A DNA stretch of 64,000 bases from an uncultured bacterium (lineage in GTDB: Bacteria; Patescibacteriota; JACMRA01), in the NCBI GenBank assembly GCA_963784355.1, contig CAWAQU010000007.1, positions 32,001 to 96,000 of the forward strand. The letters are read 5' to 3'. Numbering within the stretch: position 1 is the stretch's first letter; each line of letters opens with the position of its first letter. This document shows, piece after piece, positions 1 to 64,000 of this stretch. A program made the translations under genes and the position numbers. The notes beneath the pieces are model-generated. The model was not told where the DNA came from and ran no database searches. It worked only from the letters and a program-made list of their open reading frames with translations.

Positions 1-148
1 AAAAAGTGCTAGCCCAGACAATAGCATTAGTATTAACAAATGTCAAGAATAAATTTTCGAGATATTGACCTGAGTTTATGCTATTTAATGATTAAAGAAT
101 AAAACTAAATTTTCTTCGTAATTTGGATTAAAAATTGGCATAAAAATA

Positions 149-167
149 AGGAGGTATTGAACCTCCT
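149..167 (-). terminator. Intrinsic terminator downstream of tRNA-His/tRNA-Ala
   Basis: AGGAGGT-attga-ACCTCCT hairpin with an A-run on its left (U-tail on minus strand). Confidence 0.7.
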
Positions 168-211
168 AAAATATGTTTTTATATTGAATTGTTTATTTTT
201 AATTTTTTTGT

Positions 212-285
212 TGGTGGACCTTGAGAGAATTGAACTCTCCACTCCTCCGTGCAAAGGAGATATTATACCGCTTAACTAAAGGCCC
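212..285 (-). tRNA. tRNA-Ala (UGC)
   Basis: Cloverleaf GGGCCTT/AAGGTCC with G3:U70 Ala identity pair, anticodon loop TT-TGC-AC, TTCAATT T-loop, encoded CCA. Confidence 0.95.
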
Positions 286-300
286 AATATAAAATTTTGA

Positions 301-377
301 TGGGTTGACCGACGGGACTTGAACCCGCGACATCTAGTTCCACAAACTAGAACTCTACCAACTGAGCTACGATCAAC
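301..377 (-). tRNA. tRNA-His (GUG)
   Basis: Anticodon arm CTAGT-TTGTGGA-ACTAG, G-1/C73 His identity, encoded CCA. Confidence 0.95.
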
Positions 378-558
378 ATTTAATTAACTTTAAAACTGTT
401 AATTTATGCGAATCCCATAATTTATAAGTAAAACTAAATTTCCAAATAAATGTTGGTATACGAGAATATTATTAAGCTGATTTTTAGCTTTTGTCAATAT
501 TATTTTTTAGAAAAACCTGTTTACAATTTTTTACAATTAGTTTCAACTTAAATAAAAT

Positions 559-2766
559 ATGGCTAAAGTTACAAAGGTTTTGCCTAAAATTACCCCTCAG
601 CTCGATGTTAGTACAAAAATAAGCATATCAATTGTTGCCTGTTTTGCGGCAAGTTTGCTTGCTTATTTATCTATTTTAAACTTGGCAGGTACACTTGGAG
701 CTTTAATTGCATCTATTATGTATTTGATTGTGGGTAGGGCTGCAATAATATTGCCACTAGGATTTATAATTACCGGAATTATTTTAGTTAGGATACAAAA
801 AAACCTAACATTAATCGGCGATGTAAATGCCCGTATGGCCTGGGGCTTTTTCCTAATATTTTCGGCTATCACGGGATTTTTAAGCATCTTTTTTGGTGTG
901 AAAAGTCCTGGTACCATGGATAAGGGCGGAGGACTGCTAGGATATGTTCTTTATCCTTGGATACTTGGCTCTCTAGGGCCGTTAGGGGCAGGATTGATAC
1001 TTTTTTGTATGGCCTTTATAGGCTTTTTCCTAGTTTCTCAATTGACTTTTGTACAGTTTATGGAAAAGCTGCAGCTTTCAGTAAAAAACCCTGATAAAAT
1101 ATGGGATTTGGTTCCGGATATATTTGAATTATGGAATGGAAAATCTGCATTAAATAATCCTAAAAGTGAAGAATACGTAAAGCATTTAAAAAGTCTTAAT
1201 GATGCATCAAGGCTGAAAGATGCAAAAAGAAGTAGGGATGGTGATTTGTCAACACAAAATTCAGATATTGCAGATTTAAACGATGCTGCTAGGAAAGCCG
1301 TACAGTCAAATAAAAAAAGAGAAAAAATGGGTAACTGGAATTTACCTCCTTTCGAGATATTAAATACAGGAAAGACAAAAGTAGAGGCCGGGAATATTGA
1401 AGGAAATAAGGCTATTATTAAAGATACACTGTCTCACTTTGGCATTAGTGTCGAAATGGCAGATACTGTTACGGGTCCTACAGTCACGCAGTATACTTTT
1501 AAACCTGCTAATGGAGTAAAATTATCATCAATAGATTCCTTACAACGTGACTTGGCTTTAGCTTTAGCAGTAAATAATCTAAGACTTGAAGCTCCTGTAG
1601 CAGGTCAGAGCTTGGTTGGAGTTGAGATTCCGAATAAAGTAAAATCCCAAGTTAGATTAAGAGATATTTTACAGACGCAAGGTTTTGTAAATTTTGATGG
1701 AGAATTGCCTGTAGCCATTGGTAAAGATGTAGCAGGCCATAACCTAGTACAATCACTTGCTAAAATGCCTCATTTATTAGTTGCAGGAGCTACCGGTGCC
1801 GGTAAATCCGTTTGGATAAATGCGATGCTTCTAAGTCTGTTATATCGGTATTCGCCACAAGATTTACAATTAATCTTGGTGGATATGAAAAGGGTTGAGT
1901 TGAAATTGTATGAAGGAGTGCCTCATTTACTTTCCAATGTGATTACAGATGCTGAAAAAGCTATTAATGCTTTAAAGTGGACGGTACTTGAAATGGATAG
2001 GCGTTACAAATTGTTAGAAATTTACGGTAAAAGAAATATTAAAGATTATAATACTTTTGCTCAAGCAAGTACTGATGAAACTGTAGAATTACTTCCTTAT
2101 ATGGTATTTGTAATAGATGAGCTCGGAGATTTAATGATGCTCGCAAAGGCGGAAGTGGAGCCTATAATTGTACGTTTAACACAGATGTCTAGAGCAGTAG
2201 GCATACATATAGTTTTAGGTACTCAAAGACCTGACATACATGTGGTTACCGGTTTAATTAAAGCCAACATACCTTCGCGTATAGCTTTTGCAGTTGCTTC
2301 TCAGATTGATAGTAGAGTAATTCTCGATGTGGGTGGAGCTGAAAAATTGTTGGGGCAGGGAGATGGTTTGCTCATGTCGCCAAGTTCTATGCAGCCGGTA
2401 CGTTTTCAAGGCCCTATTGTTGAAGAATCAGAAGTTCGTAAATGTGTACAATTTTTGAAAGATCAAGCCGAATCTAATCAGTTACACAGCAATCTTAATG
2501 ATTTAGTAACGGAAGTACCAAAGGTTAAAATTAACGTTCCAGGGATGTCTAGCAGCTCAAATAGTGATGATGCGGCTGAAGATACCTTTGAAGAGGCGAA
2601 ACGGCTTGTAATTCAATATCAGAAGGCTTCAACGAGCTTTTTACAACAGATGATGGGTGTAGGTTATCCAAAAGCTGCAAAAATTATCCAGCAATTGGAA
2701 GATTCCGGAATTGTTGGCCCTGCTAATGGAAGTAAATCTAGAGATGTGTATGCTTCTGCAGAGTAG
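559..2766 (+). CDS. ftsK: DNA translocase FtsK/SpoIIIE
   Basis: N-terminal 4 TM segments, MPHLLVAGATGAGKS Walker A, VIDELGDLM Walker B, TQRP motif, C-terminal gamma domain. Confidence 0.95.
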   Translation: MAKVTKVLPKITPQLDVSTKISISIVACFAASLLAYLSILNLAGTLGALIASIMYLIVGRAAIILPLGFIITGIILVRIQKNLTLIGDVNARMAWGFFLIFSAITGFLSIFFGVKSPGTMDKGGGLLGYVLYPWILGSLGPLGAGLILFCMAFIGFFLVSQLTFVQFMEKLQLSVKNPDKIWDLVPDIFELWNGKSALNNPKSEEYVKHLKSLNDASRLKDAKRSRDGDLSTQNSDIADLNDAARKAVQSNKKREKMGNWNLPPFEILNTGKTKVEAGNIEGNKAIIKDTLSHFGISVEMADTVTGPTVTQYTFKPANGVKLSSIDSLQRDLALALAVNNLRLEAPVAGQSLVGVEIPNKVKSQVRLRDILQTQGFVNFDGELPVAIGKDVAGHNLVQSLAKMPHLLVAGATGAGKSVWINAMLLSLLYRYSPQDLQLILVDMKRVELKLYEGVPHLLSNVITDAEKAINALKWTVLEMDRRYKLLEIYGKRNIKDYNTFAQASTDETVELLPYMVFVIDELGDLMMLAKAEVEPIIVRLTQMSRAVGIHIVLGTQRPDIHVVTGLIKANIPSRIAFAVASQIDSRVILDVGGAEKLLGQGDGLLMSPSSMQPVRFQGPIVEESEVRKCVQFLKDQAESNQLHSNLNDLVTEVPKVKINVPGMSSSSNSDDAAEDTFEEAKRLVIQYQKASTSFLQQMMGVGYPKAAKIIQQLEDSGIVGPANGSKSRDVYASAE

Positions 2767-2924
2767 TCGCTTAATGCTGTAAATATCAGATTATAATATA
2801 AAATTAGGCATTTTTAAAACATTTCTAGAATTCTTTTAAATGCAGTAATTAAGCCAATAAATGGCAGTCAACCAAAAAAATATTTGACACAAACTCATTT
2901 TTTTCTTATAAAATCAATACTTAT

Positions 2925-3206
2925 ATGGCTAAAATCACTAAATCGGACTTTATTCAAAAGTTTGCACAAGCAAATGGTTTAACCAACGCACAAGCTGAAA
3001 GGTTGGTAAATTCTTTTTTTGATGTTATCAAGAATGAATTAAAAGTTGGTAACGAAATTCAGTTTACCGGTATGCTAAGCATGTCAGTAGGTGACAGAAA
3101 AGCTAGAGAAGGAAAAAATCCTCAAACTGGTCAACCAATCAAAATCCCAGCTTCTAAAGTTGTGAAAATCAGAGTTGGTAAAAATTTGAAAGATATTGTT
3201 AAGTAG
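2925..3206 (+). CDS. hup: DNA-binding protein HU
   Basis: RKAREGKNPQTGQPIKIPAS HU signature; TTGACA promoter upstream. Confidence 0.93.
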   Translation: MAKITKSDFIQKFAQANGLTNAQAERLVNSFFDVIKNELKVGNEIQFTGMLSMSVGDRKAREGKNPQTGQPIKIPASKVVKIRVGKNLKDIVK

Positions 3207-3232
3207 TTCTATTTAACTTTTTTACATTTTAG

Positions 3233-3254
3233 TCCGGGGCAACCCGGATTTTTT
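3233..3254 (+). terminator. Intrinsic terminator after hup
   Basis: TCCGGG-gcaa-CCCGGA followed by T-run. Confidence 0.85.
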
Positions 3255-3416
3255 GCTATCTTGGATTTTAGAATCGGATCCATACCTTACTACCTTTTTA
3301 TTTTATACTAGTCGTGATTTTAAAATTTAAATACTTGTATAAAAAGCTTAACATAAAAATAACCCCCAGATGGGGGTGTAGATAAGATTAGTTATCTAAT
3401 TGTAACCTAAATTAGC

Positions 3417-4373
3417 TTAAGCTATGGCTGTTGGGTCAGCAGAGACATTACTAAGTAAATTATCAATCATATCTTCTTTTTCAGCTTCGTTGATTAATTC
3501 ATGTGTGATCATAGTACCTGCGGGTGCAAGTAAGCTATCATTTTTTCTAATTAAGTTTACTGTAACGTATTTACCCAAAGCACCTTGAACTCTTTGGTCT
3601 TTCACTTTTGAACCAATTTTTTGAGTAAAACTTTGAATTGTAACTTTAGTTTTTTGAACTGCATCAGCCGCGGTATCTTTAACATTATTTGCAGTGCCTT
3701 TTATATCATGTGATTCTGCACTGGTTTTCAACTTATCGGTGCCAGTTTCCAATTTAGCACTTAAGTTATGTCCAGTCTCCTGCGCTTTTTCTTTCAATAT
3801 CCCTAGGGAATCTTTGGTTTTTTCCATAGTTGTATTAAAAGTACCTTTAAGACCTTGGGACTCGGCCTGAGATGACATGTCAGCTTCAATATAGTTTTTT
3901 ACAATTAAAGCATATTCACCGACAGTGATTATATCTGAAGTATTAACCAATTTTTTTCCACCTGTGGTATCTTTTAAAATACCCTGAGTTACTTCAAGTT
4001 GTAATACTTTTCCTGTATGCTCATCAAAATAAATGTCACTTATTTTACCAAGTTCAGTTCCTTCTTCAGTAATTACTCTGGATTGACTTAAGTAATTTTT
4101 ATCTTGAGCTATGTTTGTAACTCTTTGAGGGGCCTCTGAAGCTTTTTTGATAAGATCACTGCTTTCAATTGTCACTGCATCTACACCAATAGCTTTGACA
4201 TCTTGTATAAGAATTACTTTTGCTTCTGAAAACCAACCACCCTCATCAATAAGTAAAGCTGTTACTTGGTTTGCTGAAGGGTCGAAAATTATATCTGTAA
4301 CTGTATTTACTTTTTCACCTGTATCCAGAGTAATTACTTTTAAACCAATTACATCTGATCCTTTAATAGTCAT
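3417..4373 (-). CDS. PRC-barrel domain protein (two PRC barrels plus low-complexity helical tail)
   Basis: IGLKVITLDTGEKVNTVTDIIFD and VITEEGTELGKISDIYFD repeats typical of YlmC/YrrD-like PRC barrels; ACCCCC/GGGGGT terminator at ~3362-3377. Confidence 0.8.
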   Translation of the reverse strand: MTIKGSDVIGLKVITLDTGEKVNTVTDIIFDPSANQVTALLIDEGGWFSEAKVILIQDVKAIGVDAVTIESSDLIKKASEAPQRVTNIAQDKNYLSQSRVITEEGTELGKISDIYFDEHTGKVLQLEVTQGILKDTTGGKKLVNTSDIITVGEYALIVKNYIEADMSSQAESQGLKGTFNTTMEKTKDSLGILKEKAQETGHNLSAKLETGTDKLKTSAESHDIKGTANNVKDTAADAVQKTKVTIQSFTQKIGSKVKDQRVQGALGKYVTVNLIRKNDSLLAPAGTMITHELINEAEKEDMIDNLLSNVSADPTAIA

Positions 4374-4413
4374 ATTGTTATATATTTTATTTTGTTAATT
4401 TTTTTTATTGAAT

Positions 4414-4917
4414 TTATGAAACACGTTCTGTTGTAGTTTTAATAAAACCTTTTTTGCTTTTTTTCCAAGAATAATATCCAAGTCCTAATAATATTAATGC
4501 TAAAATAACTCCGGGAATTAAGAATTTAGCCGAGTCAAAAACTTCAGACCCTGTACTTTCAATAGATAGAACTTCATCTTCAGAAGATTTTGTAATAGTT
4601 ACTTGATCATTTGGTTTTATGTCTTTTACAGAAGATTTAACTGTATTTCTCGTAATACTTATGTTGTCTCCAACAGTATATTCTTTTGTGCCATTTGCAT
4701 CTACGGTAAGCTTATTGTTATCTACTTTTAAGACTTTTCCAGTAATTTTGGTAGTTTCTTGATCTTTTACATCCGACTTTTGAGTTGTCATACTTTCTGT
4801 GCTGTAATTATTTGTAGATTGAGCAGCTACGGATACCATTTGGTTGCCGACTGAAACAAATCCAAAAGTAAGAATTAAAGATGCTATTAACAAATTAAAT
4901 GATTTATTATGTGTCAT
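4414..4917 (-). CDS. Exported protein with signal peptide, small beta domain and C-terminal membrane anchor
   Basis: N-terminal hydrophobic signal ending VAAQ; C-terminal TM followed by KKSKK. Confidence 0.6.
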   Translation of the reverse strand: MTHNKSFNLLIASLILTFGFVSVGNQMVSVAAQSTNNYSTESMTTQKSDVKDQETTKITGKVLKVDNNKLTVDANGTKEYTVGDNISITRNTVKSSVKDIKPNDQVTITKSSEDEVLSIESTGSEVFDSAKFLIPGVILALILLGLGYYSWKKSKKGFIKTTTERVS

Positions 4918-5347
4918 ATTTTATTTTAATTTTATAGTTTGTGTTTATAAAGGTGCTTTAATCAAAAAAGATTTAACAAAATTTTGTCAACATTATTTTA
5001 GTTATGGATGTATATAAAATGTAGTAATTAGGCTAAAATTTAATTAAAAAAGTAATTTTTTTTACAATAAAATGTTCTGCGCTAAGTGCTATAAAATAAA
5101 ATCTAAAACAGATTGTATTGTAATTAGCTCAGGCCTTTTCTCCAGGCAATATCGTTACTCCTAAAGAAGTCGAAAGATTTTTCTTGACAAAAGTATTAAC
5201 ATGTGTTTTTTTAGATTAAATTTAGCAAATTTATGCATCGTTGTCCGACACTACTCATTACAAAAAATTCCGCCATTATTGTGTGGAGCTTTGGGAGTGT
5301 TTTGGTAAATATGAAAAATTAAGTTAAATAAGATTTTATTATAAACC

Positions 5348-5377
5348 AGACCTCCCAATTCAAGGGAGGTTTTTTAT
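5348..5377 (+). terminator. Intrinsic terminator/attenuator just upstream of the RelA/SpoT-like ORF
   Basis: ACCTCCC-aattcaa-GGGAGGT followed by T-run, about 14 nt before ATG 5390. Confidence 0.75.
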
Positions 5378-5389
5378 TTTGCAAGCAGT

Positions 5390-6658
5390 ATGGAATGTGA
5401 ACTAACCAAAGAAACTAATTACTCTAGCCCATTTTCTAGAGAAATGAAGAGTGTCCTTGAATTATCTAGGTCTAAATCTGAAAACTTACCAAGTATTCAA
5501 GAAATTGTTGATGCAAATGCAAGGTCTACAGCTTGGCTTGCGGCGATGGCACCTCAGATTTTTGAAGTGGCACCTGATATGAAAACAACTGTTTCTCTAA
5601 AAGAAATACAGGAGCGTTGGATTGAACTTTGCTATAGTTTACCCGCAATTAAAAGACATAATGAAAAAAATTCTACCTCAAATACTGACTATGATCCAAA
5701 CGAAATTAATTCTAGGTGGCAAAAATTAAACGAACGACTAAGCCAAACAAATTTTTACAAATCTGAAGACTCAGCAAAATTAAAAGCTTCAGCCTTAGCA
5801 AATATTTCAAGTAAAAATATTACAGATAAGCAAAGTGAGGAAGATTTAATAAAAAAACAACTATTAGAGTTGACTGATATGACGAGATTCACGGTTGTTT
5901 TCAATAAGCCGTTAAGTGAATATAATTTAAAAGAAAATGGTAGGGATAACTTGGTTAATTATACAAATCAAATGATTAGCAATTTTTGTGCCTGCGGGGC
6001 AACTTTAGTTGATATTGATCCCAAATATTATGTTTCAGGCTACTCAGATCTAACCTTGAAATTTTCACTTGAAATTTATCCAGGTATAAATAAAATAGTT
6101 GAAGTTCAAATACATACTAAACAAGGGCTAGAAGCAAAAGAAAAAGATAACATTTATCCAGAACGTAAAAAAATTGCAGGTAAATTCGGTAAGGATCTGA
6201 ATTTGAAAAATGATTTTAGACCTAAAGTATTGGATTCTTGGATTGAAGAAGCTGAAAACAAAGGCATTATCCAGCAACAAATAAACGATTTTTTAAGTAA
6301 AGATCATCAGAGAATAAATGACAATTTTAAATTACACTTTGTCTCAAAGTTAAAAGAATCATTGCCGAGTCAAAAAGAACAAACTACCTTTGAACTACCT
6401 GAAGACATTGAAGAAAGATTTTGCTATGCAATTATAAGATATTATCAAAAGATACTAGACTCCAGAGAGCATTATAAAGAAGCTAAACCTGTAATAGAAT
6501 CATTAGAAGATGCGTTTTACGTAAAAGAGTGGATTGCAAGACATTATGCAAACCTCAAAGTAAGTTGTAAATCAAGCCCTTACGAATCTCATTCAGTAAT
6601 TGAAACAACCGGTAATTGTGCATATTGTGGTTTGAAATTAAACTTTAAAACTGCATAA
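5390..6658 (+). CDS. RelA/SpoT-family nucleotidyltransferase (small alarmone synthetase-like)
   Basis: Ordered motifs DMTRFTVV, SGYSDL, VEVQIHT; C-terminal C..H..CAYC putative Zn ribbon. Confidence 0.6.
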   Translation: MECELTKETNYSSPFSREMKSVLELSRSKSENLPSIQEIVDANARSTAWLAAMAPQIFEVAPDMKTTVSLKEIQERWIELCYSLPAIKRHNEKNSTSNTDYDPNEINSRWQKLNERLSQTNFYKSEDSAKLKASALANISSKNITDKQSEEDLIKKQLLELTDMTRFTVVFNKPLSEYNLKENGRDNLVNYTNQMISNFCACGATLVDIDPKYYVSGYSDLTLKFSLEIYPGINKIVEVQIHTKQGLEAKEKDNIYPERKKIAGKFGKDLNLKNDFRPKVLDSWIEEAENKGIIQQQINDFLSKDHQRINDNFKLHFVSKLKESLPSQKEQTTFELPEDIEERFCYAIIRYYQKILDSREHYKEAKPVIESLEDAFYVKEWIARHYANLKVSCKSSPYESHSVIETTGNCAYCGLKLNFKTA

Positions 6659-6687
6659 TATCTTCAAGTGAAGAAACTACTCAGTAT

Positions 6688-6711
6688 AAAAACCCGGATG
6701 ACCCGGGTTAA
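6688..6711. terminator. Terminator between convergent RelA/SpoT-like gene and fusA
   Basis: AACCCGG-atgac-CCGGGTT with flanking A/T runs. Confidence 0.75.
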
Positions 6712-6748
6712 ATTTTTGCTTTATTATAATCTGTGTTGTGAAAACTAA

Positions 6749-8857
6749 TTATTTGCTTCTAGTTTCTACAATTTTTTCTTGGATATTTCTTGGTACTTCA
6801 GCATAGTAACCGAATTCCATGCTTGCAGTTCCTTGTCCTTTTGTGTTACCACGTAAGGTAGAAATATAACCAAATAAGTTTTCTAAAGGTACATCAGAAC
6901 GTATTACTGTACCCTTACCTCGCTTTTCGCTGCCTTGGATTTGGCCTCTTCGTGAGTTTAAATCACCAATAACGTCTCCCATGTATTCATCAGGTACTAC
7001 TACTTCCACTTTCATGATAGGTTCCAAAAGTACAGGATCTGCTTTCAGGATACCGTCTTTCATACCGATACTTCCAGCCAATTTGAATGCCATTTCGGAA
7101 GAGTCAACATCATGGTATGAACCATCAAAAACTTCTACATGCACATCAATTACAGGATAGCCTGCTAAAGCTCCATTTTGACAAACTTCTTCACAACCTT
7201 TTTGAATTGCAGGAATGTATTCTCTTGGAATAGCACCACCAACAACTTTATTTTCAAATTCAAAACCTTTTCCTCTTTCAAGTGGAGCGATTCTAAGCCA
7301 ACAGTGACCGTACTGTCCTCTACCTCCTGACTGACGAACGTATTTAGCTTCAATTTCAACTGGCTTTCTAATTGCCTCTTTGTAAGCAACCTGAGGAGCA
7401 CCTACATTAGTTTCAACTTTGTATTCTCTCTTCATTCTATCTACAATGATATCCAAGTGGAGCTCTCCCATTCCTGAGATAATTGTCTGGCCTGTCTCTT
7501 CATTTGTAAAGACTCTTAATGAAGGATCTTCAGCCATTAACTTGCTAAGAGCAATACCCATCTTTTCTTGATCTTGTTTAGTTTTTGGCTCAACAGCTAA
7601 AGAGATAACAGGTTCAGGGAAATTAATTGATTCTAAAAGTAAAGGTTTAGACTTAGTACATAAAGTATCACCGGTACGTACATCTTTTAGACCCACAAAT
7701 GCCGCAATTTCACCTGCAAAAACTTCATCAACATCTTCACGATTGTTTGAGTGCAATAGTACTATTCTACCCGCTCTTTCAGTTTTTCTTGTACGTGGGT
7801 TAAACAATTCATCACCCTTTTTAACTACTCCCGAGTAGACTCTAAAGAAGGTCAATGTACCAAATTGGTCAGAAGCTAGCTTGAAGGCTAAGGCACCTAG
7901 AGCTCCACTATCATCAGCTTTCATCGGTATAGTTTTTTCTTCGTCATCAATATCATGTGCGATTGTAGGAGGGATATCAATTGGAGAAGGTAAGTACTCA
8001 CAAACCGCATCCAAAATCATTTGTACGCCTTTATTTTTTAAAGCAGATCCACAAAAAATAGGGTGTAAATTACATTTAACTGTAGCTCTTCTAATTGCCA
8101 TTTTTATTTCATTGATAGAAAACTCAGTACCTTCTAAATATTTTTCCATTAATTCATCATCTGATTCAGCTACTTTTTCAATTAACTTAGCTCTGTATTC
8201 AGCTACAATATCAATCATGTCAGCAGGCACACCTTCCTCGCGGAGGTCTTTACCCATATCATCATAATAAATATAAGCTTTTTCAGTAAGTAAATCAATA
8301 ACCCCTTTAAAATTCTCTTCACTACCGATAGGTAATTGCATTACTACACCGTTGTCAGTAAGGCGCTCACTAATAGATTTTACATCATAGAAAAAATCTG
8401 CACCAGTACGATCAAGTTTATTGATAAAACACATTCTAGGAACATTGTATTTATCAGCTTGTCTCCATACTGTCTCAGACTGAGATTCTACACCGGCAAC
8501 TCCATCAAATACAGTAATTGCACCATCCAAAACTCTTAAACTTCGTTCTACTTCTACAGTAAAATCAACGTGACCAGGTGTATCAATAATATTGAATCTA
8601 GTTAAGTTATCACCATCTTCATAAACCCAATCCGGTGCATTCCAAAAACAAGTAGTAGCAGCTGCAGTAATGGTGATACCTCTCTCCCTTTCCTGTTCCA
8701 TCCAGTCCATTGTTGCTTCTCCTTCATGAACTTCTCCAATTTTGTGAGTTTTACCTGTGTATAATAATACTCTTTCAGTAAATGTAGTTTTACCTGCGTC
8801 AATATGGGCAATAATACCAAAATTGCGTACTTTGTTGATAGGTCTAGATCTAGCCAT
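6749..8857 (-). CDS. fusA: Elongation factor G
   Basis: [45 protein letters not shown]. Confidence 0.98.
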
Positions 8858-9068
8858 AATATAATATTGATGTAGGGCCCTTAGGTGAGCCTTAATTTAG
8901 GCTTAAATTAACTGGAATTTTTAAGCTTTTGTCAAGTCTAATTGCCTTTATAGATAAATATTCTAAAGTTTCGATAACAAAACAAATTATCCTAGGATTG
9001 TTTCGCCATGTACACATTCACCCTTATTGACAATCAGTCTTTTTTAGGTAAATGTAAAAATAGTTGCC

Positions 9069-10448
9069 ATGTCTAATGAGTTATCCGTTATTGCCCCTCC
9101 ACATGATCTTGATGCTGAAAAAGCAATTCTTGGTTCTATACTTTTAAATGGTAAAATACTTGATGAAGTAGCCGATAAACTTAAACCTGCTTACTTTTAT
9201 GATGGTAGGCATACTATTATATATAATGCTATGCTCAGGCTGTGGTTTGAGCAGAAACCAATTGATATTATTTTCCTAAATGATGAGTTGAAAAATAGCG
9301 ACAAACAAGAGCAAAATGCAAAGATTGATAAAGATTTTTTGTTGGAATTAATTGCAAAAAGTTCACTATCCACAAACCCTGAGGCTACAAGTAGGATATT
9401 GAGAGAAAAGTATTTTTTACGTACTCTTGTAAGTGTTGGAGATGAGCTAAAACTACTTGCTACGAAAGACGCTACAGAGCCTCAAGAAATTTTAGATATT
9501 GCTCAAAGAAGACTTTATGAAATTAGCCTTGATAATATTGATAAAAATTTTGTTCCAATTAGAGAAATCTTGGGTGAGACTTTTGAAAGAATTCAGAATT
9601 TATCTGAAAATCAAATTGAATATCGAGGTATTCCAACCGGTTTTCTTGATCTTGATGCGATTTTAGGTGGCCTACACAATTCGGATTTAATTATATTTGC
9701 AGCCAGACCAAGTATGGGAAAAACTGCTTTTGCACTTGAGATTGCTCAAAGAGTGGCGGTGCGTGAGCAAACAGGAGTTGCTATTTTTAGCCTTGAAATG
9801 AGCAAAGATCAGCTTGTAGATAGAATCTTGTCTTCGGTTTCCGGTATTGAAATGAGAAAAATACGTACAAGTAGATTGGATGAAAATGGAGCTAATGATG
9901 AATTTGAAAAATTGGGTAATGCTATAAATATACTTAGTGAGGCGCCAATTTGGATTGATGATTCAGGTAGCTTAAATATATTAGAACTTAGAAGTAAAGT
10001 CAGAAGATTAAAATCTAGACACAATCTGGGATTGGTAGTAATTGACTATTTGCAGTTAATGAGTGGAAAAAGTGAAAGGTATAACGGAAATAGAGTCCAA
10101 GAAGTTTCGGATATTAGTCGTGGTTTAAAAATGCTTGCTAAAGAACTTGATATTCCAATTGTAGCATTGTCTCAACTTTCTAGAAGTGTAGAGGGTAGGG
10201 AAGATAAAAGGCCGATGCTTTCCGATCTTCGTGAATCAGGCTCCATTGAGCAAGATGCTGACGTAGTCATCTTTCTTCACCGCGAAGAAATGTATCATAG
10301 GGAAACTAAGAAAAAAGGAATTGCAGATATTTTAATCTCTAAGCATAGAAATGGTGAAGTCGGTGCAGTTGAGCTTGCTTGGGTACATCGCTTGGCTACT
10401 TTTGAAAATTTGCAGGGAGCTAGAGTATCATCTAAAATAAATCAATAA
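9069..10448 (+). CDS. dnaB: Replicative DNA helicase
   Basis: AARPSMGKT, FSLEMS, IDYLQL, LSQLSR, DLRESGSIEQDAD. Confidence 0.98.
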   Translation: MSNELSVIAPPHDLDAEKAILGSILLNGKILDEVADKLKPAYFYDGRHTIIYNAMLRLWFEQKPIDIIFLNDELKNSDKQEQNAKIDKDFLLELIAKSSLSTNPEATSRILREKYFLRTLVSVGDELKLLATKDATEPQEILDIAQRRLYEISLDNIDKNFVPIREILGETFERIQNLSENQIEYRGIPTGFLDLDAILGGLHNSDLIIFAARPSMGKTAFALEIAQRVAVREQTGVAIFSLEMSKDQLVDRILSSVSGIEMRKIRTSRLDENGANDEFEKLGNAINILSEAPIWIDDSGSLNILELRSKVRRLKSRHNLGLVVIDYLQLMSGKSERYNGNRVQEVSDISRGLKMLAKELDIPIVALSQLSRSVEGREDKRPMLSDLRESGSIEQDADVVIFLHREEMYHRETKKKGIADILISKHRNGEVGAVELAWVHRLATFENLQGARVSSKINQ

Positions 10449-10455
10449 GAAGCTT

Positions 10456-11910
10456 ATGCATAAAAAACCCAGGATTTTTACAACCTTTTTGATATCCATT
10501 GGGGCAATTTCCATTATTTTATTATTTGTATTCTCCATCATCAGTGGTTTTGCCTACAGCAAATTTGATCAGTGTAAAAAAATTTTAGAACAAGTAAAGG
10601 TTGAGCTAGATTTGCCTGGCAATAGCTGTAATTTAAAATTAAATAATGCTAGTTTATACGAAGTCATTACAGATCCATATAATAATATTAAAAATAAGGA
10701 ACTTGAATATAATAGTCGGGTAAAAGTATTTGAAGACTCCAAACAAATACTTAAAACTAATCTTGATATAATCTCCACTTTAAATATTAAAATTGAAAAC
10801 CAAATCAATCCACATGTACCGCTTTATACAAAAGATGGTTATTTACAAGCTACAACAGAGACAAATCAGGATATAAAATTTTTGCAAAACAAAATAGAAA
10901 ATTATAAAAGCTTAATTGATAACAAGAACATTTTTTTAAAAACCAAAATTGATGAAGCTAAAGTCCAAAATGTAGATACAAGTAGATTTGAAATAGTGTA
11001 CAACAGTTTAAAACAATCTGATCTAACTTCAGTCGAAAATGCAAGTAAAATACATTTACTGGAACAAAACGTATTTGAATATACAAAGGAGATAAATAAA
11101 GAAATATTAATAAAAAACCCAAACTATATTAGCCAATTTACCGTTAACTTTCCAATTTTAACTTATCATCGGATTGAGGATTATGACAATCTGCCCAAAA
11201 GTCTTAAAAGTAATGCTAGAAGGGAAATTACTGTAAGTCCTAAAGATTTTACAGACCAGCTTGATCTACTCGCTCAAAAAGGCTATCAAACTGTAACCTT
11301 ACAAGATATAGAGCAGGCAGTAATAAATAAAAACGTCGAGTTTTTTGTAGGAAATAAAATAATGTTAACCTTTGATGATGGATATTCAGAGCACTACAAA
11401 ATAGTATTTCCTGAACTTAAAAAAAGAAATATGAAAGGAGTGTTTGGGATTGTACCAAATTTTAGAGGTATAGAGTGGTCACATATAAAAGAGATGAGTG
11501 ATAATGGAATGGAGATTGTTTCTCACACTATGTCTCATTGTCCTCTGGCTACATATAATTCTCTTGATAGAGCTAAAAATCCTGAAGGCGGAATCTATCA
11601 GGCATGTAGTAATAAATCCTATGGTGCTAAAGAAAAAATGATGCCTATAGAAGAAGTAAAATTTGAATTAGTGGAATCCAAAAAAATTCTTGAGGAAAAG
11701 TTAGGCAAGCCTGTGAAGTTTTTGATATATCCTTACGGAAGCTTTAACATACAAGTGGAAGAGATAGTACAAGCTTCAGGATACACCCTTGCACTCAGAG
11801 TCGGTACTGGTCCCAAAATAAATTTGATCAATCACTTTGAGCTGAGTAGAGTCAATGTGAGTGGTTTTAATAAAGGTCTAGAAGGCTGGTTTGCTGAAAT
11901 AAACAAGTAA
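10456..11910 (+). CDS. Membrane-anchored polysaccharide deacetylase (CE4/NodB, IcaB/PgaB-like)
   Basis: PILTYHRI, LTFDDGY, SHTMSH, YPYG motifs; N-terminal TM and coiled-coil stalk. Confidence 0.88.
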   Translation: MHKKPRIFTTFLISIGAISIILLFVFSIISGFAYSKFDQCKKILEQVKVELDLPGNSCNLKLNNASLYEVITDPYNNIKNKELEYNSRVKVFEDSKQILKTNLDIISTLNIKIENQINPHVPLYTKDGYLQATTETNQDIKFLQNKIENYKSLIDNKNIFLKTKIDEAKVQNVDTSRFEIVYNSLKQSDLTSVENASKIHLLEQNVFEYTKEINKEILIKNPNYISQFTVNFPILTYHRIEDYDNLPKSLKSNARREITVSPKDFTDQLDLLAQKGYQTVTLQDIEQAVINKNVEFFVGNKIMLTFDDGYSEHYKIVFPELKKRNMKGVFGIVPNFRGIEWSHIKEMSDNGMEIVSHTMSHCPLATYNSLDRAKNPEGGIYQACSNKSYGAKEKMMPIEEVKFELVESKKILEEKLGKPVKFLIYPYGSFNIQVEEIVQASGYTLALRVGTGPKINLINHFELSRVNVSGFNKGLEGWFAEINK

Positions 11911-12019
11911 GAATCCTGCTAAAAACTTATTTTTTTGATATCATAATAAAGTTATAACTTGACAAAACTGATTAAAATTTTAAATATTACAAGTAACAAT
12001 TCTAATTTCCGATTACCTT

Positions 12020-12151
12020 ATGATTGCAACCTACCAACCTAAAAAGAGGCAAAGAAGAAGAAAGTGTGGTTTTTTAGTTAGAAACCGCAAGGCTCCTGAT
12101 ATCTTAAAAAGGAGAAGAAATAAGGGTAGATGGAAGCTAGTAACTGTTTAA
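12020..12151 (+). CDS. rpmH: 50S ribosomal protein L34 (not in ORF track, 43 aa)
   Basis: MIATYQPKKRQRRRKCGFLVRNRKAPDILKRRRNKGRWKLVTV; directly upstream of rnpA. Confidence 0.93.
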   Translation: MIATYQPKKRQRRRKCGFLVRNRKAPDILKRRRNKGRWKLVTV

Positions 12152-12180
12152 TTGACAGCGTTAAATTTTTCAATTATAAT
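12152..12180 (+). promoter_or_regulatory. Consensus sigma70 promoter for rnpA
   Basis: TTGACA-17 nt-TATAAT, ending 9 nt before GTG start. Confidence 0.8.
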
Positions 12181-12189
12181 TGACTTAAT

Positions 12190-12567
12190 GTGCTCCCAAA
12201 GCTTTGGAGGTTAATTAAAGAAAAAGATATAAAAGATACTTATTACAGTAAGCTCAGAAGTAATAGTAAGTATAGTCAAATTTATTTAAAAAAAAGTAAA
12301 TTAACTAACTTTGAATTACTAGTAGTAGTATCAAAAAAAATCTATAAAAAAGCTAACAAGAGAAACAGAATAAAAAGAAAAATATATGCTATTTTTGAGG
12401 AATTAAAAACTCAAGATAGATTGCCTAGCAGTGTAGCATGTATTATTCAGGTAAAAAACAAAAACATATTGTTTCAACAAAAAGAAGAAATAAAAACAGA
12501 TATTTTACCAAATGTTTCAATCTTGTATAAAAAATTAATTACCAAAGTTCACACAGCACGTAATTAA
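12190..12567 (+). CDS. rnpA: Ribonuclease P protein component
   Basis: VSKKIYKKANKRNRIKRK RNR motif; rpmH-rnpA synteny. Confidence 0.9.
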   Translation: MLPKLWRLIKEKDIKDTYYSKLRSNSKYSQIYLKKSKLTNFELLVVVSKKIYKKANKRNRIKRKIYAIFEELKTQDRLPSSVACIIQVKNKNILFQQKEEIKTDILPNVSILYKKLITKVHTARN

Positions 12568-12576
12568 AATTGTATT

Positions 12577-12684
12577 ATGCATTATATTTACTTGTTATTA
12601 GGATTGATTGTATCAATACCGGTTTCAAACATTTGTACAGAACTTACAGCAGTAAAAAAAAGATCAAACAAAAACAATAATTAA
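12577..12684 (+). CDS. Possible small membrane peptide (35 aa)
   Basis: MHYIYLLLGLIVSIPVSNICTELTAVKKRSNKNNN, 9 nt after rnpA stop. Confidence 0.3.
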   Translation: MHYIYLLLGLIVSIPVSNICTELTAVKKRSNKNNN

Positions 12685-12696
12685 AAATTAAGTTTC

Positions 12697-12771
12697 GCCG
12701 AAGTAGCTCAGTGGTAGAGCAGTGGCCTGAAGAGCCTCGTGTCGTCAGTCCGATTCTGACCTTCGGCACCA
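12697..12771 (+). tRNA. tRNA-Phe (GAA)
   Basis: GCCGAAG/CTTCGGC acceptor stem, CT-GAA-GA loop, encoded CCA. Confidence 0.93.
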
Positions 12772-13034
12772 TGATATTCTATTGACATATTCAAACAAAA
12801 ATCTCAAGCTTAGTTTAAATTAAACTCTCATTTATCAGTAGTGTAAGTATTTTTAGTATTGTTTTTTGTAGCTATTTTAGCTTAACATGGAATTACTAGT
12901 AAATTTAAAATTTAAAAGTTTTTATTAGTTTAAGTAGAAGCCAATATTTCAAATTAAATCAATCAAACCTAATAATCGGTTTATTTTGAAATGCTGACTT
13001 AAGCAATTATTCCTAAATTTATAATTAATTTATT

Positions 13035-15056
13035 ATGATAAAGAAATTTCGTGCCCCAAATTCAGGCACACCAGATAACAGACAAGATAGTAATCCTCAA
13101 GGATCTACAAAAAGACCTTCTAGAAACTATGCAGGAAGAAGTAACTCTTCCCAACCTAGACGTAATACTACTCCAAAAACTAGTGCAATGGCAAGTGACA
13201 GACCTCACTATGTTGTAAAAAAACATGTAGTTGACCGAGATGAGGGAATTCCAAAAAATTTACCTCCCAGAAGAAGTAATCAAATATCTGATGTGGTAAA
13301 AAAAGGTAATTTAGCTCAAGGCTCAGTTAGCCCAATTTTCAATAGCGGGCCACTTTTAAAAACAAACGCGCCTTTGGCATACGAGGGTAAAGAAGTCGTT
13401 AGAATAATACCTTTGGGTGGAGTTAGTGAGGTTGGAATGAATATGACTGCTCTTGAATGTGGAGAAGATATTGTAGTAATAGACACTGGTATGGGATTTG
13501 GTGGTGGAGAAAAATTCCCGGGTGTAGATTATATTATACCAGATACTGCCTACTTAGAGCAAAACAGGCATAAGATTAGAGGTATAATTTTTACTCATGG
13601 ACATTTGGACCATATCGGTGCAGCTCCGTATATTTTACCTAAACTTGGTCCTGTCCCTATTTTCGGAATGCCTTTAACTCTAGCTCTATTGAAAAATAGA
13701 CTACAAGATTTTGAATTGCAAGATAAATTTATTGCTAAAGTTATTGATGTAAATAAAAGTCTTAGACTTGGTGCATTTAATTTTAACTTTTTTAGATTAA
13801 ATCATTCAATTCCTGATGTAATTGGACTTGATATTGAAACCCCAATGGGTAGAATAGCTTATTGTACCGACTGGAAATTTGATAATACACCAATGGATGG
13901 TCATTTAAGTGACTACGGAAAATTATCTAGAATGGGTGATGAAGGGGTAAGACTTTTACTAACTGATTCATTGGGTGTTTTAAAACCTGGTTACCAGATA
14001 TCTGAAAGAGAAATCGGGCGTAACGTAAGTAAAATTTTTGGTGAATGTGAAGGTAGAGTAATATTCACTACATTTGCCTCAAGTATAGTTAGGGCGCAGC
14101 ATGTAATTGACGCTTGTATCAAGTACAATAGAAAATTGGCACTTGCTGGTAGATCGATGGTTGCAAATTTCACTGCATGTATAGAGCTTGGCTACCTTAA
14201 AGTACCAGGAGGCTTAGTAATGGATGTTAAAGAAATCAGTAAATTACCGGACAATCAAGTTACTATATTGGCAACTGGATCACAAGGAGAAGATATGGCT
14301 TCTGTCAGTCGAATGGCTAGAGATGAACATCCTTTGATTAGATTGCAAGGTGGTGACTCTGTTATATTTTCAAGTAGTCCTATTCCAGGAAATGAAGATG
14401 CAGTACAAGATTTAGTTTCTAAATTATCTAGAAAAGGTGTAATTGTATACAGAAATAAAGAGTTTGATTTGCATGTATCAGGGCATGCCTGTCAGGAAGA
14501 TTTGAAATTACTGTTTGCTCTTACAAGACCTGATCATTTACAGCCTATTCATGGAGATCACTATATGCTTAGAAGAGTAGGGGAACTAGGTGCTACTTTA
14601 GGTATTCCTTTCGATCATTGTTTAATTGGTGAAAACGGTAGGATTACAGAATTAAGAGCAAATGAAGTAGTACTCACTGATGAAGTAATCACAGATAACT
14701 ATTTGTTAGTTGATGGAGTTAGTGTAGGTTCAGTTTCAGAAGTTGTATTGGAAGAGAGAAGGCAGATGTCTACTCAAGGTTCGGTAATTTTGGTAGTGCT
14801 TCTAAATAAACAGAAAAAAATGGTAGCAGGGCCTGAAATTATCAGTAGAGGATTTGTGTACGTGAAAAACAGTGGAGAGTTGTATGATGAAATTAAAGAG
14901 ATTGTTAGAAGAAAATTTGATGCTCTAACTTTAGATCCTCATTCTCCTACTTACTTTTCAGATTTAAGAACTAGTTTGAAAAAAATGGTTAGCGAACAAA
15001 TTTACGCAAAGACTGAAAAAGATCCAATGGTAATTCCCGTTGTAGTGCAGATATAA
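13035..15056 (+). CDS. rnj: Ribonuclease J
   Basis: PLGGVSEVGMNM, THGHLDHIGA, NHSIPD, TGSQGE, HVSGHA; ~120-aa disordered basic N-terminal extension. Confidence 0.96.
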   Translation: MIKKFRAPNSGTPDNRQDSNPQGSTKRPSRNYAGRSNSSQPRRNTTPKTSAMASDRPHYVVKKHVVDRDEGIPKNLPPRRSNQISDVVKKGNLAQGSVSPIFNSGPLLKTNAPLAYEGKEVVRIIPLGGVSEVGMNMTALECGEDIVVIDTGMGFGGGEKFPGVDYIIPDTAYLEQNRHKIRGIIFTHGHLDHIGAAPYILPKLGPVPIFGMPLTLALLKNRLQDFELQDKFIAKVIDVNKSLRLGAFNFNFFRLNHSIPDVIGLDIETPMGRIAYCTDWKFDNTPMDGHLSDYGKLSRMGDEGVRLLLTDSLGVLKPGYQISEREIGRNVSKIFGECEGRVIFTTFASSIVRAQHVIDACIKYNRKLALAGRSMVANFTACIELGYLKVPGGLVMDVKEISKLPDNQVTILATGSQGEDMASVSRMARDEHPLIRLQGGDSVIFSSSPIPGNEDAVQDLVSKLSRKGVIVYRNKEFDLHVSGHACQEDLKLLFALTRPDHLQPIHGDHYMLRRVGELGATLGIPFDHCLIGENGRITELRANEVVLTDEVITDNYLLVDGVSVGSVSEVVLEERRQMSTQGSVILVVLLNKQKKMVAGPEIISRGFVYVKNSGELYDEIKEIVRRKFDALTLDPHSPTYFSDLRTSLKKMVSEQIYAKTEKDPMVIPVVVQI

Positions 15057-15115
15057 TTTTGCTGTTAATTTGTTAATAATCTTCTTATCGGTCCGAATAA
15101 GATCAATCAATAAAT

Positions 15116-15916
15116 ATGATAGGTTTCTATGATAGCGGAATTGGTGGTGTTTCAATTTTAGATGAAGTTCTAAAAATAAACTCCAAGATCCCTTTTATTT
15201 ATTTAGCTGATACTGAGGTTTTGCCACTAGGGGACAAGACTATTAATTTTATCCAAGATAGAATAAAACTAGCCTGTGAAAAGCTGTTTAGTTTGGGTTG
15301 TGAGATAGTAATTTTATCCTGCAATACTGCAAGTGTGAATTCTATTCGACATATTCAAAATGTGTGGCTACCGAATAATTATCCAAAGAGGCAGGTATTA
15401 AGTATTACCAAGCCATTTACAGAGTTAGTTGAAGAAAAATTCAAACATCTAAAATTAGAGAGGGGTTTAATTTTTGCAACTCAAGCTACTTATAATAGCG
15501 GATTTTATCAATATGAGTTTTTGAAAAATGGCTTTTCCGGGCTTGAACACATACCTTGTCCGGGATTAGCTGATGCTATAGAGAAGGAAAGTATTGTGGA
15601 AGTTAGAAAACTCATTCAAGAATATATGTACAAGTATTCTATACAGGTAGATAAAATTAAGTATATTTTGTTAGCTTGTACGCATTATAAGTGGATAACG
15701 CCTGAAATTCAAAAAAATTTTAAAAATGCAAGTATAATTGAACCAAGTAAAACCTGTGCCGAAAAGATTATAAGTTACATTAATCACCACCCGGAATATG
15801 TAATTTCAAACAATCTAGAATCACAGTTTTTAGTGACAGGTGAAAATAATAGCCTGAGTAAAATATCAAGTAAGCTAAACTATAATTTTGCAATAAACAA
15901 GATTAAAATAATTTAA
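15116..15916 (+). CDS. murI: Glutamate racemase
   Basis: DSGIGGVS, SCNTAS, LACTHY. Confidence 0.93.
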   Translation: MIGFYDSGIGGVSILDEVLKINSKIPFIYLADTEVLPLGDKTINFIQDRIKLACEKLFSLGCEIVILSCNTASVNSIRHIQNVWLPNNYPKRQVLSITKPFTELVEEKFKHLKLERGLIFATQATYNSGFYQYEFLKNGFSGLEHIPCPGLADAIEKESIVEVRKLIQEYMYKYSIQVDKIKYILLACTHYKWITPEIQKNFKNASIIEPSKTCAEKIISYINHHPEYVISNNLESQFLVTGENNSLSKISSKLNYNFAINKIKII

Positions 15917-16062
15917 ACTTGCCAGCATTTAGGTTTTAAAAATTTTAGCAAATACTGAGATGAATAAAAATGCTAGAATTTTGGTATATTAGTCTTGTTC
16001 AAAGCTTTTTGACATACCCATTTAAATAGAGTATAATAATAGTAACAAAAATAAAAATAGAT

Positions 16063-17466
16063 ATGAAATCCAGATATTCTTGGTTTGAAAAAATGTTAGT
16101 AGTTGTATGGCTTTTTGGTACAGTTTTCCTGTTTTCCGGAATTGCTTCTTCAACGACTGGTGTAAAAAGAGGTATAGATGCCGAATTAGGTCTATTGGTA
16201 GCTCCAATCACTGAAGGCAGTAAATATTTACAAAGTCAACTTAAGAAAGCTCTTGTAGACCCAATTGAAGCAGAGGCTTTTTTTGGAGGGCCGGTTTATG
16301 TTATTGGATCATTTGAGGCTATTGTTAAGGGTATTATTAAAGCATTTTTCAAAAAATTTTTAGGAAATATTCTGGATAAAATGTTTCAAATATTTGATAA
16401 TATAATCTCTTTTTTAGAGAGCTGGGCTAACATATTTAAAAACCTATCAAGTTATTTAAGTGGGTATAGAGCGGCCATGGCTTTTGAAGCATTTGCATCT
16501 CTGCAGGTAAATCAAGAGAGATCAAGAGATTTTATTACTAGATTTACTGGGGAGGGAGCTGAAGAGACCGATGAGTTATTTTTTCTAAGTCAAGACGATT
16601 TTAGTATTGCTAGTGATGCAGTTGCTTGGCTAGATTTTGTGACTATTTTAAAAGCTTTAAATATTGGTGTAATATCAGACTTTATACGTAGTATTATAGG
16701 ATACGGACCGGATGAATTCAATGACATAAAGTACAATTTAGTTAATATAGCTTTAGGTGCAAGATGTAATGATTACGCTTCAGTAAATACTGTATTCACA
16801 GGTGAGCTTTTTGGAGTTAGTAACGGTTGTATAACGGAAAACGGCTCAGGACTTATGTATATGCTTGATGAAAGAGCTGAACAGGCTAAAGAAGAAGCAA
16901 ACGCAGTGCTAGCACAAAAAACGGCTCAGGAGCCTGCCAATTGTCAAGGTGTAGGATATGTAGCAGAAGTTGATGACAGTGGTGCTGTAACTAAAAGAGG
17001 AAATGAGGTACAGATTGGATTAACTTATGCTACCTCTTCAAACAGGGGTGAGTTATCTGACAAACTTGAGCAAATTGGTAAAAGAGTGAAGGCTCAGCCA
17101 TTATTGCCGGAAGAGTGTAAATATACTGAAGTAAAATGGCAATACGAGCTTGAATCTATTGACAATTCGGATAAAGGAACTAGTGGAGGTGATAATATAG
17201 GTGACTTTGTTTTAGATACAGTTAAAAGCACAATAAATAATAAATTAACCAATATTTATCAAAGAATTACCAACTCAATTAATTTAATTATTAATTCTAT
17301 AAATGCTATGGCAGATGCTAATTTAGAAATTTTAGCTACTATATTCACAATTACCACAGCATATAGATCTGATATAGCTGTAACTCTTGATGAAGCAGTA
17401 AAAAACCTTAGAGATAACAGAACTGATATTGTGGATGAGACAGAAGAATTGGAAGGTAGCGCTTAG
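16063..17466 (+). CDS. Hypothetical exported/membrane protein
   Basis: 467-aa ORF with N-terminal hydrophobic segment, amphipathic helices and paired Cys; no family recognised. Confidence 0.6.
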   Translation: MKSRYSWFEKMLVVVWLFGTVFLFSGIASSTTGVKRGIDAELGLLVAPITEGSKYLQSQLKKALVDPIEAEAFFGGPVYVIGSFEAIVKGIIKAFFKKFLGNILDKMFQIFDNIISFLESWANIFKNLSSYLSGYRAAMAFEAFASLQVNQERSRDFITRFTGEGAEETDELFFLSQDDFSIASDAVAWLDFVTILKALNIGVISDFIRSIIGYGPDEFNDIKYNLVNIALGARCNDYASVNTVFTGELFGVSNGCITENGSGLMYMLDERAEQAKEEANAVLAQKTAQEPANCQGVGYVAEVDDSGAVTKRGNEVQIGLTYATSSNRGELSDKLEQIGKRVKAQPLLPEECKYTEVKWQYELESIDNSDKGTSGGDNIGDFVLDTVKSTINNKLTNIYQRITNSINLIINSINAMADANLEILATIFTITTAYRSDIAVTLDEAVKNLRDNRTDIVDETEELEGSA

Positions 17467-17512
17467 TGCCTTGACAATAAATATTTGTATGTTTATTCTT
17501 TAGATCAGTTAG

Positions 17513-17588
17513 GCCAAATTAGCTCATCTGGTAGAGCAACGGTTTTGTAAACCGTAGGTGGTCGGTTCGAGTCCGACATTTGGCTCCA
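17513..17588 (+). tRNA. tRNA-Thr (UGU)
   Basis: GCCAAAT/ATTTGGC acceptor, ACGGT-TTTGTAA-ACCGT arm, encoded CCA; TTGACA upstream. Confidence 0.96.
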
Positions 17589-17655
17589 TTTTTTTGGCTG
17601 ATTTTAAATAATTTTGTTTACAAAAAGAAATAATTTCGTCAAAATAAAAACAAAT

Positions 17656-18771
17656 ATGAAAAATAGTTTATTCCAAAAATTAAGTTCTAAATTAAATTCC
17701 TTACAAAATCTTTCTCAAAATCAAAAAAAGATACTTGCTTTTTTAGTTTCTTTTTTAGTTTTGGGATTATTTTTATTTGGTTATAATTGGTTTACAAATC
17801 CAGGATTTAAGTACAATTTTATTCCTGATAATAGACCTGATTCCAGTACTAAGGCCGGTGCCAATGCTAACGTTAAAAAGGCGACTACTGATTTAACAAA
17901 TGTTTTGAGTAACGTGAATCCTGAAAACTTAATTTATGAAAAAGTTAAGTTTAAAGACTTGCCTATTTACCCAAAAGCTTGGGTTGAAAAAAATTTTACT
18001 CCACAAGAACAATTAAATGCCCTAGTATCAGGCCCCAGTGGCGATGCTGATAGTGATGGGCTGAATAACAAACAGGAATATCTCTATGGCTCAAATCCGA
18101 AAAATAAAGACTCTCTTTGTAATGGTAAAATAGATAATAACAGTTGCTTTGGGAGGACAGACAAGCAAAATATTGATATGGGAATAAGCCCACTTACAGG
18201 TTTTGAACTAGAATCGCCAACTGAAATTAAAGTGAAAAAACAAGATCTTTTGGTAGTTGATAAATTGCAAGATACTTTTAATACCGCTACTAAAGAGGGT
18301 GTAGATTTTGTTACTCTTTACCAACTTTCTAAAACGATTGATCTTTCGGATAAAATGAATGAGATCAAAGTGGTGGAAGTACAAGAAAATACAAATAGTA
18401 TGATTGCTTATCAAGAAGCTAGGGTAAATTTACTTAAAGATAGTGCAAGTGACGATGACTTTTCTAACTTTGTTAAGCTTTACCAGTTATCTACTCTAGA
18501 TGAGTTAAATAAAGAAAGTCAGAAATACAGAGATTTTAAAGAAAGACTTGCTGTAATGCCTGTACCAAAAAGGTATGTTCCAAGCCATAAAGCTTATATT
18601 ATGTTTTTTGATAAAATGATTGAGCTTACTGAACATAGGAAAACTGAACTTGGAAAAGAAAAATTTAGTGATGAATTTAGAAATAAAAGTAAAACTTTAG
18701 CTACAGAAGCTGTCTGGGCCTATAAAAAACTAAATACTGAGTTATCATTTATTGAACAAAGCAAAAATTAG
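17656..18771 (+). CDS. Membrane-anchored protein with bacterial thrombospondin type-3-like Ca-binding repeat
   Basis: TM near N-terminus; DADSDGLNNKQEYLYGSNPKNKDS motif; ATG 17656 preferred over TTG 17614. Confidence 0.65.
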   Translation: MKNSLFQKLSSKLNSLQNLSQNQKKILAFLVSFLVLGLFLFGYNWFTNPGFKYNFIPDNRPDSSTKAGANANVKKATTDLTNVLSNVNPENLIYEKVKFKDLPIYPKAWVEKNFTPQEQLNALVSGPSGDADSDGLNNKQEYLYGSNPKNKDSLCNGKIDNNSCFGRTDKQNIDMGISPLTGFELESPTEIKVKKQDLLVVDKLQDTFNTATKEGVDFVTLYQLSKTIDLSDKMNEIKVVEVQENTNSMIAYQEARVNLLKDSASDDDFSNFVKLYQLSTLDELNKESQKYRDFKERLAVMPVPKRYVPSHKAYIMFFDKMIELTEHRKTELGKEKFSDEFRNKSKTLATEAVWAYKKLNTELSFIEQSKN

Positions 18772-18845
18772 CAATCTAGCCCTTTGCTTGACAAAAATTT
18801 AGCAATGATCTATTTTTACCTAAACCAAATTTAAATTTAATAAAT

Positions 18846-19430
18846 ATGCCTTTAGTACCAATGGTAATAAAAAGATCGTTTGAGGGAGAGAGATCAATGG
18901 ATTTGTATTCTCGTTTGTTAGACGAAAGAATTGTAATGTTGTCTGAACCAATTGATGATGTGCTAGCAAGTATTGTTACAGCACAGTTATTGTATTTACA
19001 AAGTGAAGATTCAACAAAAGATATCACAATGTACATAAATAGCCCAGGAGGTAGTATTATTTCAATGTGGTCAATTATTGATACAATGAATTTGATTAAG
19101 CCCAGCGTATCTACAGTATGTGTGGGAATTGCGGCTTCAGCTGCTAGCTTAATCCTGGCAAATGGCACAAAAGGTAAAAGATTAATATTACCTCATGCAG
19201 AAGTGATGATACATCAGCCTTTGATCTCAGGTGGACTTTCCGGACAAGCCAGTGATATTGAAATTCACACAAAGCAGTTGATCCGCACAAAAAATGATTT
19301 ACACCAATTTATGGCTGATAAAACCGGACAGAGTGTGAAAAAAATTGAGAAAGATATGGATAGGGATTACTATTTAAGTGCCCAGGAATCAATAGAATAT
19401 GGTATAGTGGACAAAATTATTGGAATATAA
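18846..19430 (+). CDS. clpP: ATP-dependent Clp protease proteolytic subunit
   Basis: DLYSRLLDERIV, YINSPGG, GIAASAAS (Ser), MIHQP (His), DRD (Asp). Confidence 0.97.
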   Translation: MPLVPMVIKRSFEGERSMDLYSRLLDERIVMLSEPIDDVLASIVTAQLLYLQSEDSTKDITMYINSPGGSIISMWSIIDTMNLIKPSVSTVCVGIAASAASLILANGTKGKRLILPHAEVMIHQPLISGGLSGQASDIEIHTKQLIRTKNDLHQFMADKTGQSVKKIEKDMDRDYYLSAQESIEYGIVDKIIGI

Positions 19431-19442
19431 AAGTATTTAAAA

Positions 19443-19799
19443 GTGAAACTTAATACAAAAAAAATATTTCAATTTCTTGTTGAATTTTTATTAATCCCTT
19501 GGATATGGATCCTGGGGGGTTATTTGGTGATTTTGGTTTTTTTTATTTTCTATATAAATTTAGAAAAGTACAGTGATGTTTCATTAGAAGTTGCAAATAA
19601 ATTAGAACAAGGATTGCAAATTAGTCAGGTAATGCAGATTTTTGCAGTTTTGTTGTTTGTAAATTATACTGTAAGTTTTTTTGTGAGCGATAAATATCCT
19701 AGAATAAGAAATATCTTTTTTCTAGCGAGCCTTTTTTTACTTTTTGAATTACTACTTTTTGTCTGGCCTCATTTCCAAGCAGGATTTTTGCAAACTTGA
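19443..19799 (+). CDS. Hypothetical membrane protein (3 TM)
   Basis: Three hydrophobic segments; GTG start 12 nt after clpP. Confidence 0.65.
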   Translation: MKLNTKKIFQFLVEFLLIPWIWILGGYLVILVFFIFYINLEKYSDVSLEVANKLEQGLQISQVMQIFAVLLFVNYTVSFFVSDKYPRIRNIFFLASLFLLFELLLFVWPHFQAGFLQT

Positions 19800-19845
19800 C
19801 ATTTAGCTTAAATAGAGATTTGTTTGGTATAGTTTTTATCTACAT

Positions 19846-19922
19846 GTGCCCGTAGCTCAGTGGATTAGAGTAGCTGGCTTCGAACCAGTTGGTCGGGGGT
19901 TCGAGCCCCTCCGGGCACACCA
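19846..19922 (+). tRNA. tRNA-Arg (UCG)
   Basis: GTGCCCG/CGGGCAC acceptor, GCTGG-CTTCGAA-CCAGT arm, encoded CCA. Confidence 0.94.
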
Positions 19923-20002
19923 CAAGAGACTAAAAAATCCCAAATTCCTTTATAATACCACAATTACTGAAGAAAATCGCGGTACATAAACTTTAATATC
20001 GG

Positions 20003-20431
20003 CTAAACAAAAGTATTGTGATTCTCTAACAGCTCAGTAATTAACTCAAAAACGCTAGAAAGCATAGTTAAAACAGCTACTTTTTTGCTATATTCCTGCA
20101 TTTTTCTATTATTGTTATTTCCAATAAGGTCATAATATTTGGTTGTGAAATGTTGAAACCAAAGTGCCACTTCCGAAATTTCAAATTGAAAGTTAATAAT
20201 TTGGTCGCCTACATTTATTAAATTTTTATACTTTTCTAAAATATTCTTTAGATCATCAAATTCTTGGTCTGAATTAAGAACTATTTTGAATTCATTTAAA
20301 TTGTTTAATATATTATTGATATATAAGTCTGTCTGTTTAATTAGATCCAAATAATATTTTTTTTCTTCTAATTTATCAATATGCATTTTTTCTAGCTTTT
20401 TTTTACTTGGCATTAAAAATTCTTCTGGCAT
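20003..20431 (-). CDS. Hypothetical helical protein
   Basis: 142-aa AT-rich ORF, 7 nt downstream of neighbouring ORF. Confidence 0.55.
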   Translation of the reverse strand: MPEEFLMPSKKKLEKMHIDKLEEKKYYLDLIKQTDLYINNILNNLNEFKIVLNSDQEFDDLKNILEKYKNLINVGDQIINFQFEISEVALWFQHFTTKYYDLIGNNNNRKMQEYSKKVAVLTMLSSVFELITELLENHNTFV

Positions 20432-20438
20432 AACTAAT

Positions 20439-20906
20439 TCAATTATTTAATTTTCTAATATTGTTTATAAATGTATAGTTTATAACTAAATATTCATTCA
20501 ATATATTTCCCAAATTTATTTTGTCACTATCTGTAAAAGTTTTTATATTTAGTATTATATCCTTAATTAATACAATATCTTTTATTAGTGTTTTTGCTTG
20601 TTCTTTTAGTTCTTCAATTTCATTAGAGGGCTTTTTATCTAAGTCAGATTCAGTGCTTATTAAAATCTGTTCTATGTTATAGCTATAGTTATTAATCTTA
20701 TCTGCGATTTGTTGATATTTGTAAGATTGGGAATTCAGAAAATTTTCAATAAAAATGGAGATCTCATAAATTTTGGATGCGTTACACTTAATTTTCTGTT
20801 TTAGTGTTTTTTTGCCAACTTCAGATTCATGGTCAAAATGTACTAAATTATTATAATGTCCCATTTGAATTGTAAATTTTAGTCGTTTTTCTTCACTCAT
20901 AATCAA
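20439..20906 (-). CDS. Hypothetical helical protein
   Basis: 155-aa AT-rich ORF; TTGACT-like promoter upstream on minus strand. Confidence 0.55.
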   Translation of the reverse strand: MIMSEEKRLKFTIQMGHYNNLVHFDHESEVGKKTLKQKIKCNASKIYEISIFIENFLNSQSYKYQQIADKINNYSYNIEQILISTESDLDKKPSNEIEELKEQAKTLIKDIVLIKDIILNIKTFTDSDKINLGNILNEYLVINYTFINNIRKLNN

Positions 20907-21119
20907 TTTATGTATTAAACTAAATGTAAACTATCAAATAGCAGAATTTAAATTAATAGTCAAATAAAAAGTTTCGAGATCTTTCAATTATTACTGTGTT
21001 ACATTATTGTAAGGGTTTAAACACTGCAAAGTATTAAAATTTTATAGAGAAGCTTATTCATCCAAGAACGGTTTGACTAATTTACAAACTTAGCTCAGGT
21101 ATTATAAATATACAATCAG

Positions 21120-21905
21120 ATGGCTACAGTAATATCAATTACAAATCAAAAGGGTGGGGTAGGTAAGACTACAAGCGCTGTAAACTTGGGCGCTGCTTTG
21201 TCTAGAATGAATTATAGAGTTTTGATAATTGATTTTGACCCTCAAGGGCACAGTGGAGAGCATTTAGGTGTTAAAATTATGAATGATCCTGCTTCTGGGC
21301 AAGTTACAATATTGGAGGCTTTAATGGGTTACAAGCCTAGTTTAAGTTGCATATATAATACCTACATGCCTAATCTTTGGATTATCCCCTCAAATCTGAA
21401 ATTAGGACAGTTTAATCAAAATTTACCTGCGGGTCTGCAATTTAATCTCAAAAACATTTTAACAAAAGATTTGCTAGATAAATTTGATTTTATACTAATT
21501 GATTGCCAGCCATCTTTATCTTTACTTACTTTAAATGCTCTTACAGCCTGTGATTACGTGATTTTGCCGGTACAATCTGAGTTCTTAGCACTTGATGGAC
21601 TGATGCAACTTGTAGTTACGTTAAAGGAAATCCAAACTAAACTTCACCCCAAATTAAAAGTATTGGGTATCCTACTTACTATGTTTGATCGGAGAAACCG
21701 GCTTAGTGGAGAAGTTAAGCAGGAACTAGAGAAAAATTTTGGTCAGGATTTATTTCAAGTATCAATTCCAAGAACCGTAAAATTAGCAGAAAGCCCTTCT
21801 TTTGGAAAAGCTATATTTGATTATGATCCAAGTTCTTCGGGAGCTGAAGCCTATGCCTATTTAGCAAAAGAGGTACTGATCAAACTTGGAATGATGCTCA
21901 GGTAA
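21120..21905 (+). CDS. parA: ParA/Soj family ATPase
   Basis: NQKGGVGKTT deviant Walker A, IDFDPQG, LAESPSFG. Confidence 0.93.
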   Translation: MATVISITNQKGGVGKTTSAVNLGAALSRMNYRVLIIDFDPQGHSGEHLGVKIMNDPASGQVTILEALMGYKPSLSCIYNTYMPNLWIIPSNLKLGQFNQNLPAGLQFNLKNILTKDLLDKFDFILIDCQPSLSLLTLNALTACDYVILPVQSEFLALDGLMQLVVTLKEIQTKLHPKLKVLGILLTMFDRRNRLSGEVKQELEKNFGQDLFQVSIPRTVKLAESPSFGKAIFDYDPSSSGAEAYAYLAKEVLIKLGMMLR

Positions 21906-21928
21906 AATTTTTAAAAGCTTTGATTTTC

Positions 21929-22999
21929 CTAATTTAAATTTTCAAGTACTGACTGGGCTTCAATTTTTTTGATCTGCTCTATAACTTCGTAAATTCCTCC
22001 ATCCATGATAACAGGTAATTGATTCCAGTTTTGGTTGTATCTATGATCAGTCAATCTATCTTGAGGAAAATTATAAGTACGGATTTTTTCGCTTCGATCT
22101 GCTTTACCTACCTGTTCACGTCTTGCTGCACCTTCTTTGGCTAGCCTCTCTTGTTCATAAAAATCAAACACACGGCTGGTCAGTACTTGTAGGGCTCTGA
22201 TTTTATTTTGCTGCTGATTTCTTTCATCTTGACTCTGAGCTTCTATTCCAGTTGGTATGTGCTTTACTTTAATCGCTGAGTAGGTAGTATTTACACTTTG
22301 TCCTCCGGCACCTTGACTGGTAGAAGCTGTTACCTCCACCTCCTTCATGTCTAGTTTGAAATCATTATTACTTTCTTCAAATAATGGTAAAACCGCTACA
22401 GAAACCGTAGAAGTGTGGATCCTACCTTGTTTTTCGGTAGATGGCACTCTTTGTACTCTATGTACGCCACCTTCATATTTGAACCAACTATATGCTCCAT
22501 TACCTCTAATTTCAGCAATTAATTCTTTGTAACCGCCTAATGAATTTTCACTAAATGAAATAATTTTTAACTTAAAGCCGATTTTTTCGCAAAGATAATT
22601 ATACATGCGGACCAAGTCTGCTGCAAATAATGCGCTTTCGTCGCCACCTGCACCTGCACGGATTTCCAAGAAAATGTCGTTATCATCGTGTGGATCCTTT
22701 GGTGCTAAAAAAGTGATTAATTTATCTTCAACTATGGCAAGTTCAGCCTGCTTTTCTTCATTATCAAGCTTTGTAAGTTCTGATAGTTCTTGATCAAGGC
22801 TAGAATCATTTAGTAAATCTTCATTTTCACTAATAGATTTTTCAAGGTGCTTAATCTTTTGGGCCAATACAAATTGGGATTGAAGAGTTTTTTGCTGTTT
22901 ACCCAGTTTCATTAGATCCTCAGTGGCATTAATACCGGAAAGGGTTTCATTTATTTCTTCATACTGTTGAATGATCTGTTCTATAGGTAGCTTAGACAT
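21929..22999 (-). CDS. prfA: Peptide chain release factor 1
   Basis: RAGAGGDES, VHRVQRVPSTE (PxT motif), GAGGQSVN, RSEKIRTYNFPQ. Confidence 0.96.
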   Translation of the reverse strand: MSKLPIEQIIQQYEEINETLSGINATEDLMKLGKQQKTLQSQFVLAQKIKHLEKSISENEDLLNDSSLDQELSELTKLDNEEKQAELAIVEDKLITFLAPKDPHDDNDIFLEIRAGAGGDESALFAADLVRMYNYLCEKIGFKLKIISFSENSLGGYKELIAEIRGNGAYSWFKYEGGVHRVQRVPSTEKQGRIHTSTVSVAVLPLFEESNNDFKLDMKEVEVTASTSQGAGGQSVNTTYSAIKVKHIPTGIEAQSQDERNQQQNKIRALQVLTSRVFDFYEQERLAKEGAARREQVGKADRSEKIRTYNFPQDRLTDHRYNQNWNQLPVIMDGGIYEVIEQIKKIEAQSVLENLN

Positions 23000-23023
23000 G
23001 GGATTGTGTTTGGGGTTGTGGAG

Positions 23024-23602
23024 CTAGTTATTCACTCTTTCTACATATTCATCTTCAATGGTATTGATAAGAACTTTTTCTCCTTCCTTAATAAAAGCTG
23101 GTACTTTCACAATTTTGCCTGTTTCAATAGTAGCGTCTTTAAGTACACCACTAACTGTATTTCCTCTTGCTACATCGTCTGTTTGGATAATCTTATAAGC
23201 AATTTTAATTGGTAAATCAATACTTATAGCGTTATCATTAAAATACTGAATAGCTACTTCAAGCCCTTCTCTTAAATAACCTGCTTTTTCATCAAGCATA
23301 TCTGCAGGCAAGTCAATTGTTTCATAGGATGACGTGAGCATAAAACTTAGAACGTCACCTGTTTGGTACATAAAAGTTGCTACTTCTCTTCTAAGATCGG
23401 CCTCTTCTACATTTTCGCCGGATTTAAAAGAATATTCTACATTGTTGCCTGTAATTAAGTTCTTCAAGATACATTTTTTTACGGGTTTTCTTTGTTGCAT
23501 TCTCAAAAAATCACATTTGGTTATTACACATGGTTGACCGTTATATTGGACGACCTTACCCAACTTAATTTCGGAAAAATCTAACATAAAACTTGCATTC
23601 AA
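23024..23602 (-). CDS. efp: Elongation factor P
   Basis: KNLITG, RGNTVSG..KDATIETG, VPAFIKEGE, YVER. Confidence 0.93.
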   Translation of the reverse strand: MNASFMLDFSEIKLGKVVQYNGQPCVITKCDFLRMQQRKPVKKCILKNLITGNNVEYSFKSGENVEEADLRREVATFMYQTGDVLSFMLTSSYETIDLPADMLDEKAGYLREGLEVAIQYFNDNAISIDLPIKIAYKIIQTDDVARGNTVSGVLKDATIETGKIVKVPAFIKEGEKVLINTIEDEYVERVNN

Positions 23603-23678
23603 TTAATGGTTGACAATATCAAGCGTACGGAGCAATCTCTATTTAGTCAAGTTTATGGATTCAGTGGAGTACACATTG

Positions 23679-24032
23679 ATGTTGCAGCGTATTTTATTTC
23701 TTTTGTTTGGGGCAAGTTTTGTGGGCTTAGCTTGCGTGTTAGTCTTTTTGAATCCTTTTCAAAGTGGATTATACATAATTTTATTTTTACTGGGAAGTGT
23801 ATTGTTTTTATTTAGTGCCGCTAATTTGCTAATTTTTTGGTGGATCTATTCGATAAAAAAAGTTATTTTGACAATAGTTCAGGTGAATCGTATTGTGTAC
23901 CAAGGCTTGATATCGAGTCTAGTAGCTATATTTTATTTGATAATGTATCAGACTGGCGCATTAAATATCTGGTCCGGTGCAATAGTTTTTATTGTTTATT
24001 TTTTGTACGAACTATGGATAAATTCCGGTTAA
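23679..24032 (+). CDS. Hypothetical membrane protein (4 TM)
   Basis: Four hydrophobic segments; start uncertain (track start 23610 lies in a TTGACA box). Confidence 0.65.
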   Translation: MLQRILFLLFGASFVGLACVLVFLNPFQSGLYIILFLLGSVLFLFSAANLLIFWWIYSIKKVILTIVQVNRIVYQGLISSLVAIFYLIMYQTGALNIWSGAIVFIVYFLYELWINSG

Positions 24033-24035
24033 CTT

Positions 24036-24713
24036 ATGGCTTTAAATCAACCAAATCAATATCAACCAAATCCCTTTAATTATGTCTATCAAACACGGGA
24101 ACGCCGTAGGCCCATAAATTTACTCGAGTGGGCTCTTATATGTGTATCGATTCTAAGTCTTGTAGGAATTTTTTGGTGGGGATTTAATAATCAAGAAACA
24201 AAAAATAGAGATAATCAAAGATTGCATGATATAAATCAGATTACCATTGCTTTAGAAGAGTTTTATAAAAATAGTAATATTGTTCCAAGTAATAGATCAT
24301 ATCCAAAAGCAAAATGTTCTGAATCATTAAATGAAGTGGACTACGAAGATACTCTAAGAAGAGCTTTAACCGGAAATGCAAAGGAGCTTGATACGCACGT
24401 GTATATAAATCCAAATGATTTTCCTATAGATCAGTGGGGATCGTACTCAGTTACTTTTGGAGAAAGGGTAGTACCATATAGATGTACTGAAAAATTGAGT
24501 TTAAAATCTTCACCTGAAGGAGTAACAAAAATCTACAATGACAGTTTTCCAAGCTGCAATTTTAGTTCAACCAAAAGGTACTATAAGTGTTATATTTACA
24601 CTAGTAGTAATAATGGTGATACTTTTAAAATTGGGTACTATCAGGAATCATCGAACAATTTTATTATTTATAAAAAGTTTAGGGATGATAAAATTCAAGT
24701 TGAAATCAATTGA
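24036..24713 (+). CDS. Type IV pilin/pseudopilin-like protein
   Basis: NLLEWALICVSILSLVGIF hydrophobic helix with Glu, then RDNQRLHDINQITIALEEFY; paired Cys; lacks canonical G|F cleavage site. Confidence 0.65.
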   Translation: MALNQPNQYQPNPFNYVYQTRERRRPINLLEWALICVSILSLVGIFWWGFNNQETKNRDNQRLHDINQITIALEEFYKNSNIVPSNRSYPKAKCSESLNEVDYEDTLRRALTGNAKELDTHVYINPNDFPIDQWGSYSVTFGERVVPYRCTEKLSLKSSPEGVTKIYNDSFPSCNFSSTKRYYKCYIYTSSNNGDTFKIGYYQESSNNFIIYKKFRDDKIQVEIN

Positions 24714-24734
24714 TAATACAATAATTTATTAATC

Positions 24735-25454
24735 TTAAGCAGATTGGTTTGTAATTTCAGGCTTTAAACTTATGATAGCAAGGAACATGGCCGCTTCAAA
24801 CAATAAACCAATTATTAAAACAAATATAAACCAGCTTAAGATATCTTGAGAACCGAATAATGCAGTAAGTACAATAATTGCAAAATATATCTCTTTTCTC
24901 TTTGACTTTAAAGTACTGGCTGAAACAATTTTCATTTTAATAAGACCAAATACAACTGTAGGTATTTGAAAAAACAAAATTGTGAATAGTGCGAGTGAAA
25001 AAACAAAGTTAGAGTATTCTGTTGAGGTAATTAAAAAACTAGTATTTTTGGGAGCGAAGTTGATTAAAAAGTCAAATGTGCTAGGAATTAAAGAAAAATA
25101 TGCATAGACCAGTGCTATAACTGTAAGGATTAGAGTACTTCCGCTATAATAATAAATTAACTTTTTTTCTTTTTCATTAAGTGCTTGAGCAATATAGCCC
25201 CAAAATATACTTACCAGAATAGGTAGAGTTATAATAGCGCCGGACAATACAACAACTTTAATCACAAAATTAAAGCTATCAGCCGGGGACAAAAAGTGAA
25301 GACTAAGGCCTTTACTTCTTAATGGCATTGTAAAAATATCTATCAGTCTATCAGTATTAAAAGCAGCTATTAGGCTACCAAGTCCCCAAACTATAGCTAT
25401 TTTTATTATTATTTTTTTTAAATCGTTTATATGCTCCCAAATATTTTCAGCCAT
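24735..25454 (-). CDS. tatC: Twin-arginine translocase subunit TatC
   Basis: IWEHINDLKK, LSPADSF, ALNEKEKK, FQIP, LFE motifs; 6 TM. Confidence 0.88.
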   Translation of the reverse strand: MAENIWEHINDLKKIIIKIAIVWGLGSLIAAFNTDRLIDIFTMPLRSKGLSLHFLSPADSFNFVIKVVVLSGAIITLPILVSIFWGYIAQALNEKEKKLIYYYSGSTLILTVIALVYAYFSLIPSTFDFLINFAPKNTSFLITSTEYSNFVFSLALFTILFFQIPTVVFGLIKMKIVSASTLKSKRKEIYFAIIVLTALFGSQDILSWFIFVLIIGLLFEAAMFLAIISLKPEITNQSA

Positions 25455-25569
25455 ATTGTGGTTATAATGTTAAATCACCTTTTCTAACTATCACGGTTTA
25501 CTTATGTTTACTACAGTAATAATTTTGAAAGAAATACTCAATGATGCAATTAAGCAAAATACTTACAAT

Positions 25570-25650
25570 CCAGGATGTTACCTTAGGGGCTTTGATGTCT
25601 ATACCACTATCTTGATATACATATCTGTAGCCCCCAAATGGTTCACCTGG
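25570..25650 (-). ncRNA. Long imperfect RNA hairpin between fibre gene and tatC
   Basis: Nested pairs CCAGG/CCTGG, ACC/GGT, GGGGGCT/AGCCCCT, GAT/ATC, ATATCA/TGGTAT; GC-rich against the background. Confidence 0.5.
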
Positions 25651-25669
25651 AATAATAAATAAGTTGAAT

Positions 25670-28069
25670 TTATAATCCTGCTTTATCCAGACGACCCTGT
25701 AATGCTTCAATAACCTGGTCTTGTTTTTCTAACAAACTCTTCTGTTCCTTTACTGCCTCGACTAAAGCTCCAACCAAACCATTGTAATTAACTGATTTAG
25801 TTTGATCTTTATCAGCTGCTGTTTTAACTGCTTCTGGAAATATTTTTTCTACGTCTTGAGCTAAGAGTCCGATTTGAGTAGATGTATCTTCACCATGATT
25901 TTCAGGATTTTTCCAGGTGTAGGTTACTCCTTTAAGAGAAGCAATTTTATCTAAGGCTGAAGTAATTGGTTTGATATTAGTTTTTAGCCTTTCATCAGAG
26001 TTTGGAGTAATAGTTCCAGTAGCTAAAATATTACCTACTACGTGAAGTTTTTCGGTAGGAGCCTCAGTTCCAATACCAAATTTTCCATCTGGAGTAATTG
26101 TAGGTTGCGCGCGCAGGTAAATAATACGAGAAGACGTTCCCCAGCTTACTCCTGGTCCTAACTCTGGTGCGTGCCAAGCTACATATAAGGGTTGTCCTGC
26201 TGAATTCCAACCTGTTGCATATTTTGTAATTGCAATATCTCTTACTGAATTAGCAGCTTTTTGGAATTTACACCATACCTCATAAAGGTTAGATGTATTG
26301 GTTTGACCATTACAAGTAACAATATCTTCAGTAGATTCAAACTCACAACCATAAAAGGTGATTGATCCACCCCAAGCTGTAAACAATGCAGCTTTATCCG
26401 ATCTAGGAGATAGGGGGCGAGTATCGTTAGCACTTTCAACTACCTTCACACTTTCTAAATTAAAATATGCATAATCCCTTACCAGTACTCTAGAAACCTC
26501 CCGGTAAATTCCATTAAGGGAGCCAACATATTGTTGCATATCAAATGTGTAAGTTGCATTCTTAGTCATTTTGATTACAGGCATGGATCCACTTTGCTCA
26601 GGATTTTTCCTAATGTACAAATATTGTTCAGGAGATAAATCAACAAAAGTATTCCAGGTGTACTCAGAATTAGTTTTTAAATACACTGTTAGTATAGCAT
26701 ATTTTTTTAAAAGCTTATTGATTTGTAAACCGAGATCCGTAGCTGTATCGTTAATAATTACTAATTTACTAGCCCATCTGGATTTGAGAAAATCAGCACT
26801 ACTATTTAGGCTAACAATAGGAGCTCTTCCTTTAGTAATACTTGCCAAGTTGCCTATATCAATATTTGCTTCACTGCTGATACCAATAGGGCTCATGATG
26901 CCACTGTATGAAGTTTGGGAACTATAGGAATTACTATCATCCCATATCGTCAGACCGTTATTTGATTTATATATCTTATATTGGGTACCGGCTGGAATAT
27001 TTTGCTGGTAATTAAAAGGAGAATCAACGATAACTTCAGTATCAGAGTTAATACTCACAATACGGCGCGTGGAATAGATTACCCCTGCATCAGTAACTTT
27101 TGCTCCAGGACTAGTAAACCATGGAGTAGTATCTGTGTTTAATAGTACTTCTATAGTATCACCAATTTCTACTTCGCTTAAAAATTTAGTACCTGCACCA
27201 ATGACTTTTTCCCATGATGTACTTACTGTACCAGAGACGTTAGGATTACTTTCAAGATTGAATTCCAATCCACTATTAGATACAGGCTCTCCAACAGATA
27301 AATTACCTGATGCACCAACAACAACTTTGCTTTTACCGTCAAATCCTTCAAATCCAGCAACAATGCCGGTATAGGTAAAGGCTCTGGCAGTACTATATCC
27401 ATTTGGAATATATTCATAGGCTGAGTTAGTTACATTTAAATTCCACTCACTTTGTTTATCGGATCCGTAATTACCAATCAAGCCGCGTGACATTTGCCCT
27501 GTACTTCCATTTAAGGAAATAAGTTGGGTAGTTTGATTAGAGATTACTATTAAATAACCAGCTTTTAATTGATTAAGATTATTGCCACTGATGTCTGCAC
27601 CACTTGTAGTAATTGTACCAGGTCCTGTAGCTTTGGTGCCATAAAATGGTTGATTAATAAAAGCTTCAGTGTTACTAATCACTTTTGTAATAATTCTAGA
27701 CTGTCCACCAGAGGTGATTACTGCTCCAGGCTGCAATTCTTCAACAAACTTTGTGCCCGTACCAATCAGTTTGATATCATCAGAAGTAACTTGTCCTGTT
27801 CCAGTACGCTGGTTTTGGATACTTTCCGCACGTTTTGTTGAATCAAAATTAACCCACTGGGTTCCGCTCCAGCGTTCAATCTTTCCAGTGTCGGAATTTA
27901 TTCCAGTAAGACCTTCGTTATCGGCTCCAAGTCCGGTTGGCCTATTAGTAATTGACCAGATGTTGATACCACCTTTATTTGGATCACTAATTTGTTTTAA
28001 ATAATCGTTTAAGATTTGTCCCCAGTTTCCATTGTCTTGACCGGGAATTGGTAAGCGTTTTGTTGGCAT
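25670..28069 (-). CDS. Tail-fibre-like adhesin with C-terminal intramolecular chaperone (peptidase S74)
   Basis: N-terminal RLPIPGQDNGNWGQILNDYL; repeated GxGTKF beta modules; FGIGTEAPTEKLHVVGNI; SDERLK...GLLAQDVE...VNYNGL S74 signature; no signal peptide. Confidence 0.85.
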   Translation of the reverse strand: MPTKRLPIPGQDNGNWGQILNDYLKQISDPNKGGINIWSITNRPTGLGADNEGLTGINSDTGKIERWSGTQWVNFDSTKRAESIQNQRTGTGQVTSDDIKLIGTGTKFVEELQPGAVITSGGQSRIITKVISNTEAFINQPFYGTKATGPGTITTSGADISGNNLNQLKAGYLIVISNQTTQLISLNGSTGQMSRGLIGNYGSDKQSEWNLNVTNSAYEYIPNGYSTARAFTYTGIVAGFEGFDGKSKVVVGASGNLSVGEPVSNSGLEFNLESNPNVSGTVSTSWEKVIGAGTKFLSEVEIGDTIEVLLNTDTTPWFTSPGAKVTDAGVIYSTRRIVSINSDTEVIVDSPFNYQQNIPAGTQYKIYKSNNGLTIWDDSNSYSSQTSYSGIMSPIGISSEANIDIGNLASITKGRAPIVSLNSSADFLKSRWASKLVIINDTATDLGLQINKLLKKYAILTVYLKTNSEYTWNTFVDLSPEQYLYIRKNPEQSGSMPVIKMTKNATYTFDMQQYVGSLNGIYREVSRVLVRDYAYFNLESVKVVESANDTRPLSPRSDKAALFTAWGGSITFYGCEFESTEDIVTCNGQTNTSNLYEVWCKFQKAANSVRDIAITKYATGWNSAGQPLYVAWHAPELGPGVSWGTSSRIIYLRAQPTITPDGKFGIGTEAPTEKLHVVGNILATGTITPNSDERLKTNIKPITSALDKIASLKGVTYTWKNPENHGEDTSTQIGLLAQDVEKIFPEAVKTAADKDQTKSVNYNGLVGALVEAVKEQKSLLEKQDQVIEALQGRLDKAGL

Positions 28070-28102
28070 ATATAATATATATTTTTTATATTTGTTTAAT
28101 TA

Positions 28103-28131
28103 ATTATATACTACTTTTTTAAAGTGTGCAA
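28103..28131 (-). promoter_or_regulatory. Sigma70 promoter for fibre gene
   Basis: TTGCAC-17 nt-TATAAT on minus strand. Confidence 0.7.
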
Positions 28132-28728
28132 GTCATAATTAAGATTTTATATTAATAACAAATTTTAAAGCATTTAGTCTTCGATAAAGCCCGTAATACC
28201 TATATAAATAGCAAATAGATACAGGGCTAATTAGATAAATTTTATCTTAAACATAGTATACAAAATATTTCAACTTTGCTAAATTTTACATAAAATATTG
28301 TTATATTCTATTGAATAAATTTGATATTTAATTACAGATATAATTTTTGTAATTTCTTTTTACCTTATGTAAAATATTGTTATTTACCGGATGAATTTTT
28401 TAGGTATACTCGTCTAATAACAATTCCTGCCTCGATAGGGTTTTAGTTTGATTTAGGAATGGTTTATCCGCAGCTGAGTTTGACTAACAGCGATTGTACA
28501 TTTGGCCGATTTATTAGTAGTTCAGAATACGTGGTTGCTTGCAACGAGGTTAAAACTGTAAGTTTTTGTTTCCAAAGCTTGCTTTGGTGCTTTGATTAAA
28601 CTTATTATGTATTCGCTACCTTTTTATAAGAAAGATATTAAAATAAAATGACAGAGTGACCGTTGCAAAAGCTAAAGTTGTCTTTTATGCTAAATTTAAA
28701 ATTACAAATTACAAGCTAGACAAAAGAA

Positions 28729-28749
28729 TACAACCCACGTGGGGTTGTA
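28729..28749 (-). terminator. Terminator of the tatA/surface-protein operon
   Basis: TACAACCC-acgtg-GGGTTGTA hairpin with adjacent U-rich tail on minus strand. Confidence 0.7.
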
Positions 28750-28810
28750 CTTGCTTTACCTTATAACGATTTGTTATAAATTAGAAGATTATAAAAGAAT
28801 GAAAAAACTA

Positions 28811-29569
28811 TTACTTTATCTTTATATTGTTTACGCTTTTGTTCCTATTTTTTGACACAAAGAACATTATTCCAAGAACGCCTATAAATAACAAACCTAA
28901 TAATAATATTGACCCTCCTCCTGTCCTCACCGTATCTAATATGGGTTGAATTTTGGCAACATTAACTGTGCTAGCAGTATTTACTAACTCACCATTACCT
29001 AATTTAGCTTTTACAGGTATGGATTGTCCTGCAGTACTTCCTGTACTTACGTTAGTACATACAATATTGTTATTCTCAAGTGTGCAGTTATTACTTAAAT
29101 TTGCGTCACCTATTGATATTCTTAATGGATTGGATGGATCAAGTGTTTTACCTGCGGGTAATTGACCTGTACAAGTAGTCGTTGTATTTACTACTAAATT
29201 ACTACCACAAGTGAAAACTAGAGTTGAAAGGTCCGCATCAGTTATGTAAACATTGCAGTCTCTATTATAAAAACTTTGATTATATTGGCCACAGCCATAA
29301 CCAGAAATTACAGATTGATTGGCACCTGCATTTTCAAGTTGCTTGTAATAAAAAAATCCGCCAAAAGCTCCTAATATAATTGTTAGTAAAATGAAAAAGG
29401 AAACAGAAGTTTTATTCTTTTGCCAATATTGTTTCATTTTTGGAGTTAAGCTTAGGGCCTTTTGTTTCAACATATCAACAAAGAGTAAGGAAGTTGAATC
29501 TTTTTTTGACTTATTTTGGTTGCTTTTTAGCGATTTTTTTAAATCTCGCTTTGGATTTTCACTTTTCAT
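28811..29569 (-). CDS. Surface protein with N-terminal TM, SGYGxxxY motif, Cys-containing Ig-like domain and sortase-like C-terminal signal
   Basis: SGYGCGQYNQSFY after TM; C-terminus TVRTGG + hydrophobic helix + KNRNK. Confidence 0.7.
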   Translation of the reverse strand: MKSENPKRDLKKSLKSNQNKSKKDSTSLLFVDMLKQKALSLTPKMKQYWQKNKTSVSFFILLTIILGAFGGFFYYKQLENAGANQSVISGYGCGQYNQSFYNRDCNVYITDADLSTLVFTCGSNLVVNTTTTCTGQLPAGKTLDPSNPLRISIGDANLSNNCTLENNNIVCTNVSTGSTAGQSIPVKAKLGNGELVNTASTVNVAKIQPILDTVRTGGGSILLLGLLFIGVLGIMFFVSKNRNKSVNNIKIK

Positions 29570-29652
29570 AATAATTGCTTTTGTTTTTATTAACTATAAT
29601 AATCTTTAATTAATTTTAGTTGTGTATTTGATGAAGTGTTAAAAACTAAATA

Positions 29653-29847
29653 TTAATTTTTATCTTTATTTATAGTTTTCTCAGTATTACTGCCTAATGA
29701 TTCTTGAGTATCAGCAAGCTCTTTTTTAAAAGATTTAAATGCTTTACCTAAGCTTCCTGCTGTTTCTGGTAATTTATCTTTACCAAAGAATACTATAGCT
29801 AGAAAGCCTATAATTAGTAGTTCTGGTATACTTGGTCTTGGGAACAT
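29653..29847 (-). CDS. tatA: TatA/TatE family translocase subunit (copy 2)
   Basis: ELLIIGFLAIVFFGKDKLPETAGSLGKAFKSFKKE; ATG 29847 matches copy 1. Confidence 0.9.
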   Translation of the reverse strand: MFPRPSIPELLIIGFLAIVFFGKDKLPETAGSLGKAFKSFKKELADTQESLGSNTEKTINKDKN

Positions 29848-29870
29848 AATAAACACTTAATTAAATTATT

Positions 29871-30041
29871 TTATATCCCATATGGTGTTTGTCCATAACC
29901 GGAAGTTGATTTAGATTTATCTTTTTCAAGATTTTTACTAAATAGTGTATTGATACCGCCGGTAGCAAAAACTACAAAGAACCCGGTTAAGATTTTCAAA
30001 AAACTTCTTCTGCTTATTTTTTTTGTTTGTGTGCTTGACAT
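29871..30041 (-). CDS. Twin-arginine signal micro-protein (56 aa, not in ORF track)
   Basis: MSSTQTKKISRRSFLKILTGFFVVFATGGINTLFSKNLEKDKSKSTSGYGQTPYGI; perfect S-R-R-x-F-L-K motif plus h-region, between two tatA genes. Confidence 0.88.
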   Translation of the reverse strand: MSSTQTKKISRRSFLKILTGFFVVFATGGINTLFSKNLEKDKSKSTSGYGQTPYGI

Positions 30042-30070
30042 AAATATTTGTTTTTTGTTTGTGTGCTTGA
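30019..30070. repeat. 20-bp direct repeat at the start of the twin-arginine micro-gene
   Basis: TTTTTTGTTTGTGTGCTTGA at 30019-30038 and 30051-30070. Confidence 0.85.
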
Positions 30071-30077
30071 TTTATTA

Positions 30078-30317
30078 TTACTTAGCTAACTCTTTTGCAG
30101 AGTCTGCATTAATGCCTGCTTCTACTTTACTGTTATTTGATTTAGCTTCATTGATTTGATGTCCTAATGATTCTTGAGTATCAGCAAGCTCTTTTTTAAA
30201 AGATTTAAATGCTTTACCTAAGCTTCCTGCTGTTTCTGGTAATTTATCTTTACCAAAGAATACTATAGCTAGAAAGCCTATAATTAGTAGTTCTGGTATA
30301 CTTGGTCTTGGGAACAT
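30078..30317 (-). CDS. tatA: TatA/TatE family translocase subunit (copy 1)
   Basis: Same TM-FG-amphipathic helix pattern with a longer C-tail. Confidence 0.9.
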   Translation of the reverse strand: MFPRPSIPELLIIGFLAIVFFGKDKLPETAGSLGKAFKSFKKELADTQESLGHQINEAKSNNSKVEAGINADSAKELAK

Positions 30318-30369
30318 AATTGTATATTGTTATTTGTTTTTGTTAGTGTAAATTTACACCTATAGTAAT

Positions 30370-30398
30370 ATTATAACTCAGTTTTTTTGTTTATGCAA
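30370..30398 (-). promoter_or_regulatory. Sigma70 promoter of the tatA operon
   Basis: TTGCAT-17 nt-TATAAT on minus strand. Confidence 0.7.
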
Positions 30399-30400
30399 GT

Positions 30401-33400
30401 TTACTGTATTTTTACAGTCTTCTCTTGAGAAAAGCTTATACTATCAAGAGTTTTCAGAGATTGTATTGTGGATTTAGGGGATTTGAACTCTCCTTTATTT
30501 ATAACTCTTGCATAAAATACGATTGGTCCCTTACTCTCTTTACCAATACAAAAGCTTGTTTTTTGATTGTCGGTACTATATGGGTACCAGACTTCTTTGC
30601 TGTAAACCCATGCATCTCCGGGTGTTTTTGAGGTAGTTTTTAAGCCTGCAGGTAAATAGATAGAGGCTTCATAACAACTATTGTCGATTTTAGATTGATC
30701 TGCGACATAGTTAGCCTCTACTTTTACTAAATCAGCATCATTTAATGAATTTGTTTCCTTATCATTTTGATAAAATTTTAGATCCAAATTTAAATCTTTA
30801 TTGTTGGTAATGTCTTTGATTGGAGTTTGATAATTTGTAACAATACCTAATTGTCCGCTAATGACTTTTAAATCTAATTTAGCTAGGTCCTGTGAGTTTA
30901 TTTCAATGCTATAACTCTGGTTGTTTTCCAATTTTTTGGAGATATTTTGTTCGTTTTGTTTGAAATTAAATTCAACTTTTTGAGGTTTTTGATAATTTAG
31001 AATTGATTCAATGGTTTCAAGCTCAAGTCCGTAATAAATATTAGTTTTGGGTTGGTTAGCTAAATAGTATCGATATAGGTTTTTTGACTGATCCTCATTT
31101 AATTTTGCTCCAAGCAGGCTTTCAAGAAGAGTGTAATAGCTAATTTCATCAGGACTTTCTCCTATTTTTAAGCTAATGGACCTATCTTCCTTGATTTGAT
31201 ATTTGTTGAGTAAATCAGTGTAAATTTTTCTTGCGGCTTCTTTGTTTTCAGCTTCTATAAAAGCCAGAGCAGTAAATAGTTGCTCTTTAGGTGAAAGGTC
31301 TACAATGCCGGCGACTTCGTTGATTTGATTTAAAGCGTTGTCTTTTAGTTTACTTAAACCATACAATGCAATAATTTTACGTTCTCTAGACTCGTTTGGA
31401 TCAGTAATTACTTTATTTAAATAACTTTTTAGGGTTTCATTTTCAAATTTGTTTTTGCCTATTCCAATTGCATAGACACTTGTTTCCAGGTCTGGTGAGC
31501 TGTAAGGATAAATGGCCCAACCATTTGAAGGATTTTGGTAAAGTGTGTAGTCATTATTTGAGTTAATTGCGGCACTTTGGGTAAAGTATCGGTTTAAAAA
31601 CTCAGTAGAAATGTCTCTAGCAAGTTTTTGATCTAACCTATCGCCTGACTGATTTTGCAACTCGGTAAGTCTTTGGTAATATTCACTGCTTGTTTGGTTT
31701 TGGAAAGTTAGAGCAAGTTTTGTATTGTCAGAAACTTTGAATTTTTGGAGTTCTTCGGGGGTAAAGTACTTGACTTCAGTTTTAGTAATTTGGGGGCTTA
31801 AAACATTTATTTCTCTGGTTAGATTATCTACTTGATCACCTGATTTCGCTGCAATATTGAATTTGTGTTTGCCGATCGGTAAGTTTGGTAGCTCAAAATC
31901 TACCGGGTTGCTGCCTTTTGATTCAACTATCTTGTTTTTAATGTTTAAACTCTCGGAATTTATCGTGAAATTTACAGACTGATCTGCAGGTAAATTTGTA
32001 CCAAAACCCCTTAGCTTGATAGTCGGTTTGTCATTTTCATAGTAAATATCATTGATTACGGCTGTTGCAAAAAATGGCTGTTTAACATTGATATTAATTT
32101 TCCCAGAATCTGCTTCTAGTTTTTCTGTAATTGCCTCATAAGTAATTCTCCAAGATGTGAGATTATCTGGAAGTTGAAATTCCAACTTAGCTTTTCCTTG
32201 ATTGTCAGCTTTGACTTGTTTAAAGATTGCAGTGTCCAGAAATTTGTCTCTAAGGCTAGTTCCGCCACCGTTACCTTGACCACCATCTCCAGTTTGGCTC
32301 ATAAATACTTTGTGGGAAGCGTGTACAAACTCTAGTCCGGAATATAAATGCTTATATATATCCTCAAGTATATTTGGTTCATTTGGAGAATACTGCATGA
32401 TAGCTTCGTCTACAACTGAGATATTGACATTTGCTTCAATAGGATTATTTTCTTGGTTTTTTACGTCAATATCAAGCTTAACTGTATCTTTTGGTTTGTA
32501 TTCTTTTTTGTCTGGAGTTACGCTGATTTTTAATTTGCGGCTTTCTTTCTCAAATTCTAAGTTCCCAACCCCCGTTATGTTAAAGGTATTACCATCGAAA
32601 TAAACTCCAAGAAGGTTCATATTTGGTACAGAGTTTTCTTCAAATTTTAGTTCAAAATTAGGGTTGTTTTGTAATTTGTAGGATTTTTGACCATTTTGTA
32701 AATAACTTACCAAAAATTGATTTTGTTTGGTTTCAATTAACTCAGGTCCTTCAATCGGTTGTATTTTAAATTTTGCAGTTTCACCAATTTTATATTTTTT
32801 CTCTTCCATTTTTAGTGTGTAAATCATGTCTTTGGCTGTATAACCGCTTCCAGAATTTACTGTGCCGTATAAACCTCTTTTGAATTCAATTGGGCTGCCA
32901 TCTTTGTCTGTGGTCTCAATATTAATGTCAAAATTGTGTGTTGGATCGACCGGGAAATCAAGATTTATAAGTCCCTCTGTATTTGTACTTGGGCTGAAAC
33001 TTTTTTGGCCTACATACACACGGTTGTAACTATAATTATTTACGGTTTTTTTACTGATCAAGTCATAATATTGGCCGCTAACATAGCGCTCATATTTATA
33101 TTCAAAAAGTGTGATTTTTACTTTTTTATTAGCAACTGACACTCCTTTGAAATCTTTATCATCTTTCGCTGTGCCGTTATTTATTTTGCTTAAATCAATT
33201 TCATTAAGTCCGATTTTTATTGTGCCCTTATTTTGTTTAATTTCGGAATTTATATCCACGTAAGTTTTATTATCAAAGTAAAGCACGTTTTGGTATAAAG
33301 CACTATCAAACTCCTCAGAAAGTGCGGGGGTAATAGTTATGTAAGCTTGATTTATTCCATCATTACTCTGATCAGATTTTTTTACTAAGGGTACTTGAAA

Positions 33401-35461
33401 ATTAAATTTGCCCTCTTGGTTTGTTTTTATAATGGGAGTTTGATTATTCCCATAACTATAGCTAATATCAAGATTGTTTACTGGTGTTTCTTCAAAAAAA
33501 CTGGCTTGTCCTCGAATAGTGGCAGATTCACCGGCAAAATAAGCTTTCTTTTCGGGTCCAGCAGTTATTTTATACGAAGGGGCAATAAAGTTTTCTACTC
33601 TAAAGTAATTGGATTTAATGAGGTTATTTTGGGAATCAAAAATGTCTAGAATGTAATTTCCGGTGGTTGCATTATCGATTATAAAGTCAGAATTAAATAT
33701 ATTCTGTTCAGTTTTCAAGTTTTTGCTGATAATTTCAACTTTTTTATAACTCATGACGGAATAGTCTTGTTTACTAATCACAGCCTTGATTTCCTCTGAA
33801 TTTTTTGCGTTTACTCGGTTTTTAAGTACGCCCCAAAATTGAATTTTGTCGCTAGGCCTATAAATTGATCTGTCTGAATATAGATGACTCCAATAATCTT
33901 GGCTTTGATCGGTTGAGTAAATATTGAGGTTTTCAGTTCTTGTTTTAATTAAAATAAGTCTTTGATCCTCTGAAGTAATATTATAAAAATATATACTATC
34001 TTGAATTTTGGGAAAAATAGCTATACCCTGATCATTAGATGTAAAAAACTTATCTGAATTTGCCACTTGGATTTTTGCATTTGCTGCGGGAGATTTGGTA
34101 GTTAGATTTTGTAACCAGATTAGATTTTCAGTTTTAGTTTCCTGTATAAAACCGACTAAATTGGTAATCTGCAAAATTGACTGTACTTTTTTGCCGTTTG
34201 ATTCCACCTCAAGTAGATAAATACCTTTTTCTAATCCTTTTGTTGTATCAATATATTGTTCACTAGGTGTTGTTTTGGTAATAGTGTAATTTTGTGAACT
34301 TACTTTGTTTAGTTCTGTTGTATTTGGATAGAAAGTAGTAGGTTGGAAATTTTGCCAGTTATTGAAATTGCTGATGTAATTATTTAAGGTTGTGTTTATT
34401 TGTTCTTCAGACTTGAAATTGTAGATACTAACAGTGGTTTTAAGGTCTTCAAAGGTACTAAAAACCGGTACCACGATTTGCTCTGCAGGTTTGTATTCAA
34501 TAAATGTATTAATTAAACTAAATTCTTTATACTCCGGATCATCATTAATTGTTTGAAACTGAAATAAATAATCTTGAGCTAATTTTCCTGAATTATCTTT
34601 AGTAGTCAGCCCTTGTTTGATTTTTACAGTGTATACTGTATTTTTCTCCAGATTTTTTGGAATGAAAACTGCTACACGGCCATTTCTTTTAAAAGTGCCT
34701 TCAACTTTTGGTGTAATCTCAAAAAACTGATCTATGTCATTGTAACTATCTGTGTTAAATACCACTTCAATGCCTGTGTTTGCCGGTACACCATTTACTT
34801 TATTTGTAGGTGTAGTACCAAGTATTCTAAATTCATCTTTTACTTGATAGGCCCAACTCAAATTTTTAGCGCTTGTTACGTCGTTTTTGTCAGGGATTAC
34901 CTTTAATTCAAACTTAACTACTTCATTGGCAGTTGGTTTTTGAGTTAGATTTAATTCATAGTTAGTATCACTATTTTTTTTCAGTTCATAGGGTAGGGAA
35001 GGAGTAAGTTTCAAATTATCTTTAATCTGTTTTTCAGTTATGCTGTTTGCTGAAGTTATTGTATATGTAGAGTTAGAATCAACTCCCAAGTTTGTTTTTG
35101 TATTTGGTTTGATTTCGATCTCTTGAGCGCTGGCGTTGATTGGAGAGAAAGGATTAATAATATTAGCTAAGTTGTTTGTAATATTTTTACCTGCTCCGGC
35201 TTGACTAAGCACTAAGGCAATTAATATTCCGACTACAACTAGACTACTTGCAAATCCTAAACCTAACACAATAATTCTATTTGAGAAGAGGGATTTCAAA
35301 TTTTCTCGGGTTTTTGCAAATATATTTTGGGTTTTCAGATTAGTTTTTACAAATTGATTTAGACTGCTTTTCTTAGATTTTAGATAAGATGTATTTTTTT
35401 CAAATACAGGTTGCAAGGATTCTTCCTGTAAGTCTTCTCTATTTGGTAAAAATTTCGACAT
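30401..35461 (-). CDS. Membrane-anchored alpha-2-macroglobulin family protein with N-terminal Ig-like (Big_5/SbsA-like) domains
   Basis: SDRSIYRPSDKI (MG2), YKPKDTV, SVVDEA, LRDKFLDTA, LPDNLTSWRI, YARVINKGEF. Confidence 0.9.
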   Translation of the reverse strand: MSKFLPNREDLQEESLQPVFEKNTSYLKSKKSSLNQFVKTNLKTQNIFAKTRENLKSLFSNRIIVLGLGFASSLVVVGILIALVLSQAGAGKNITNNLANIINPFSPINASAQEIEIKPNTKTNLGVDSNSTYTITSANSITEKQIKDNLKLTPSLPYELKKNSDTNYELNLTQKPTANEVVKFELKVIPDKNDVTSAKNLSWAYQVKDEFRILGTTPTNKVNGVPANTGIEVVFNTDSYNDIDQFFEITPKVEGTFKRNGRVAVFIPKNLEKNTVYTVKIKQGLTTKDNSGKLAQDYLFQFQTINDDPEYKEFSLINTFIEYKPAEQIVVPVFSTFEDLKTTVSIYNFKSEEQINTTLNNYISNFNNWQNFQPTTFYPNTTELNKVSSQNYTITKTTPSEQYIDTTKGLEKGIYLLEVESNGKKVQSILQITNLVGFIQETKTENLIWLQNLTTKSPAANAKIQVANSDKFFTSNDQGIAIFPKIQDSIYFYNITSEDQRLILIKTRTENLNIYSTDQSQDYWSHLYSDRSIYRPSDKIQFWGVLKNRVNAKNSEEIKAVISKQDYSVMSYKKVEIISKNLKTEQNIFNSDFIIDNATTGNYILDIFDSQNNLIKSNYFRVENFIAPSYKITAGPEKKAYFAGESATIRGQASFFEETPVNNLDISYSYGNNQTPIIKTNQEGKFNFQVPLVKKSDQSNDGINQAYITITPALSEEFDSALYQNVLYFDNKTYVDINSEIKQNKGTIKIGLNEIDLSKINNGTAKDDKDFKGVSVANKKVKITLFEYKYERYVSGQYYDLISKKTVNNYSYNRVYVGQKSFSPSTNTEGLINLDFPVDPTHNFDINIETTDKDGSPIEFKRGLYGTVNSGSGYTAKDMIYTLKMEEKKYKIGETAKFKIQPIEGPELIETKQNQFLVSYLQNGQKSYKLQNNPNFELKFEENSVPNMNLLGVYFDGNTFNITGVGNLEFEKESRKLKISVTPDKKEYKPKDTVKLDIDVKNQENNPIEANVNISVVDEAIMQYSPNEPNILEDIYKHLYSGLEFVHASHKVFMSQTGDGGQGNGGGTSLRDKFLDTAIFKQVKADNQGKAKLEFQLPDNLTSWRITYEAITEKLEADSGKININVKQPFFATAVINDIYYENDKPTIKLRGFGTNLPADQSVNFTINSESLNIKNKIVESKGSNPVDFELPNLPIGKHKFNIAAKSGDQVDNLTREINVLSPQITKTEVKYFTPEELQKFKVSDNTKLALTFQNQTSSEYYQRLTELQNQSGDRLDQKLARDISTEFLNRYFTQSAAINSNNDYTLYQNPSNGWAIYPYSSPDLETSVYAIGIGKNKFENETLKSYLNKVITDPNESRERKIIALYGLSKLKDNALNQINEVAGIVDLSPKEQLFTALAFIEAENKEAARKIYTDLLNKYQIKEDRSISLKIGESPDEISYYTLLESLLGAKLNEDQSKNLYRYYLANQPKTNIYYGLELETIESILNYQKPQKVEFNFKQNEQNISKKLENNQSYSIEINSQDLAKLDLKVISGQLGIVTNYQTPIKDITNNKDLNLDLKFYQNDKETNSLNDADLVKVEANYVADQSKIDNSCYEASIYLPAGLKTTSKTPGDAWVYSKEVWYPYSTDNQKTSFCIGKESKGPIVFYARVINKGEFKSPKSTIQSLKTLDSISFSQEKTVKIQ

Positions 35462-35474
35462 ATTTGAGAGATAA

Positions 35475-36155
35475 TTAAATTTTTTGTTGGTTTTTGGTTA
35501 TATTTGTAGATTCAGTAGAATTAAAAAATGATGGTTTTGCTGGTAAAGTTGTATTTTGCTCAGTAATATAAACTTCTGTTTCGCTTGAATTTGTTGTGTT
35601 TTCGGACTGTTTAAAACTAATCCATAATTCCGTACAGCCTGACTTTAGCTTAGAAAATGATCTTTTTAGTTTTTGGCGCACTGTTGCTGATTTTAAATTG
35701 TATTTTATACCGATTTGGGTACTGTTTTTATTATCAATAATCGATTCTGCAACAATATTATAATCTTCACCTGTAAGTTGTTTTTTACAACATTCTATTA
35801 GCTGTTGAATTTTGGCTTCATAATGCTCGCTATATTTATTTTCATTTTCTTCAACACTTTCAAAATGTGCGTAGTCTTGAGTCTGAAAATCTGTATTTTC
35901 TTCAAGTATTACAGTAAAAGGTGAGCGATTTTTGTTATCTATAAATTTGTATTGTTGATTTTTAGCAGTTTGCCAGATAAATCCCTTTGGATTCTCCACA
36001 TTTTCGGCTAGGAAAAAAGCGGTAAGAACATTGGAAGTAAGGTCTTCTACATCTTGCTGATTGTTTAGGCGCCTGTAGAAATATCCATAAACTAAAGGAT
36101 ACCAATAATCCCAAGCCTCACTGATATCTTTTTTTGAAATTTCAGAGTCGAGCAT
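35475..36155 (-). CDS. ECF-type RNA polymerase sigma factor
   Basis: VYGYFYRRL..QQDVEDLTSNV, FIWQTAKN (region 2); QIG...SATVRQKLKRSFSKL (region 4). Confidence 0.85.
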   Translation of the reverse strand: MLDSEISKKDISEAWDYWYPLVYGYFYRRLNNQQDVEDLTSNVLTAFFLAENVENPKGFIWQTAKNQQYKFIDNKNRSPFTVILEENTDFQTQDYAHFESVEENENKYSEHYEAKIQQLIECCKKQLTGEDYNIVAESIIDNKNSTQIGIKYNLKSATVRQKLKRSFSKLKSGCTELWISFKQSENTTNSSETEVYITEQNTTLPAKPSFFNSTESTNITKNQQKI

Positions 36156-36281
36156 ATATACGCTACTATTATAGTACAGAGGTGTTACACAGTAAGTATA
36201 GATAGTTTTTAAGGTTATGTAAAATCAGTAGAGGACTCTAGTTGACAATTTTCATGTATATATGGAAAATAAGGTTAATTT

Positions 36282-39200
36282 ATGCTAAGTTCTGAATTGG
36301 AAGTACTGAAATTTTGGAAAGAGTACAATATTTTTGAAAAATCTCTTGAACAAAGAAAAGGGGCGGATAATTTTGTGTTTCTTGATGGGCCTCCTTTTAT
36401 TACTGGAATGCCGACTTTCGGACATATTTCTACGGGTTATCCGAAAGATATATTTCCTAGATATTGGACTCAAAAAGGCAAAAATGTAGCCCGCAGGTGG
36501 GGCTGGGATTGTCATGGCTTACCTATTGAAAACCTGGCTCAAAAGCAACTAAATATCAAAGATAAAAGACAGATTGATAACGAAATAGGTGTAGATAAAT
36601 TCAACGAAGTTTGTAGGCAAAATATTATTAGTTTTGATGCGGAGTGGCGTAGTATTGTAGAGCGAACCGGGCGTTGGGTAGATATGGACTGGCAGTACAG
36701 AACTATGGATGTAGATTACATGGAGTCAGTTTGGTGGGGACTTGGTCAACTTTGGGAAAAAAACTTGTTGTATAAAGACTATCGCGTGAGCCTATATTCA
36801 CCATCTATGGGAGCGACACTTTCACACATGGAAATTGCTGATGATATTAAATATGTAAATGACACTTTGGAGACTCCGGTTGCCAGATTTAAGGTAAAAG
36901 AAAATTCCAAAAATAAGTTGATTGATAAAATCATTGAAGAAGTTTCGTTTAATTTTTCCGAACAGCAAAGATATAGAATGGATATTGAGAAGAGGATTTC
37001 TCTCTTAGATAAACTTGATGCAAAAGGTAAAAAGACCAGTCTAAAAGAATTGCTAAAGGGAGGCAGTAAACCTGAATTTAACGGAATTGAATGGGATAGT
37101 TTTAAAACTGATTTGGAAGCTGGGGAAGAATTAAAACATTTGAAAGAACAGTATAGTATAATTTTAGAAAATCTGGATACGCTGCAGAAATTGAAAGATA
37201 TCCTGAGCAAAAATTATGAGATTAGCTTGCTTGCTTGGACTACAACACCTTGGACTTTTCCGGCAAATGTAGCTTTGGCTGTAGGGAGTGAAATTGAGTA
37301 CTCCATGTATTATTTGGGGGCAAGTTCAGAATTAGTAATTTTGGCTGAAAATAGAGTAATTCCTATACTTTCCCTAAAACTACACGATGCGATTACAAAA
37401 TCTCCCGAGTTGGAAAAAGAATTGCAACATGTGACTGATAGTAGTGAATATTTTCAAAAGCTAGGTGTAGATATAATAAAAATTGTTAGTTTTACAGGCA
37501 CTGATCTTGCCGGACTTGAATACAAACCATTGTTTGAACCAACTCAGGAAGTAGAATCCTATGAAGAAAAAGAAAATATTTATAGGGTTTATACATCTGA
37601 AGTAGTTACAAATATTGAGGGTACTGGTATTTTGCAAATCGCACCTGCTTATGGTGGAGAGGATTTTGAAATTAGAAAGCAATATAATTTACCGGTTTTA
37701 ACTTGTCTTAATGAGTACGGCGAGCTGATGAATAATCTAAATCCGGACTTGAAGCCTGCTTTTGGTAAAAATTTTGCCGTGGCTAATGATATTATTAACA
37801 ATATTTTAAACGATAAAGGATTACTATTCACCAAGTTTAAATTTACTCACAAATATCCTGTATATAATCGAGATGAGAAGAAAGTCTACTATGCTGCCCA
37901 GGAAAACTGGTATATCGGCGAAACTAAGTTATTGCCGCAAAGTTTGGAAGTAAATAAAGATATCAATTGGTATCCTGAGCATTTAAAAGAAGGAAGATTC
38001 AAGATAGGACTTGAGAGTGCACCTGACTGGTGTATTTCCAGAAAAAGATATTGGGGCACACCGTTACCGATTTGGCAGACTAGTGATAAATCCAAAACCA
38101 TTTTTGTTGATTCTATAGAGAAACTAGCTAAATTTGCAGTTAATCCAATTTATAAATTGTACAATACAAAAGATTTATTGCCTGATTCTTATGATTTAGG
38201 TAAAACTGTAATTGTAAGTGATTCTCATAGCAAATTGCCACTTGGAATTACTGCTACTCAGTATCGTAGTAAAAATCTGACTGATTTAAGAAAAGAAAAA
38301 ACTTTGGAGATCAAAAAATTTGCCGAATACGCACAAAAGATTCTTGATGAAGTGCTTGTTTTATTTGAAAAATACCAGATTGTACAGGTATTATTTGATA
38401 ATGATGAACAGGTATTGTGGACTACATGGCTACTAAGTTTAAACCCAAATAGCAAAAAAAATCTGAGAAATTTCTATTTTTACAAACAAGTGAGGCAAGA
38501 CTTGGAAGAATATACCCCGTTCGGAAATATACAACTTTTAGATCTGCATAGACCTCATATTGATCACATACTTTTAGCTGATGAAGTGGGTAATATCTAT
38601 ACTCGTATTTCAGATGTTATAGATTGCTGGATTGATAGCGGCTCTGCTCCTTGGGCAAGTTGGCATTATCCTTTTGAAAATAAGGAATTTGTAGAAAAAA
38701 ATACCCCTGCTGACTATGTTGTAGAGTATGAAGGTCAAATTAGAGGGTGGTTTCATGCATTGCATGTTTTATCTACTGCGATTTTCAATAAGCCTGCCTT
38801 TAAAAATGTTCATGTTCATGGGACTTTGCTTGGAAATGACGGTAAAAAACTCAGTAAATCCAAGAAGAACTTTGATTCCACTCCGGATGTTTTGATGGAT
38901 AAGGTGGGTAGTGATGCTCTAAGACTATATTTCACTTCCGGTCCTTATTTTAACGGGGAGACAATCAGCATGAAAGATAAAGATGTAATGACAGTTTTTA
39001 GGGATTCCACGCTACTACTATCCAACAGTATAAAATATGTAGAATATGTACTGGATGTCTATGGAAGAGATAATAATTTACCTAAAACCTATAAACACCC
39101 TTTGAATAGGTGGTGGCAGGCCTATGTTCAGGACTACGCCTTGAAAATTGATAATTACATGGAGAATTATAATATTATTGAAGCTTCCAGATTAATAATT

Positions 39201-39953
39201 CCATTTGTTAATGATTTCTCTACTTGGTATATTAGAAGATCCAAAGATTTATTAAACACACATGGTGCTGAAATTGCAGCTTGTTTGAAAGAAACATGTA
39301 AATTATTTGCAACTATTACAGCTAGTTTACAGCCTTTTAATTCAGAAAGAGTCTGGTCGGTTGTAAAAGATAAATATGATCCGATTTCAGTACATTTGAC
39401 TGACATTTCAGGATTTGAGAAACTTAGTGAAAAACAAGAGGTTTTACTTAGAAAAATGGGAAGTTTGCGAGAACTTATTAGCCAAATCCACTCAATTAGA
39501 AAAGAAAAACAAATTAGAGTCAGACAGCCTTTATATGCAGACTATAAACAGTTTGATGCAGATCCGGGCCTACTTGAGCTCCTGAAAATGGAATGTAATT
39601 TACTTGAAAAAGATTTATCACGAACTGAAGGTGAAATATTTGAAGCAAGTAGTGAATTTGGTATATTAAAAATTGATTTGGTAGTTGATAAGGATCTTAG
39701 TGTCCTAGGGTTTATTAGGGATTTTGAAAGGTCCGTACAAGAATTTAGGAAAAAACAAGGTTTTAAACCGGGCCAAATTGTACCTATGAAATGGCAAACA
39801 ATTGAAGTTGAGGATGATGAAATCTTGCAAAAAGTACTTAAACAAATTGACTGGAGTAAACTTTGTGTAGAAATAAAGTGGGTTGAAGATTTGAACATTG
39901 AACTAAATAAAACATTTGAAGTAAAAGATCTTGTAAAAATAATTGTAGATTAA
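36282..39953 (+). CDS. ileS: Isoleucyl-tRNA synthetase (type 2) with large insertions
   Basis: FLDGPPF, GWDCHGLPIE, WTTTPWT, DWCISRKRYWGTPLP, DLHRPHID, GKKLSKS, WYIRRS. Confidence 0.93.
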   Translation: MLSSELEVLKFWKEYNIFEKSLEQRKGADNFVFLDGPPFITGMPTFGHISTGYPKDIFPRYWTQKGKNVARRWGWDCHGLPIENLAQKQLNIKDKRQIDNEIGVDKFNEVCRQNIISFDAEWRSIVERTGRWVDMDWQYRTMDVDYMESVWWGLGQLWEKNLLYKDYRVSLYSPSMGATLSHMEIADDIKYVNDTLETPVARFKVKENSKNKLIDKIIEEVSFNFSEQQRYRMDIEKRISLLDKLDAKGKKTSLKELLKGGSKPEFNGIEWDSFKTDLEAGEELKHLKEQYSIILENLDTLQKLKDILSKNYEISLLAWTTTPWTFPANVALAVGSEIEYSMYYLGASSELVILAENRVIPILSLKLHDAITKSPELEKELQHVTDSSEYFQKLGVDIIKIVSFTGTDLAGLEYKPLFEPTQEVESYEEKENIYRVYTSEVVTNIEGTGILQIAPAYGGEDFEIRKQYNLPVLTCLNEYGELMNNLNPDLKPAFGKNFAVANDIINNILNDKGLLFTKFKFTHKYPVYNRDEKKVYYAAQENWYIGETKLLPQSLEVNKDINWYPEHLKEGRFKIGLESAPDWCISRKRYWGTPLPIWQTSDKSKTIFVDSIEKLAKFAVNPIYKLYNTKDLLPDSYDLGKTVIVSDSHSKLPLGITATQYRSKNLTDLRKEKTLEIKKFAEYAQKILDEVLVLFEKYQIVQVLFDNDEQVLWTTWLLSLNPNSKKNLRNFYFYKQVRQDLEEYTPFGNIQLLDLHRPHIDHILLADEVGNIYTRISDVIDCWIDSGSAPWASWHYPFENKEFVEKNTPADYVVEYEGQIRGWFHALHVLSTAIFNKPAFKNVHVHGTLLGNDGKKLSKSKKNFDSTPDVLMDKVGSDALRLYFTSGPYFNGETISMKDKDVMTVFRDSTLLLSNSIKYVEYVLDVYGRDNNLPKTYKHPLNRWWQAYVQDYALKIDNYMENYNIIEASRLIIPFVNDFSTWYIRRSKDLLNTHGAEIAACLKETCKLFATITASLQPFNSERVWSVVKDKYDPISVHLTDISGFEKLSEKQEVLLRKMGSLRELISQIHSIRKEKQIRVRQPLYADYKQFDADPGLLELLKMECNLLEKDLSRTEGEIFEASSEFGILKIDLVVDKDLSVLGFIRDFERSVQEFRKKQGFKPGQIVPMKWQTIEVEDDEILQKVLKQIDWSKLCVEIKWVEDLNIELNKTFEVKDLVKIIVD

Positions 39954-39954
39954 T

Positions 39955-41316
39955 ATGCTTAAACCTGTAGTTTTGAAAAATGGTCTAACTGTTCTAAAGT
40001 TCCCAAAGCCCGGTAGTAATATATTTTTAACCGGATTTATTGCTTCCACCGGATCGGCAATGGAAGAAGGCTATTTCCCTCAAGGTATTAGTCATTTAGT
40101 AGAAAGAATGTTTTGGTGCGGCACTGATAAGCATACTTCCACAAGAAGCTTAAACTTGACTTTGGAAGGGATGGGAGGAAATTTTACCAGCCAAGTCAAT
40201 CAAGAACTCACCCAATTCTATTTAACTGTTCCCAGTTATCACCAGTTTAAAGCAGCTTCAATGTTGGCGGAGTTGATTCAAAGATCATATTTTGATGCTC
40301 GTGATTTGGATAGGGAGAAACGGAATATTGTAGAAGAATTGAAAGATTTTGAGGAGACTTTAGAAAGCGATCATACCCGTCTTGCATTATCAAACTTGTA
40401 TGCGAAATACAATTTAGGCTTTCCTATTGAAGGTACAATTGATAGTGTGATGTCAATTAGTCATGAGGATGTTCAGGAATACATTGCTCACCAGTATAGA
40501 CCGGATAAAAGCTTTTTGGTAATTGCTGGAAATTTTGATAATAAGTCAATCATGGAATTAATTGAGCAAGAATGGAACTATTGGAATCCAAGGCTAAAAA
40601 AACATATTGAGCCATTTGAATTTCATAAAGAGGATATTGGTGAATTACCCAGAGTAGTGTACCGCCAGAGAGGTTTTGCTCAAACTCAGTTGGTCTTCGG
40701 ATTTTTACTAGACGAGGGCATGCAATCGCCTGCTTTGGCTAAGCAAGAAGAAAATCCTTTGAACGTCGATACAAAAGCCATCCTTGATAAAATGTTAATT
40801 AAATGGGCCGATTTACTTATCCTAAATACCATATTAGGGCAAGGTCTGTCTTCCAGATTGTGGGCTAAAGGTGTGGAAGAAGAGCTGTTGTTTAATAAAA
40901 TTTATAGTGAAGTTGTTAGATTTAGGGCAACAGGATTGTTACAAATTGCGGGCAGTATTGATAATAGCCAATTTTCGTTTGGACTTGAAAGCATTTTGTC
41001 TGTACTTGAAGCTTTGAAAAAAACCACCGTATCAATCAACGAGTTATCAAAAGCCAAAGAATATCTAAAAGGTAAACTAATTCTTTCTCATGAGGATTTA
41101 TTAGGTGCTACGAGCTGGCAAGTGGAAAATTTAATTGGCTCTGAGTTGACTTTTGAGCTTGACGATTTATTGGAAAAAATTGATAGAGTTGAGGCACCAG
41201 CAATCAGATCACTTGCGAGCGATTTATTTACTGCTGAGCGGATGACAATTACTACTCTTGGTACCGCTAAAGAAACTAGATTGGTAGATAAACTTATCAG
41301 GAAGTATTTGGTCTAA
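39955..41316 (+). CDS. M16 (pitrilysin/insulinase) family protein, probably non-catalytic
   Basis: GISHLVERMF in place of HxxEH; ILGQGLSSRL. Confidence 0.85.
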   Translation: MLKPVVLKNGLTVLKFPKPGSNIFLTGFIASTGSAMEEGYFPQGISHLVERMFWCGTDKHTSTRSLNLTLEGMGGNFTSQVNQELTQFYLTVPSYHQFKAASMLAELIQRSYFDARDLDREKRNIVEELKDFEETLESDHTRLALSNLYAKYNLGFPIEGTIDSVMSISHEDVQEYIAHQYRPDKSFLVIAGNFDNKSIMELIEQEWNYWNPRLKKHIEPFEFHKEDIGELPRVVYRQRGFAQTQLVFGFLLDEGMQSPALAKQEENPLNVDTKAILDKMLIKWADLLILNTILGQGLSSRLWAKGVEEELLFNKIYSEVVRFRATGLLQIAGSIDNSQFSFGLESILSVLEALKKTTVSINELSKAKEYLKGKLILSHEDLLGATSWQVENLIGSELTFELDDLLEKIDRVEAPAIRSLASDLFTAERMTITTLGTAKETRLVDKLIRKYLV

Positions 41317-41374
41317 GTTTTGCACTAAAATCAAACTAACTCTTAATTATAGCATAATTTAATATTTTTGTTAA

Positions 41375-41686
41375 ATGGATAATCCTATATATAAAGCTAA
41401 GGTATTAAATATCGTTAAAGATATTGAAGAAGGCCAAGTCATGACTTACGGTGATGTTGGTAATATGACAGGTATAAATCCTAGGCTTGTAGGCTGGATT
41501 TTGTCCGGACTCACGGAAGAAGAGCAGCAAACTTACCCCTGGCAAAGGGTTGTAGCTAAAGGTGGCTTGATTTCCAGCTTGAAACTAGGTGCTAGGGGAC
41601 TCCTACAAGTAGAGCTTTTAAAAAAAGAAGGGTTTAAAATTGAAGATGGAAGAATACTTAATTTACCAGGAAATTTGTTTGGTTAG
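41375..41686 (+). CDS. Alkyltransferase-like (ATL/MGMT family) protein
   Basis: GQVMTYGDV, PRLVG, PWQRVV (Trp instead of catalytic Cys). Confidence 0.88.
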   Translation: MDNPIYKAKVLNIVKDIEEGQVMTYGDVGNMTGINPRLVGWILSGLTEEEQQTYPWQRVVAKGGLISSLKLGARGLLQVELLKKEGFKIEDGRILNLPGNLFG

Positions 41687-41740
41687 TTAACATATTTACA
41701 AATTACAGAAATAGTATTTACGTTTATTTTAATAGATACT

Positions 41741-42862
41741 ATGCATACAATATTCTTTATAGCAGGCAGGACAGGAGGTCCGTTTTTTCCTTTGCCCTCG
41801 GTAATTAAAAATTTGGACAATATCAAGCCGGTTATAATTGGTATAAAAGGCGGGTTTGAAGAACGTGCTTCACTGCAAAAAGGTTGGAAAATATTGTTTT
41901 TACCCGATACTAGGCTCACAATACTAACTTTTAAAAAGGAAAAACTAAGGGAAACAATAAAAAATTATTTTGAGTTAGCTATTAATATTTGTTTGTTTGG
42001 ATGGTCAATTTTAAAATCTCTGTATTTCTTGCTGCGATTTAGTCCGAAAATGATATATTCTACAGGTAGTTTTTTGGCTGTCCCAATGACTTTCGCTGCC
42101 AAGTTTACAAATTTTTTGAGACTAACAAATACTAAAATTGTAGTTCATCAACAAGATCCTTTACCTGGTTTAAGTAACAGATTGACTGTAAAATATGCAG
42201 ATTTAGTGAGCTGTGTGTTTGATTATACGAAGTCAAAGTACCCTCAATTTTCAAATGCGAAGCTGGTACCAAACCCGATTGATACAGAATTATACGATGA
42301 AATTGAGAAAAGCTTAACTGTGCAAAATTCAACTCTAAAAAGTTTTTTAAATAAACCAAGTGATAAACCTCTACTTTTAATATTTGGAGGAGGGAGTGGA
42401 TCTGAGGACATCAATGTTTGGACAATTAAAAATTTAGACAGGCTGCTTACAAAATTTAGGATTATACACTTAACTGGACTTCTACAAAAACTGGTCCTAG
42501 AGGAAGTACAGTCAGAGGATTATTTGAGGCTCGAGGCGATTTTCGAGGAAATGCCTTATGTAATGAAAAAAGTCGATTTGGTACTTTGTAGGGCAGGGAT
42601 GGCCTCAATTACAGAGCTCTTATACCTCCAAAAACCAGCTTTTTTAGTGCCTTTACCACATACACATCAGGAAAAAAATGCTGAAATGGTGAAAGACTAT
42701 TTTTATATTCTGGATCAAAAAGATAGACCTGAATGGGCGGACACTATTTTTGAAAACTATCCCAAATTTTTTAGCACAGTGAAATATCTGGATAAGATTA
42801 AGGTTGGAAATGAGCTGAAAGAATATTATGGACAGTTGCAATCTCTTCTTGACAAAAACTAG
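41741..42862 (+). CDS. murG: MurG-like GT28 glycosyltransferase
   Basis: GRTGG, HQQDPLPGLSNR, FGGGSGS, CRAG, VPLP..HQEKNA. Confidence 0.82.
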   Translation: MHTIFFIAGRTGGPFFPLPSVIKNLDNIKPVIIGIKGGFEERASLQKGWKILFLPDTRLTILTFKKEKLRETIKNYFELAINICLFGWSILKSLYFLLRFSPKMIYSTGSFLAVPMTFAAKFTNFLRLTNTKIVVHQQDPLPGLSNRLTVKYADLVSCVFDYTKSKYPQFSNAKLVPNPIDTELYDEIEKSLTVQNSTLKSFLNKPSDKPLLLIFGGGSGSEDINVWTIKNLDRLLTKFRIIHLTGLLQKLVLEEVQSEDYLRLEAIFEEMPYVMKKVDLVLCRAGMASITELLYLQKPAFLVPLPHTHQEKNAEMVKDYFYILDQKDRPEWADTIFENYPKFFSTVKYLDKIKVGNELKEYYGQLQSLLDKN

Positions 42863-42909
42863 CTTCTGGCAAAGATTTGTAGTATTAATCTTTGGGTTAA
42901 AGCATATAT

Positions 42910-42983
42910 ACGGATGTAGTTAAATGGTATAATAGAGGTCTCCAAAACCTCGGTCCAAGGTTCGATTCCTTGTATCCGTGCCA
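42910..42983 (+). tRNA. tRNA-Trp (CCA)
   Basis: ACGGATG/TATCCGT acceptor, GAGGT-CTCCAAA-ACCTC arm, G73, encoded CCA. Confidence 0.94.
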
Positions 42984-43022
42984 CAAGTGTTTTATTTAAA
43001 GCAAAAATACAAATAAAATTTT

Positions 43023-43460
43023 CTATATTCCTCTTTTTAAATATTCACCTACGATTTTAAATACTCGGATCAAAATACAAAGTTTAATTATCGAATTATT
43101 GTAATCTTTTCTTTGGGCTAAATCAAGGTTATGTACTACATTGTTATACTTGTTGAGTAGATAAACTCTATTTTGCTCTGCTATTTCAGCTTCATCATCA
43201 GCATTAAATATCATCGATACGTTTGTATTAATTAACTGAGCAAATCTTCTTAGCGCATAATCAACTATTGACTTTTCGTTTTCATCAAGTAAACTCATAT
43301 CTTCTAGATTTTGTACGCAATCTAAAATGTAATTAGTTAGAGTCTCAACTTCAAATTGTTTTTCTTCATTAGCTTCAAGCTTTTCTTTAACTTCTCTCTC
43401 AGATATTTTTTGGTCATACAGTTTTTGTAGTTCAGCTGTAGATATTTTAAATTCGGACAT
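43023..43460 (-). CDS. Hypothetical helical protein
   Basis: 145-aa ORF convergent on tRNA-Trp. Confidence 0.6.
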   Translation of the reverse strand: MSEFKISTAELQKLYDQKISEREVKEKLEANEEKQFEVETLTNYILDCVQNLEDMSLLDENEKSIVDYALRRFAQLINTNVSMIFNADDEAEIAEQNRVYLLNKYNNVVHNLDLAQRKDYNNSIIKLCILIRVFKIVGEYLKRGI

Positions 43461-43822
43461 AATTATTCAAACTTAGAATAGAAATTTGAGCGTTTTTGAA
43501 ATAATAACTTAATCTTATTTTATTTTTTTATGCTCATGTCAAGAAGTAAACAATCCTTTTGTATATAGAAAAAGATAAGTTTTTAAAAAAATACCCATCT
43601 CCTCGGACATTTATGTATACTAGATTCTTTTGATTTATTTCAAGTCGAGGCGCTCAAAAGTTCATCTATACTATGTGTCTTAAAATTTTTATATTTTCTA
43701 TCTAATTTAGCAAAGATAGATCAAAAGATTTGGATATTGATCAAATGAAAAAAGTATGCAATATTGGGTTTAGATTTCAGGGAGTGCAATTCAGCCCGAA
43801 CTGATTCTAAATGGAGGTTATA

Positions 43823-44065
43823 ATGTCTACATTTGAGCCTGTTACTGTTACCTTTAACGAAAAAGGTCCCAAAGTAAATTTTAACAATATGCTTGTTGAA
43901 GTTGATGAAATTGTAGGTATTAACAATTACGATGGCTTGTACAAAGGCCAGCGGGTAGTACTTAAAATTAGCTCCAAAAAGTTATGTGAGGACGACTTAA
44001 ATAAATATTTAAGCTCACTAAATGAACGGGATGGCTATGTCCTCGTTCCAGGCGTTATTGGCTAA
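43823..44065 (+). CDS. Small hypothetical beta-rich protein (80 aa) with structured UTRs
   Basis: GGAGGT SD before ATG 43823; hairpins on both sides; TTCCAC/GTGGAA terminator ~44157-44180. Confidence 0.65.
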   Translation: MSTFEPVTVTFNEKGPKVNFNNMLVEVDEIVGINNYDGLYKGQRVVLKISSKKLCEDDLNKYLSSLNERDGYVLVPGVIG

Positions 44066-44322
44066 CCTCCCAAATCTGAGTAAGTAATGTTGAGTGTTTT
44101 TAGAGATATAGCATACCTATACATTAACATTCCATTCTTACTCCTTTTCCATAACTTTCCACCCTAAAAGTGGAATTTTTGTTTTAAATTTAAAATTTGA
44201 TAACCCAAAATTCGTTGACAGTAATATTTGTTACCATGTAGACTTAAGACGCTTAAAAAAGCTTAATTCTAGCTTAAATTTTCACAAAAAACTAACAAAT
44301 TTTATAAACAAAAAACATACAT

Positions 44323-45432
44323 ATGCTCGGATTTCCTCTTAATATATTTTTAAATTTATTCAACACAATTTTTTCAGTTGGGCTTATTGTCCTACAAGTT
44401 TACTTATTTAGAAAATGGTATGAAGGTGCGGAATACGCCAATTTATATTTACTTTCAGGTATTTTTTCCACTTTAGTCACACTGTTTGGCAGAAATATTG
44501 TTTTAGCTTTTCTCAGAAAGTCTGATACTGATGAACCAAATGAATTTCGTAGTACTGAATTTACAGATTTGGAAACTAGTGATGGTACTAAAATGAGAAT
44601 AGACTATTTTGGTCCTGAAAATGCTGAAAAGACTTTGATATTTATACCAGGTTGTAGTGCTGACAGTACTCAATGGTATTATGTAAAAAAAGCACTCCAG
44701 GATAAGTATCGCCTTTTGATGTTGGATATACCAGGTTGCGGATTATCCGAAGAACCTAAAAATAGTGACTATAGCTTGGAAAGATATGCAAAAGATCTTG
44801 ATATGGTTGTAAATACCTGCAAAAAACCTCCAATTTTGATAGGTCATAGCATGGGGACTATGATAATTATGGAGTACTACAGATTTTTCTTGCGCGACAA
44901 CAAAACCAAGGTTAAAGCCATAGTTTTATCAAATCCTACATACACTAATCCCCTTAAAACTGCAATCTTTGCACCTCTTTTAAAATTCCTTGAAAAGCCA
45001 CTTTTGGTACCATCACTGTATATACAAAGCTTGATACCGGGAGTTTTTAAAATAATGAACATTCTTAGCTATCTAAACGGGAGCTTGCATCTATCAGTAG
45101 CTTTTACAGGTTTTGCAGGCACTCAAACTAGGCAAGAACTTGATTTTGCAACAAAATATGGACTTAAGACTCCTATAAAAACAGTGGCTCAAAATACACT
45201 TTCTATGCTTAAATACGAAGTTACAGATTTGTTGAGTGAAGTTAGTATCCCAACACAAATCATTGTCGCCACAAAAGATAAAATGACTAAAATAGAAGCT
45301 GGAGAATTTATGTCTGAGAAAATGCCAAACACTACACTAACCATTATACAAAATGCTAGTCACATGGCTTTACTTGAAAAACATGATACTTATACTAAAG
45401 AACTTGGGAACTTTTTAGAAAAAATAGCTTAA
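44323..45432 (+). CDS. Alpha/beta hydrolase with two N-terminal TM helices
   Basis: DIPGCGLS, GHSMG nucleophile elbow, ASH. Confidence 0.9.
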   Translation: MLGFPLNIFLNLFNTIFSVGLIVLQVYLFRKWYEGAEYANLYLLSGIFSTLVTLFGRNIVLAFLRKSDTDEPNEFRSTEFTDLETSDGTKMRIDYFGPENAEKTLIFIPGCSADSTQWYYVKKALQDKYRLLMLDIPGCGLSEEPKNSDYSLERYAKDLDMVVNTCKKPPILIGHSMGTMIIMEYYRFFLRDNKTKVKAIVLSNPTYTNPLKTAIFAPLLKFLEKPLLVPSLYIQSLIPGVFKIMNILSYLNGSLHLSVAFTGFAGTQTRQELDFATKYGLKTPIKTVAQNTLSMLKYEVTDLLSEVSIPTQIIVATKDKMTKIEAGEFMSEKMPNTTLTIIQNASHMALLEKHDTYTKELGNFLEKIA

Positions 45433-45627
45433 TTTAAGCCTTTTCCAATCTGTAATAAAATTGAATTTTTTGACTAATTATCTGGATAAAAAAGGATCTT
45501 TACTTGACAAGTTTTTTAAAATCTTTGTATCTGTACTCACTTTTAGTTTTAGGGTAATTTCTCTATTTCTTAAAATTAGAAGTAAAATAATTACTAATTT
45601 TTAACTTGTATTTTTATGGTATTATCT

Positions 45628-45706
45628 GAAGGTACGGGCGGTAGATCATAAACCGTTGTATAATTGTACTAAGCCTTAAGACTATCACTTTATGTGGTAG
45701 TTTTTT
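45628..45706 (+). ncRNA. Candidate structured leader/sRNA with terminator
   Basis: GCGGT/ACCGT stem, AAGG/CCTT closing pair, then ACTATCAC-tttat-GTGGTAGT + T-run, ~20 nt before the next ATG. Confidence 0.45.
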
Positions 45707-45725
45707 GTAAAACAATTTAAAGAAT

Positions 45726-46571
45726 ATGCCCAAGAAAAAATTCAGTTTCGTTACTTATGGTTTAATAATCTATTTTATTATAGGCTTGATTTTGTTTATT
45801 ACCATTCCCAAGATCAACAATTTTATAGTGCAAAATGATTCAATTTGGTCTTTTTTACAAGGGCTTGGTACAATAGTGGCAGTAGTGGCTTTAGTAATCA
45901 GTTTAATAGATAATAAAGTAAAATCTAATCAAGAGGAGGTAAGATTCAAGCTTGAAACAGATGCATATATTATTCCTATTTCGATACAAGACTATATTAA
46001 ATCAGAAGAAAAAAATATCTTGGTCCATAATTTTAAATTAGATAAAATAAATTATTCGGCAAATCTCAAAGATAAATGGGAGACTGATGTATGGGACATA
46101 TCCGGAATCAATCATAGTATTGTTGATGGTACAGTTTATCCCTATCTTGCTATTAAAAATCAGGGCAAAGTAAATGCAAAGTGGATAAAGATTGAGATCT
46201 GTAGTAAAAAAAATCCAGATAATGATTTAACTAGTGTATTAACCAAATACGAATTTATGCCTGAAAATACTGTAGTAGAAGAATTTAATTCTTTAGAGGT
46301 TGAGAAATCCATAATTTTGTGTGCAGAAGACAAACACTATTTTGTAGAAAACTCAGATCAACCAAAAGTTGATTTTACACGTTCTTTTGGCATTAGAATA
46401 ACCTATTATTCTGACCATTTAGGGCTAAAACAGGAAAATATAAATAAAAAAATAGATAAAGAGGAGCTGACTTTAGTATTTGAAGCTAAAGTAATCAGTA
46501 GGGGGTCTGTTGAGAATTCTGATAAACTACTTTCCTATATTCACATGATTCCTCGAGAGTATAATATTTAG
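45726..46571 (+). CDS. Hypothetical membrane protein (2 TM + soluble beta domain)
   Basis: 281-aa ORF; IKNQGKVNAKWI motif. Confidence 0.65.
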   Translation: MPKKKFSFVTYGLIIYFIIGLILFITIPKINNFIVQNDSIWSFLQGLGTIVAVVALVISLIDNKVKSNQEEVRFKLETDAYIIPISIQDYIKSEEKNILVHNFKLDKINYSANLKDKWETDVWDISGINHSIVDGTVYPYLAIKNQGKVNAKWIKIEICSKKNPDNDLTSVLTKYEFMPENTVVEEFNSLEVEKSIILCAEDKHYFVENSDQPKVDFTRSFGIRITYYSDHLGLKQENINKKIDKEELTLVFEAKVISRGSVENSDKLLSYIHMIPREYNI

Positions 46572-46640
46572 TATATAAAAGAAAAATCACCCACATCAAT
46601 CAAAAATTAATTTGACCGGAAAGGGTGACTAGGAAAATGC

Positions 46641-46715
46641 CTAACTAAAAATGCCTATAAGGCAAGTTACAGCAATTAGAGCAAACGCTATGACCAACAA
46701 AGAAAGTACGAACAT
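46641..46715 (-). CDS. Small hydrophobic peptide (24 aa), type I toxin-like
   Basis: MFVLSLLVIAFALIAVTCLIGIFS; own TTGACG-17-TATCAA promoter, AGGAAG SD, TCACCC/GGGTGA terminator. Confidence 0.65.
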   Translation of the reverse strand: MFVLSLLVIAFALIAVTCLIGIFS

Positions 46716-46909
46716 ATTTCTTCCTAAAAGTAGAAATTGTTTTTTATTGATAGCATATATTTTAACTACCGTCAAAACCTTTTTCTGGGCGATGTATATT
46801 TACCAGTCCTAATTTATTTTAATTTACAGATGCAAGTACTTTAAGTTTTATGACACTCTTGTATCAAATCACCCAACTCAGTTTTAGGTCTAATAACCGT
46901 ATCATTCCA

Positions 46910-48373
46910 CTACAAAATCAATGTTTTTTCCTGAAGCGTATCCTGATCTGTATAAGTAATTTCAAAGGTGTGGTCCTCTAAATTTGCATTCAAAGTAGTA
47001 CACAAGTCAGCTGTTTGCCACTGGATAATCAATCTATTGTCTTCAGAATCCAAAACTTCCATACGACCGTCAAAAGCTTTGTAATTATTTCTAAATTCCA
47101 TTAGCTTGATCAATCTTTGTACAATAGGCCTCTTGGTTTCAATAGATAGCTCCTCCAAGCTGTAATTATGTCTATTGATCTCTCTACCCCAGCCTCCTAC
47201 TTTCTCGCCTTCAAATCTAGCTAAGGCTTCAGTATCATTTTTACCTGCTAGCGCACCTACATAATATACCTGTGGAATTCCAGGAGTATAGAATTGTACA
47301 GCTCTTGCGGTTAGATAAGCATCGTCATTTTGACCTAGAGCAGAGTAATATGTTATATCTAGCTGGTAAACCTCGGCATTGCCGTCACCGTCATAGTTAT
47401 AATTGACACTTGCCCCATGCTCCAGCACATTTTTTACAGTTCTATCAATTTCTTCTTGTTCCATCAAATCTTCACAATCTTTTACAGGAATTCCGTCGTG
47501 AGTATCTAGTGTGGTAATTTGTTTTTTTGGGCAGATCTTCAACCAGTTTTTTAAGTTCTTACTTTTTCCGTCATACAGAGCGTGTAAAGTCATGAATGGA
47601 AGTACAAAATCATAAACTCTAAAGCCTTGCTCAGCAAATTTTAGCTGGTAACTGTAGTGCCCATGAAGTTCAGGTAATAATTCTGCTTCGAAAGCGTCAC
47701 TAAAATTTTTAATCCAGTTAAGAAAATCCCAAATCTCGGGCTCTACAAAAAAACAAGATGTTCCGGCCTTTTTAGTAACATACCCGATAGCGTCAAGTCT
47801 GATCAATTTTACATTGCGTCTCAATAGATAAAGTAAAAATCCTTGATAAACTTTTTTGTAAACAGGTGAATTTATATCTAAGTCGATTTGTTGATCAGAT
47901 TCAAAAGTCTGCCAAATTTTCTCTTTTTTTCCATCAGGAAATTGGATTAAAAATTCCGGAGCATCAGGTTTTCTCAAATAAATCTCTTTTAGTTCCTCTT
48001 TGGGAATGGTACCGCTTGGGTATAGTTTTTTTATCTGCAGAAATAAATCATAATATTCAGAGTCCCTTCCATTTTTTAAATAATCCTGAAAATATTCTGA
48101 CTGTCTAGAAATGTGGTTAGGAATAAAATCTACAGCTAGATTGAAATCATTACCGATTTTTTGAACGTCTTCCCAAGTACCGAAGTTTGGATCTACCATG
48201 TTATAGGTTAGGGGACAGAAACCCCTATCAGCTGAGGATGGATAGAATGGTAAAATGTGTATTCCGCCAAACGCTTTAGGAAAATATTTTTTTAGTACAA
48301 AATGTAGTTCTTGTAAATCATTGCCAAGGCTGTCCGGGTATGAAATTAACTGGACTTGGTTCTTTAAAAACAT
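46910..48373 (-). CDS. GH13_18 sucrose phosphorylase-family enzyme
   Basis: KNQVQLISYPDSLG, HILPFYPSSADRGF, RLDAIGY, LDTHDGI, PGIPQVYYVG, REINRHNY. Confidence 0.93.
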   Translation of the reverse strand: MFLKNQVQLISYPDSLGNDLQELHFVLKKYFPKAFGGIHILPFYPSSADRGFCPLTYNMVDPNFGTWEDVQKIGNDFNLAVDFIPNHISRQSEYFQDYLKNGRDSEYYDLFLQIKKLYPSGTIPKEELKEIYLRKPDAPEFLIQFPDGKKEKIWQTFESDQQIDLDINSPVYKKVYQGFLLYLLRRNVKLIRLDAIGYVTKKAGTSCFFVEPEIWDFLNWIKNFSDAFEAELLPELHGHYSYQLKFAEQGFRVYDFVLPFMTLHALYDGKSKNLKNWLKICPKKQITTLDTHDGIPVKDCEDLMEQEEIDRTVKNVLEHGASVNYNYDGDGNAEVYQLDITYYSALGQNDDAYLTARAVQFYTPGIPQVYYVGALAGKNDTEALARFEGEKVGGWGREINRHNYSLEELSIETKRPIVQRLIKLMEFRNNYKAFDGRMEVLDSEDNRLIIQWQTADLCTTLNANLEDHTFEITYTDQDTLQEKTLIL

Positions 48374-48377
48374 ATTA

Positions 48378-49265
48378 CTATAAATCTTTTACTCGCTCCT
48401 TTAAAAAATTGGTTAAGTCGTCTTTGATATCATCTCTATTTAATGCAAAATCGATTGTAGCTTTCAAAAACCCTGCCGGAGTGCCACAATCATGACCAGG
48501 TGCACTAGGCTTGAGCGCATATAAAGGCTCACTATCTCTTGTCATTTTTGTAAATGCATCTGCTACTCTAATTTCACCGTCGCCAACTGTTGATTCTGCA
48601 GTCTCAAGTAAATTCCAAATCCTTTCATTGATCACTGCGTAACCATTGCTAATCAAAGTTGAAGGAGCCTCTTCTTGTGTTGGTTTTTCTACAAAACCTG
48701 TAACTTGCACAATATCACTGCCTTCAGATATTTCACTATAGGCTAAAATACCATACTTGGAAACTTTCTCGAGCGGAACAAAATCTGTAGCAATAATTGG
48801 CTGCTGTTTTTCCTCAAAGAAATTGATTAATTTTGCAAAAGTTTTATTGCTAGAAGGCATTATGTAGTCGGGAAAAACTACTAAAACCGGTTCTTGTGTG
48901 TCTACAAAAGGCCTGGCGCAGAGTAAAGCATGACCATCTCCCTGCTGTATTGGCTGCCTAACGTAAGCAAAGTGAGCTAATTTAGAAATTCTTTCGACAT
49001 CTTCCAACAATTTGTGCTTACCCTTTTCAACCAATGTATTTTCGAGCTCGTAACTTTTATCGAAGTGGTTTTCAATAGCATTTTTTCCTCTTCCTGTGAC
49101 AAAAATTATTTCTTCAATCCCAGCCTCAACTGCCTCTTCTACTAAATATTGAATGATAGGTTTATCAATTATTGGCATCATTTCTTTTGGTACAGCTTTA
49201 GTAACAGGTAAAAATCTAGTTCCAAATCCTGCTGCAACAAAGATTGCCTTTTTTACTTTTGACAT
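48378..49265 (-). CDS. galU: UTP-glucose-1-phosphate uridylyltransferase
   Basis: AAGFGTRFLPVTKAVPKEM, VEKP, DCG. Confidence 0.93.
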   Translation of the reverse strand: MSKVKKAIFVAAGFGTRFLPVTKAVPKEMMPIIDKPIIQYLVEEAVEAGIEEIIFVTGRGKNAIENHFDKSYELENTLVEKGKHKLLEDVERISKLAHFAYVRQPIQQGDGHALLCARPFVDTQEPVLVVFPDYIMPSSNKTFAKLINFFEEKQQPIIATDFVPLEKVSKYGILAYSEISEGSDIVQVTGFVEKPTQEEAPSTLISNGYAVINERIWNLLETAESTVGDGEIRVADAFTKMTRDSEPLYALKPSAPGHDCGTPAGFLKATIDFALNRDDIKDDLTNFLKERVKDL

Positions 49266-49411
49266 ATTTTTATTAAATTAAGTTATTTTTATATTTTAAA
49301 TTTCAATCTGTGTTTAAAATGGGGACGTGCTCCTTAGAGATTAAATAAAAATTGCAAAATGTCAACAATTTTCTTGACATAAAGATATGAAACAGCTAAA
49401 ATATGGGTGTT

Positions 49412-49828
49412 ATGATAAGCTATTTTTTAGCCAAAACTGATCCTGAAACGTATTCTATTAAAGATTTGAAAAAAGAAAAAGAGACAAATTGGGATGGAGT
49501 GCGTAGCCATCAAGCTGTGCAAGTAATACAAAGTTGGAAACCTGGAGATATAGTAGTCATCTACCATTCTCAAAAAGAAACTAAAATTGTTGGTGTGGCT
49601 GAAGTTACCGGTCTACCGGAAAAAGACTTGAGTGATATTAAAGGTATTAGTTGGTATGCTAAAGTAAAATTTTTGAAGGAATTGCCAAAAGAGAACCAAA
49701 TAACTCTTCAAGAAATCAAACTAACCGGGTTATTTAACGACTTTGCTTTAGTTAGGCAAGGTAGACTATCTACAATGGCCTGCCCGGAGAATTTTGTGGT
49801 TTGGTTAAAAGAAAAGGGAGTCTTGTAA
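49412..49828 (+). CDS. EVE domain protein
   Basis: KTDPETYS, WDGVR, YHS, RLS; ATG 49412 preferred because ATG 49403 abuts the -10 box. Confidence 0.88.
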   Translation: MISYFLAKTDPETYSIKDLKKEKETNWDGVRSHQAVQVIQSWKPGDIVVIYHSQKETKIVGVAEVTGLPEKDLSDIKGISWYAKVKFLKELPKENQITLQEIKLTGLFNDFALVRQGRLSTMACPENFVVWLKEKGVL

Positions 49829-49895
49829 ATTTTTAACTGGGTTGTTTGTAATAAATTTGACAAAAGGTACCCCGATAAGCTAACTATACTTATTA

Positions 49896-51203
49896 GTGCC
49901 GGAATTTAGAAGACAAGATTTTTTAAAAAACCTATCAAAACAAGGAGTAACCTATGACTGGGTACTTTTAGCCTCAGTTTTGGTGCTTACGATAGGTGGT
50001 TTGGCTTTTTTAGCTAGTGGGTTGTCTGTTAAAGGTCCTGCGGTATTTCAATTTGCTTTTCAGAAACAATTTTTATCAGGTGTTTGGATTGGTGGGGTAT
50101 TAGCCTTTATTTTGGCTCGTGTGGACTATCACATTTGGTTTAAATATATTAAAACGATTTTAATTATTACCTTTACTTTATTAGCTTTTTTAGCTACTTT
50201 CGCTTTGGTTGTGGATGTAATGAGCTATAAAAAATCAGCTGCTGAAGCGAGTAAAATTAGAGACAGTGTCATTGCAAAAGCCAAGTTTTTGCCTATTAGA
50301 CCGTATCAAGGTGGAGGAGCTATCAGATGGGTTGAAATTCCTAAGGTTTTAAACTTTCAGCCGTCCGAACTTGTTAAATTAGTTTTGCTTGTGTATTTGT
50401 CATCAGTACTTCTAAAATATGAGGACCAGACTATTGATTGGCAGAAGATTAAAAAGCCTTTGTACGTATTTGGTTTTGCTGCTGCTTTAATTTTACTACA
50501 ACCCGATTTAGGAAGTGTTTTACTTGCTTTTGGGATACTGTTAACGGCAATGTGGGTTAGTAAAGTACCAATGAAAATCATTGCAACAATTTTGTTAGTT
50601 GTGGCAGTTTTGGGCGTAACTGCTGTTTTTAGTGCCGAATATAGGCTCAAAAGAGTTAATGCATTTTTATCTCAGGATAGTGAGAAAGCAGCTCAGATTT
50701 ATTATGTTAGATTGGCTATACAAAATGGTGGATTATGGGGTAAAGGTTATGGAAATAGTGAGTATAAACAAAAAGAACTATTATTTGAATCTACGACTGA
50801 TGGTATTATTTCTATTATTGGTGAGGAAATGGGGTTTGTGTTTGTAATGTTTTTCCTGAGCTTATATTTAGTATTTTTGTTTAGGGGCTTAAAAATAAGT
50901 AAGGATGCTCCCGATGTCGGGGGTAGAGCTTTAGCAGCCGGAATTGCAGTGTGGATCACTACCCAAGCATTTTTAAATATAGGCGGGATTACAGGTATGA
51001 TTCCTTTAAAAGGACTACCTTTACCGTTTGTTTCAGCGGGAGGTTCATCAATAATTATGAACTTCATCAGTGTAGGAATACTATTAAATATCTCTAGCCA
51101 AAGTGTAAAAAATGCTGCTCTCAACTTTAAAAAGCAAAGTCAGTTTACAGATGCAAAAATTAGTAATAGGCTAAAAATAGCTAGTCAGAAAAATATTTAT
51201 TAG
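49896..51203 (+). CDS. ftsW: FtsW/RodA SEDS peptidoglycan polymerase
   Basis: GAIRW, FQPSE, QPDLG, IIGEEMG, GLPLPFVSAGGSS. Confidence 0.9.
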   Translation: MPEFRRQDFLKNLSKQGVTYDWVLLASVLVLTIGGLAFLASGLSVKGPAVFQFAFQKQFLSGVWIGGVLAFILARVDYHIWFKYIKTILIITFTLLAFLATFALVVDVMSYKKSAAEASKIRDSVIAKAKFLPIRPYQGGGAIRWVEIPKVLNFQPSELVKLVLLVYLSSVLLKYEDQTIDWQKIKKPLYVFGFAAALILLQPDLGSVLLAFGILLTAMWVSKVPMKIIATILLVVAVLGVTAVFSAEYRLKRVNAFLSQDSEKAAQIYYVRLAIQNGGLWGKGYGNSEYKQKELLFESTTDGIISIIGEEMGFVFVMFFLSLYLVFLFRGLKISKDAPDVGGRALAAGIAVWITTQAFLNIGGITGMIPLKGLPLPFVSAGGSSIIMNFISVGILLNISSQSVKNAALNFKKQSQFTDAKISNRLKIASQKNIY

Positions 51204-51222
51204 GTTGGCATAATAGGAATTT

Positions 51223-52320
51223 ATGAACAATAAAACAGTATATGTAATGATGTCGGGAGGGGTGGATTCATCGGTTGCGTCAGCTTGCTTAAAAGAACAG
51301 GGGTATAATCTAGTGGGCGTATTTATGAAATGCTGGTCACTTGAGCAATTAGAGTCTTTGGGCGTATCTAAAGATCTGTATGGCTGTTTTTGGGAAGATG
51401 ATGTGATGGATGCTGAGCTTGTAACTAAAAAACTGGGTATTCCTTTTGAAGTTTGGAATTTTGAAGGTGAATATAGACAAAAAGTTGTAGAATATATGCT
51501 CCATGAGTATAAAATAGGCCGCACTCCTAATCCTGATGTGATGTGCAACTCTATGATTAAATTCGGCATCTTTTATGAAAAAGCTATGGCTAGAGGGGCT
51601 GATTTTGTCGCTACGGGACATTATGCCAGAATTGCAGAAAAATACGAAAATTATGGACCTGTAATTGCTAGAGGTAAAGATGAAAACAAAGACCAGAGCT
51701 ATTTTTTATGGGGTATTAAAAAAGAACAGCTAGCCCATATTCTGTTTCCCATTGGTGAATTTGAAACCAAGCAAGAAGTCAGAAAAAAAGCTGAAGAACT
51801 AGATTTAATTACAGCCAAAAAACCCGATTCTCAGGGCTTATGCTTCGTAGGTAAAACACCTCTAAGAGAGCTATTGATGCAGACTTTGGGTAAAAAAGAA
51901 GGTCAAATAATGGATGTAAGTGGAAAAAAACTTGGTGTGCACGAAGGCGCTTACTTATATACAATAGGTCAGAGAGAAAAATTGGGTTTATCCGGTGGGC
52001 CTTGGTTTGTTATAAAAATTGATGTGGAGCAAAATCAGGTAATTGTGGCACATTCTAGCAATCAAACAGAAATGTATAAAAAAAGCTGCGAGGTGATAAA
52101 TTTAAATTGGCAAGTTGATGAGCAGGTTTTGTATAAGTTAAATTACGCTTTTCAGTCCCAAGTCAGATATAGACAGCAGCCTGTAGATTGCACGTTTCAG
52201 CTAAAACAAGATAGTAATTTGGTAACATTTAGTGAGGATGTAAGGGCAGTGGCTCAAGGGCAAAGTATTGTGTTTTATGATGGTGACGTGATGTTAGGAG
52301 GTGGAATTATCAATCTCTAG
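51223..52320 (+). CDS. mnmA: tRNA 2-thiouridylase
   Basis: MSGGVDSSV, TPNPDVMCN, ATGHYA, KDQSYFL, DSQGLCF. Confidence 0.97.
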   Translation: MNNKTVYVMMSGGVDSSVASACLKEQGYNLVGVFMKCWSLEQLESLGVSKDLYGCFWEDDVMDAELVTKKLGIPFEVWNFEGEYRQKVVEYMLHEYKIGRTPNPDVMCNSMIKFGIFYEKAMARGADFVATGHYARIAEKYENYGPVIARGKDENKDQSYFLWGIKKEQLAHILFPIGEFETKQEVRKKAEELDLITAKKPDSQGLCFVGKTPLRELLMQTLGKKEGQIMDVSGKKLGVHEGAYLYTIGQREKLGLSGGPWFVIKIDVEQNQVIVAHSSNQTEMYKKSCEVINLNWQVDEQVLYKLNYAFQSQVRYRQQPVDCTFQLKQDSNLVTFSEDVRAVAQGQSIVFYDGDVMLGGGIINL

Positions 52321-52326
52321 ATACCG

Positions 52327-53058
52327 TTAAATACCAGATAAGATATTAGATAAAAAAGATTTTCTTAAGTACTGATTATTTAGATCCCTTAGTATTGCTT
52401 GCCTATGAAGCATAGTTCCGTAACCCTTATTTACTTCCCATTTAAATTCCGGATAAGTTTTGCCGATTAAAGTCATAAAATCATCTCTTTGTACTTTGGC
52501 CAGATTACTAGCTAATGCAATTGAAAGGTACTTATCATCAGCTTTATTTTCTCTAATTACATTAATCTTACTTTTATTGTCTTTAAAAACATCATCTAAA
52601 AACATACTTGTATCGGGTAGGTAATTATCCGGTAAACTGTTCTCAAAAGCTAATTTATTTACCAACCCAGAGTTGAGATGATCGAGTAATTTAATTTTTC
52701 CGTCTATAATGACCTGGTATTCACAATTTCGGATGCTAGCTAAAACATTTATCAAAATTACAACCAAATGACTCAAACACACTCCAATGCCGTAGGTATC
52801 AATTAAATCATTAGAAGCCGAAACAACTAGCGATTGGATGTTATAATTTTTTATCAACGCAGCAGCTTTTTCGCGATCCTTTGACTTCAATTTTTTGCTA
52901 TCTCGAACAAAAGTAAAGTCTGAAAAATCTGTGTAAGTTTCTATATTGAAATGTTTGGTAAGTAATGGGTAATTTCCAGGTAAAAGAACCCCGCCAAGAT
53001 GTACAGGTCCGGCTAAAGCACCTCTACCTACCTCATCTATTCCTAAAATATACTTCAT
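52327..53058 (-). CDS. rnhB: Ribonuclease HII
   Basis: GIDEVGRGALAGP, DSKKL, ASNLAKVQRD, NKGYGT. Confidence 0.94.
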   Translation of the reverse strand: MKYILGIDEVGRGALAGPVHLGGVLLPGNYPLLTKHFNIETYTDFSDFTFVRDSKKLKSKDREKAAALIKNYNIQSLVVSASNDLIDTYGIGVCLSHLVVILINVLASIRNCEYQVIIDGKIKLLDHLNSGLVNKLAFENSLPDNYLPDTSMFLDDVFKDNKSKINVIRENKADDKYLSIALASNLAKVQRDDFMTLIGKTYPEFKWEVNKGYGTMLHRQAILRDLNNQYLRKSFLSNILSGI

Positions 53059-53085
53059 TATATAATAAATTAGGAATTATGTGAT

Positions 53086-53910
53086 CTAACTAACTTTAAC
53101 TAAAAAGCCGCTAGGCAAACCTACTCCTGATTCAGCCTTTTGAATAATTTCGCCTACAGTTACAGTTCTATTTGAAAAAATTTGTTTTACTAAAATATCT
53201 AAAATTGCCGGAGTGAATCTTGGTGAGTGGAGAGTTACTACCATTTTACCGTTATCTTCAAGCAATTCTTTACATGAATGTAATAATTTAACCAAATCAT
53301 CTTCAATTTTAAAAATTTCACCTTTAGTACCACGCCCATAACTAGGTGCGTCCATAATGATTGCTGAGTATTTGGCATCTCTTCTCATTTCTCTTGCAAT
53401 AAATTTATATGCATCTTCCAAAATTAACCTCTGATTGTCTCTTGGTAAATTGTTAAGTTGCATGTTGTAGGTATAGGTGTCCATGGCATTTTTAGATGAA
53501 TCTACAGCTGTGACTTGAAAGCCGGATTTGATTAAATTCATCGCATTTGATCCTGAATAGCTAAATAAATCCAGTACTTTACCATTTTTATCAAAACTAT
53601 TTACTAGCTCAGGTGCGTAGCTCCAATGCTCAGTAAAGACTCCTACATTACCAAATTCATTGGGCTCCACTTTCCATTTTAAACCACTCTCTGAATAAAT
53701 TTCCCAGTGGGCAGGTAGTTTTTCAGAAGATAATCTGTTCCAAACCCCTTTTTCACTACTATCGCGTACAAATTCAACATCACTGTTTTCCCATAATTCT
53801 TTGTTGAAAGGCTCCCATAAAGCTTGGGGACATGGACGAATTAATTTGTATTTGCCAAACAATTCAACTTTTTTCTGATTGCCACAATCAAGCAGCTCGT
53901 ATTTATGCAT
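53086..53910 (-). CDS. Class I SAM-dependent methyltransferase (RlmI/YwbD-like)
   Basis: YELLDCG, VLDLFSYSG, DAPSYGRG. Confidence 0.85.
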   Translation of the reverse strand: MHKYELLDCGNQKKVELFGKYKLIRPCPQALWEPFNKELWENSDVEFVRDSSEKGVWNRLSSEKLPAHWEIYSESGLKWKVEPNEFGNVGVFTEHWSYAPELVNSFDKNGKVLDLFSYSGSNAMNLIKSGFQVTAVDSSKNAMDTYTYNMQLNNLPRDNQRLILEDAYKFIAREMRRDAKYSAIIMDAPSYGRGTKGEIFKIEDDLVKLLHSCKELLEDNGKMVVTLHSPRFTPAILDILVKQIFSNRTVTVGEIIQKAESGVGLPSGFLVKVS

Positions 53911-53939
53911 ATGACCTAATTATGCTGTATTTTAAGTTA

Positions 53940-55127
53940 ATGTCAAATTTGACAAAGTCTGATTCTAAAGTCAAAATTTATGCTATGTTCGGCAAAGCCA
54001 TTGTGACTACAATTGTACTAGCAATTCTCGGAGCTATAGGATTTTTAGGATTCACTACCTATAGTTACTACTTTATGGCCCCAACTGACTCTCCTAAAGG
54101 CCAGTATGTCTTTAAAGTAAATTCTGGTGACAATTTGTCAGTTGTATCGAAAAAGCTTGAGCAAGATAAAGTTATTCCAAGTACTGAAGCTTTAGTTTTG
54201 CAAACAAAATTAAATACATTGACACCTCTGCAAGCAGGTGAGTATAAACTAAATCTACCTGCAACACCTGAGGTTGTGCTGAGCCAATTAAATCAGGAAT
54301 CAATTAGAATTTCACAATTAAAAAAAGTGGAAACGGTTCAAATTACTTTTAAAGAAGGTGAAACTGTTGATAAAATGATTGAGAGAATTAACAATGCCGG
54401 TGTAGCTGAAACCAAATTATTGCAAGATTTTGCAAGAAACCCTGATTCATTTAACAAACAAACATATCCTTTTTTACCAAAACCCTTGAATTGCACCTAT
54501 GGTGATTTAAAAAACTGCGCAAAATACTATATTGAAGGATATTTATATCCCGATACATATGAATTTACAAAGCCTGCGACACCTGAAAAAGTTTTTGAAA
54601 CTATGTTGACCAATTTCAAGAATAAGGTTTGGACAAAGCTAAATATTGATGCTACCAAAGTTGATTTTGATAAAGCAATTATCATGGGTTCAGTGCTAGA
54701 AAAGGAAACTGGTAGAACAAAAGGTGTGACTGATGATAATAAAGCTGAGTTATCTCAAGAGAGAAAAATAATGGCAGGAGTTTTTTATAATAGGCTGAAA
54801 GCAGGGATGAAATGGGGATCTGATGTTACGGCAGAGTATGGAACTGGTAGAAAATTATGTCAGCAGACTTTTGCAGTAGAAAATTGTATGAAACTAGACT
54901 CCCCCCTGGTTAATACCAAGTACAACACTTATCTAATTACCGGGTACCCGATTGGCCCCATCTCTAGTCCTCAGTTTGATAATATCTATGCAGTTATAAA
55001 TCCTGATGTTAATAACTATTTGTATTTTGTAAGCGATACAACAGGAAAAAACTATTTTAGTAAAACCGGAGCTGAACATAGTAAAACAATCCAAGAAGTA
55101 GGCAAAATCAATAAAGACTTGGGTTAA
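53940..55127 (+). CDS. mltG: Endolytic transglycosylase MltG
   Basis: EGYLYPDTY, SVLEKE, VFYNRL, YNTY, PIGPISSP, YLYFV; start moved to ATG 53940 to avoid overlap. Confidence 0.92.
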   Translation: MSNLTKSDSKVKIYAMFGKAIVTTIVLAILGAIGFLGFTTYSYYFMAPTDSPKGQYVFKVNSGDNLSVVSKKLEQDKVIPSTEALVLQTKLNTLTPLQAGEYKLNLPATPEVVLSQLNQESIRISQLKKVETVQITFKEGETVDKMIERINNAGVAETKLLQDFARNPDSFNKQTYPFLPKPLNCTYGDLKNCAKYYIEGYLYPDTYEFTKPATPEKVFETMLTNFKNKVWTKLNIDATKVDFDKAIIMGSVLEKETGRTKGVTDDNKAELSQERKIMAGVFYNRLKAGMKWGSDVTAEYGTGRKLCQQTFAVENCMKLDSPLVNTKYNTYLITGYPIGPISSPQFDNIYAVINPDVNNYLYFVSDTTGKNYFSKTGAEHSKTIQEVGKINKDLG

Positions 55128-55178
55128 ACTTGACAATTTTTCTATTTAATTTGATTATATATAGGATTAGTTTCATTT

Positions 55179-55742
55179 ATGGAATTCACGGGAATAATAA
55201 TATTAGTATTAATAGCAGTTATTGTATTTGTAGGCATTTCTGCTTACAATAAGCTTATTGATCTAAAAAATAAAGTAAGGGAAGCTGCTAGTGATATTGA
55301 TGTCCAACTCAAGAGAAGGTATGATTTAATACCTAATTTGGTAGAAACTGTAAAAGGTGCTAAAGCTTTCGAACAAGAAACTCTTGAAAAAGTAATCCAA
55401 GCTAGGCAGCAAGCAGTCAATTTAACAGGACTTGGTGATGCTAAAGCTGCTGCTGAAACTGCTCTTTCCGGGGCTTTAAGACAACTTTTTGCAGTTGCTG
55501 AGAGCTACCCTGATTTGAAGAGCAATCAAAACTTTTTACAATTGCAAGAAGAGTTGACCAACACAGAAGATAGAATACTAGCAAGTAGAAGGTTTTATAA
55601 TCAAGTAGTAAGTGATTATAATACAGCTCAAGATCAATTTCCTACAGTTTTATTTAAAGGTATGGCAGGTGCTAAACCTGAAGCCTTTTTTGAGCTTGAA
55701 AATCCAACTGAAGAAAGAAAAAATGTTAAAATACAGTTTTAA
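55179..55742 (+). CDS. lemA: LemA family protein
   Basis: [36 protein letters not shown]. Confidence 0.96.
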
Positions 55743-55744
55743 TT

Positions 55745-56020
55745 ATGTCTAAACACACAAATGCAAAGAAGCCAACAGTGGTTCAAAAACACCAAATACA
55801 CAACGAAGACACAGGATCCCCTGAAGTCCAGATTGCTATTTTGACTGAGGAGATTTATAATTTGACCGACCATTTAAAAATTAATCCTAAGGATTTTTCT
55901 TCTCGAAGAGGTTTGTTAAAAAAAGTTGGTAGAAGAAGATCGTTACTTAGATATTTATCAACTGTAAGTCAAGCAAGGTACAAAAAGACTTTGGTTGTAA
56001 ACAATCTAAAATCACTTTAA
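55745..56020 (+). CDS. rpsO: 30S ribosomal protein S15
   Basis: [30 protein letters not shown]. Confidence 0.97.
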
Positions 56021-56056
56021 TATTTATTCAATTAATTGTTAATTTTGATTTAACAG

Positions 56057-56077
56057 GCGGCCTAGGCCGTTTTTTTG
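56057..56077 (+). terminator. Terminator after rpsO
   Basis: GCGGC-ctag-GCCGT + T-run. Confidence 0.8.
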
Positions 56078-56127
56078 TTGACAATTTGTAATTTAAAAGG
56101 CTTTAATATTGATATTAAACAAAATTT

Positions 56128-56631
56128 ATGGAAAATAATAGACCACAAAAAAGTAGTAAAAGATCTGGTTTAAAAAGAATTTTACTTTTAATTATTTCTC
56201 TCATTATATTATTTGCTTTAATTGTAGGAGGGATATTTCTTTTTAACTATTTCAAAAATAGACAGGGAAGTACTAACCAAGCTTCTCAATCCGAACAAAA
56301 AGCTAAACAAGGGCAGATTGATCTCGCTGCACTTAACGATTCCGGACAAAAAGGAACGATACAAATTACTTCTCAACAAAATCAAACTTTAGTGGAAATA
56401 AATATAACTGAGAAACAAGCAAACTTACCTCAGCCTGCCCATATCCACAAAGGCGATTGTAAAAATCCAGGTGAAATTGTTTATCCATTAAATGAAGTCA
56501 TAAATGGTAAATCTACAACGGTACTCAATGTTTCTTTAGATAAGCTAAATGAGCAAAAACCATTAGTGGTGAATGTTCACAAATCAAATACTGAATTGGA
56601 AAACTATACGGCTTGTAGTGAGGTTAAATAA
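56128..56631 (+). CDS. Membrane-anchored CHRD-like domain protein
   Basis: QPAHIHKGDC...VVNVH...AC pattern after one TM. Confidence 0.7.
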   Translation: MENNRPQKSSKRSGLKRILLLIISLIILFALIVGGIFLFNYFKNRQGSTNQASQSEQKAKQGQIDLAALNDSGQKGTIQITSQQNQTLVEINITEKQANLPQPAHIHKGDCKNPGEIVYPLNEVINGKSTTVLNVSLDKLNEQKPLVVNVHKSNTELENYTACSEVK

Positions 56632-56730
56632 ATTTTAATTCAATGCTGATTTAGCAGTTTGTTGTTTACAGTCATCACGATTTTTGTAGCCTTAATAGGA
56701 CAAATCCTATATTTGCTAGTTTAAGAATAC

Positions 56731-58482
56731 TTACTCAAAATCAAATAACTCACTTGTGTGATCATCCCAATTTTTATCGGATTTAGGCATGGGGATAGGT
56801 CCTTTAAACACATTGACTTTGGAACTATCCATATTTTCCGGTAATTCATTATATACCTCGTAGAAAATTCCTGCTTTCTTTGATTCTTTTTTTTCTTCTA
56901 AGGGTTCTTGTTCAACAGGTTTCTGCTGGGGTGTAAATATTGGCTTTTTTTCCGGTAGAGTAACCTTTGGTTTGTTGTTTGTAGCTCTTAAGCTTATTTT
57001 TAATTCCAAATCAGGGCTTCTGAGCCCAATTGCAAGTTTGTTTTTTACCCAATTATTTAATTTAGGTGAGTTAAGCTGTGCTAAAAATATAGAATTTGAA
57101 ACACTTAGCTCAATATTGTCTCCTTCGTTTTTTTCTACGCTAATATCGTTTACTATCATTTTTAAAATAGGGGGTGCATCTTGAAATTGAGTCAGTTTTT
57201 GGATTACTTCTTCAATCCCTGCTGAGCCAGTTGTATTATTGGATGTCTCATCTATTGCCTTGCTTGACGCTACTTTTCCAATTTCTGTTTCATCTTGAGT
57301 AGCTTTTTGCGGTGTATTATTTTCTACCTCTTCAGCAATTAAAGAACTCTGTGTAGGCGGGTTACTATAGACGTTTTTTGTTTCTCCCAATGAAGAATTT
57401 TGTGTTACAACAGTTGATCCTACTTCGGACTTTTTTTCATAAGTACTTAGGCTATCAGACTTTTTGAGTTCAAGGACTTGCTCACTATTACTAGTTTTGG
57501 GTAATTGTTTGATTTGATTGTTCGAATAAGGCTGAGCTTCAAAATTTCTGAATTTAACTTGTAATAAAGCAACCGAAGAAATGATGCTTGAGATTGGTAA
57601 TTTTAAATCAAGAACCTCTGCGGTGGGTAAGATTAATGAATCAAATACAGTTCTACCTGCAAAACTTTCATCTAAAAGATATTCCAAAAATTGTCCTAAA
57701 AATGTTTCTCCGTCAATGCCTACTGCATTTAGTTTTTGAACTAAGTCTGAAGTAATATTTTGCTCTAGGAGTTGATTTGCTAAATTTTGAAGTAATTCGT
57801 CAGGTAAAAGACCAAGTAATTGTGTGGTTTCTTGAATTGTATAACTATCCAGTTCATAGCTGGCAACAGTTTCTAGTAGATTTGTAGCATCTCTTAAACT
57901 ACCGCTGCTTCTTTTGGCAATTAATTTTAATGAACCATCATCAATATTTACATTTTCTTTTTCAGAGATATTTTTTAGTTTTTTTACTACGTCTTCTATA
58001 GTGTGGCTGCTCAAATTTAACTTGGTAAGCCTGGAAAGTACAGTAGGGATAAGCTTTTCAGGGTTGGTAGTGGCAAGTAAAAATACCAAGTATTCAGGCG
58101 GTTCTTCCAAAATTTTAAGAAGAGCATTCATGGCAGGCTTGGACAGCATGTGCACCTCGTCAATTATATAAATTTTGTATTTTCCTGAAATTGGCGGAGT
58201 TTTGGCTGATTCAATCAGTTGTCTCACATCATCAATACCTGTGTTGGAAGCTGCATCCATTTCGATAAGATCAATTTTGGCCTCAGGATTAGTAGATATA
58301 TCATTTAAATTGTTAGCAAAAATTCTAGCTAAGGTAGTTTTACCCACGCCTTTTGAACCATAAAATAAATAAGCTTGTTTAATTCTATTCTTCTTGAGGG
58401 CATTTTGAAGTACTGATTTTACCAATTCCTGTCCTATTACTTCTGAAAATTCTTGAGGTCTATATTTATTATACCAAGCCAT
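56731..58482 (-). CDS. dnaX: DNA polymerase III subunit gamma/tau
   Basis: KYRPQEF, GVGKTT, EMDAAS, IIDEVHML, NALLKILEEPP. Confidence 0.96.
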   Translation of the reverse strand: MAWYNKYRPQEFSEVIGQELVKSVLQNALKKNRIKQAYLFYGSKGVGKTTLARIFANNLNDISTNPEAKIDLIEMDAASNTGIDDVRQLIESAKTPPISGKYKIYIIDEVHMLSKPAMNALLKILEEPPEYLVFLLATTNPEKLIPTVLSRLTKLNLSSHTIEDVVKKLKNISEKENVNIDDGSLKLIAKRSSGSLRDATNLLETVASYELDSYTIQETTQLLGLLPDELLQNLANQLLEQNITSDLVQKLNAVGIDGETFLGQFLEYLLDESFAGRTVFDSLILPTAEVLDLKLPISSIISSVALLQVKFRNFEAQPYSNNQIKQLPKTSNSEQVLELKKSDSLSTYEKKSEVGSTVVTQNSSLGETKNVYSNPPTQSSLIAEEVENNTPQKATQDETEIGKVASSKAIDETSNNTTGSAGIEEVIQKLTQFQDAPPILKMIVNDISVEKNEGDNIELSVSNSIFLAQLNSPKLNNWVKNKLAIGLRSPDLELKISLRATNNKPKVTLPEKKPIFTPQQKPVEQEPLEEKKESKKAGIFYEVYNELPENMDSSKVNVFKGPIPMPKSDKNWDDHTSELFDFE

Positions 58483-58641
58483 ACATTGCTTAAGTATTGA
58501 AGTATTCTTTATTTTTGGTCAACTTTTTTGAACTTAAACTAGCTATACTACTAAATTTACTTTCTTAACATGATAGGAATGAATTCAACTTTAAATTTTA
58601 ACTTTTCTATTAGATTATCTATTTTTGATTATAAATAAAAG

Positions 58642-59418
58642 TTAATTGATATTACTAAATAAGTGTTTGCATTCCGAAATTATATCCTCATAAAACTTGT
58701 TTGTGCTAAACATAAATTCAATAATCTTTTCGTCATTATAATTTGTATTAGTACTATTTTGTAAATCTGGCAGTTTAGTAGTAATATCCCAACCAGAAAG
58801 TTTGCCAGTTAAATGATTGTAACCAATATGTAATTCGGGCTCGGTGACGACATGTAACTTTAATGTATCACTAAAATGTTTTACACGTTTGCAGAGTTCT
58901 TTTTCCATTGCAATTATTATTGAAGTGTGTAAATCAGGATCTTTTTTTAACATATCACTTGTGTAGTAACTTATCGCTCCAAATGGTATAGTCGTGATTG
59001 GCTCTGCTTTAATTTGTGGTATTTCAGTTCTAATTTCAGATAATTTGCTCGAACTTCTGTTAGACTCATCAGAATTTGAATATAGTATCTCAATAATAGC
59101 ATTACAGACTTTACGGTACTCCTTTTGTTTTAATTCTTTTAAATGCTCTGCATGAACTTTACCATCTTTTTTTACTATTTCCTGATATCCTTGAATAGAC
59201 ACTGTGCTAGGATAATTTTTAATTAAATTGACTTTATATTCATCTAATTCTTCCTTAGAGTTAAATTTAGAATGTATGTTTTTTGCAGAAAGGTGAACAA
59301 AATCAATAACTTTTCTAGCTTGTTTTAACTGCGTATTATTTAATTGTTCAGCAAGTTTAGATTCACCGAAAAATTTTTCTGGTGTAGGATTATAAGTATT
59401 GATGTTCTTCATAAACAT
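58642..59418 (-). CDS. Hypothetical protein
   Basis: 258-aa ORF, no family recognised. Confidence 0.6.
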   Translation of the reverse strand: MFMKNINTYNPTPEKFFGESKLAEQLNNTQLKQARKVIDFVHLSAKNIHSKFNSKEELDEYKVNLIKNYPSTVSIQGYQEIVKKDGKVHAEHLKELKQKEYRKVCNAIIEILYSNSDESNRSSSKLSEIRTEIPQIKAEPITTIPFGAISYYTSDMLKKDPDLHTSIIIAMEKELCKRVKHFSDTLKLHVVTEPELHIGYNHLTGKLSGWDITTKLPDLQNSTNTNYNDEKIIEFMFSTNKFYEDIISECKHLFSNIN

Positions 59419-59494
59419 ATTATACCATATAAATGCACTTTTGACAAACTTTTGAACCCTAATTAAGCACTTTTTAAACAGATGAAATAATGTT

Positions 59495-59860
59495 TTATTT
59501 TTTATTTTCCCTAAAATCCTGCTTAATTTGATAATAATTTTTAGAATTATTTTTTACCTTGTTGGCGGGATATTTTTCTTTTACTTTGTTCAACTTTTCC
59601 AAAACTATGGACTTAGGATCTAAATCCAGCATGATACACATTTCAAAACAATATATTAATACATCAGCTAATTCGGATTTTAGGTCGGTAAACTTTTCTT
59701 GATTATTTTCTAAATCCTGCCTGGTGTAGCTTTTCCACTGAAATACCTCAAGTAACTCAGCAGCTTCAATTGATATTGATTTGGCCAGACTTTCAGGTGG
59801 CAAATTGTCCCAATTTCTTTCTTTTAAGTAAATCCTTAATTCATCTAAAATTTCTTGCAT
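59495..59860 (-). CDS. MazG-like nucleotide pyrophosphohydrolase
   Basis: ERNW, SISIEAAELLEVFQW, ELADVLIY, KYP; ATG 59860 preferred. Confidence 0.9.
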   Translation of the reverse strand: MQEILDELRIYLKERNWDNLPPESLAKSISIEAAELLEVFQWKSYTRQDLENNQEKFTDLKSELADVLIYCFEMCIMLDLDPKSIVLEKLNKVKEKYPANKVKNNSKNYYQIKQDFRENKK

Positions 59861-59936
59861 ACTATGAGAAATCAATAAAACTAATCAAAACTTATGTCAA
59901 TTTGACCAAATGCTGTAAAATTTGTTGTCTACAATT

Positions 59937-60830
59937 ATGGTAAATGTAACTTACGAAGAGTATTTGAATTTGGTAAATGAAGTAAATAGACTCAGAAACG
60001 AGGTTCATTTATTTAATGTGGAAGAAATTTCTGAAGCTGCTTTGGATGATTTGAAACACAAAATTACCGTGTTTGAGGAGGAAAATCCTGATAAAATAAG
60101 CCCGAATAGTCCAAATTATACAATTAGCGGAGGCGTGGCTAAGGGGTTTACAAAATTTGAACACAAACGCAGAATGTTGTCTTTAAATGACATTTTTGAC
60201 TTTGGAGAGCTGCAAGATTGGGAAAACAGATGGGAAAAGTTGACCGGAAAACCACAAGATTTGAATCAAGGAGTCACTTTACCTAAACTTCAAGAGGATT
60301 TGTTTAATAAAGATGATAATAGCCAAGTTAAAATCGTGGCCAGTACTGTTGAAAATGCAAAAACAGAGTTTAAAATTACCGGTCTAAAGAGTGATGAGGC
60401 AATACCACCCATTAAAAATGCAGTAAAATACATCTGTGAGCCCAAAATCGACGGTTTAGCTATCAGCTTGCACTACGAAAATGGTCAATTGAAAGCAGCG
60501 GTGACTAGGGGCGACGGTTGGGTAGGGGAGCTTGTGACTGAAAATATACGCCAGGTAAGAAATATACCTAAAATGATACCTGATAAAAGAAAAATCGAGG
60601 TACGTGGTGAAATATTTATGACGAAAAAAGATTTTGAAGAATTAAACAAAGATATACTTGCAAGTAAAAAAGTCGGTAAAATGGGAAAAAAAGGTGAAGA
60701 GGGGTTGTTTGCAAATCCAAGAAACATGTCTAGTGGTACAATTCGCCAGCTTGACTCCAGAATAGTAGGTGAAAGAAATCTAAGCTTTATTGCCTACGGA
60801 GTTTTTGTTGAGGAGGGTACTGATTTATAA
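59937..60830 (+). CDS. ligA: N-terminal half of NAD-dependent DNA ligase (truncated or split)
   Basis: MLSL, EPKIDG, TRGDG, EVRGE, FANPRN, RQLD; stops before motifs IV/V and the OB, Zn, HhH and BRCT domains. Confidence 0.85.
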   Translation: MVNVTYEEYLNLVNEVNRLRNEVHLFNVEEISEAALDDLKHKITVFEEENPDKISPNSPNYTISGGVAKGFTKFEHKRRMLSLNDIFDFGELQDWENRWEKLTGKPQDLNQGVTLPKLQEDLFNKDDNSQVKIVASTVENAKTEFKITGLKSDEAIPPIKNAVKYICEPKIDGLAISLHYENGQLKAAVTRGDGWVGELVTENIRQVRNIPKMIPDKRKIEVRGEIFMTKKDFEELNKDILASKKVGKMGKKGEEGLFANPRNMSSGTIRQLDSRIVGERNLSFIAYGVFVEEGTDL

Positions 60831-60871
60831 ATTTTTTGTTTGAGTATTTATTAAAAATCAAATAAAAAAAA

Positions 60872-60895
60872 TCCCACTGAAACAAATCAATGGGA
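60872..60895 (-). terminator. Terminator of the 53-aa mini-gene
   Basis: TCCCATTGA/TCAGTGGGA stem followed by a long U-run on minus strand. Confidence 0.8.
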
Positions 60896-60910
60896 GGAGC
60901 AATTATGGTC

Positions 60911-61072
60911 TCAACTTAATATATTAAGGAGACTATAATATAAAAAGATCAGGCTTACAGTGATGTATGAAACCACACAATAGCCGATTATTACCTCTTC
61001 GTATTCGTAGATTAACACAGGAATTTTAAATAAAAAGATTCCCAGCATAAACCAAAGAAGAATAACTAGCAT
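60911..61072 (-). CDS. Small 2-TM hydrophobic protein (53 aa, not in ORF track)
   Basis: MLVILLWFMLGIFLFKIPVLIYEYEEVIIGYCVVSYITVSLIFLYYSLLNILS; TTGCAC-17-TATAAT promoter, GAGGT SD, terminator. Confidence 0.7.
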   Translation of the reverse strand: MLVILLWFMLGIFLFKIPVLIYEYEEVIIGYCVVSYITVSLIFLYYSLLNILS

Positions 61073-61251
61073 GTAATTACCTCATTTTAACTCCAATGTT
61101 TATTATAGCACAAAATTTGCATATGTGCAATATATTATTTCGAGCTCGCTAGGACTTCGTAAATCAACTTTTTAACCGTGAGCCTAATCATAGTTAATTT
61201 ATTAAATCTCTTATAAATCCCTGTATAAAATGAATAATTACTGCAGCTAAT

Positions 61252-61674
61252 TTAAACCAAATATTTTTTCTTCATATCTTCTACTGATTGTTTGATTAAC
61301 TCAGTTAAGACCTCCATATCAATGTCTTCTAGTTTCTTGATATAAAGACAACAAACTCCAGTTTTGTATTTACCAAGTTTATTCATTAAGTCGCCGTATG
61401 GTTCAAATCCCGGCACAATGTAGACCGTGAGATTCTGAGCTCTTGGAGAAAAACCGGTTAACCCTGCATCTCCTTCTCGCCCACTTTCATATTTATAATG
61501 ATATGAACCAAACCCGATTATAGACGGTCCCCACATTTTAGGTGGCATTTGGGTAACGTCACTTATAAGTTTAAGGAGTGTGTGACAATCTTGGCGTTTT
61601 TTCTCATCTGAAATAGTATTAATAAACTCAGTAACGCTTTGGTTAGTTGGGAGGGTTTTGTTGGGTGTAGACAT
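61252..61674 (-). CDS. DUF1801 (YdhG-like) protein
   Basis: PKMWGPSIIGFGSYHYKYESGREGD, GFSPR, LGKYKTG..CLYIKKL. Confidence 0.9.
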   Translation of the reverse strand: MSTPNKTLPTNQSVTEFINTISDEKKRQDCHTLLKLISDVTQMPPKMWGPSIIGFGSYHYKYESGREGDAGLTGFSPRAQNLTVYIVPGFEPYGDLMNKLGKYKTGVCCLYIKKLEDIDMEVLTELIKQSVEDMKKKYLV

Positions 61675-61703
61675 GACTGGCTCGTAAAACAATAAAATAG
61701 TAT

Positions 61704-62456
61704 TTACTTTTTTACTACCACTCCAAATTTTTCCATGTAAATATTTTCACTAGCCCCCTTTTCTTTTAAAACTTCTTCCATAGCTGAAACCATCATTGGA
61801 TGACCACATAGATAAAAATCCGTATTTTGATAATCAGTTACAATTTCAGGAATAGCCGTAGTTACTCGCCCGCTTAAAATATTTTCACTTGTACTAACTG
61901 AATCCAAATTCTCAACAACTGAATATACTTCTAAATTGTCATTTTTGCTGTATTCCTCAAAGAATTTATTTACAAAGTTGTCTTCTAAAACGTAACATCC
62001 GAAAAATAGCTTGATTTTGGTATCCGGGTTTTGCTCAAAAGCTTGCTTTATCATTGGCACAAACGGAGCTAAACCAGTTCCCGTAGCGATAAACACTTTG
62101 GGATTGCTACTTTCCTCCAAATGAAACCTTCCTGATGGTCCGATTGCACTTATAACCTGTCCTTCACTGATATTATCAAAAAAACGAGAAGCCTCACCTC
62201 CGGGCTTTGTGCTGATCATAAACGAAACATAAAACCCATTTCCCAATGTAGGAAAAGATTCTAATTCGGGTGTAAAATTAGGGGCTTTTTTGCTAAAATA
62301 ACAAGTGGAGTAGGACCGATTAACCTGTGGAGCTACCTGCATACTAAAAAAATGGCCCGGAATGAATTCTAGCTCGTCTTCGGTTTTAAAAGTGAGTAAG
62401 TATACTTTTTCAATTAGTTTGGTTTTGTTTACAAGGGTAAAGGATGTTCTTGGCAT
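61704..62456 (-). CDS. Ferredoxin-NADP reductase-type FAD/NAD(P) oxidoreductase
   Basis: RSYS, GEAS, ATGTGLAPF, YLCG, EKF. Confidence 0.9.
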   Translation of the reverse strand: MPRTSFTLVNKTKLIEKVYLLTFKTEDELEFIPGHFFSMQVAPQVNRSYSTCYFSKKAPNFTPELESFPTLGNGFYVSFMISTKPGGEASRFFDNISEGQVISAIGPSGRFHLEESSNPKVFIATGTGLAPFVPMIKQAFEQNPDTKIKLFFGCYVLEDNFVNKFFEEYSKNDNLEVYSVVENLDSVSTSENILSGRVTTAIPEIVTDYQNTDFYLCGHPMMVSAMEEVLKEKGASENIYMEKFGVVVKK

Positions 62457-62591
62457 AAATTTATTGTAGTTGGGTCAATATACTTCAATAATTCACCATT
62501 TATAATTTTTTGACAAGAGTGTTGCTTATTTCTGTTTTAATTGCTACACTTATATTGACAATTTAAATGTCTTACTTTTATTATCTCAATA

Positions 62592-63638
62592 ATGCTCGGA
62601 TTTATATCAAATTTTAAACAGTCATTACACGATTTTTTAACTCAAAGAATTAATAACCAAACAGTCGGATTTTTGCTGGTTGCAATGTTGAGTTTTACTG
62701 TATTTCTGTTATTATTAAGATTTGCTAGAAGTAAAATAGAGATTATACGAAATCAAGAAATAAAACGAACAGTCCAAGAAAATTTAGACACAGTAAATTG
62801 GTTATTTTGTTTAGCTCTTGGAATTAAGCTTAGTCTGGAAATAATTTTTATAAAAAGCATCAATTTTGAATTTAGCTGGTTAAATACATTAAGTTTCACA
62901 ATTATTGCTTATTTTACAGTACTTCTTTGTCAGCAATGGCTGATATATTTATTTCGGCTGTCTATCCAAAAAAGCCATAAAGAGGGTGAGCCTATCAATC
63001 CAGATGGGCTTAGTTTGATTACTACCTTGCTGAAAATTGTGGTCTGGGCTTTGGCTCTAGTATTTATTTTACCCAACCTTGGAATTCGTGTGGATACACT
63101 TGTAGCGAGTCTGGGAATTAGCGGTATCGCAATTGCATTTGCCCTTCAGAATATTTTAAGTGAGGTTTTTGCTTCTTTTTCAATATTTTTAGACAAACCA
63201 TTTCAGGTCGGTGATTTTATAGAAGTGGGTACAGATAAAGGTAGAATTGAAAGAATTGGAATTCGCTCGACTAGAATGAGAAGCCTGAGTGGGGAAGAGA
63301 TAGTAATTTCAAACAAAGAACTTTTACTGGCTAGAATTCACAATTTTAAGCTTTTGAAGAATCGTCGAATAAGTTTTAAACTATTTTTCCCTTTAAAAAC
63401 AAAATCAGAGAAACTTAAATCTATACCTGATTTGGTAAAAAACGTTATTGAAAAGCACCAAAAAACCAAATTTGAAAGGGCAGGGATTATGGAAATAACT
63501 GATGCAAAAATCGTCTATGAAATCGTTTATTACTCATTGTCCAATAATTACGAATTTTCAATACAGACACAACAAGCAATTAATATAGAAGTGTTAGAAA
63601 TTCTAGAGGAAAATCAAATCGCTTTGACTGATATTTAA
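62592..63638 (+). CDS. mscS: Small-conductance mechanosensitive channel
   Basis: ASLGISGIAIAFALQNIL, DKPFQVGDFI, IGIRSTR. Confidence 0.93.
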   Translation: MLGFISNFKQSLHDFLTQRINNQTVGFLLVAMLSFTVFLLLLRFARSKIEIIRNQEIKRTVQENLDTVNWLFCLALGIKLSLEIIFIKSINFEFSWLNTLSFTIIAYFTVLLCQQWLIYLFRLSIQKSHKEGEPINPDGLSLITTLLKIVVWALALVFILPNLGIRVDTLVASLGISGIAIAFALQNILSEVFASFSIFLDKPFQVGDFIEVGTDKGRIERIGIRSTRMRSLSGEEIVISNKELLLARIHNFKLLKNRRISFKLFFPLKTKSEKLKSIPDLVKNVIEKHQKTKFERAGIMEITDAKIVYEIVYYSLSNNYEFSIQTQQAINIEVLEILEENQIALTDI

Positions 63639-63714
63639 ATTAAATGTAGTTTTAAGATATTAACTTTGTAATTTCCAAAAATTATTTTAGTAAAGCTAAG
63701 TTGATTTCTGTAAT

Positions 63715-64000
63715 ATGCTGGATGTTCAAAAAATTAGACAAGATTTTCCTATTTTAAAAGAAAAAACCCAAGATTATCCATTAGTTTATTTTGATAATGC
63801 AGCCACAACTCAAAAACCACAATCTGTAATTGATTCACAAGTGGAGTTTTATACAAAATACAATTCAAATATAGGCCGAGGTAAAAACTTATTGGCTTGG
63901 GAGGCAGAGGAAAAATTCCTAAGTGCCAAGGAAAAAGTGAGGAAATTCATTAATGCTAAAGATCAAAAAGAAATAATTTTTACTAAGGGTACCACTGAAG
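63715..64000 (+). CDS. sufS: Cysteine desulfurase SufS family, partial (runs off window)
   Basis: IRQDFPIL...LVYFDNAATTQKP...EIIFTKGTTE. Confidence 0.88.
   Translation, partial: MLDVQKIRQDFPILKEKTQDYPLVYFDNAATTQKPQSVIDSQVEFYTKYNSNIGRGKNLLAWEAEEKFLSAKEKVRKFINAKDQKEIIFTKGTTE

What the first reader, a model, noticed from the sequence alone, without database searches (positions are those of the whole stretch)
24735..30398. Candidate dedicated Tat 'hitch-hiker' export and surface-display system for phage-like trimeric fibres
Seen: co-oriented cluster promoter-tatA-[56-aa RR micro-protein]-tatA-[sortase-type surface protein]-terminator-promoter-[799-aa tail-fibre-like protein with S74 chaperone, no signal peptide]-hairpin-tatC, with no phage structural or integrase genes nearby. 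Known: Tat exports folded proteins and can carry signal-less partners bound to an RR-bearing subunit; S74 chaperones fold fibre trimers and then self-cleave; TatA+TatC is a sufficient minimal translocase in monoderms. Inference: the fibre trimerises in the cytoplasm, binds the micro-protein (signal peptide plus short tail only), is exported by this Tat, and is displayed as a host-attachment adhesin. I know of no described system with this make-up.
Basis: partly seen in the sequence, partly recalled or inferred. Interest (0 to 1): 0.92.

Follow-up and report, generated by a model that had tools for sequence, protein, structure and literature searches.

The report
Tat export module for phage-like fibres
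A tiny-genome bacterium keeps a folded-protein export machine beside a 56-residue protein that is little more than an export signal and a signal-less phage-like fibre, and this trio recurs in many related genomes, which points to an undescribed way of putting fibres on the cell surface.

Summary
On the minus strand lie tatA, a 56-aa SRRSFLK micro-protein, a second tatA, an LPXTG-like surface protein, a 799-aa signal-less protein with a C-terminal S74 chaperone domain, and tatC.

The micro-protein belongs to an unannotated family: 44 representative clusters, a Tat-like signal, and a C-terminal GYGxxGYG. The first ~75 residues of the fibre (RLPxPGxDxGxWG) form a conserved N-domain that heads variable proteins resembling phage tail fibres and tailspikes.

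In a 401-genome sample of the phylum, outside the window's family:
- 9 of 377 genomes have the micro-protein.
- The same 9 have the N-domain proteins.
- All 9 are among the 13 genomes with TatC.

In those genomes the genes cluster as tatA-tatC-micro-Ndom, and some overlap. No other gene family recurs in these clusters. I found no description of this in print.

What is shown is a conserved TatAC + micro-protein + N-domain-protein module. What is inferred is hitch-hiker export, with the micro-protein as a signal supplied in trans (about 0.5).

Points against: the RR pair is not conserved (4 of 40 members are KK), some N-domain proteins are huge, and I obtained no evidence of binding. I rate it a new variant of Tat co-translocation, of high interest.

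The parts
30078..30317 (-). tatA1 (79 aa)
   Evidence: PF02416 at 7.7e-14. TIGR01411 at 51.9 bits, just under its 53.9 cut-off.
29871..30041 (-). Micro-protein (56 aa). It has a polar N-terminus, SRRSFLK, a ~19-residue uncharged stretch, a polar linker, and a C-terminal GYGQTPYGI.
   Evidence: ORF. It belongs to a family with 44 representative clusters. Pfam TAT_signal scores 15.2 bits, below the cut-off, for this member; 12 of 40 family members match at E<=0.1.
29653..29856 (-). tatA2 (67 aa from the GTG, 64 aa from the ATG at 29847). Its first ~51 residues are identical to tatA1.
   Evidence: PF02416 at 3.2e-14; repeat D1; sequence.
30163..30320 (.). Copy 1 of the 158-nt perfect direct repeat (5' part of tatA1).
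   Evidence: D1, 100% identity, spacing 470 nt.
29693..29850 (.). Copy 2 of the 158-nt perfect direct repeat (5' part of tatA2).
28811..29569 (-). 252-aa surface protein. It has an N-terminal signal or anchor, then a GYGCGQY motif, a Cys-containing domain, and a C-terminal VRTGG + TM + basic tail (LPXTG-like).
   Evidence: Homologous domains follow the micro gene in G007 (437 aa, LPRTG) and G004 (851 aa, LSRTG).
28727..28751 (-). Terminator-like hairpin after the 252-aa gene.
   Evidence: 10 pairs, 4 of them G-C, then a T-rich tail.
28070..28810 (.). 740-nt spacer with no ORF of 40 aa or more on the minus strand and no Rfam match.
25670..28069 (-). 799-aa fibre-like protein with no signal peptide.
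   Evidence: Only the S74 part has sequence relatives.
27830..28069 (-). N-domain of the fibre (residues 1-80, RLPIPGQDNGNWGQILN...). This is the conserved head of a multi-copy protein family.
   Evidence: The AlphaFold2 model has pLDDT 85.9. It is 44% identical to the N-terminus of a Microcoleus phage protein.
25823..25999 (-). Peptidase_S74 intramolecular chaperone domain (residues 691-749). It starts with a Ser691...Lys696 motif.
   Evidence: PF13884 at 5.6e-22; place confirmed. Matches PDB 7dc3 at 1.7e-9 and 6f45 at 3.3e-7. Tail-fibre PHROGs match down to 3.2e-33. Motif position.
25455..25669 (-). 215-nt spacer that folds into a long hairpin.
   Evidence: -52 kcal/mol, z = -3.51.
24735..25454 (-). 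tatC (239 aa), the only one in the genome.
   Evidence: PF00902 at 1.7e-39; single match in the genome.

Best explanation
The locus is one (rearranged) copy of a conserved four-part module of Patescibacteria:
1. A minimal TatA/TatC translocase.
2. A ~50-75-aa micro-protein. It consists of a Tat-type signal ([RK][RK]xF[LI]K, a Gly/Ser-rich hydrophobic stretch, then a basic residue) plus a short tail with a Tyr-Gly motif.
3. One to many signal-less proteins that share an N-terminal domain related to phage tail fibres. Behind it they carry variable fibre or beta-helix (tailspike-like) bodies. In this window the body is a fibre with an S74 self-cleaving chaperone.
4. In this family, an LPXTG-like surface protein that carries the same Tyr-Gly motif at its mature N-terminus.

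Most likely mechanism (inferred): the fibre folds and trimerises in the cytoplasm. Its conserved N-domain binds the micro-protein. TatC recognises the micro-protein's signal, and the complex is exported by hitch-hiking. The micro-protein (uncleaved, N-in/C-out) and/or the Tyr-Gly-tagged wall protein then hold the fibre on the surface, where it binds or degrades the envelope of a host cell.

Shown: the genes, their families, and their co-occurrence and clustering.
Inferred: binding, Tat dependence, topology, surface display, and the role in host contact.
For: Co-occurrence in a 401-genome sample of the phylum. Outside the window's family (377 genomes):
- TatC in 13.
- Full-length micro-protein in 9.
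- N-domain in 9.
- These are the same nine genomes (G102, G130, G151, G187, G247, G261, G288, G326, G386). They are 99-100% complete, fall in 7 families, and all have TatC.

Co-occurrence among the 25 relatives in the window's family:
- All three components in 7.
- None in 12, including the same-genus genome.
- The six mixed cases are 64-86% complete.

Clustering:
- In 7 of those 9 genomes a micro gene lies within 400 nt of tatC. In an eighth (G102) the order is micro-Ndom-Ndom-tatA-tatC.
- Of 79 loci chosen only for an N-domain gene across all species genomes, 14 have tatC and 15 have a micro gene within 10 kb. A random gene in a ~1-Mb genome would do so about 2% of the time.
- In L125 and L176 the micro stop overlaps the N-domain start. 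In L121, L156, L133 and L094 the gap is 67-87 nt.
- An all-against-all comparison of 26 loci found no other recurrent family. It found only TatC, TatA, micro and N-domain, plus the p252-like protein in 3 loci.

Own genome:
- One tatC and one S74/N-domain gene.
- The micro-protein is the only canonical S-R-R-x-F-L-K start, apart from one on an odd-GC contig.

N-domain proteins:
- The domain starts within the first 6 residues in 27 of the 28 relatives' ORFs collected. The 28th only through an upstream alternative start. So none has an N-terminal signal peptide.
- They carry Beta_helix or pectate-lyase-like domains. These are extracellular-type activities.

Precedent: hitch-hiking on a signal-bearing partner is established for Tat. 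I saw the PaoABC abstract (PMC4273604) in the listing. The hydrogenase and DmsAB cases are recalled.
Against: - The basic pair is not conserved. By my reading of the 40 aligned members it is RR in 18, KR in 13, RK in 5 and KK in 4. The Saccharibacteria-type members are mostly RK, with one RQ. KK normally blocks Tat export (established knowledge).
- Tat-like RRxF[LI]K starts also occur on long proteins in the TatC-negative genomes G057 and G125. The motif alone therefore does not prove Tat targeting in this phylum.
- Some N-domain proteins are very long: 1849 aa in L097, and an open frame of 2722 aa in G386. As trimers they would far exceed known Tat cargo (general knowledge).
- 61 of 79 N-domain loci have no tat or micro gene within 10 kb.
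- N-domain proteins exist without the micro-protein in Gordonia and in a Promineifilaceae genome, and in a phage.
- Mixed genomes exist in the family: G013 and G015 have TatC + N-domain but no micro found; G023 and G025 have TatC + micro but no N-domain; G011 and G012 have N-domain but no TatC. All six are incomplete.
- Relatives are not independent samples.
- No expression, localisation or interaction data are available.
- The window's own gene order, with two tatA genes sharing a perfect 158-nt repeat, could not be checked against reads.
Confidence: 0.5

Rival explanations
1. The micro-protein is itself the Tat cargo. It would be a short membrane-anchored or secreted Tyr-Gly peptide that serves outside the cell as a docking tag or assembly factor. 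The N-domain proteins would leave the cell by another route (unknown secretion, vesicles, or lysis) and meet the tag only outside.
For: - The same Tyr-Gly motif stands at the mature N-terminus of Sec-signal proteins beside the tat genes in 8 loci. This shows that the motif works outside the cell.
- The micro-protein's tail is only ~20 residues.
- Very long N-domain proteins are hard to fit through Tat.
Against: - A 20-residue tail needs no folded-protein translocase, yet the micro-protein is found only in TatC-positive genomes (9 of 9 outside the family).
- No other export route was seen to co-vary with the N-domain proteins. No other family recurs in the clusters.
- N-domain proteins have no signal peptide.
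Confidence: 0.22
2. The micro-protein is an accessory or regulatory part of this TatAC lineage. It would be a signal mimic that occupies or primes TatC. The link to N-domain proteins would be indirect, for example through shared inheritance of a horizontally moving cassette.
For: - The basic pair varies, including KK.
- The micro gene is most often directly after tatC.
- TatCs of genomes with the module fall on one side of the TatC tree. Those of the four genomes without it fall on the other side. The TatCs of two non-Patescibacteria MAGs nest among Patescibacteria ones, which suggests transfer of the cassette (midpoint root, long branches).
Against: - 4 of 13 TatC-positive genomes outside the family lack the micro-protein, so Tat works without it. 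Its presence tracks the N-domain proteins exactly (9 of 9).
- Second micro copies sit next to N-domain genes rather than tatC (G247, G386, G326).
Confidence: 0.12
3. The fibre lies between tatA and tatC in this window by accident of rearrangement or mis-assembly. The N-domain proteins would be remnants of prophage tail genes with no cellular role.
For: - In relatives tatA and tatC are adjacent.
- A perfect 158-nt repeat flanks the micro gene.
- The N-domain is related to phage proteins.
- The genome is a 13-contig, 81%-complete assembly.
Against: - The association does not rest on this window. It recurs in many genomes and several gene orders.
- There are up to 25 intact copies per ~1-Mb genome, in tandem arrays.
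- No phage structural or integrase genes lie nearby.
- The open frames are intact.
Confidence: 0.06

Closest known systems
Tat hitch-hiker co-translocation (hydrogenase small/large subunits, DmsAB, PaoABC)
   Same: A signal-less folded partner would be exported bound to a subunit that carries the twin-arginine signal, and the genes lie together. I saw the PaoABC abstract in the listing. The other cases are recalled.
   Different: In the known cases the signal-bearing subunit is a real enzyme subunit with a cofactor. Here it would be almost only a signal plus a ~20-residue tail. It would serve a whole family of variable, phage-derived fibre and tailspike proteins through one shared N-domain. 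The basic pair is also often not RR.
Dedicated TatA-TatC pairs encoded with their substrate in monoderms (Bacillus subtilis phoD-tatAd-tatCd; recalled)
   Same: A minimal TatAC translocase is encoded in one cluster with what it is thought to export. Duplicated tatA genes also occur.
   Different: PhoD carries its own signal. Here the large protein has none, and a separate micro-protein carries the signal.
Small Tat-signal proteins: NCBIfam TIGR02811 'formate dehydrogenase region TAT target', and the [FeFe]-hydrogenase small subunit
   Same: These are very small proteins dominated by a Tat signal and encoded beside a larger partner. TIGR02811 gives a weak match (E 0.0031, 17.8 bits against a 48.45 cut-off). 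The protein-atlas look-alikes include Fe_hyd_SSU and Rieske TAT-signal clusters (leads only).
   Different: The micro-protein does not reach the family cut-off. Its conserved C-terminal motif and its gene neighbours are different.
Phage tail fibres and tailspikes with a C-terminal S74 intramolecular chaperone (endosialidase, phage T5 L-shaped fibre, MYRF)
   Same: The S74 domain has its Ser...Lys motif. Relatives have beta-helix bodies. The N-domain resembles the N-termini of phage tail-fibre and minor-tail proteins.
   Different: The gene is in a cellular genome among housekeeping genes, with no virion genes nearby. Some relatives have up to 25 paralogues. It is linked to tat genes, whereas phage fibres need no export.
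Tat-inserted membrane proteins with an uncleaved signal anchor or tail anchor (Rieske proteins; tail-anchored Tat substrates, PMC10924467, abstract start seen)
   Same: The N-terminal Tat-type signal has no clear AxA cleavage site, so it could remain as an N-in/C-out anchor.
   Different: Those proteins carry a folded cofactor domain outside the membrane. Here only a short Tyr-Gly tail would be outside.

Membership tests
TatC (PF00902) | Match to the family profile over its whole length | tested here: met
   1.7e-39, profile positions 1-205 of 208. TIGR00945 scores 106.9 bits, below its 132.7 equivalog cut-off. It is the only copy in the genome.
TatA/E (PF02416) | Match to the family profile (N-terminal TM plus amphipathic helix) | tested here: met
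   7.7e-14 and 3.2e-14 for the two genes.
Tat signal peptide (micro-protein) | S/T-R-R-x-F-L-K consensus, followed by a moderately hydrophobic stretch and a basic residue | tested here: met
   The window protein has SRRSFLK, then 19 uncharged residues, then K. The consensus itself is established knowledge.
Tat signal peptide (micro-protein) | Curated profile score (PF10518, TIGR01409) | tested here: inconclusive
   PF10518 scores 15.2 bits against a 22.7 cut-off; 12 of 40 family members match at E<=0.1. The TIGR01409 genome search found nothing in G000.
Tat signal peptide (micro-protein) | Near-invariant twin arginine across the family | tested here: not met
   RR 18, KR 13, RK 5, KK 4 of 40 (my reading). 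Distant members are mostly RK, with one RQ.
Tat signal peptide (micro-protein) | Export depends on TatC | not testable with these tools
   There is genomic linkage only.
Tat hitch-hiker pair | Physical complex between the signal-bearing and the signal-less partner before export | not testable with these tools
   No usable result was obtained (see Tried and rejected). This needs a pull-down or structure.
Peptidase S74 intramolecular chaperone | Profile match at the C-terminus | tested here: met
   PF13884 at 5.6e-22, profile positions 1-58 of 58. PDB relatives are 7dc3 and 6f45.
Peptidase S74 intramolecular chaperone | Ser-Lys pair at the cleavage site | tested here: met
   Ser691-Asp-Glu-Arg-Leu-Lys696 stands at the start of the domain. 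That this pair is the catalytic dyad is recalled from the endosialidase literature. Cleavage itself was not tested.
Sortase substrate (252-aa protein) | LPXTG motif + hydrophobic segment + basic tail at the C-terminus | tested here: inconclusive
   The window protein has VRTGG + TM + SKNRNK. Relatives have LPRTG (G007) and LSRTG (G004).
Sortase substrate (252-aa protein) | A sortase encoded in the genome | tested here: inconclusive
   The only PF04203 match is a fragment at a contig end, 23.9 bits against a 26.6 cut-off. The genome is 81% complete.
Prophage or phage tail module | Virion, integrase or other phage genes next to the fibre gene | tested here: not met
   The neighbours are a ParA-like ATPase, RF-1, EF-P, a tRNA synthetase, an A2M-like protein and a sigma factor. 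The micro-protein has no match in 50,697 phage records.

The most novel reading that the evidence does not exclude
This would be a new secretion logic: an adaptor-mediated Tat pathway. A free-standing protein consisting of little more than a signal peptide would act in trans as the export tag, and perhaps also the membrane anchor. Its cargo would be a whole, rapidly diversifying family of domesticated phage receptor-binding proteins (fibres and depolymerase-like tailspikes, up to 25 per ~1-Mb genome). All of them would be recognised through one shared N-terminal domain and a Tyr-Gly docking motif. Episymbiotic Patescibacteria would use it to seize or breach host cells, and it would occasionally pass to other phyla.
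Probability: 0.4. Interest if true: 0.92.

Novelty: new variant of a known kind. Interest (0 to 1): 0.85.

Why it matters
Why a few Patescibacteria keep a Tat system was unexplained. They have almost no cofactor enzymes, and only 24 of 401 sampled genomes have TatC. How these episymbionts recognise hosts is also largely unknown.

This module gives Tat a candidate job and names a candidate family of host-contact proteins borrowed from phages. If the micro-protein really works as a signal in trans, it extends what the Tat pathway is known to do. It would also offer a very small portable tag for exporting folded proteins.

The module is defined by three simple sequence signatures, so it can be searched for and tested directly.

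Tried and rejected
**Complex prediction.** I submitted the N-domain alignment A4 with the micro-protein alignment A3. The verdict was 'no answer' (score 0.00 against a mark of 0.32; the partner's fold was uncertain). This is neither for nor against binding.

**Sequencing runs.** Only one soil-metagenome run held 0.17 of the sampled words. Laying three runs gave a single 179-nt contig on 29571-29749 and two 23-24-nt scraps. The 158-nt repeat and the gene order therefore could not be checked.

**Alternative genetic code.** NCBI labels a relative's protein 'candidate division SR1', so I tested code 25.
- The ORFs of the locus are the same under both codes.
- TGA ends 39 of 630 long ORFs, and read-through after it is short: median 5 codons, with 1 of 39 reaching 50 or more.
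- No tRNA with anticodon UCA was found.
- RF2 is present above its cut-off.
- I kept code 11.

**Fold search with the N-domain model.** Against the PDB there were 0 matches at E<=0.001. The top weak rows are trimerisation domains and phage hyaluronidase or tailspikes, which is not significant. Against BFVD there were 0 matches at E<=0.001. The best is 2.9e-3, and the top rows are mostly phage tail-fibre or minor-tail proteins. I used this only as a consistent lead.

**Other searches that gave little.**
- Rfam on 24000-31000: nothing.
- TIGR01409 search of G000 and four complete genomes with the module: one match over the cut-off, in G386. It also missed the window's own micro-protein, so its silence is weak evidence.
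- Protein atlas: leads only.
- Full-length fibre search: 8 hits including itself, matching the S74 part only.
- Micro-protein in the phylum of the Abditibacteriaceae MAG: 1 of 151 genomes (that MAG itself), plus one signal-only match that I dropped.

**Rows dropped.**
- the G032, G057 and G125 matches cover only model positions 1-44/46 inside ORFs of 323, 629 and 333 aa.
- the G001 match (E 0.0067) lies inside a 740-aa frame.
- L166 and L122 duplicate L095 and L096.
- TatC pieces under 200 aa and identical sequences were left out; 36 rows were kept.

**Literature.** Searches found no paper that links Tat with tail-fibre-like proteins or describes such micro-proteins.
- I read passages of PMC9166423 (TatA + TatC noted in some CPR classes), PMC6031116 (one Saccharibacterium with a Tat system and four TAT-motif genes, two of unknown function) and PMC12173739.
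- Term look-ups found no mention of Patescibacteria or CPR in PMC13673990, and no TatA, TatC, twin-arginine or tail-fibre terms in PMC10633639 or PMC8406219.
- I did not ask for supplementary files. Gene tables there could mention these genes.

Full report
**1. What is in the window**

The window is contig C7:32001-96000 of a 1.14-Mb, 13-contig, 33%-GC genome rated 81% complete. Between 24735 and 30398 all genes run on the minus strand:
- tatA1, 30078-30317.
- A 56-aa ORF, 29871-30041.
- tatA2, 29653-29856.
- A 252-aa membrane protein, 28811-29569.
- A 740-nt gap.
- A 799-aa ORF, 25670-28069.
- A 215-nt gap.
- tatC, 24735-25454.

Pfam confirms both TatA genes (7.7e-14 and 3.2e-14), TatC (1.7e-39), and a Peptidase_S74 domain at residues 691-749 of the long protein (5.6e-22). 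The 56-aa and 252-aa proteins match no family.

The S74 region also matches solved structures. These are the MYRF autoproteolytic domain (7dc3, 1.7e-9) and the phage T5 tail-fibre tip (6f45, 3.3e-7). It matches many tail-fibre PHROGs as well. A Ser691...Lys696 motif opens the domain.

The rest of the 799-aa protein has no sequence relatives in 5.8 billion proteins.

The 56-aa protein reads: polar N-terminus, SRRSFLK, 19 uncharged residues, Lys, a polar linker, then GYGQTPYGI at the C-terminus.

The neighbouring genes are housekeeping, with no phage genes among them. They are a ParA-like ATPase, RF-1, EF-P, a class I tRNA synthetase, a 1686-aa alpha-2-macroglobulin-like protein and a sigma factor.

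The genome has one tatC and one S74 gene.

Additions to the observation:
- The two tatA genes share a perfect 158-nt repeat and differ only in their tails.
- The hairpin before tatC is real (z = -3.5).
- The terminator-like hairpin after the 252-aa gene is present.
- The promoter calls have no statistical support (45 sites against 54.4 expected).

**2. Genetic code**

One relative's protein is labelled 'candidate division SR1' by NCBI, so I checked whether TGA is read as glycine.
- The ORFs of the locus are the same under code 25.
- TGA ends 39 of 630 long ORFs.
- Read-through after TGA is short.
- RF2 is present above its curated cut-off.

Code 11 stands.

**3. The micro-protein is a family**

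In relatives tatA and tatC are adjacent. A small ORF of the same build follows tatC directly in G007, G025, G008 and G004.

A profile of four members found 44 representative clusters (E<=0.001) among 1.84 billion representatives. All are 49-106 aa. Where a source names them, the name is 'hypothetical protein'.

The alignment of 40 members shows:
- Invariant: the Phe of xF[LI]K and the final Tyr-Gly.
- Nearly invariant: the two glycines of G[YF]G.
- The basic pair varies: RR 18, KR 13, RK 5, KK 4 (my count).

Pfam's TAT_signal model matches 12 of 40 members at E<=0.1.

**4. The head of the fibre is a family too**

Residues 1-80 of the 799-aa protein match many ORFs in 11 of the 25 relatives in the family. 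There are 25 matches in G015, 19 in G014 and 12 in G008, often in tandem.

The domain starts within the first 6 residues in 27 of 28 collected ORFs. The 28th only through an upstream alternative start. None therefore has a signal peptide.

The most conserved part is RLPxPGxDxGxWGxxLN.

An AlphaFold2 model of the domain is confident (pLDDT 85.9). It has an extended N-terminal arm, one helix and a small sheet.

Relation to phage proteins:
- The domain is 44% identical to the N-terminus of a 382-aa protein of a Microcoleus phage, which is encoded next to a 1723-aa protein.
- Its weak structural look-alikes are phage tail-fibre and minor-tail proteins. The best E-value is 2.9e-3, and none is at or below 0.001.

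Behind the head, relatives carry beta-helix or pectate-lyase-like bodies. Five of 10 scanned proteins match Beta_helix or the pectate-lyase-like family, one matches only a weak repeat family (DUF5907), and 4 match no family. None of the 10 has S74. They also match tailspike PHROGs.

**5. Co-occurrence**

Three searches used the same 401-genome sample of the phylum.

| Component | Genomes with it |
|---|---|
| TatC | 24 |
| Micro-protein (small full-length ORF) | 19 |
| N-domain | 20 |

For the micro-protein, three further matches were dropped. They cover only the signal part of long proteins, in TatC-negative genomes.

Outside the window's family (377 genomes):
- The micro-protein and the N-domain occur in exactly the same nine genomes.
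- All nine are 99-100% complete and spread over seven families.
- All nine are among the 13 TatC-positive genomes.
- The other 364 TatC-negative genomes have neither component.

Among the 25 relatives in the family:
- 7 have all three components.
- 12 have none, including the same-genus genome.
- Six are mixed: G013 and G015 have no micro found; G023 and G025 have no N-domain; G012 has no TatC; G011 has the N-domain only. All six are 64-86% complete.

Relatives are not independent samples. Even so, the pattern needs repeated joint gain or loss.

**6. Clustering**

Gene maps show several orders:
- tatA-tatC-micro in G008, G025, G386, G187, G261 and G326.
- The same three genes with the micro gene upstream of tatA in G288, and on the opposite strand in G151.
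- Ndom-Ndom-tatA-tatC-micro-[LPXTG protein] in G007.
- micro-Ndom-Ndom-tatA-tatC in G102.
- micro / tatC-tatA / micro-Ndom-Ndom in G247.
- tatA-tatC-micro-Ndom with overlapping stop and start in a Levyibacteriota MAG (L125) and an Abditibacteriaceae MAG (L176).

An all-against-all comparison of the ORFs of 26 loci found no further recurrent family. The only addition was the p252-like protein, in three loci of the window's family.

A scan of one genome per species for the N-domain motif confirmed 269 stretches. The best 80 (79 loci) are mostly Saccharibacteria. They also include other Patescibacteria and a few MAGs of other phyla. Of the 79 loci, 14 have tatC within 10 kb, 15 have a micro gene, and 18 have at least one of tatA, tatC or micro.

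In the window the same parts are present in a rearranged order, with a duplicated tatA.

**7. Other substrates**

In the window's genome the micro-protein is the only ORF with a canonical S-R-R-x-F-L-K start. The one exception lies on contig C13, whose GC is 38.5%.

A TAT_signal_seq profile search of four complete genomes with the module gave one match over the cut-off. This search also missed the window's own micro-protein, so it carries little weight.

**8. A fifth, partial component**

The 252-aa protein has an LPXTG-like end: VRTGG here, LPRTG in G007 and LSRTG in G004.

Directly after its signal or anchor it carries a Tyr-Gly motif like the one that ends the micro-protein.

Sec-signal proteins with that motif at the predicted mature N-terminus lie beside the tat genes in eight loci, including L125, L176 and L183. 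This places the motif outside the cell and suggests that it is a docking site. That was not tested.

**9. TatC tree**

The tree has 36 rows, a midpoint root and several long branches.
- The TatCs of the four genomes without micro or N-domain (G029, G081, G324, G378) fall on one side. Support is 81/71; three of them group at 100/99.
- All TatCs from genomes with the module fall on the other side.
- The Abditibacteriaceae and 'Limnocylindrales' TatCs nest with a Levyibacteriota one (95/92).

This fits transfer of the cassette, or mis-binning in the case of the 1.2-Mb 'Limnocylindrales' genome. In the phylum of the Abditibacteriaceae MAG the micro-protein was found in 1 of 151 genomes, that MAG itself.

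**10. Mechanism**

Shown: a conserved module of TatA/TatC, the micro-protein and the N-domain proteins.

Inferred, and my preferred reading (about 0.5): the N-domain binds the micro-protein, and the folded fibre is exported by hitch-hiking on the micro-protein's signal. The fibre is then held on the surface by the uncleaved micro-protein or by Tyr-Gly-tagged wall proteins. The S74 chaperone and the beta-helix bodies are the kind of very stable trimers that phages fold in the cytoplasm. That gives a rationale for using a folded-protein translocase.

Against this reading:
- The basic pair is often not RR and is KK in 4 of 40 members.
- Tat-like starts occur in TatC-negative genomes of the phylum.
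- Some N-domain proteins are 1849-2722 aa long.
- N-domain proteins work without the micro-protein in phages and in Gordonia.
- I obtained no binding evidence.

The rivals are listed separately:
- The micro-protein as the only cargo and an external docking tag.
- The micro-protein as a Tat accessory.
- Accidental juxtaposition.

**11. Novelty**

Seven full-text searches and look-ups in six papers found no description of the micro-protein family. They also found no description of the N-domain family as cellular proteins, or of their link with Tat. What is in print is only that some CPR classes have TatA + TatC (PMC9166423), and that one Saccharibacterium has Tat and two unknown TAT-motif genes (PMC6031116).

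Hitch-hiking and dedicated TatAC pairs are known kinds. A signal-only escort serving a family of domesticated phage receptor-binding proteins would be a new variant.

Noticed in passing
window 30019-30038 and 30051-30070: A perfect 20-nt direct repeat duplicates the first codons of the micro-protein gene just upstream of its start, right after the tatA1 stop. Together with the 158-nt tatA repeat, this suggests recent local duplication.
   Followed up: partly
window 30401-35461 and 35475-36155 (minus strand): A 1686-aa protein with an N-terminal anchor and alpha-2-macroglobulin domains (MG2, A2M_BRD, A2M, Big_5) lies directly upstream of tatA1. A sigma-70-type factor precedes it. A sigma-factor homologue also lies about 4 kb from tatA in G008.
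   Followed up: no
whole genome G000; window 21929-22999: NCBI labels a relative 'candidate division SR1', a group known for reading TGA as Gly. This genome, however, has both RF-1 and RF2, and it uses TGA as a rare stop, in 39 of 630 long ORFs.
   Followed up: yes
G000 contig C13 (26.1 kb): Its GC is 38.5% against 32.5-34.8% for the other contigs. It carries a 96-aa ORF with a canonical Tat-type start. It may be a contaminant contig.
   Followed up: no
L025 (G029), L190 (G081), L191 (G324): The TatC-positive Patescibacteria without the module have a different layout. They have one to four tatA paralogues around tatC. Next to these lie giant Sec-signal proteins (869, 1316 and 2083 aa), two of which share a Cys...GEF[IL]YDD start. 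This may be a second, distinct use of Tat in the phylum.
   Followed up: no
L192 (G378) 8937-9188: An 83-aa ORF directly after tatC has a KRRRKFLK start and a weak micro-family score (E 0.0053), at a contig end. It may be a divergent micro-protein in a genome I counted as lacking one.
   Followed up: no
L023 (G004) 9594-10290 and 10639-10821: Both tatC and the micro gene are broken at homopolymer runs in this assembly. An intact form of the micro-protein exists in another source. These are probably sequencing errors.
   Followed up: partly
L112 (MAG labelled Limisphaerales), 35% GC: This locus carries four N-domain genes whose heads closely resemble those of the window's family, for example G008. 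The contig may be mis-binned from a Patescibacteria genome.
   Followed up: no
window 28070-28810: A 740-nt stretch between the LPXTG-like gene and the fibre gene has no ORF of 40 aa or more on the coding strand and no Rfam match. That is long for a genome this compact.
   Followed up: partly

What the first reader, a model, noticed from the sequence alone, without database searches (positions are those of the whole stretch)
28811..29569. Sortase-type surface protein shares the SGYGxxxY motif with the Tat micro-protein: possible docking hand-off
Right after its N-terminal TM the protein reads SGYGCGQYNQSFY, matching SGYGQTPY of the micro-protein two genes upstream. It ends in TVRTGG-TM-basic tail, an LPxTG-like sorting signal. 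Inference: the fibre N-terminal domain binds GYG-type peptides, first on the Tat carrier and then on this envelope-anchored scaffold, much as phage fibres dock on baseplate loops.
Basis: inference. Interest (0 to 1): 0.75.

Follow-up and report, generated by a model that had tools for sequence, protein, structure and literature searches.

The report
Wall-anchored protein sharing a Tat-peptide tag
A small cell-wall-anchored surface protein of an ultra-small (Patescibacteria) bacterium carries the same short tyrosine-glycine tag as a tiny Tat-export peptide encoded beside it, and the pair is repeatedly found next to Tat export genes and signal-less phage-tail-fibre-like proteins, hinting at an undescribed way of exporting and mounting surface fibres.

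Summary
ORF 28811-29569(-) encodes 252 aa: basic N-terminus and TM, SGYGCGQYNQSFYNRDC, one Ig-like domain, then TVRTGG + TM + basic tail. The 56-aa Tat-signal microprotein (29871-30041) ends SGYGQTPYGI.

The sorting signal is real. It is a lineage-wide LPXTG variant ([LT]xR[TS]GG, including LPRTGG), seen on 6-7 ORFs of this genome. Sortases pass the Pfam cut-off in 25 of 25 family relatives; this genome's copy is cut by a contig end.

The shared motif is not chance. GYGxxxYG is conserved at the C-terminus of the microprotein family and just after the signal sequence of 18 "head" proteins, on different stalks. One is a 90-aa protein that is little more than signal, YG tag and LPVTG.

Microprotein, head protein, TatA/TatC and signal-less tail-fibre/tailspike-like proteins with a conserved 73-aa N-domain are neighbours in many Patescibacteria genomes. 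Within the order they largely co-occur.

The docking hand-off (fibre N-domain binds the YG tag on the Tat carrier, then on the wall anchor) is the best-fitting mechanism. It rests only on gene neighbourhood and co-occurrence; no binding was shown.

The microprotein is distantly related to NCBIfam NF038009, "Tat system-associated protein". Verdict: partly supported; a new variant of known kinds; interest 0.7.

The parts
28811..29569 (-). Target gene: 252-aa 'YG-head' surface protein (signal/TM, YG head, one Ig-like domain, sorting signal).
   Evidence: ORF. No Pfam or NCBIfam family. Only 42 relatives at E<=1e-3 among 1.84 billion representatives, all through residues ~107-207.
29330..29569 (-). 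Residues 1-80: basic cytoplasmic N-terminus plus hydrophobic helix (Sec-type signal or signal anchor; no RR motif).
   Evidence: Sequence. AF2 helices 28-39, 44-51 and 53-80. AGA at 81-83, 7 residues before the motif. Cleavage is inferred, not tested.
29255..29305 (-). YG head, residues 89-105: SGYGCGQYNQSFYNRDC (YG-x3-Y[GN] units bracketed by two Cys).
   Evidence: Conserved in 18 head proteins. Low pLDDT (<50 for 84-92 and 95-102) in the monomer model, so flexible.
28949..29251 (-). Residues 107-207: one copy of a lineage-specific four-Cys Ig-like beta-sandwich 'stalk' domain.
   Evidence: pLDDT ~96. Foldseek best hits are Ig-like domains (ICAM D4, Rib, filamin), E ~1e-3. The same domain is repeated in tandem in large surface proteins of relatives.
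28814..28933 (-). Cell-wall sorting signal: TVRTGG (213-218), hydrophobic helix, basic tail.
   Evidence: The same signal type is on 6-7 ORFs of the genome. 23 of 42 homologues carry xxR[TS]G[GA] plus a hydrophobic stretch.
28727..28751 (-). Terminator-like hairpin about 60 nt after the target's stop codon; the likely end of a TatA-microprotein-TatA-target transcription unit.
   Evidence: 10-bp stem with 4 GC pairs and a T-rich tail. This is a consensus scan only.
29653..29856 (-). TatA copy 2 (67 aa).
   Evidence: PF02416, 52.3 bits.
29871..30041 (-). Tat-signal microprotein (56 aa): SRRSFLK, h-region, linker, C-terminal SGYGQTPYGI.
   Evidence: It is the only convincing RR-signal ORF in the assembled genome. 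Family alignment A1. NF038009 scores 12.5 bits, below the 100-bit cut-off.
29874..29900 (-). YG tag of the microprotein (residues 48-56, GYGQTPYGI, at the C-terminus).
   Evidence: G50, Y54 and G55 are invariant in 11 of 11 aligned homologues, and the motif always ends one residue before the stop.
30078..30317 (-). TatA copy 1 (79 aa).
   Evidence: PF02416, 51.1 bits. Its 5' 158 nt are identical to those of copy 2.
25670..28069 (-). Signal-less tail-fibre-like protein (799 aa) with a C-terminal Peptidase_S74 intramolecular-chaperone domain.
   Evidence: PF13884, 78.2 bits. PHROG tail-fibre families, E down to 3e-33. PDB sequence hits to MYRF and the T5 fibre chaperone domain.
27845..28069 (-). 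Conserved fibre N-domain (residues 1-75, MPTKRLPIPGQDNGNWGQILNDYL...): the proposed YG-tag receptor.
   Evidence: Found at residue 1 of 1-25 signal-less proteins per genome in 12 of 27 genomes of the order. Alignment A3. AF2 pLDDT 70.6.
24735..25454 (-). TatC (239 aa).
   Evidence: PF00902, 136.2 bits.

Best explanation
The gene encodes a surface protein exported through Sec and fixed to the cell wall by sortase through a degenerate LPXTG signal (TVRTGG + TM + basic tail). The mature protein is a short stalk of one Ig-like domain. Its free N-terminal end is a flexible, Cys-bracketed tyrosine-glycine peptide (GYGCxxY[GN]...Y[GN]..C). The same GYGxxxYG tag forms the extreme C-terminus of the neighbouring 56-aa protein, which is otherwise just a Tat signal peptide plus linker.

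Proposed mechanism (inferred):
- The tag is a ligand for the conserved 73-aa N-domain of signal-less, phage-tail-fibre/tailspike-like proteins, here the 799-aa S74 fibre.
- In the cytoplasm the folded fibre binds the microprotein's tag and is carried out through TatA/TatC as a hitchhiker.
- Outside, the fibre N-domain binds the same tag on the sortase-anchored stalk, either at free sites of a trimer or after loss of the carrier. The cell thereby wears wall-mounted fibres.

Shown: the protein's anatomy, the conserved motif, the conserved neighbourhood and the co-occurrence. Strongly inferred: sortase anchoring (about 0.85) and the tag being a shared functional element (about 0.8). Inferred only: Tat hitchhiking of the fibres on the microprotein (about 0.5) and fibre docking on the target (about 0.4; this is the confidence given).
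For: Anchor:
- Six or seven ORFs of the genome end in [TL][VI]R[TS]GG + TM + basic tail.
- Among 42 homologues, 23 carry xxR[TS]G[GA] plus a hydrophobic stretch, including LPRTGG x6. R and the first G are invariant in those 23.
- TIGR01167 passes its cut-off on the G007 head orthologue (16.6 bits) and on the G102 mini-head (22.7 bits).
- Sortase passes the cut-off in 25 of 25 family relatives. A sortase fragment with the His motif sits at a contig end in this genome.

Tag:
- In the microprotein alignment of 11 sequences, G50, Y54 and G55 are invariant and the motif is always terminal.
- 18 head proteins carry [YF][GS]x3[YF][GN] 8-21 residues after the hydrophobic segment in 16 of the 17 with one detected.
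- The stalks differ: Ig repeats, Ser-rich, dockerin-like. This marks the head as an independent module.
- G102 has a 90-aa protein that is only signal, AYGEGAFGTSIYNG, linker and LPVTG anchor, divergent to a microprotein gene and followed by two fibres.
- hhalign of microproteins against head N-termini: probability 77%, E 2e-5.

Context:
- Microprotein next to a head protein in 8 loci: G000, G007, G004, G019, G012, L114, G288, G102.
- TatA-TatC directly followed by a head protein in G021 and G023.
- Microprotein next to TatA/TatC in 12 genomes of several families.
- Three tandem microprotein-then-fibre gene pairs on L115, and microprotein-then-fibre on L117.

Co-occurrence in the 27-genome order:
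- TatC 12, microprotein 12; both 11, neither 14.
- Fibre N-domain 12, of which 10 have TatC; neither 13.

Other:
- The fibres start at residue 1 with the N-domain and have no signal peptide.
- The microprotein is the only convincing RR-signal ORF in the assembly.
- The cluster lies among housekeeping genes, not in a prophage.
Against: - No binding was shown.
- The head is disordered in the monomer model, so nothing is known of its bound shape.
- The fibre N-domain has no significant structural relative. The best Foldseek E is 0.52, to a phage tailspike N-terminus.
- The twin arginine is not strict: RR in 6, KR in 3 and KK in 2 of the 11 family sequences, and mostly R-K or R-Q in other families. 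KK normally blocks Tat export in model bacteria (established knowledge). G025 has KK directly after TatC.
- The microprotein stands alone in G005, G014, G021 and G023.
- Two TatC-positive genomes lack the fibre N-domain (G023, G025), and two with the N-domain lack TatC (G011, G012); all four are 64-74% complete.
- The variable positions of the tag show no obvious co-variation between microprotein and head in the same genome (read by eye).
- Related genomes are not independent, so the co-occurrence counts overstate the support.
- In this genome TIGR01167 scores only 10.7 bits on the target (cut-off 15.9), and the sortase gene is incomplete.
- Signal-peptide cleavage before the head was not tested.
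Confidence: 0.4

Rival explanations
1. The microprotein is an accessory part of the Tat machinery or a self-contained Tat substrate, not a carrier. The YG tag on both proteins binds something other than the fibre, for example a cell-wall or S-layer component, the outer face of the translocon, or a host-cell surface. The target is then an ordinary sortase-anchored adhesin whose tip happens to use the same binding peptide.
For: - NCBIfam already holds a related model, NF038009 'twin-arginine translocation system-associated protein'. Relatives score up to 69.7 bits (G288); G102 scores 63 bits over the full length.
- TatA-TatC-microprotein is a conserved operon in 12 genomes, several with no fibre or head gene seen within the 3-16 kb fetched (G025, G386, G187, G261, G151).
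- The RR motif is degenerate.
Against: - L115 carries three microprotein-fibre pairs with no Tat gene in 8.8 kb. G014 has 2 and G386 has 4 microprotein-like copies. This fits cargo-specific adaptors better than a translocon subunit.
- The topology (basic N-terminus, one TM, C-terminus outside) is that of a signal peptide, not of TatA or TatB (read from the sequence).
- Fibre N-domain proteins have no signal of their own and co-occur with TatC.
Confidence: 0.25
2. The shared motif reflects common descent only. The microprotein gene arose from a truncated copy of the 5' end of a head-protein gene (signal + linker + YG), or the reverse. The motif is kept for a reason private to each protein, for example processing near the membrane, with no shared ligand and no hand-off.
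For: - BLASTP aligns the microprotein colinearly with target residues 57-97 (TM, GG, linker, SGYG..Y): 33% identity over 45 residues, E 0.56.
- The profile comparison gives E 2e-5.
- In this genome both motifs lie about 14 residues after a TM.
Against: - Purifying selection has kept G/Y/G at the very end of a 50-70-aa protein across many families, and on heads with unrelated stalks.
- The 90-aa G102 protein has almost nothing but the tag and an LPVTG anchor. It is hard to explain unless the tag itself is the function.
- Common descent does not exclude a shared ligand.
Confidence: 0.15
3. After signal-peptide cleavage the head provides an N-terminal glycine-rich nucleophile. Sortase then joins TVRT of one subunit to the head of the next, giving covalent head-to-tail polymers, or joins it to the microprotein.
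For: - Small-x-small sites lie 0-8 residues before the motif in 8 of 18 heads.
- Sortases accept N-terminal glycine nucleophiles (established knowledge from S. aureus SrtA).
Against: - The glycine is rarely predicted to be the first residue (distances 0-8).
- Several heads lack any sorting signal (G023, G288, P0025, P0037).
- The microprotein's tag is C-terminal, so it offers no amine.
- No pilin-type sortase class was recognised.
Confidence: 0.05
4. Chance resemblance of two short Gly/Tyr-rich strings, with no biological meaning.
For: Any shared 4-mer between the two proteins occurs in 30% of shuffles.
Against: The motif's position is conserved in both families across at least eight taxonomic families of the phylum, and the genes are repeatedly adjacent.
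Confidence: 0.02

Closest known systems
LPXTG-type sortase substrates of Gram-positive bacteria (NCBIfam TIGR01167 anchor domain; Ig-like stalk proteins such as Rib-domain proteins)
   Same: Tripartite C-terminal signal of motif, hydrophobic segment and basic tail. N-terminal export signal. Ig-like stalk domain. Sortase genes in all relatives.
   Different: The motif is [LT]xR[TS]GG with fixed Arg and a doubled Gly; here it reads TVRTGG, with neither L nor P. The HMM is below its cut-off on the target (10.7 against 15.9 bits). The sortases fit no named class above its cut-off. The functional tip is a 17-residue peptide, not a folded domain.
Tat 'hitchhiker' export, in which a signal-bearing small partner carries a signal-less folded protein (hydrogenase small/large subunits; PaoABC; the FAD-glucose dehydrogenase hitchhiker subunit)
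   Same: A Tat-signal-bearing small protein is encoded beside signal-less proteins that must fold or oligomerise before export (trimeric S74 fibres, beta-helix tailspikes) and beside TatA/TatC. Background comes from passages of PMC10924467 and the search listings and abstract starts of PMC4273604 and PMC6719666.
   Different: The known carriers are folded subunits, often with cofactors. Here the carrier would be a bare signal peptide plus a 9-residue tag, and the cargo a phage-like fibre. The RR is often RK, KR or KK. No binding or export has been shown.
NCBIfam NF038009 'twin-arginine translocation system-associated protein' (for the microprotein partner)
   Same: About 70-aa proteins. Full-length matches to microproteins of other Patescibacteria families: 63 bits for G102 and 69.7 bits for G288. 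Those genes sit next to TatA/TatC.
   Different: None of 401 sampled Patescibacteria genomes reaches the 100-bit cut-off. The window's microprotein scores 12.5 bits. The model's name assigns no function. No paper in the library holds the phrase.
N-terminal anchor domains of phage tailspikes and tail fibres that dock on baseplate or adaptor proteins (e.g. CBA120 TSP3, HylP, Mtd)
   Same: A conserved short N-domain is fused to highly variable receptor-binding or depolymerase parts, in tandem gene arrays. The weak top structural hits are to such N-termini.
   Different: The structural match is not significant (E 0.52). The genes are chromosomal, among housekeeping genes, and linked to Tat and sortase rather than to a virion.

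Membership tests
Sortase-anchored (LPXTG-type) surface protein | C-terminal pentapeptide LPXTG or an accepted variant | tested here: inconclusive
   The target has TVRTG(G): T and G are kept, L and P are replaced. TIGR01167 scores 10.7 bits against a 15.9 cut-off. Homologues of the same domain family carry LPRTGG, LARTGG, TPRTGG and TVRTGG. The G007 orthologue passes TIGR01167 with 16.6 bits.
Sortase-anchored (LPXTG-type) surface protein | Hydrophobic segment and positively charged tail after the motif | tested here: met
   GSILLLGLLFIGVLGIMFFV followed by SKNRNKSVNNIKIK. AF2 models a helix at 218-248.
Sortase-anchored (LPXTG-type) surface protein | N-terminal export signal | tested here: inconclusive
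   A hydrophobic helix at 53-80 follows a 52-residue basic region. An AGA site lies 7 residues before the head. No signal-peptide predictor was available, so cleavage is inferred.
Sortase-anchored (LPXTG-type) surface protein | A sortase encoded in the genome | tested here: inconclusive
   One PF04203 match of 23.9 bits (cut-off 26.6) at C1:9-200. It is cut by the contig end after the GNSYIIGHSS His motif. The genome is 81% complete. 25 of 25 family relatives have sortases over the cut-off.
Sortase-anchored (LPXTG-type) surface protein | Covalent linkage to peptidoglycan | not testable with these tools
   Needs biochemistry.
Twin-arginine signal peptide (partner microprotein) | S/T-R-R-x-F-L-K followed by an h-region | tested here: met
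   SRRSFLK followed by ILTGFFVVFATGGINTLF. The HMM TIGR01409 gave no hit at E<=1 on the window's copy, and 14.7 bits (cut-off 16.7) on G019's. RR is replaced by KR, KK, RK or RQ in many relatives.
NF038009 Tat system-associated protein (partner microprotein) | Score at or above the curated cut-off of 100 bits | tested here: not met
   12.5 bits for the window's microprotein. The best Patescibacteria relatives score 63-69.7 bits. None of 401 genomes is over the cut-off.
Tat hitchhiker pair (microprotein + fibre) | Physical complex between the signal-bearing and the signal-less partner, and export dependent on it | not testable with these tools
   Only gene pairing (L115 x3, L117, G012, G102) and co-occurrence are available.
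Ig-like fold stalk domain | Beta-sandwich similar to solved Ig-like domains | tested here: met
   Residues 107-207 have pLDDT ~96. Foldseek hits ICAM-1 D4 (E 9.6e-4), ICAM-5, Rib and filamin domains. This is a generic fold; no specific family is assigned.
Peptidase_S74 tail-fibre chaperone (neighbouring fibre) | PF13884 over its cut-off at the C-terminus | tested here: met
   78.2 bits against a cut-off of 22, residues 691-749. Supported by PDB and PHROG matches.

The most novel reading that the evidence does not exclude
Patescibacteria possess an undescribed surface-fibre display system. A free-standing Tat signal peptide carrying a 9-residue YG tag escorts folded, signal-less, phage-derived tail fibres and tailspikes through TatA/TatC. 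The same tag, displayed at the tip of sortase-anchored stalks such as this 252-aa protein, then serves as the wall-mounted peg on which the interchangeable fibres dock. This would give these episymbionts a modular, swappable host-attachment or depolymerase apparatus, and would explain why such minimal genomes keep a Tat system at all.
Probability: 0.35. Interest if true: 0.85.

Novelty: new variant of a known kind. Interest (0 to 1): 0.7.

Why it matters
Patescibacteria (the CPR) make up a large part of bacterial diversity and live attached to other microbes. How they recognise and hold their hosts is largely unknown. Why some of them keep a Tat system without respiratory enzymes has not been explained in the papers I saw: passages of PMC9166423 only record that TatA and TatC are present.

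If the reading is right, this locus links three well-known machines (Tat, sortase and phage tail fibres) through one 8-residue peptide tag, and it names concrete, testable parts:
- a 9-residue ligand;
- a 73-aa receptor domain found on up to 25 variable fibres per genome;
- a wall anchor.

It would also be the smallest known Tat carrier, and a natural peptide-tag/receptor pair of possible use in surface display.

Even under the conservative reading, the work defines a lineage-wide LPXTG variant ([LT]xR[TS]GG) and a new N-terminal 'YG head' module.

Tried and rejected
- Complex prediction: three copies of fibre N-domain 1-110 (alignment A3) with microprotein residues 27-56 (alignment A1) as partner. 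Scores were 0.26 and 0.14 against a mark of 0.32. The verdict was 'no answer'. This is no evidence either way and is not used.
- The search for homologous proteins on the target found only the protein itself. The exhaustive search was needed to find relatives.
- The search for related loci with alignments A1, A3, A4 and A5 was not run because no stretch was conserved enough. TatA as a single query on the metagenomes matched 364 pattern sites but confirmed none.
- The class-level search returned the same 27 genomes as the order, so it was redundant.
- The degenerate DNA pattern for YGCxx[YF] in the order gave 63 hits, about the level of the reversed-pattern control. I read 39 of the 63 in fetched loci. 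True heads appeared only in genomes that also hold TatC or the microprotein. The other 24 hits were not read, so 'no head in Tat-less genomes' is only 'not found among those read'.
- Prophage origin of the cluster is rejected. The flanking genes are ClpP, ParA, a release factor, EF-P, a sigma factor, IleRS and M16 peptidases.
- An RNA gene in the 740-nt gap between target and fibre: nothing from Rfam at E<=0.1, and no tRNA.
- The weak Pfam and NCBIfam hits on the target (MRVI1, PDR, BptA, TuaF) are far below their cut-offs, lie over the TM region, and are dismissed.
- TIGR02811 on the microprotein (17.8 bits against 48.45) is dismissed as generic Tat-signal similarity.
- Literature: I found no paper describing Tat export of tail-fibre-like proteins or a YG tag in CPR. 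Searches were. From these I saw listings and abstract starts, plus passages of PMC10924467 and PMC9166423.
Full report
**What is at the coordinates**

ORF 28811-29569 (-) encodes 252 aa. Its parts, in order:
- Residues 1-52 are a basic region.
- A hydrophobic helix follows (AF2 H53-80).
- A flexible segment contains SGYGCGQYNQSFYNRDC (residues 89-105; pLDDT below 50 for 84-92 and 95-102).
- Residues 107-207 form a confidently modelled beta-sandwich (pLDDT ~96).
- The C-terminus has TVRTGG (213-218), a hydrophobic helix (218-248) and the tail SKNRNKSVNNIKIK.

Foldseek places the sandwich among generic Ig-like domains: ICAM D4, Rib and filamin, with best E about 1e-3. No Pfam or NCBIfam family is met.

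The window is G000:C7:32001-96000 of a 1.14-Mb, 33% GC, 81%-complete genome. One related record's title names it as a Patescibacteria group bacterium.

The gene lies in a minus-strand cluster:
- an alpha-2-macroglobulin-like gene (30401-35461);
- TatA (30078-30317);
- the 56-aa microprotein (29871-30041);
- TatA (29653-29856);
- the target;
- a 740-nt gap;
- an S74 tail-fibre-like gene (25670-28069);
- TatC (24735-25454).

A terminator-like hairpin follows the target. The flanks are housekeeping genes, so this is not a prophage.

**The sorting signal**

A scan of all ORFs of the genome found 6-7 that end in [TL][VI]R[TS]GG plus a hydrophobic stretch and a basic tail: TIRSGG, LIRTGG, TVRTGG x3, TVRSGG, and perhaps IRKSGG.

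The exhaustive protein search found only 42 relatives among 1.84 billion representatives. All match through the Ig-like domain, which is repeated in tandem in large surface proteins. Of the 42, 23 carry xxR[TS]G[GA] plus a hydrophobic stretch: LPRTGG 6, TPRTGG 3, TVRTGG 2, LARTGG 2, and others. Arg and the first Gly are invariant in those 23. The signal is therefore a lineage-specific LPXTG variant.

The LPXTG anchor HMM is under its cut-off on the target (10.7 against 15.9 bits). It passes on the G007 orthologue (16.6 bits) and on the G102 mini-protein (22.7 bits).

Sortase (PF04203) is over its cut-off in 25 of 25 family relatives. In this genome there is one match of 23.9 bits at the very end of contig C1, cut off after the conserved His motif. 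The relatives' sortases pass the general sortase model but no named class.

**The shared motif**

In this genome alone the match is suggestive, not decisive. SGYG...Y occurs once in 867 ORFs and in 0.0001 of shuffles of the target, but any shared 4-mer occurs in 30% of shuffles. Relatives settle the question.

The microprotein family was collected from 11 aligned sequences, one frameshifted copy, and further copies from metagenome contigs and other families. Its consensus is:
- [ST][RK][RK]xFLK, or DR[KQ]xFL outside the family;
- an h-region, often ending SFGG;
- a linker;
- [GS][YF]GxxxYG.

In all 11 aligned sequences the motif is followed by exactly one residue and the stop codon. Some other-family copies (G102, G288, G386, G187) carry 3-15 further residues.

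Eighteen 'head' proteins carry [YF][GS]x3[YF][GN] shortly after the N-terminal hydrophobic segment. The distance is 8-21 residues in 16 of the 17 with such a segment detected. Most have a Cys in the first variable position, a further Y[GN] unit and a closing Cys. The spacing of the two aromatic-Gly units is the same as in the microprotein.

The heads sit on unrelated stalks:
- Ig-like repeats (G000, G007, G004, G019, G012);
- Ser-rich low complexity (G021, G288);
- a dockerin-like C-terminus (G023).

In G102 the head sits on almost nothing. That 90-aa protein is signal (AFA-Q), AYGEGAFGTSIYNG, a 25-residue linker, and LPVTG + TM + RRRH.

A profile-profile comparison of microproteins with head N-termini aligns the linker plus tag with probability 77% and E 2e-5. 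BLASTP of the two window proteins is colinear but not significant (E 0.56).

**Gene neighbourhood**

- Microprotein directly beside a head protein: G007, G004, G019, G012, L114, G288 (divergent) and G102 (divergent). In G000 one TatA gene lies between them.
- TatA-TatC followed directly by a head protein, with the microprotein elsewhere: G021 and G023.
- Microprotein beside TatA/TatC: G000, G007, G004, G008 and G025 in the family; G288, G247, G326, G386, G187, G151 and G261 in other families.
- Microprotein beside fibre genes: three tandem microprotein-then-fibre pairs on L115, and one on L117. Also G012 (fibre-microprotein-head), G102 (microprotein then two fibres), G247 (two fibres), G007 (two fibres upstream of TatA) and G000.
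- Microprotein standing alone: G005 (and its near-copy L116), G014 (two tandem copies), G021 and G023.

**Co-occurrence**

In the 27 genomes of the order (which is also the whole class):
- TatC is in 12 and the microprotein in 12, at E<=0.01.
- Both are in 11. TatC alone is in G015 (gene at a contig end). The microprotein alone is in G012 (68% complete). Neither is in 14.
- One of the 11, G013, is a weak partial hit (E 0.009).

The first 80 residues of the fibre match 12 of the 27 genomes, with 1 to 25 copies per genome. Ten of these have TatC. G023 and G025 have TatC only, G011 and G012 have the fibre domain only, and 13 have neither.

These proteins start with the domain at residue 1 and have no signal peptide. 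Their downstream parts vary: S74 fibres, and 'INVKDYGAVGDG' beta-helix-like tailspikes, in tandem arrays.

In a sample of 401 genomes of the phylum, the microprotein profile hits 17: ten in the own family including G000, and seven in other families. Related genomes are not independent, so these counts describe the pattern and are not a test.

In G000 the microprotein is the only convincing RR-signal ORF. The other two pattern hits are a cytoplasmic enzyme fragment and an ORF on the compositionally odd contig C13.

**Mechanism**

A 50-70-aa protein that is only a Tat signal plus a conserved terminal tag has no obvious reason to use a folded-protein exporter, unless it carries something. The natural cargo is the signal-less fibre family, which co-occurs with it and is paired with it. 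Fibres with an S74 chaperone domain, and beta-helix tailspikes, trimerise and fold before use (established knowledge of these families).

The same tag at the free tip of sortase-anchored stalks then offers a wall-mounted docking site.

It remains inference. The one complex prediction gave no verdict (see Tried and rejected). The fibre N-domain model (pLDDT 70.6) has no significant structural relative; the best hit, a phage tailspike N-terminus, has E 0.52.

Points against:
- The twin arginine is degenerate. KK occurs in G012 and G025; RK or RQ occurs in other families.
- Some microprotein genes stand alone.
- The co-occurrence is imperfect, though the exceptions are in incomplete genomes.

**Known relatives**

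NCBIfam holds NF038009, 'twin-arginine translocation system-associated protein'. Microproteins of other families match it over their full length (63-69.7 bits), but none of 401 genomes reaches the 100-bit cut-off, and the window's copy scores 12.5 bits. The Tat link of a related small-protein family has thus been noticed by curators, without a function. No paper in the library holds the phrase.

Tat-dependent sortase substrates and hitchhiker export are described in passages of PMC10924467. I found nothing on Tat export of fibre-like proteins or on this tag in CPR.

**Verdict**

- The sorting-signal reading is supported.
- The shared motif is real, conserved and tied to Tat, fibres and sortase by gene context.
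- The docking hand-off is plausible (about 0.4) but unproven.
- The target is a new variant of a sortase-anchored surface protein. The system around it may be new.

Noticed in passing
window 29693-29850 and 30163-30320: A perfect 158-nt direct repeat, 470 nt apart, forms the 5' parts of the two TatA genes that flank the microprotein gene. The two TatA proteins differ only in their C-terminal tails. This is either a very recent duplication or an assembly artefact.
   Followed up: partly
window 30401-35461 (-) and 35475-36155 (-): A 1686-aa alpha-2-macroglobulin-like protein (A2M_BRD, MG2, A2M and Big_5 domains) with an N-terminal TM lies directly upstream of the Tat cluster. It is preceded by a small sigma-70 region-2 protein. 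Whether they belong to the same system is unknown.
   Followed up: no
window 28070-28810: A 740-nt stretch between the target and the fibre gene has no ORF of 60 aa or more, no Rfam match at E<=0.1 and no tRNA.
   Followed up: partly
G015, G014, G008 (e.g. L112:1449-11181, L113:2430-9651): The fibre N-domain family is greatly expanded in some relatives: 25, 19 and 12 matches per roughly 1-Mb genome. The genes lie in tandem arrays with variable C-terminal parts, many starting 'INVKDYGAVGDG' like pectate-lyase-fold tailspikes. This looks like a polymorphic surface or depolymerase repertoire.
   Followed up: partly
L115:647-8846 (metagenome contig): Three tandem units, each a microprotein followed by a signal-less fibre. 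Large ATPase-like ORFs (433 and 421 aa) separate the units. The layout resembles a cassette array.
   Followed up: partly
L028:9339-9640 (G004): The microprotein gene of G004 is frameshifted in the assembly. The expected ...SGYGNSRYGY-stop tail is read in another frame.
   Followed up: partly
L072:6779-7645 (G023): A YG-head protein directly after TatA-TatC ends in repeated 'DVNLDGTVDSLDRT'-like, dockerin-type segments instead of a sortase signal. This suggests an alternative way of anchoring the same head.
   Followed up: no
G000 contig C13 (26.1 kb): This contig has 38.5% GC against 32.5-34.8% for the other twelve. It holds a 96-aa ORF with a strong RR-signal look. It may be contamination of the bin.
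   Followed up: no
window 24036-24713 (+): A 225-aa protein with one N-terminal TM, several Cys and no family match lies convergent to TatC.
   Followed up: no
L075:1186-3020 (G013): A 611-aa protein carries the GYGCYDYGSGDYGNSITSC head after an extra IPT-like N-terminal domain (motif at residue 106). The head is therefore not always at the mature N-terminus.
   Followed up: no

What the first reader, a model, noticed from the sequence alone, without database searches (positions are those of the whole stretch)
29871..30041. Unannotated 56-aa protein that is little more than a twin-arginine signal plus a GYGxxPYG tail
It falls below the ORF-track cut-off. It has an exact Tat consensus (SRRSFLK), a moderately hydrophobic h-region, no clear AxA cleavage site, a charged linker and a terminal SGYGQTPYGI. 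There is no folded passenger domain, so its job is plausibly to act as a trans-acting 'detachable signal peptide' or adaptor. It is the only RR-signal protein I found in the window.
Basis: partly seen in the sequence, partly recalled or inferred. Interest (0 to 1): 0.85.

Follow-up and report, generated by a model that had tools for sequence, protein, structure and literature searches.

The report
Mini Tat-signal adaptor for tagged surface fibres
This 56-residue gene is real and belongs to a widespread, unnamed family of tiny membrane proteins that always travel with a folded-protein export machine (Tat) and with signal-less, phage-tailspike-like fibres, so it probably lends those fibres an export signal.

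Summary
The ORF at 29871-30041 (-) is as described. It is not a chance ORF. A profile search found 125 small proteins (47-106 aa) with the same layout: a basic pair followed by xFL(K), one helix, a basic linker, and a C-terminal [YF]G-xxx-[YF]G that is usually followed by one residue.

In a 401-genome sample of its phylum (Patescibacteria/CPR), three features coincide:
- TatC is rare (24 genomes).
- The small protein occurs in 19 genomes.
- A newly noticed N-terminal tag (RLPxPGxDGxWGxxLNxYL) on signal-less tailspike/fibre-like proteins also occurs in 19 genomes.

All three are present in 17 genomes. Only one TatC-less genome has either of the other two. A recurrent operon is tatA-tatC-small-tagged fibre. 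The window holds the whole set, including the 799-aa fibre.

The TatC residue that salt-bridges the second arginine in E. coli (E103) is kept where the small protein has R at that position. It is lost where that position is K, Q or T.

Best reading (about 0.5): the small protein is a signal-anchor adaptor that carries or tethers tagged cargo through a dedicated Tat system. Binding and export are untested.

The parts
29871..30041 (-). The small protein (56 aa): n-region, Tat-like motif, one helix, basic linker, YG tail. The stop codon is at 29871-29873.
   Evidence: Family membership. The AF2 model has helices at 11-26 and 29-36, and residues 37-56 are coil.
29994..30014 (-). Residues 10-16, S-R-R-S-F-L-K: the Tat-type consensus motif.
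   Evidence: Read from the sequence. F14 is invariant in 123 family members. The pair varies across the family.
29940..29993 (-). Residues 17-34: uncharged h-region / transmembrane helix with a G28-G29 kink.
29874..29903 (-). Residues 47-56, S-G-Y-G-Q-T-P-Y-G-I: the conserved C-terminal YG tail.
   Evidence: G50, Y54 and G55 are at least 90% conserved. 92 of 117 members end one residue after the last G.
29653..29847 (-). tatA copy 1, taking the ATG at 29847 as the start. The listed ORF begins at a GTG at 29856.
   Evidence: PF02416, E 3.2e-14.
30078..30317 (-). tatA copy 2. Its first 158 nt, counting 3 nt upstream, are identical to copy 1.
   Evidence: PF02416, E 7.7e-14. Repeat D1 at 29693-29850 and 30163-30320 is 100% identical.
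28811..29569 (-). 'YG-protein' (252 aa): K-rich N-terminus, one TM, then S-G-Y-G-C-G-Q-Y-N..C, Cys-containing repeats, and a C-terminal V-R-T-G-G-G + TM + basic tail that resembles an LPXTG sorting signal.
   Evidence: Relatives occur in the same position in G007 (L-P-R-T-G-G) and G004. No Pfam or PHROG family matches.
25670..28069 (-). The 799-aa fibre-like protein. It has no signal peptide, carries the N-terminal tag, and has a C-terminal Peptidase_S74 intramolecular-chaperone domain.
   Evidence: PF13884, E 5.6e-22. PHROG tail-fibre families match the C-terminus only. The N-tag scores 67.6 bits.
27965..28069 (-). The N-tag: residues 1-35 of the fibre (M-P-T-K-R-L-P-I-P-G-Q-D-N-G-N-W-G-Q-I-L-N-D-Y-L...).
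   Evidence: Alignments A3 and A5. L6, P7, W16, G17, L20, N21 and G33 are invariant in 86 sequences. This is the only such tag in the genome.
24735..25454 (-). tatC. H8, D11, Y87 and E96 correspond to E. coli H12, E15, F94 and E103.
   Evidence: PF00902, E 1.7e-39. Alignment to the solved TatC chain 9dzz_A. Site comparison.

Best explanation
The 56-aa protein is the signal-bearing adaptor of a dedicated Tat export and display cassette.

Proposed mechanism:
1. Its n-region motif ([ST/D]-[RK]-[RK]-x-F-L-K) and helix dock into TatC the way a Tat signal peptide does.
2. Its C-terminal YG tail, which is still cytoplasmic at that stage, holds the conserved N-terminal tag of already folded, signal-less tailspike/fibre-like proteins. 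In this window that is the 799-aa protein.
3. TatA/TatC then move the tail, with its non-covalently attached cargo, across the membrane (hitchhiking).
4. Because there is no signal-peptidase site, the adaptor stays in the membrane as an N-in/C-out anchor. The fibre is then either tethered by it or handed to Sec-exported, wall- or membrane-anchored 'YG-proteins' that display a look-alike YGxGxYG motif at their mature N-terminus.

Shown here: the gene family, its architecture, its co-occurrence and synteny with tatA/tatC and with N-tagged proteins, and the matching change in the TatC binding site.

Inferred: binding of tail to tag, Tat-dependent transport, final topology, and the hand-over step.
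For: (1) A real, conserved family. There are 129 hits at E<=1e-3, and 125 of them are 47-106 aa. F14 is invariant; G50, Y54 and G55 are at least 90% conserved. 92 of 117 end one residue after the last G.

(2) Signal-like features across the family. The uncharged run has a median of 18 aa. K/R lies within 8 residues after it in 118 of 123 members, the position of the 'Sec-avoidance' basic residues described for Tat c-regions in PMC6708511 (passage read). Pfam TAT_signal matches 27 of 123 members at E<=0.1.

(3) Phyletic pattern in 401 phylum genomes.
- TatC is above cut-off in 24.
- The small protein is strong in 19.
- The N-tag is in 19.
- All three are in 17.
- 18 of 19 small-positive and 18 of 19 tag-positive genomes have TatC.
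- Of 377 TatC-negative genomes only G012 (68% complete) has either.
- Within the window's own family (26 genomes): both in 10, TatC only in 2, small only in 1, neither in 13.

(4) Synteny.
- The small gene abuts tatC in G004, G007, G008, G025, G151, G187, G247, G261, G288, G326 and G386.
- In 78 loci picked only by the N-tag, a small gene lies within 6 kb in 20 and tatC in 14.
- The order tatA-tatC-small-tag occurs in L088, L126, L136, L142 and L149. In L142 and L149 a YG-protein gene lies just upstream on the opposite strand.
- An N-tag gene starts 150 nt or less downstream of the small gene in 10 cases, with overlapping stop and start in L142 and L149.

(5) The cargo lacks its own signal. 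The tag starts at residue 1-2 in 84 of 99 HMM hits. Only 1 of 91 tagged proteins has a hydrophobic 15-mer above 1.6 in its first 100 aa. Their bodies are beta-helix / pectate-lyase / S74 / tail-fibre-like, modules that in phage tailspikes fold and trimerise in the cytoplasm (recalled).

(6) Receptor-ligand covariation. In E. coli TatBC-MdoD the second Arg salt-bridges TatC E103. The first Arg contacts E15 and F94, and the Phe sits in a pocket formed by F94, L9, H12 and L13 (PMC13323110, passage read).
- Cassette TatCs keep the H12 and F94 equivalents in all 25 rows, and an acidic E15 equivalent in 24 of those 25.
- The E103 equivalent is E in 8 of 9 TatCs whose small protein has R at the second position.
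- It is E or D in 0 of 22 whose small protein has K, Q or T there. This group includes G025 inside the window's own class (KK with Q).
- It is E in 5 of 5 TatC-only genomes.

(7) No other Tat-type signal was found in this genome.
Against: The twin arginine is not conserved. RR occurs in only 43 of 117; KK in 6 and single-R variants in 8. Actinobacterial copies read D-R-A-x-F-L. In model systems KK blocks Tat export (recalled, not checked here).

The curated Tat-signal models do not reach their cut-offs for the window protein.

The N-tag also exists without the small protein. It is present in a Gordonia genome where no small protein was found at E<=1e-3. It is also present in 6 of 50,697 phage records, all Streptomyces phages; in the one record I opened (BRock) the tagged gene lies in a non-structural, tRNA-rich region and has no small YG gene beside it.

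There are pattern exceptions. G023 has TatC and the small protein but no tag. G015 has TatC and 18 tags but only a weak, stop-containing small match. L088 has RR without the glutamate.

The covariation rests on about two independent events, because related genomes are not independent.

Tagged proteins reach 2722 aa. As trimers that would be far above the cargo sizes I recall for Tat.

Both flanks of the helix are net positive (median +3 on each side), so topology cannot be read from charge.

There are no expression data.
Confidence: 0.5

Rival explanations
1. Anchor only. The small protein is itself the dedicated Tat substrate (or is simply membrane-inserted). It serves as an extracellular docking peg whose YG tail holds the N-tag of fibres that leave the cell by some other route. 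It does not carry them across.
For: There is no peptidase site, so a signal-anchor fate is likely. The same kind of YG motif sits at the mature N-terminus of Sec-type, wall- or membrane-anchored proteins and even of two histidine kinases, which suggests the motif works outside the cell. The co-occurrence data fit an anchor as well as a carrier.
Against: The fibres have no signal of their own, and no alternative exporter is linked to them in the neighbourhoods examined. A bare 20-residue tail would not need a folded-protein translocase. Yet in this phylum TatC is rare, and 18 of the 24 genomes that have it also carry the small protein. Overlapping or tightly spaced small-to-tag genes are typical of partners that meet in the cytoplasm.
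Confidence: 0.2
2. Translocon accessory subunit. The small protein is a permanent, signal-peptide-like partner of the specialised TatC, playing a TatB-like or gating/regulatory role. The tagged cargo is recognised by something else.
For: The gene is most often the one next to tatC. These systems have TatA and TatC but no recognisable separate TatB. TatC's binding site co-varies with the small protein's motif. A degenerate pair (RK, KK, RA) is easier to accept for a resident subunit than for a transported substrate.
Against: It has no TatA/B-type amphipathic helix and no match to PF02416. Several genomes have 2-4 copies, some placed next to individual tagged genes far from tatC (G386, G326, G247), which fits cargo-linked adaptors better than a core subunit. 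This model gives the strongly conserved YG tail no role.
Confidence: 0.12
3. Secreted or modified peptide precursor. The N-terminal part is a leader, and the C-terminal YG peptide is released as a signal or wall-binding peptide unrelated to the fibres.
For: It is small and has a conserved extreme C-terminus. Small-x-G-G in the helix (A-T-G-G here, S-x-G-G in relatives) could in principle be a peptidase site.
Against: No modifying enzyme, protease or peptide exporter is conserved nearby. This does not explain the three-way link with the N-tag and TatC, or the look-alike motif on anchored proteins.
Confidence: 0.05
4. Chance ORF, or a non-coding spacer between duplicated tatA genes.
For: It is short, AT-rich and has no Shine-Dalgarno motif. 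No RNA data were available.
Against: Protein-level conservation extends across the phylum and beyond, with a fixed stop position. The genome hardly uses Shine-Dalgarno motifs at all: 28 of 404 long ORFs.
Confidence: 0.01

Closest known systems
Tat 'hitchhiker' escort subunits, e.g. the gamma subunit of FAD-dependent glucose dehydrogenase (PMC6719666, passages read), and the HybO/HybC, DmsAB and PaoABC co-export systems (PMC4273604, abstract seen in a search listing; HybO and DmsAB are recalled)
   Same: One partner carries the Tat signal. The signal-less, pre-folded partner rides along. The genes are adjacent.
   Different: Known escorts have a folded mature domain. The gamma subunit is 168 aa: a 47-aa signal plus a 121-aa five-helix domain, and it serves one specific enzyme. 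Here the 'mature' part is about 22 unstructured residues ending in an 8-residue motif. The cargo are many unrelated fibre-like proteins sharing a portable N-terminal tag, up to 18 per genome. There is no sequence similarity to any Pfam family apart from the signal itself.
TIGR02811, 'formate dehydrogenase region TAT target' (small Tat-signal proteins of 70 aa or less with a conserved C-terminal motif)
   Same: A tiny protein made of a Tat signal plus a short conserved C-terminal motif. It is the only NCBIfam hit to the window protein.
   Different: The score is 17.8 bits against a cut-off of 48.45, so the match is to the signal only. The C-terminal motif is different. No formate dehydrogenase genes lie nearby, and the neighbours are fibre-like proteins.
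Uncleaved Tat signal anchors (Rieske proteins) and Tat-inserted membrane proteins (PMC10924467, abstract seen in a search listing)
   Same: A Tat-type motif followed by a helix that is probably not cleaved and stays as an N-in/C-out anchor. 8 of 123 family members weakly match the Rieske Tat-signal model UCR_Fe-S_N.
   Different: Rieske proteins carry a cofactor-bearing folded domain. This protein has none.
Dedicated Tat systems encoded with their single substrate (B. subtilis PhoD-TatAdCd; recalled, not checked here)
   Same: tatA/tatC are encoded in an operon with their client. The system is a minimal TatAC one.
   Different: The client here is an adaptor plus a family of tagged proteins. 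The TatC binding site is remodelled, with the E103 equivalent lost in 22 of 22 non-R lineages.

Membership tests
Twin-arginine (Tat) signal peptide | S/T-R-R-x-F-L-K consensus in the n-region | tested here: met
   The window protein reads S-R-R-S-F-L-K. Across the family, RR occurs in only 43 of 117, RK in 47, KR in 13, KK in 6 and other pairs in 8.
Twin-arginine (Tat) signal peptide | Score above the curated cut-off of the Tat-signal models (TIGR01409, PF10518) | tested here: not met
   TIGR01409 gave no hit in the whole genome at E<=10. PF10518 scored 15.2 bits against a cut-off of 22.7.
Twin-arginine (Tat) signal peptide | Moderately hydrophobic h-region followed by a c-region with basic residues | tested here: met
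   The best 15-mer Kyte-Doolittle score is 1.83 for the window protein and the family median is 2.11. K/R lies within 8 residues after the uncharged run in 118 of 123 members.
Twin-arginine (Tat) signal peptide | A-x-A signal-peptidase site at the end of the c-region | tested here: not met
   There is no A-x-A in the window protein or in the 9 class relatives. The only small-x-small candidate is A-T-G-G, inside the helix.
Twin-arginine (Tat) signal peptide | TatA and TatC present, with an intact signal-binding site | tested here: met
   tatC and two tatA genes lie in the window. TatC H8, D11, Y87 and E96 correspond to E. coli H12, E15, F94 and E103.
Twin-arginine (Tat) signal peptide | Export that depends on Tat | not testable with these tools
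   This needs genetics or biochemistry.
Tat hitchhiker (escort) proteins | The escort carries the signal and the partner has none | tested here: met
   The tag sits at residue 1-2 of its protein. Only 1 of 91 tagged proteins has a hydrophobic segment in its first 100 aa. The partnership itself is inferred from co-occurrence and synteny.
Tat hitchhiker (escort) proteins | A folded mature domain that forms a stable complex with the cargo | tested here: not met
   After the helix only about 22 residues remain. AF2 models them as coil with pLDDT 53-57.
Tat hitchhiker (escort) proteins | A physical complex with the cargo before export | not testable with these tools
   The one complex prediction returned no verdict (see Tried and rejected).
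TIGR02811 formate-dehydrogenase-region TAT target | Score above cut-off, and the family's C-terminal motif beside formate dehydrogenase genes | tested here: not met
   The score is 17.8 bits against a cut-off of 48.45. No formate dehydrogenase lies among the neighbours.
TatA/TatB/TatE | Match to PF02416 (N-terminal TM plus amphipathic helix) | tested here: not met
   No match at E<=0.01 for the window protein. PF02416 is not among the 25 families shown, of 33 matched, for the 123 members at E<=0.1.

The most novel reading that the evidence does not exclude
A previously undescribed protein export and display pathway. It is a mobile five-part cassette:
- tatA;
- a tatC whose signal-binding site has co-evolved with its client;
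- a 'signal-peptide-only' mini-adaptor with a YG tail;
- any number of tailspike/fibre-like proteins addressed by a portable N-terminal tag;
- YG-motif surface anchors or sensor kinases.

This cassette would be the main reason CPR/Patescibacteria keep a Tat system at all. It would also be the route by which these episymbionts put folded, phage-like adhesins or depolymerases on their surface. Related cassettes occur in records labelled Microbacteriaceae and Abditibacteriaceae.
Probability: 0.45. Interest if true: 0.9.

Novelty: new variant of a known kind. Interest (0 to 1): 0.8.

Why it matters
Tat hitchhiking is known only for a few enzyme complexes in which a folded subunit carries the signal. 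A generic 'tag plus mini-adaptor' scheme would differ in three ways:
- It would be a new logic for Tat targeting, with the signal peptide supplied in trans by a 50-70 aa protein.
- It would explain why a minority of ultra-small CPR bacteria keep Tat even though no ordinary Tat substrate turned up in the one genome I scanned.
- It would point to a large, unannotated set of surface fibres with tailspike, pectate-lyase or S74 modules as candidate host-attachment or host-envelope-degrading tools of episymbiotic bacteria.

It also gives a compact, testable system of five genes, a 35-residue tag and an 8-residue tail. If it works as proposed, it could be used to export folded proteins.

The small proteins are called 'hypothetical' where a source names them; a third name on the same record, 'secreted PhoX family phosphatase', looks like a mis-annotation. 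No Pfam, NCBIfam or PHROG model covers the small protein beyond its signal, and no Pfam or PHROG match covers the tag.

Tried and rejected
**Complex prediction.** I ran the N-tag (A5, 60 aa) with the small protein (A2). The score was 0.00 in two runs, controls were not run, and the tool's verdict was 'no answer'. I treat it as no evidence either way.

**Structure models.**
- The AF2 model of the 60-aa N-tag alone had mean pLDDT 63: an extended 1-15 segment plus a helix at 16-28. That is too weak for a fold search, so none was run.
- The AF2 model of the small protein only confirmed a helix plus a coil.

**Expression.** The look-up of sequencing runs listed no RNA holder. It listed only one DNA run holding 9% of the words.

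**Sequence and feature searches that added little.**
- The search for homologous proteins with the single protein returned only the protein itself. The word-index search is blind to this family.
- The protein atlas gave nearest clusters that are unnamed 64-75 aa proteins (Verrucomicrobiota, Saccharimonadota). This is a lead only.

**Ideas considered and dropped.**
- The fibre as a prophage tail fibre with the tag as a phage baseplate adaptor. The tag is in only 6 of 50,697 phage records, and in the one I opened (BRock) the tagged gene lies in a non-structural region. No PHROG or Pfam match covers the tag. Tagged genes are scattered, up to 18 per 1-Mb genome.
- A second Tat substrate on contig C13. 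It lies in a 61%-GC stretch of a 33%-GC genome, so the stretch is probably chimeric.
- Lack of a Shine-Dalgarno motif as evidence against translation. The genome hardly uses such motifs.

**Rows dropped before counts.**
- In one search, 37 of 401 genomes matched A2 at E<=1e-3. I kept 19: those with E<1e-8 in an open frame of 130 aa or less.
- I dropped 18. Seventeen had matches weaker than E 1e-5 and one (G057) scored 1.8e-8; most matches lay inside open frames of more than 120 aa and some contained stops or were short fragments. The dropped genomes are G015, G029, G032, G041, G057, G083, G125, G129, G163, G171, G241, G246, G295, G316, G328, G336, G348 and G356.
- With all 37 kept, 20 of 37 are TatC-positive, against 4 of 364 for the rest.
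- From I dropped four long proteins hit by several short stretches (P0044, P0060, P0074, P0078). From alignment A2 I also dropped P0014 (truncated) and P0018 (41-residue extension).

**Literature searches**. These found no description of this small protein, the tag or the cassette.
- PMC9166423 (passages) only lists TatA/TatC in Microgenomatia, Paceibacteria and Saccharimonadia.
- PMC6031116 (passages) notes tatBC in one Saccharibacteria genome, with four TATFIND hits, two of unknown function.
- PMC13673990 (term search only) does not mention Patescibacteria.
- Supplementary tables of these papers were closed and may list Tat genes or substrates that I could not see.

Full report
**1. What is at the coordinates**

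The minus-strand ORF at 29871..30041 starts with ATG and encodes 56 residues. Its parts are:
- a polar, K-rich start;
- S-R-R-S-F-L-K at residues 10-16;
- an uncharged stretch at 17-34 with a G-G at 28-29;
- a charged linker at 35-46;
- S-G-Y-G-Q-T-P-Y-G-I at the very end.

AlphaFold2 with a 123-row alignment gives helices at 11-26 and 29-36 and a coil tail. All genes around it lie on the same strand:
- tatC, 24735..25454 (PF00902, E 1.7e-39);
- a 799-aa fibre-like protein, 25670..28069, whose only Pfam match is the C-terminal Peptidase_S74 chaperone domain;
- a 252-aa membrane protein, 28811..29569;
- tatA, 29653..29847;
- the small ORF;
- a second tatA, 30078..30317;
- a 1686-aa alpha-2-macroglobulin-like protein and an ECF sigma factor.

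The two tatA genes share a perfect 158-nt repeat.

The genome is 1.14 Mb in 13 contigs, 33% GC and 81% complete. It belongs to Patescibacteria: a 'same phylum' relative (G326) is the same contig as a public record titled Candidatus Saccharimonadales. Its class holds only 27 species genomes in the held set.

**2. It is a real gene family**

A single-sequence word search found only the protein itself. Six-frame searches of relatives found small ORFs with the same layout.

A 9-row profile searched against 1.84 billion representatives gave 129 hits at E<=1e-3. Of these, 125 are 47-106 aa proteins matched end to end.

In the 123-row alignment, F14 is invariant and M1, G50, Y54 and G55 are at least 90% conserved.

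Of 117 sequences I could parse, 92 end exactly one residue after the last G. The basic pair is RK in 47, RR in 43, KR in 13, KK in 6 and another pair in 8. The tail is therefore better conserved than the twin arginine.

Family-wide:
- The uncharged run has a median of 18 residues.
- K/R follows within 8 residues in 118 of 123.
- Both flanks are net positive.

Pfam sees only TAT_signal (27 of 123 members at E<=0.1) and the Rieske Tat-signal model (8 of 123). No domain-of-unknown-function family covers it. Where sources name members, the names given are 'hypothetical protein' and, once, what looks like a mis-annotated phosphatase name.

**3. It travels with Tat**

In the window's own family (26 genomes), TatC and the small protein are both present in 10. 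TatC alone is in 2, the small protein alone in 1 (G012, 68% complete), and neither in 13.

In an even sample of 401 genomes of the phylum, TatC passes its cut-off in 24. The small protein is clearly present in 19 (18 weaker matches were dropped, see Tried and rejected). Of those 19, 18 have TatC.

The gene abuts tatC in at least 11 genomes from several families.

**4. A third partner: an N-terminal tag on fibre-like proteins**

I clustered the neighbours of the small gene in 16 neighbourhoods. This gave three groups: TatC (12 neighbourhoods), TatA, and a group of 15 large proteins in 9 neighbourhoods that includes the window's 799-aa protein.

BLAST shows most of the group share only their first 22-27 residues with the window protein; its two G007 relatives share 72-74. 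The shared sequence is M-x-R-L-P-I-P-G-x-D-D-G-x-W-G-x-I-L-N-x-Y-L...D-G-T-L-K. In 86 sequences, L6, P7, W16, G17, L20, N21 and G33 (window numbering) are invariant.

The bodies of these proteins differ: right-handed beta-helix/pectate-lyase, S74 chaperone, glycine-rich, and PHROG tailspike or tail-fibre families. No Pfam or PHROG match covers the tag itself.

The tag begins at residue 1-2 in 84 of 99 HMM hits. Only 1 of 91 tagged proteins has a hydrophobic segment in its first 100 residues, so they have no signal peptide.

In the 401-genome sample the tag is present in 19 genomes, with up to 18 copies. The breakdown is:
- 18 of the 19 have TatC, and 18 have the small protein.
- 17 genomes have all three.
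- 5 TatC-positive genomes have neither the tag nor the small protein.
- Of 377 TatC-negative genomes, only G012 has either.

G000 has a single tagged protein, the one in the window. Its congener G001 (88% complete) has none of the three, so the set behaves as an accessory cassette.

**5. Synteny from the tag's side**

A public-genome scan with the tag gave 374 relatives. I kept the best 78 loci. Most are Saccharimonadia. Some are Levyibacteriota or other Patescibacteria. A few are labelled Gordonia, Galbitalea, Salinibacterium, Dormibacterota, Verrucomicrobiia, Abditibacteriaceae or Sulfuriferula.

These loci were chosen without regard to Tat. Even so, a small-family gene lies within 6 kb in 20 of them and tatC in 14.

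The order tatA-tatC-small-tag recurs in L088, L126, L136, L142 and L149. An N-tag gene starts 150 nt or less after the small gene in 10 cases, with overlapping stop and start in L142 and L149.

Whole-genome searches found the small protein in 4 of 5 genomes labelled non-CPR, but not in Gordonia. The two copies labelled Microbacteriaceae have a single arginine, D-R-A-x-F-L.

**6. A fourth partner: YG-proteins**

At least 10 loci encode a protein with a signal peptide or N-terminal TM, followed at or near the mature N-terminus by Y-G-x-G-x-Y-G (often with Cys). This motif looks like the small protein's tail. In the window this is the 252-aa protein (S-G-Y-G-C-G-Q-Y-N).

The bodies differ:
- Cys-containing repeats ending in LPXTG-like signals (L-P-R-T-G-G in G007, V-R-T-G-G-G here);
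- Pro/Ser-rich stalks with a C-terminal TM (L134, L142);
- two histidine kinases (L121, L130).

In L142 (Abditibacteriaceae) and L149 (Levyibacteriota) this gene is divergent from tatA-tatC-small-tag, so the same five-gene layout occurs in two phyla.

**7. TatC's binding site matches the small protein's motif**

The cryo-EM study of E. coli TatBC with a substrate (PMC13323110, passage read) reports three contacts. The first Arg contacts E15 and F94. The second Arg salt-bridges E103. The consensus Phe sits in a pocket formed by F94, L9, H12 and L13.

I aligned the window TatC to the solved chain whose numbering fits that paper. This gives H8, D11, Y87 and E96 as the equivalents of H12, E15, F94 and E103. 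The stretch from F94 to E103 aligns without gaps in all cassette TatCs.

The H12 and F94 equivalents are kept in all 25 rows, and the E15 equivalent is acidic in 24 of those 25. This matches the near-invariant first basic residue and the invariant Phe of the small proteins.

| TatC group | E103 equivalent |
|---|---|
| Small protein has R at the second position (9 TatCs: 8 from the window's class, plus L088) | E in 8 of 9; L088 has R |
| Small protein has K, Q or T at the second position (22 TatCs) | E or D in 0 of 22 |
| TatC-only genomes (5) | E in 5 of 5 |

The 22 include G025, inside the window's own class, where K-K pairs with Q. The pattern is what direct recognition of the small protein by its own TatC would predict. 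It rests on roughly two independent changes plus one exception, so it is suggestive rather than statistical.

**8. Reading**

Four points together make a signal-bearing adaptor the most economical explanation:
- a protein that is little more than a Tat-type signal with an 8-residue conserved tail;
- a specialised TatC;
- signal-less, fold-first fibre proteins addressed by a common N-terminal tag;
- tight, sometimes overlapping small-to-tag genes.

The proposed sequence is: the tail binds the tag in the cytoplasm, the signal engages TatC, the cargo hitchhikes, and the uncleaved signal stays as an anchor. YG-proteins may take over the fibre outside the cell.

I put this at about 0.5. The rivals are an anchor that does not carry (0.2), a resident translocon subunit (0.12), a peptide precursor (0.05) and a chance ORF (0.01).

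Points against the adaptor reading:
- the degenerate basic pair, including K-K and single-R forms;
- failure to reach the curated Tat-signal cut-offs;
- the tag's existence without the small protein, in Gordonia and in six Streptomyces phage records; in the one record opened (BRock) no small YG gene lies beside it;
- cargo as long as 2722 aa;
- the absence of any expression or binding data.

**9. Comparison with what is known, and novelty**

It works like Tat hitchhiking. Examples are the FAD-glucose-dehydrogenase gamma subunit (PMC6719666, passages read) and hydrogenase, DMSO reductase and PaoABC (recalled, or abstract listing). It is not a member of those families: it has no folded mature domain and no sequence similarity to them.

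It resembles TIGR02811 only in being a tiny Tat-signal protein with a conserved tail (17.8 bits against a cut-off of 48.45).

Five literature searches found no description of the small protein, the tag or the cassette.

I rate it a new variant of a known kind (trans-signal Tat export), with high interest. If confirmed, it explains why some CPR bacteria keep Tat, and it identifies a large family of candidate surface fibres.

Noticed in passing
window 29693-29850 and 30163-30320: A perfect 158-nt direct repeat: the 5' parts of the two tatA genes that flank the small ORF. The two proteins share their first 52 residues and then diverge. This suggests recent duplication or gene conversion.
   Followed up: partly
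window 30019-30038 and 30051-30070: A perfect 20-nt direct repeat. One copy covers codons 2-8 of the small ORF and the other lies 32 nt upstream in the spacer. Its meaning is unknown.
   Followed up: no
window 28811-29569; L068:8756-10069; L073:10308-12863: YG-proteins of this class end in LPXTG-like sorting signals (V-R-T-G-G-G here, L-P-R-T-G-G in G007, L-S-R-T-G-A-G in G004) followed by a TM and a basic tail. The genome has only a truncated sortase match at a contig edge (C1:9-200, 23.9 bits, below cut-off).
   Followed up: partly
L121:3509-5170 and L130:3574-5499: Two Saccharimonadia-type loci encode proteins that blastp aligns to each other over more than 430 residues, each with a signal peptide and a YG motif at the N-terminus. 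I read their C-terminal sequence as a sensor histidine kinase; no domain search was run on them. They lie next to tatA/small/N-tag genes. The motif may also be used for sensing.
   Followed up: no
G000 contig C13, first ~5 kb: GC is 61-62% against 31-35% for the rest of the contig, which points to a chimeric join or contamination. The only other RR-type ORF in the genome lies in this stretch.
   Followed up: yes
L015 (G004:C15) 1492-1760: The small gene of G004 is split by a frameshift just before the YG tail. An intact 57-aa version exists in the protein library (P0025). This is an assembly error or a pseudogene.
   Followed up: partly
L153 (Streptomyces phage BRock) 5001-5738: An N-tag variant (W-D instead of W-G) heads a protein annotated as collagen-repeat-containing, in the phage's tRNA-rich non-structural region. 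The annotated start overlaps a tRNA-Lys, so the real start is probably at the tag.
   Followed up: partly
window 30401-35461 and 35475-36155: A 1686-aa alpha-2-macroglobulin-like protein (A2M_BRD, MG2, Big_5, A2M) with an N-terminal TM lies directly upstream of the cassette, preceded by an ECF-type sigma factor on the same strand.
   Followed up: no
whole genome G000: Shine-Dalgarno-like motifs precede only 28 of 404 long ORFs. Cassette genes are instead preceded by A-rich ACAAAAA-type leaders.
   Followed up: partly
L064:8225-8452 (G386): A 75-aa ORF divergent from tatC has an A-Y-G-A-G-D-F-G..C motif near its N-terminus and a single C-terminal TM with a basic end. It is a tail-anchored-looking YG protein without a signal peptide.
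   Followed up: no
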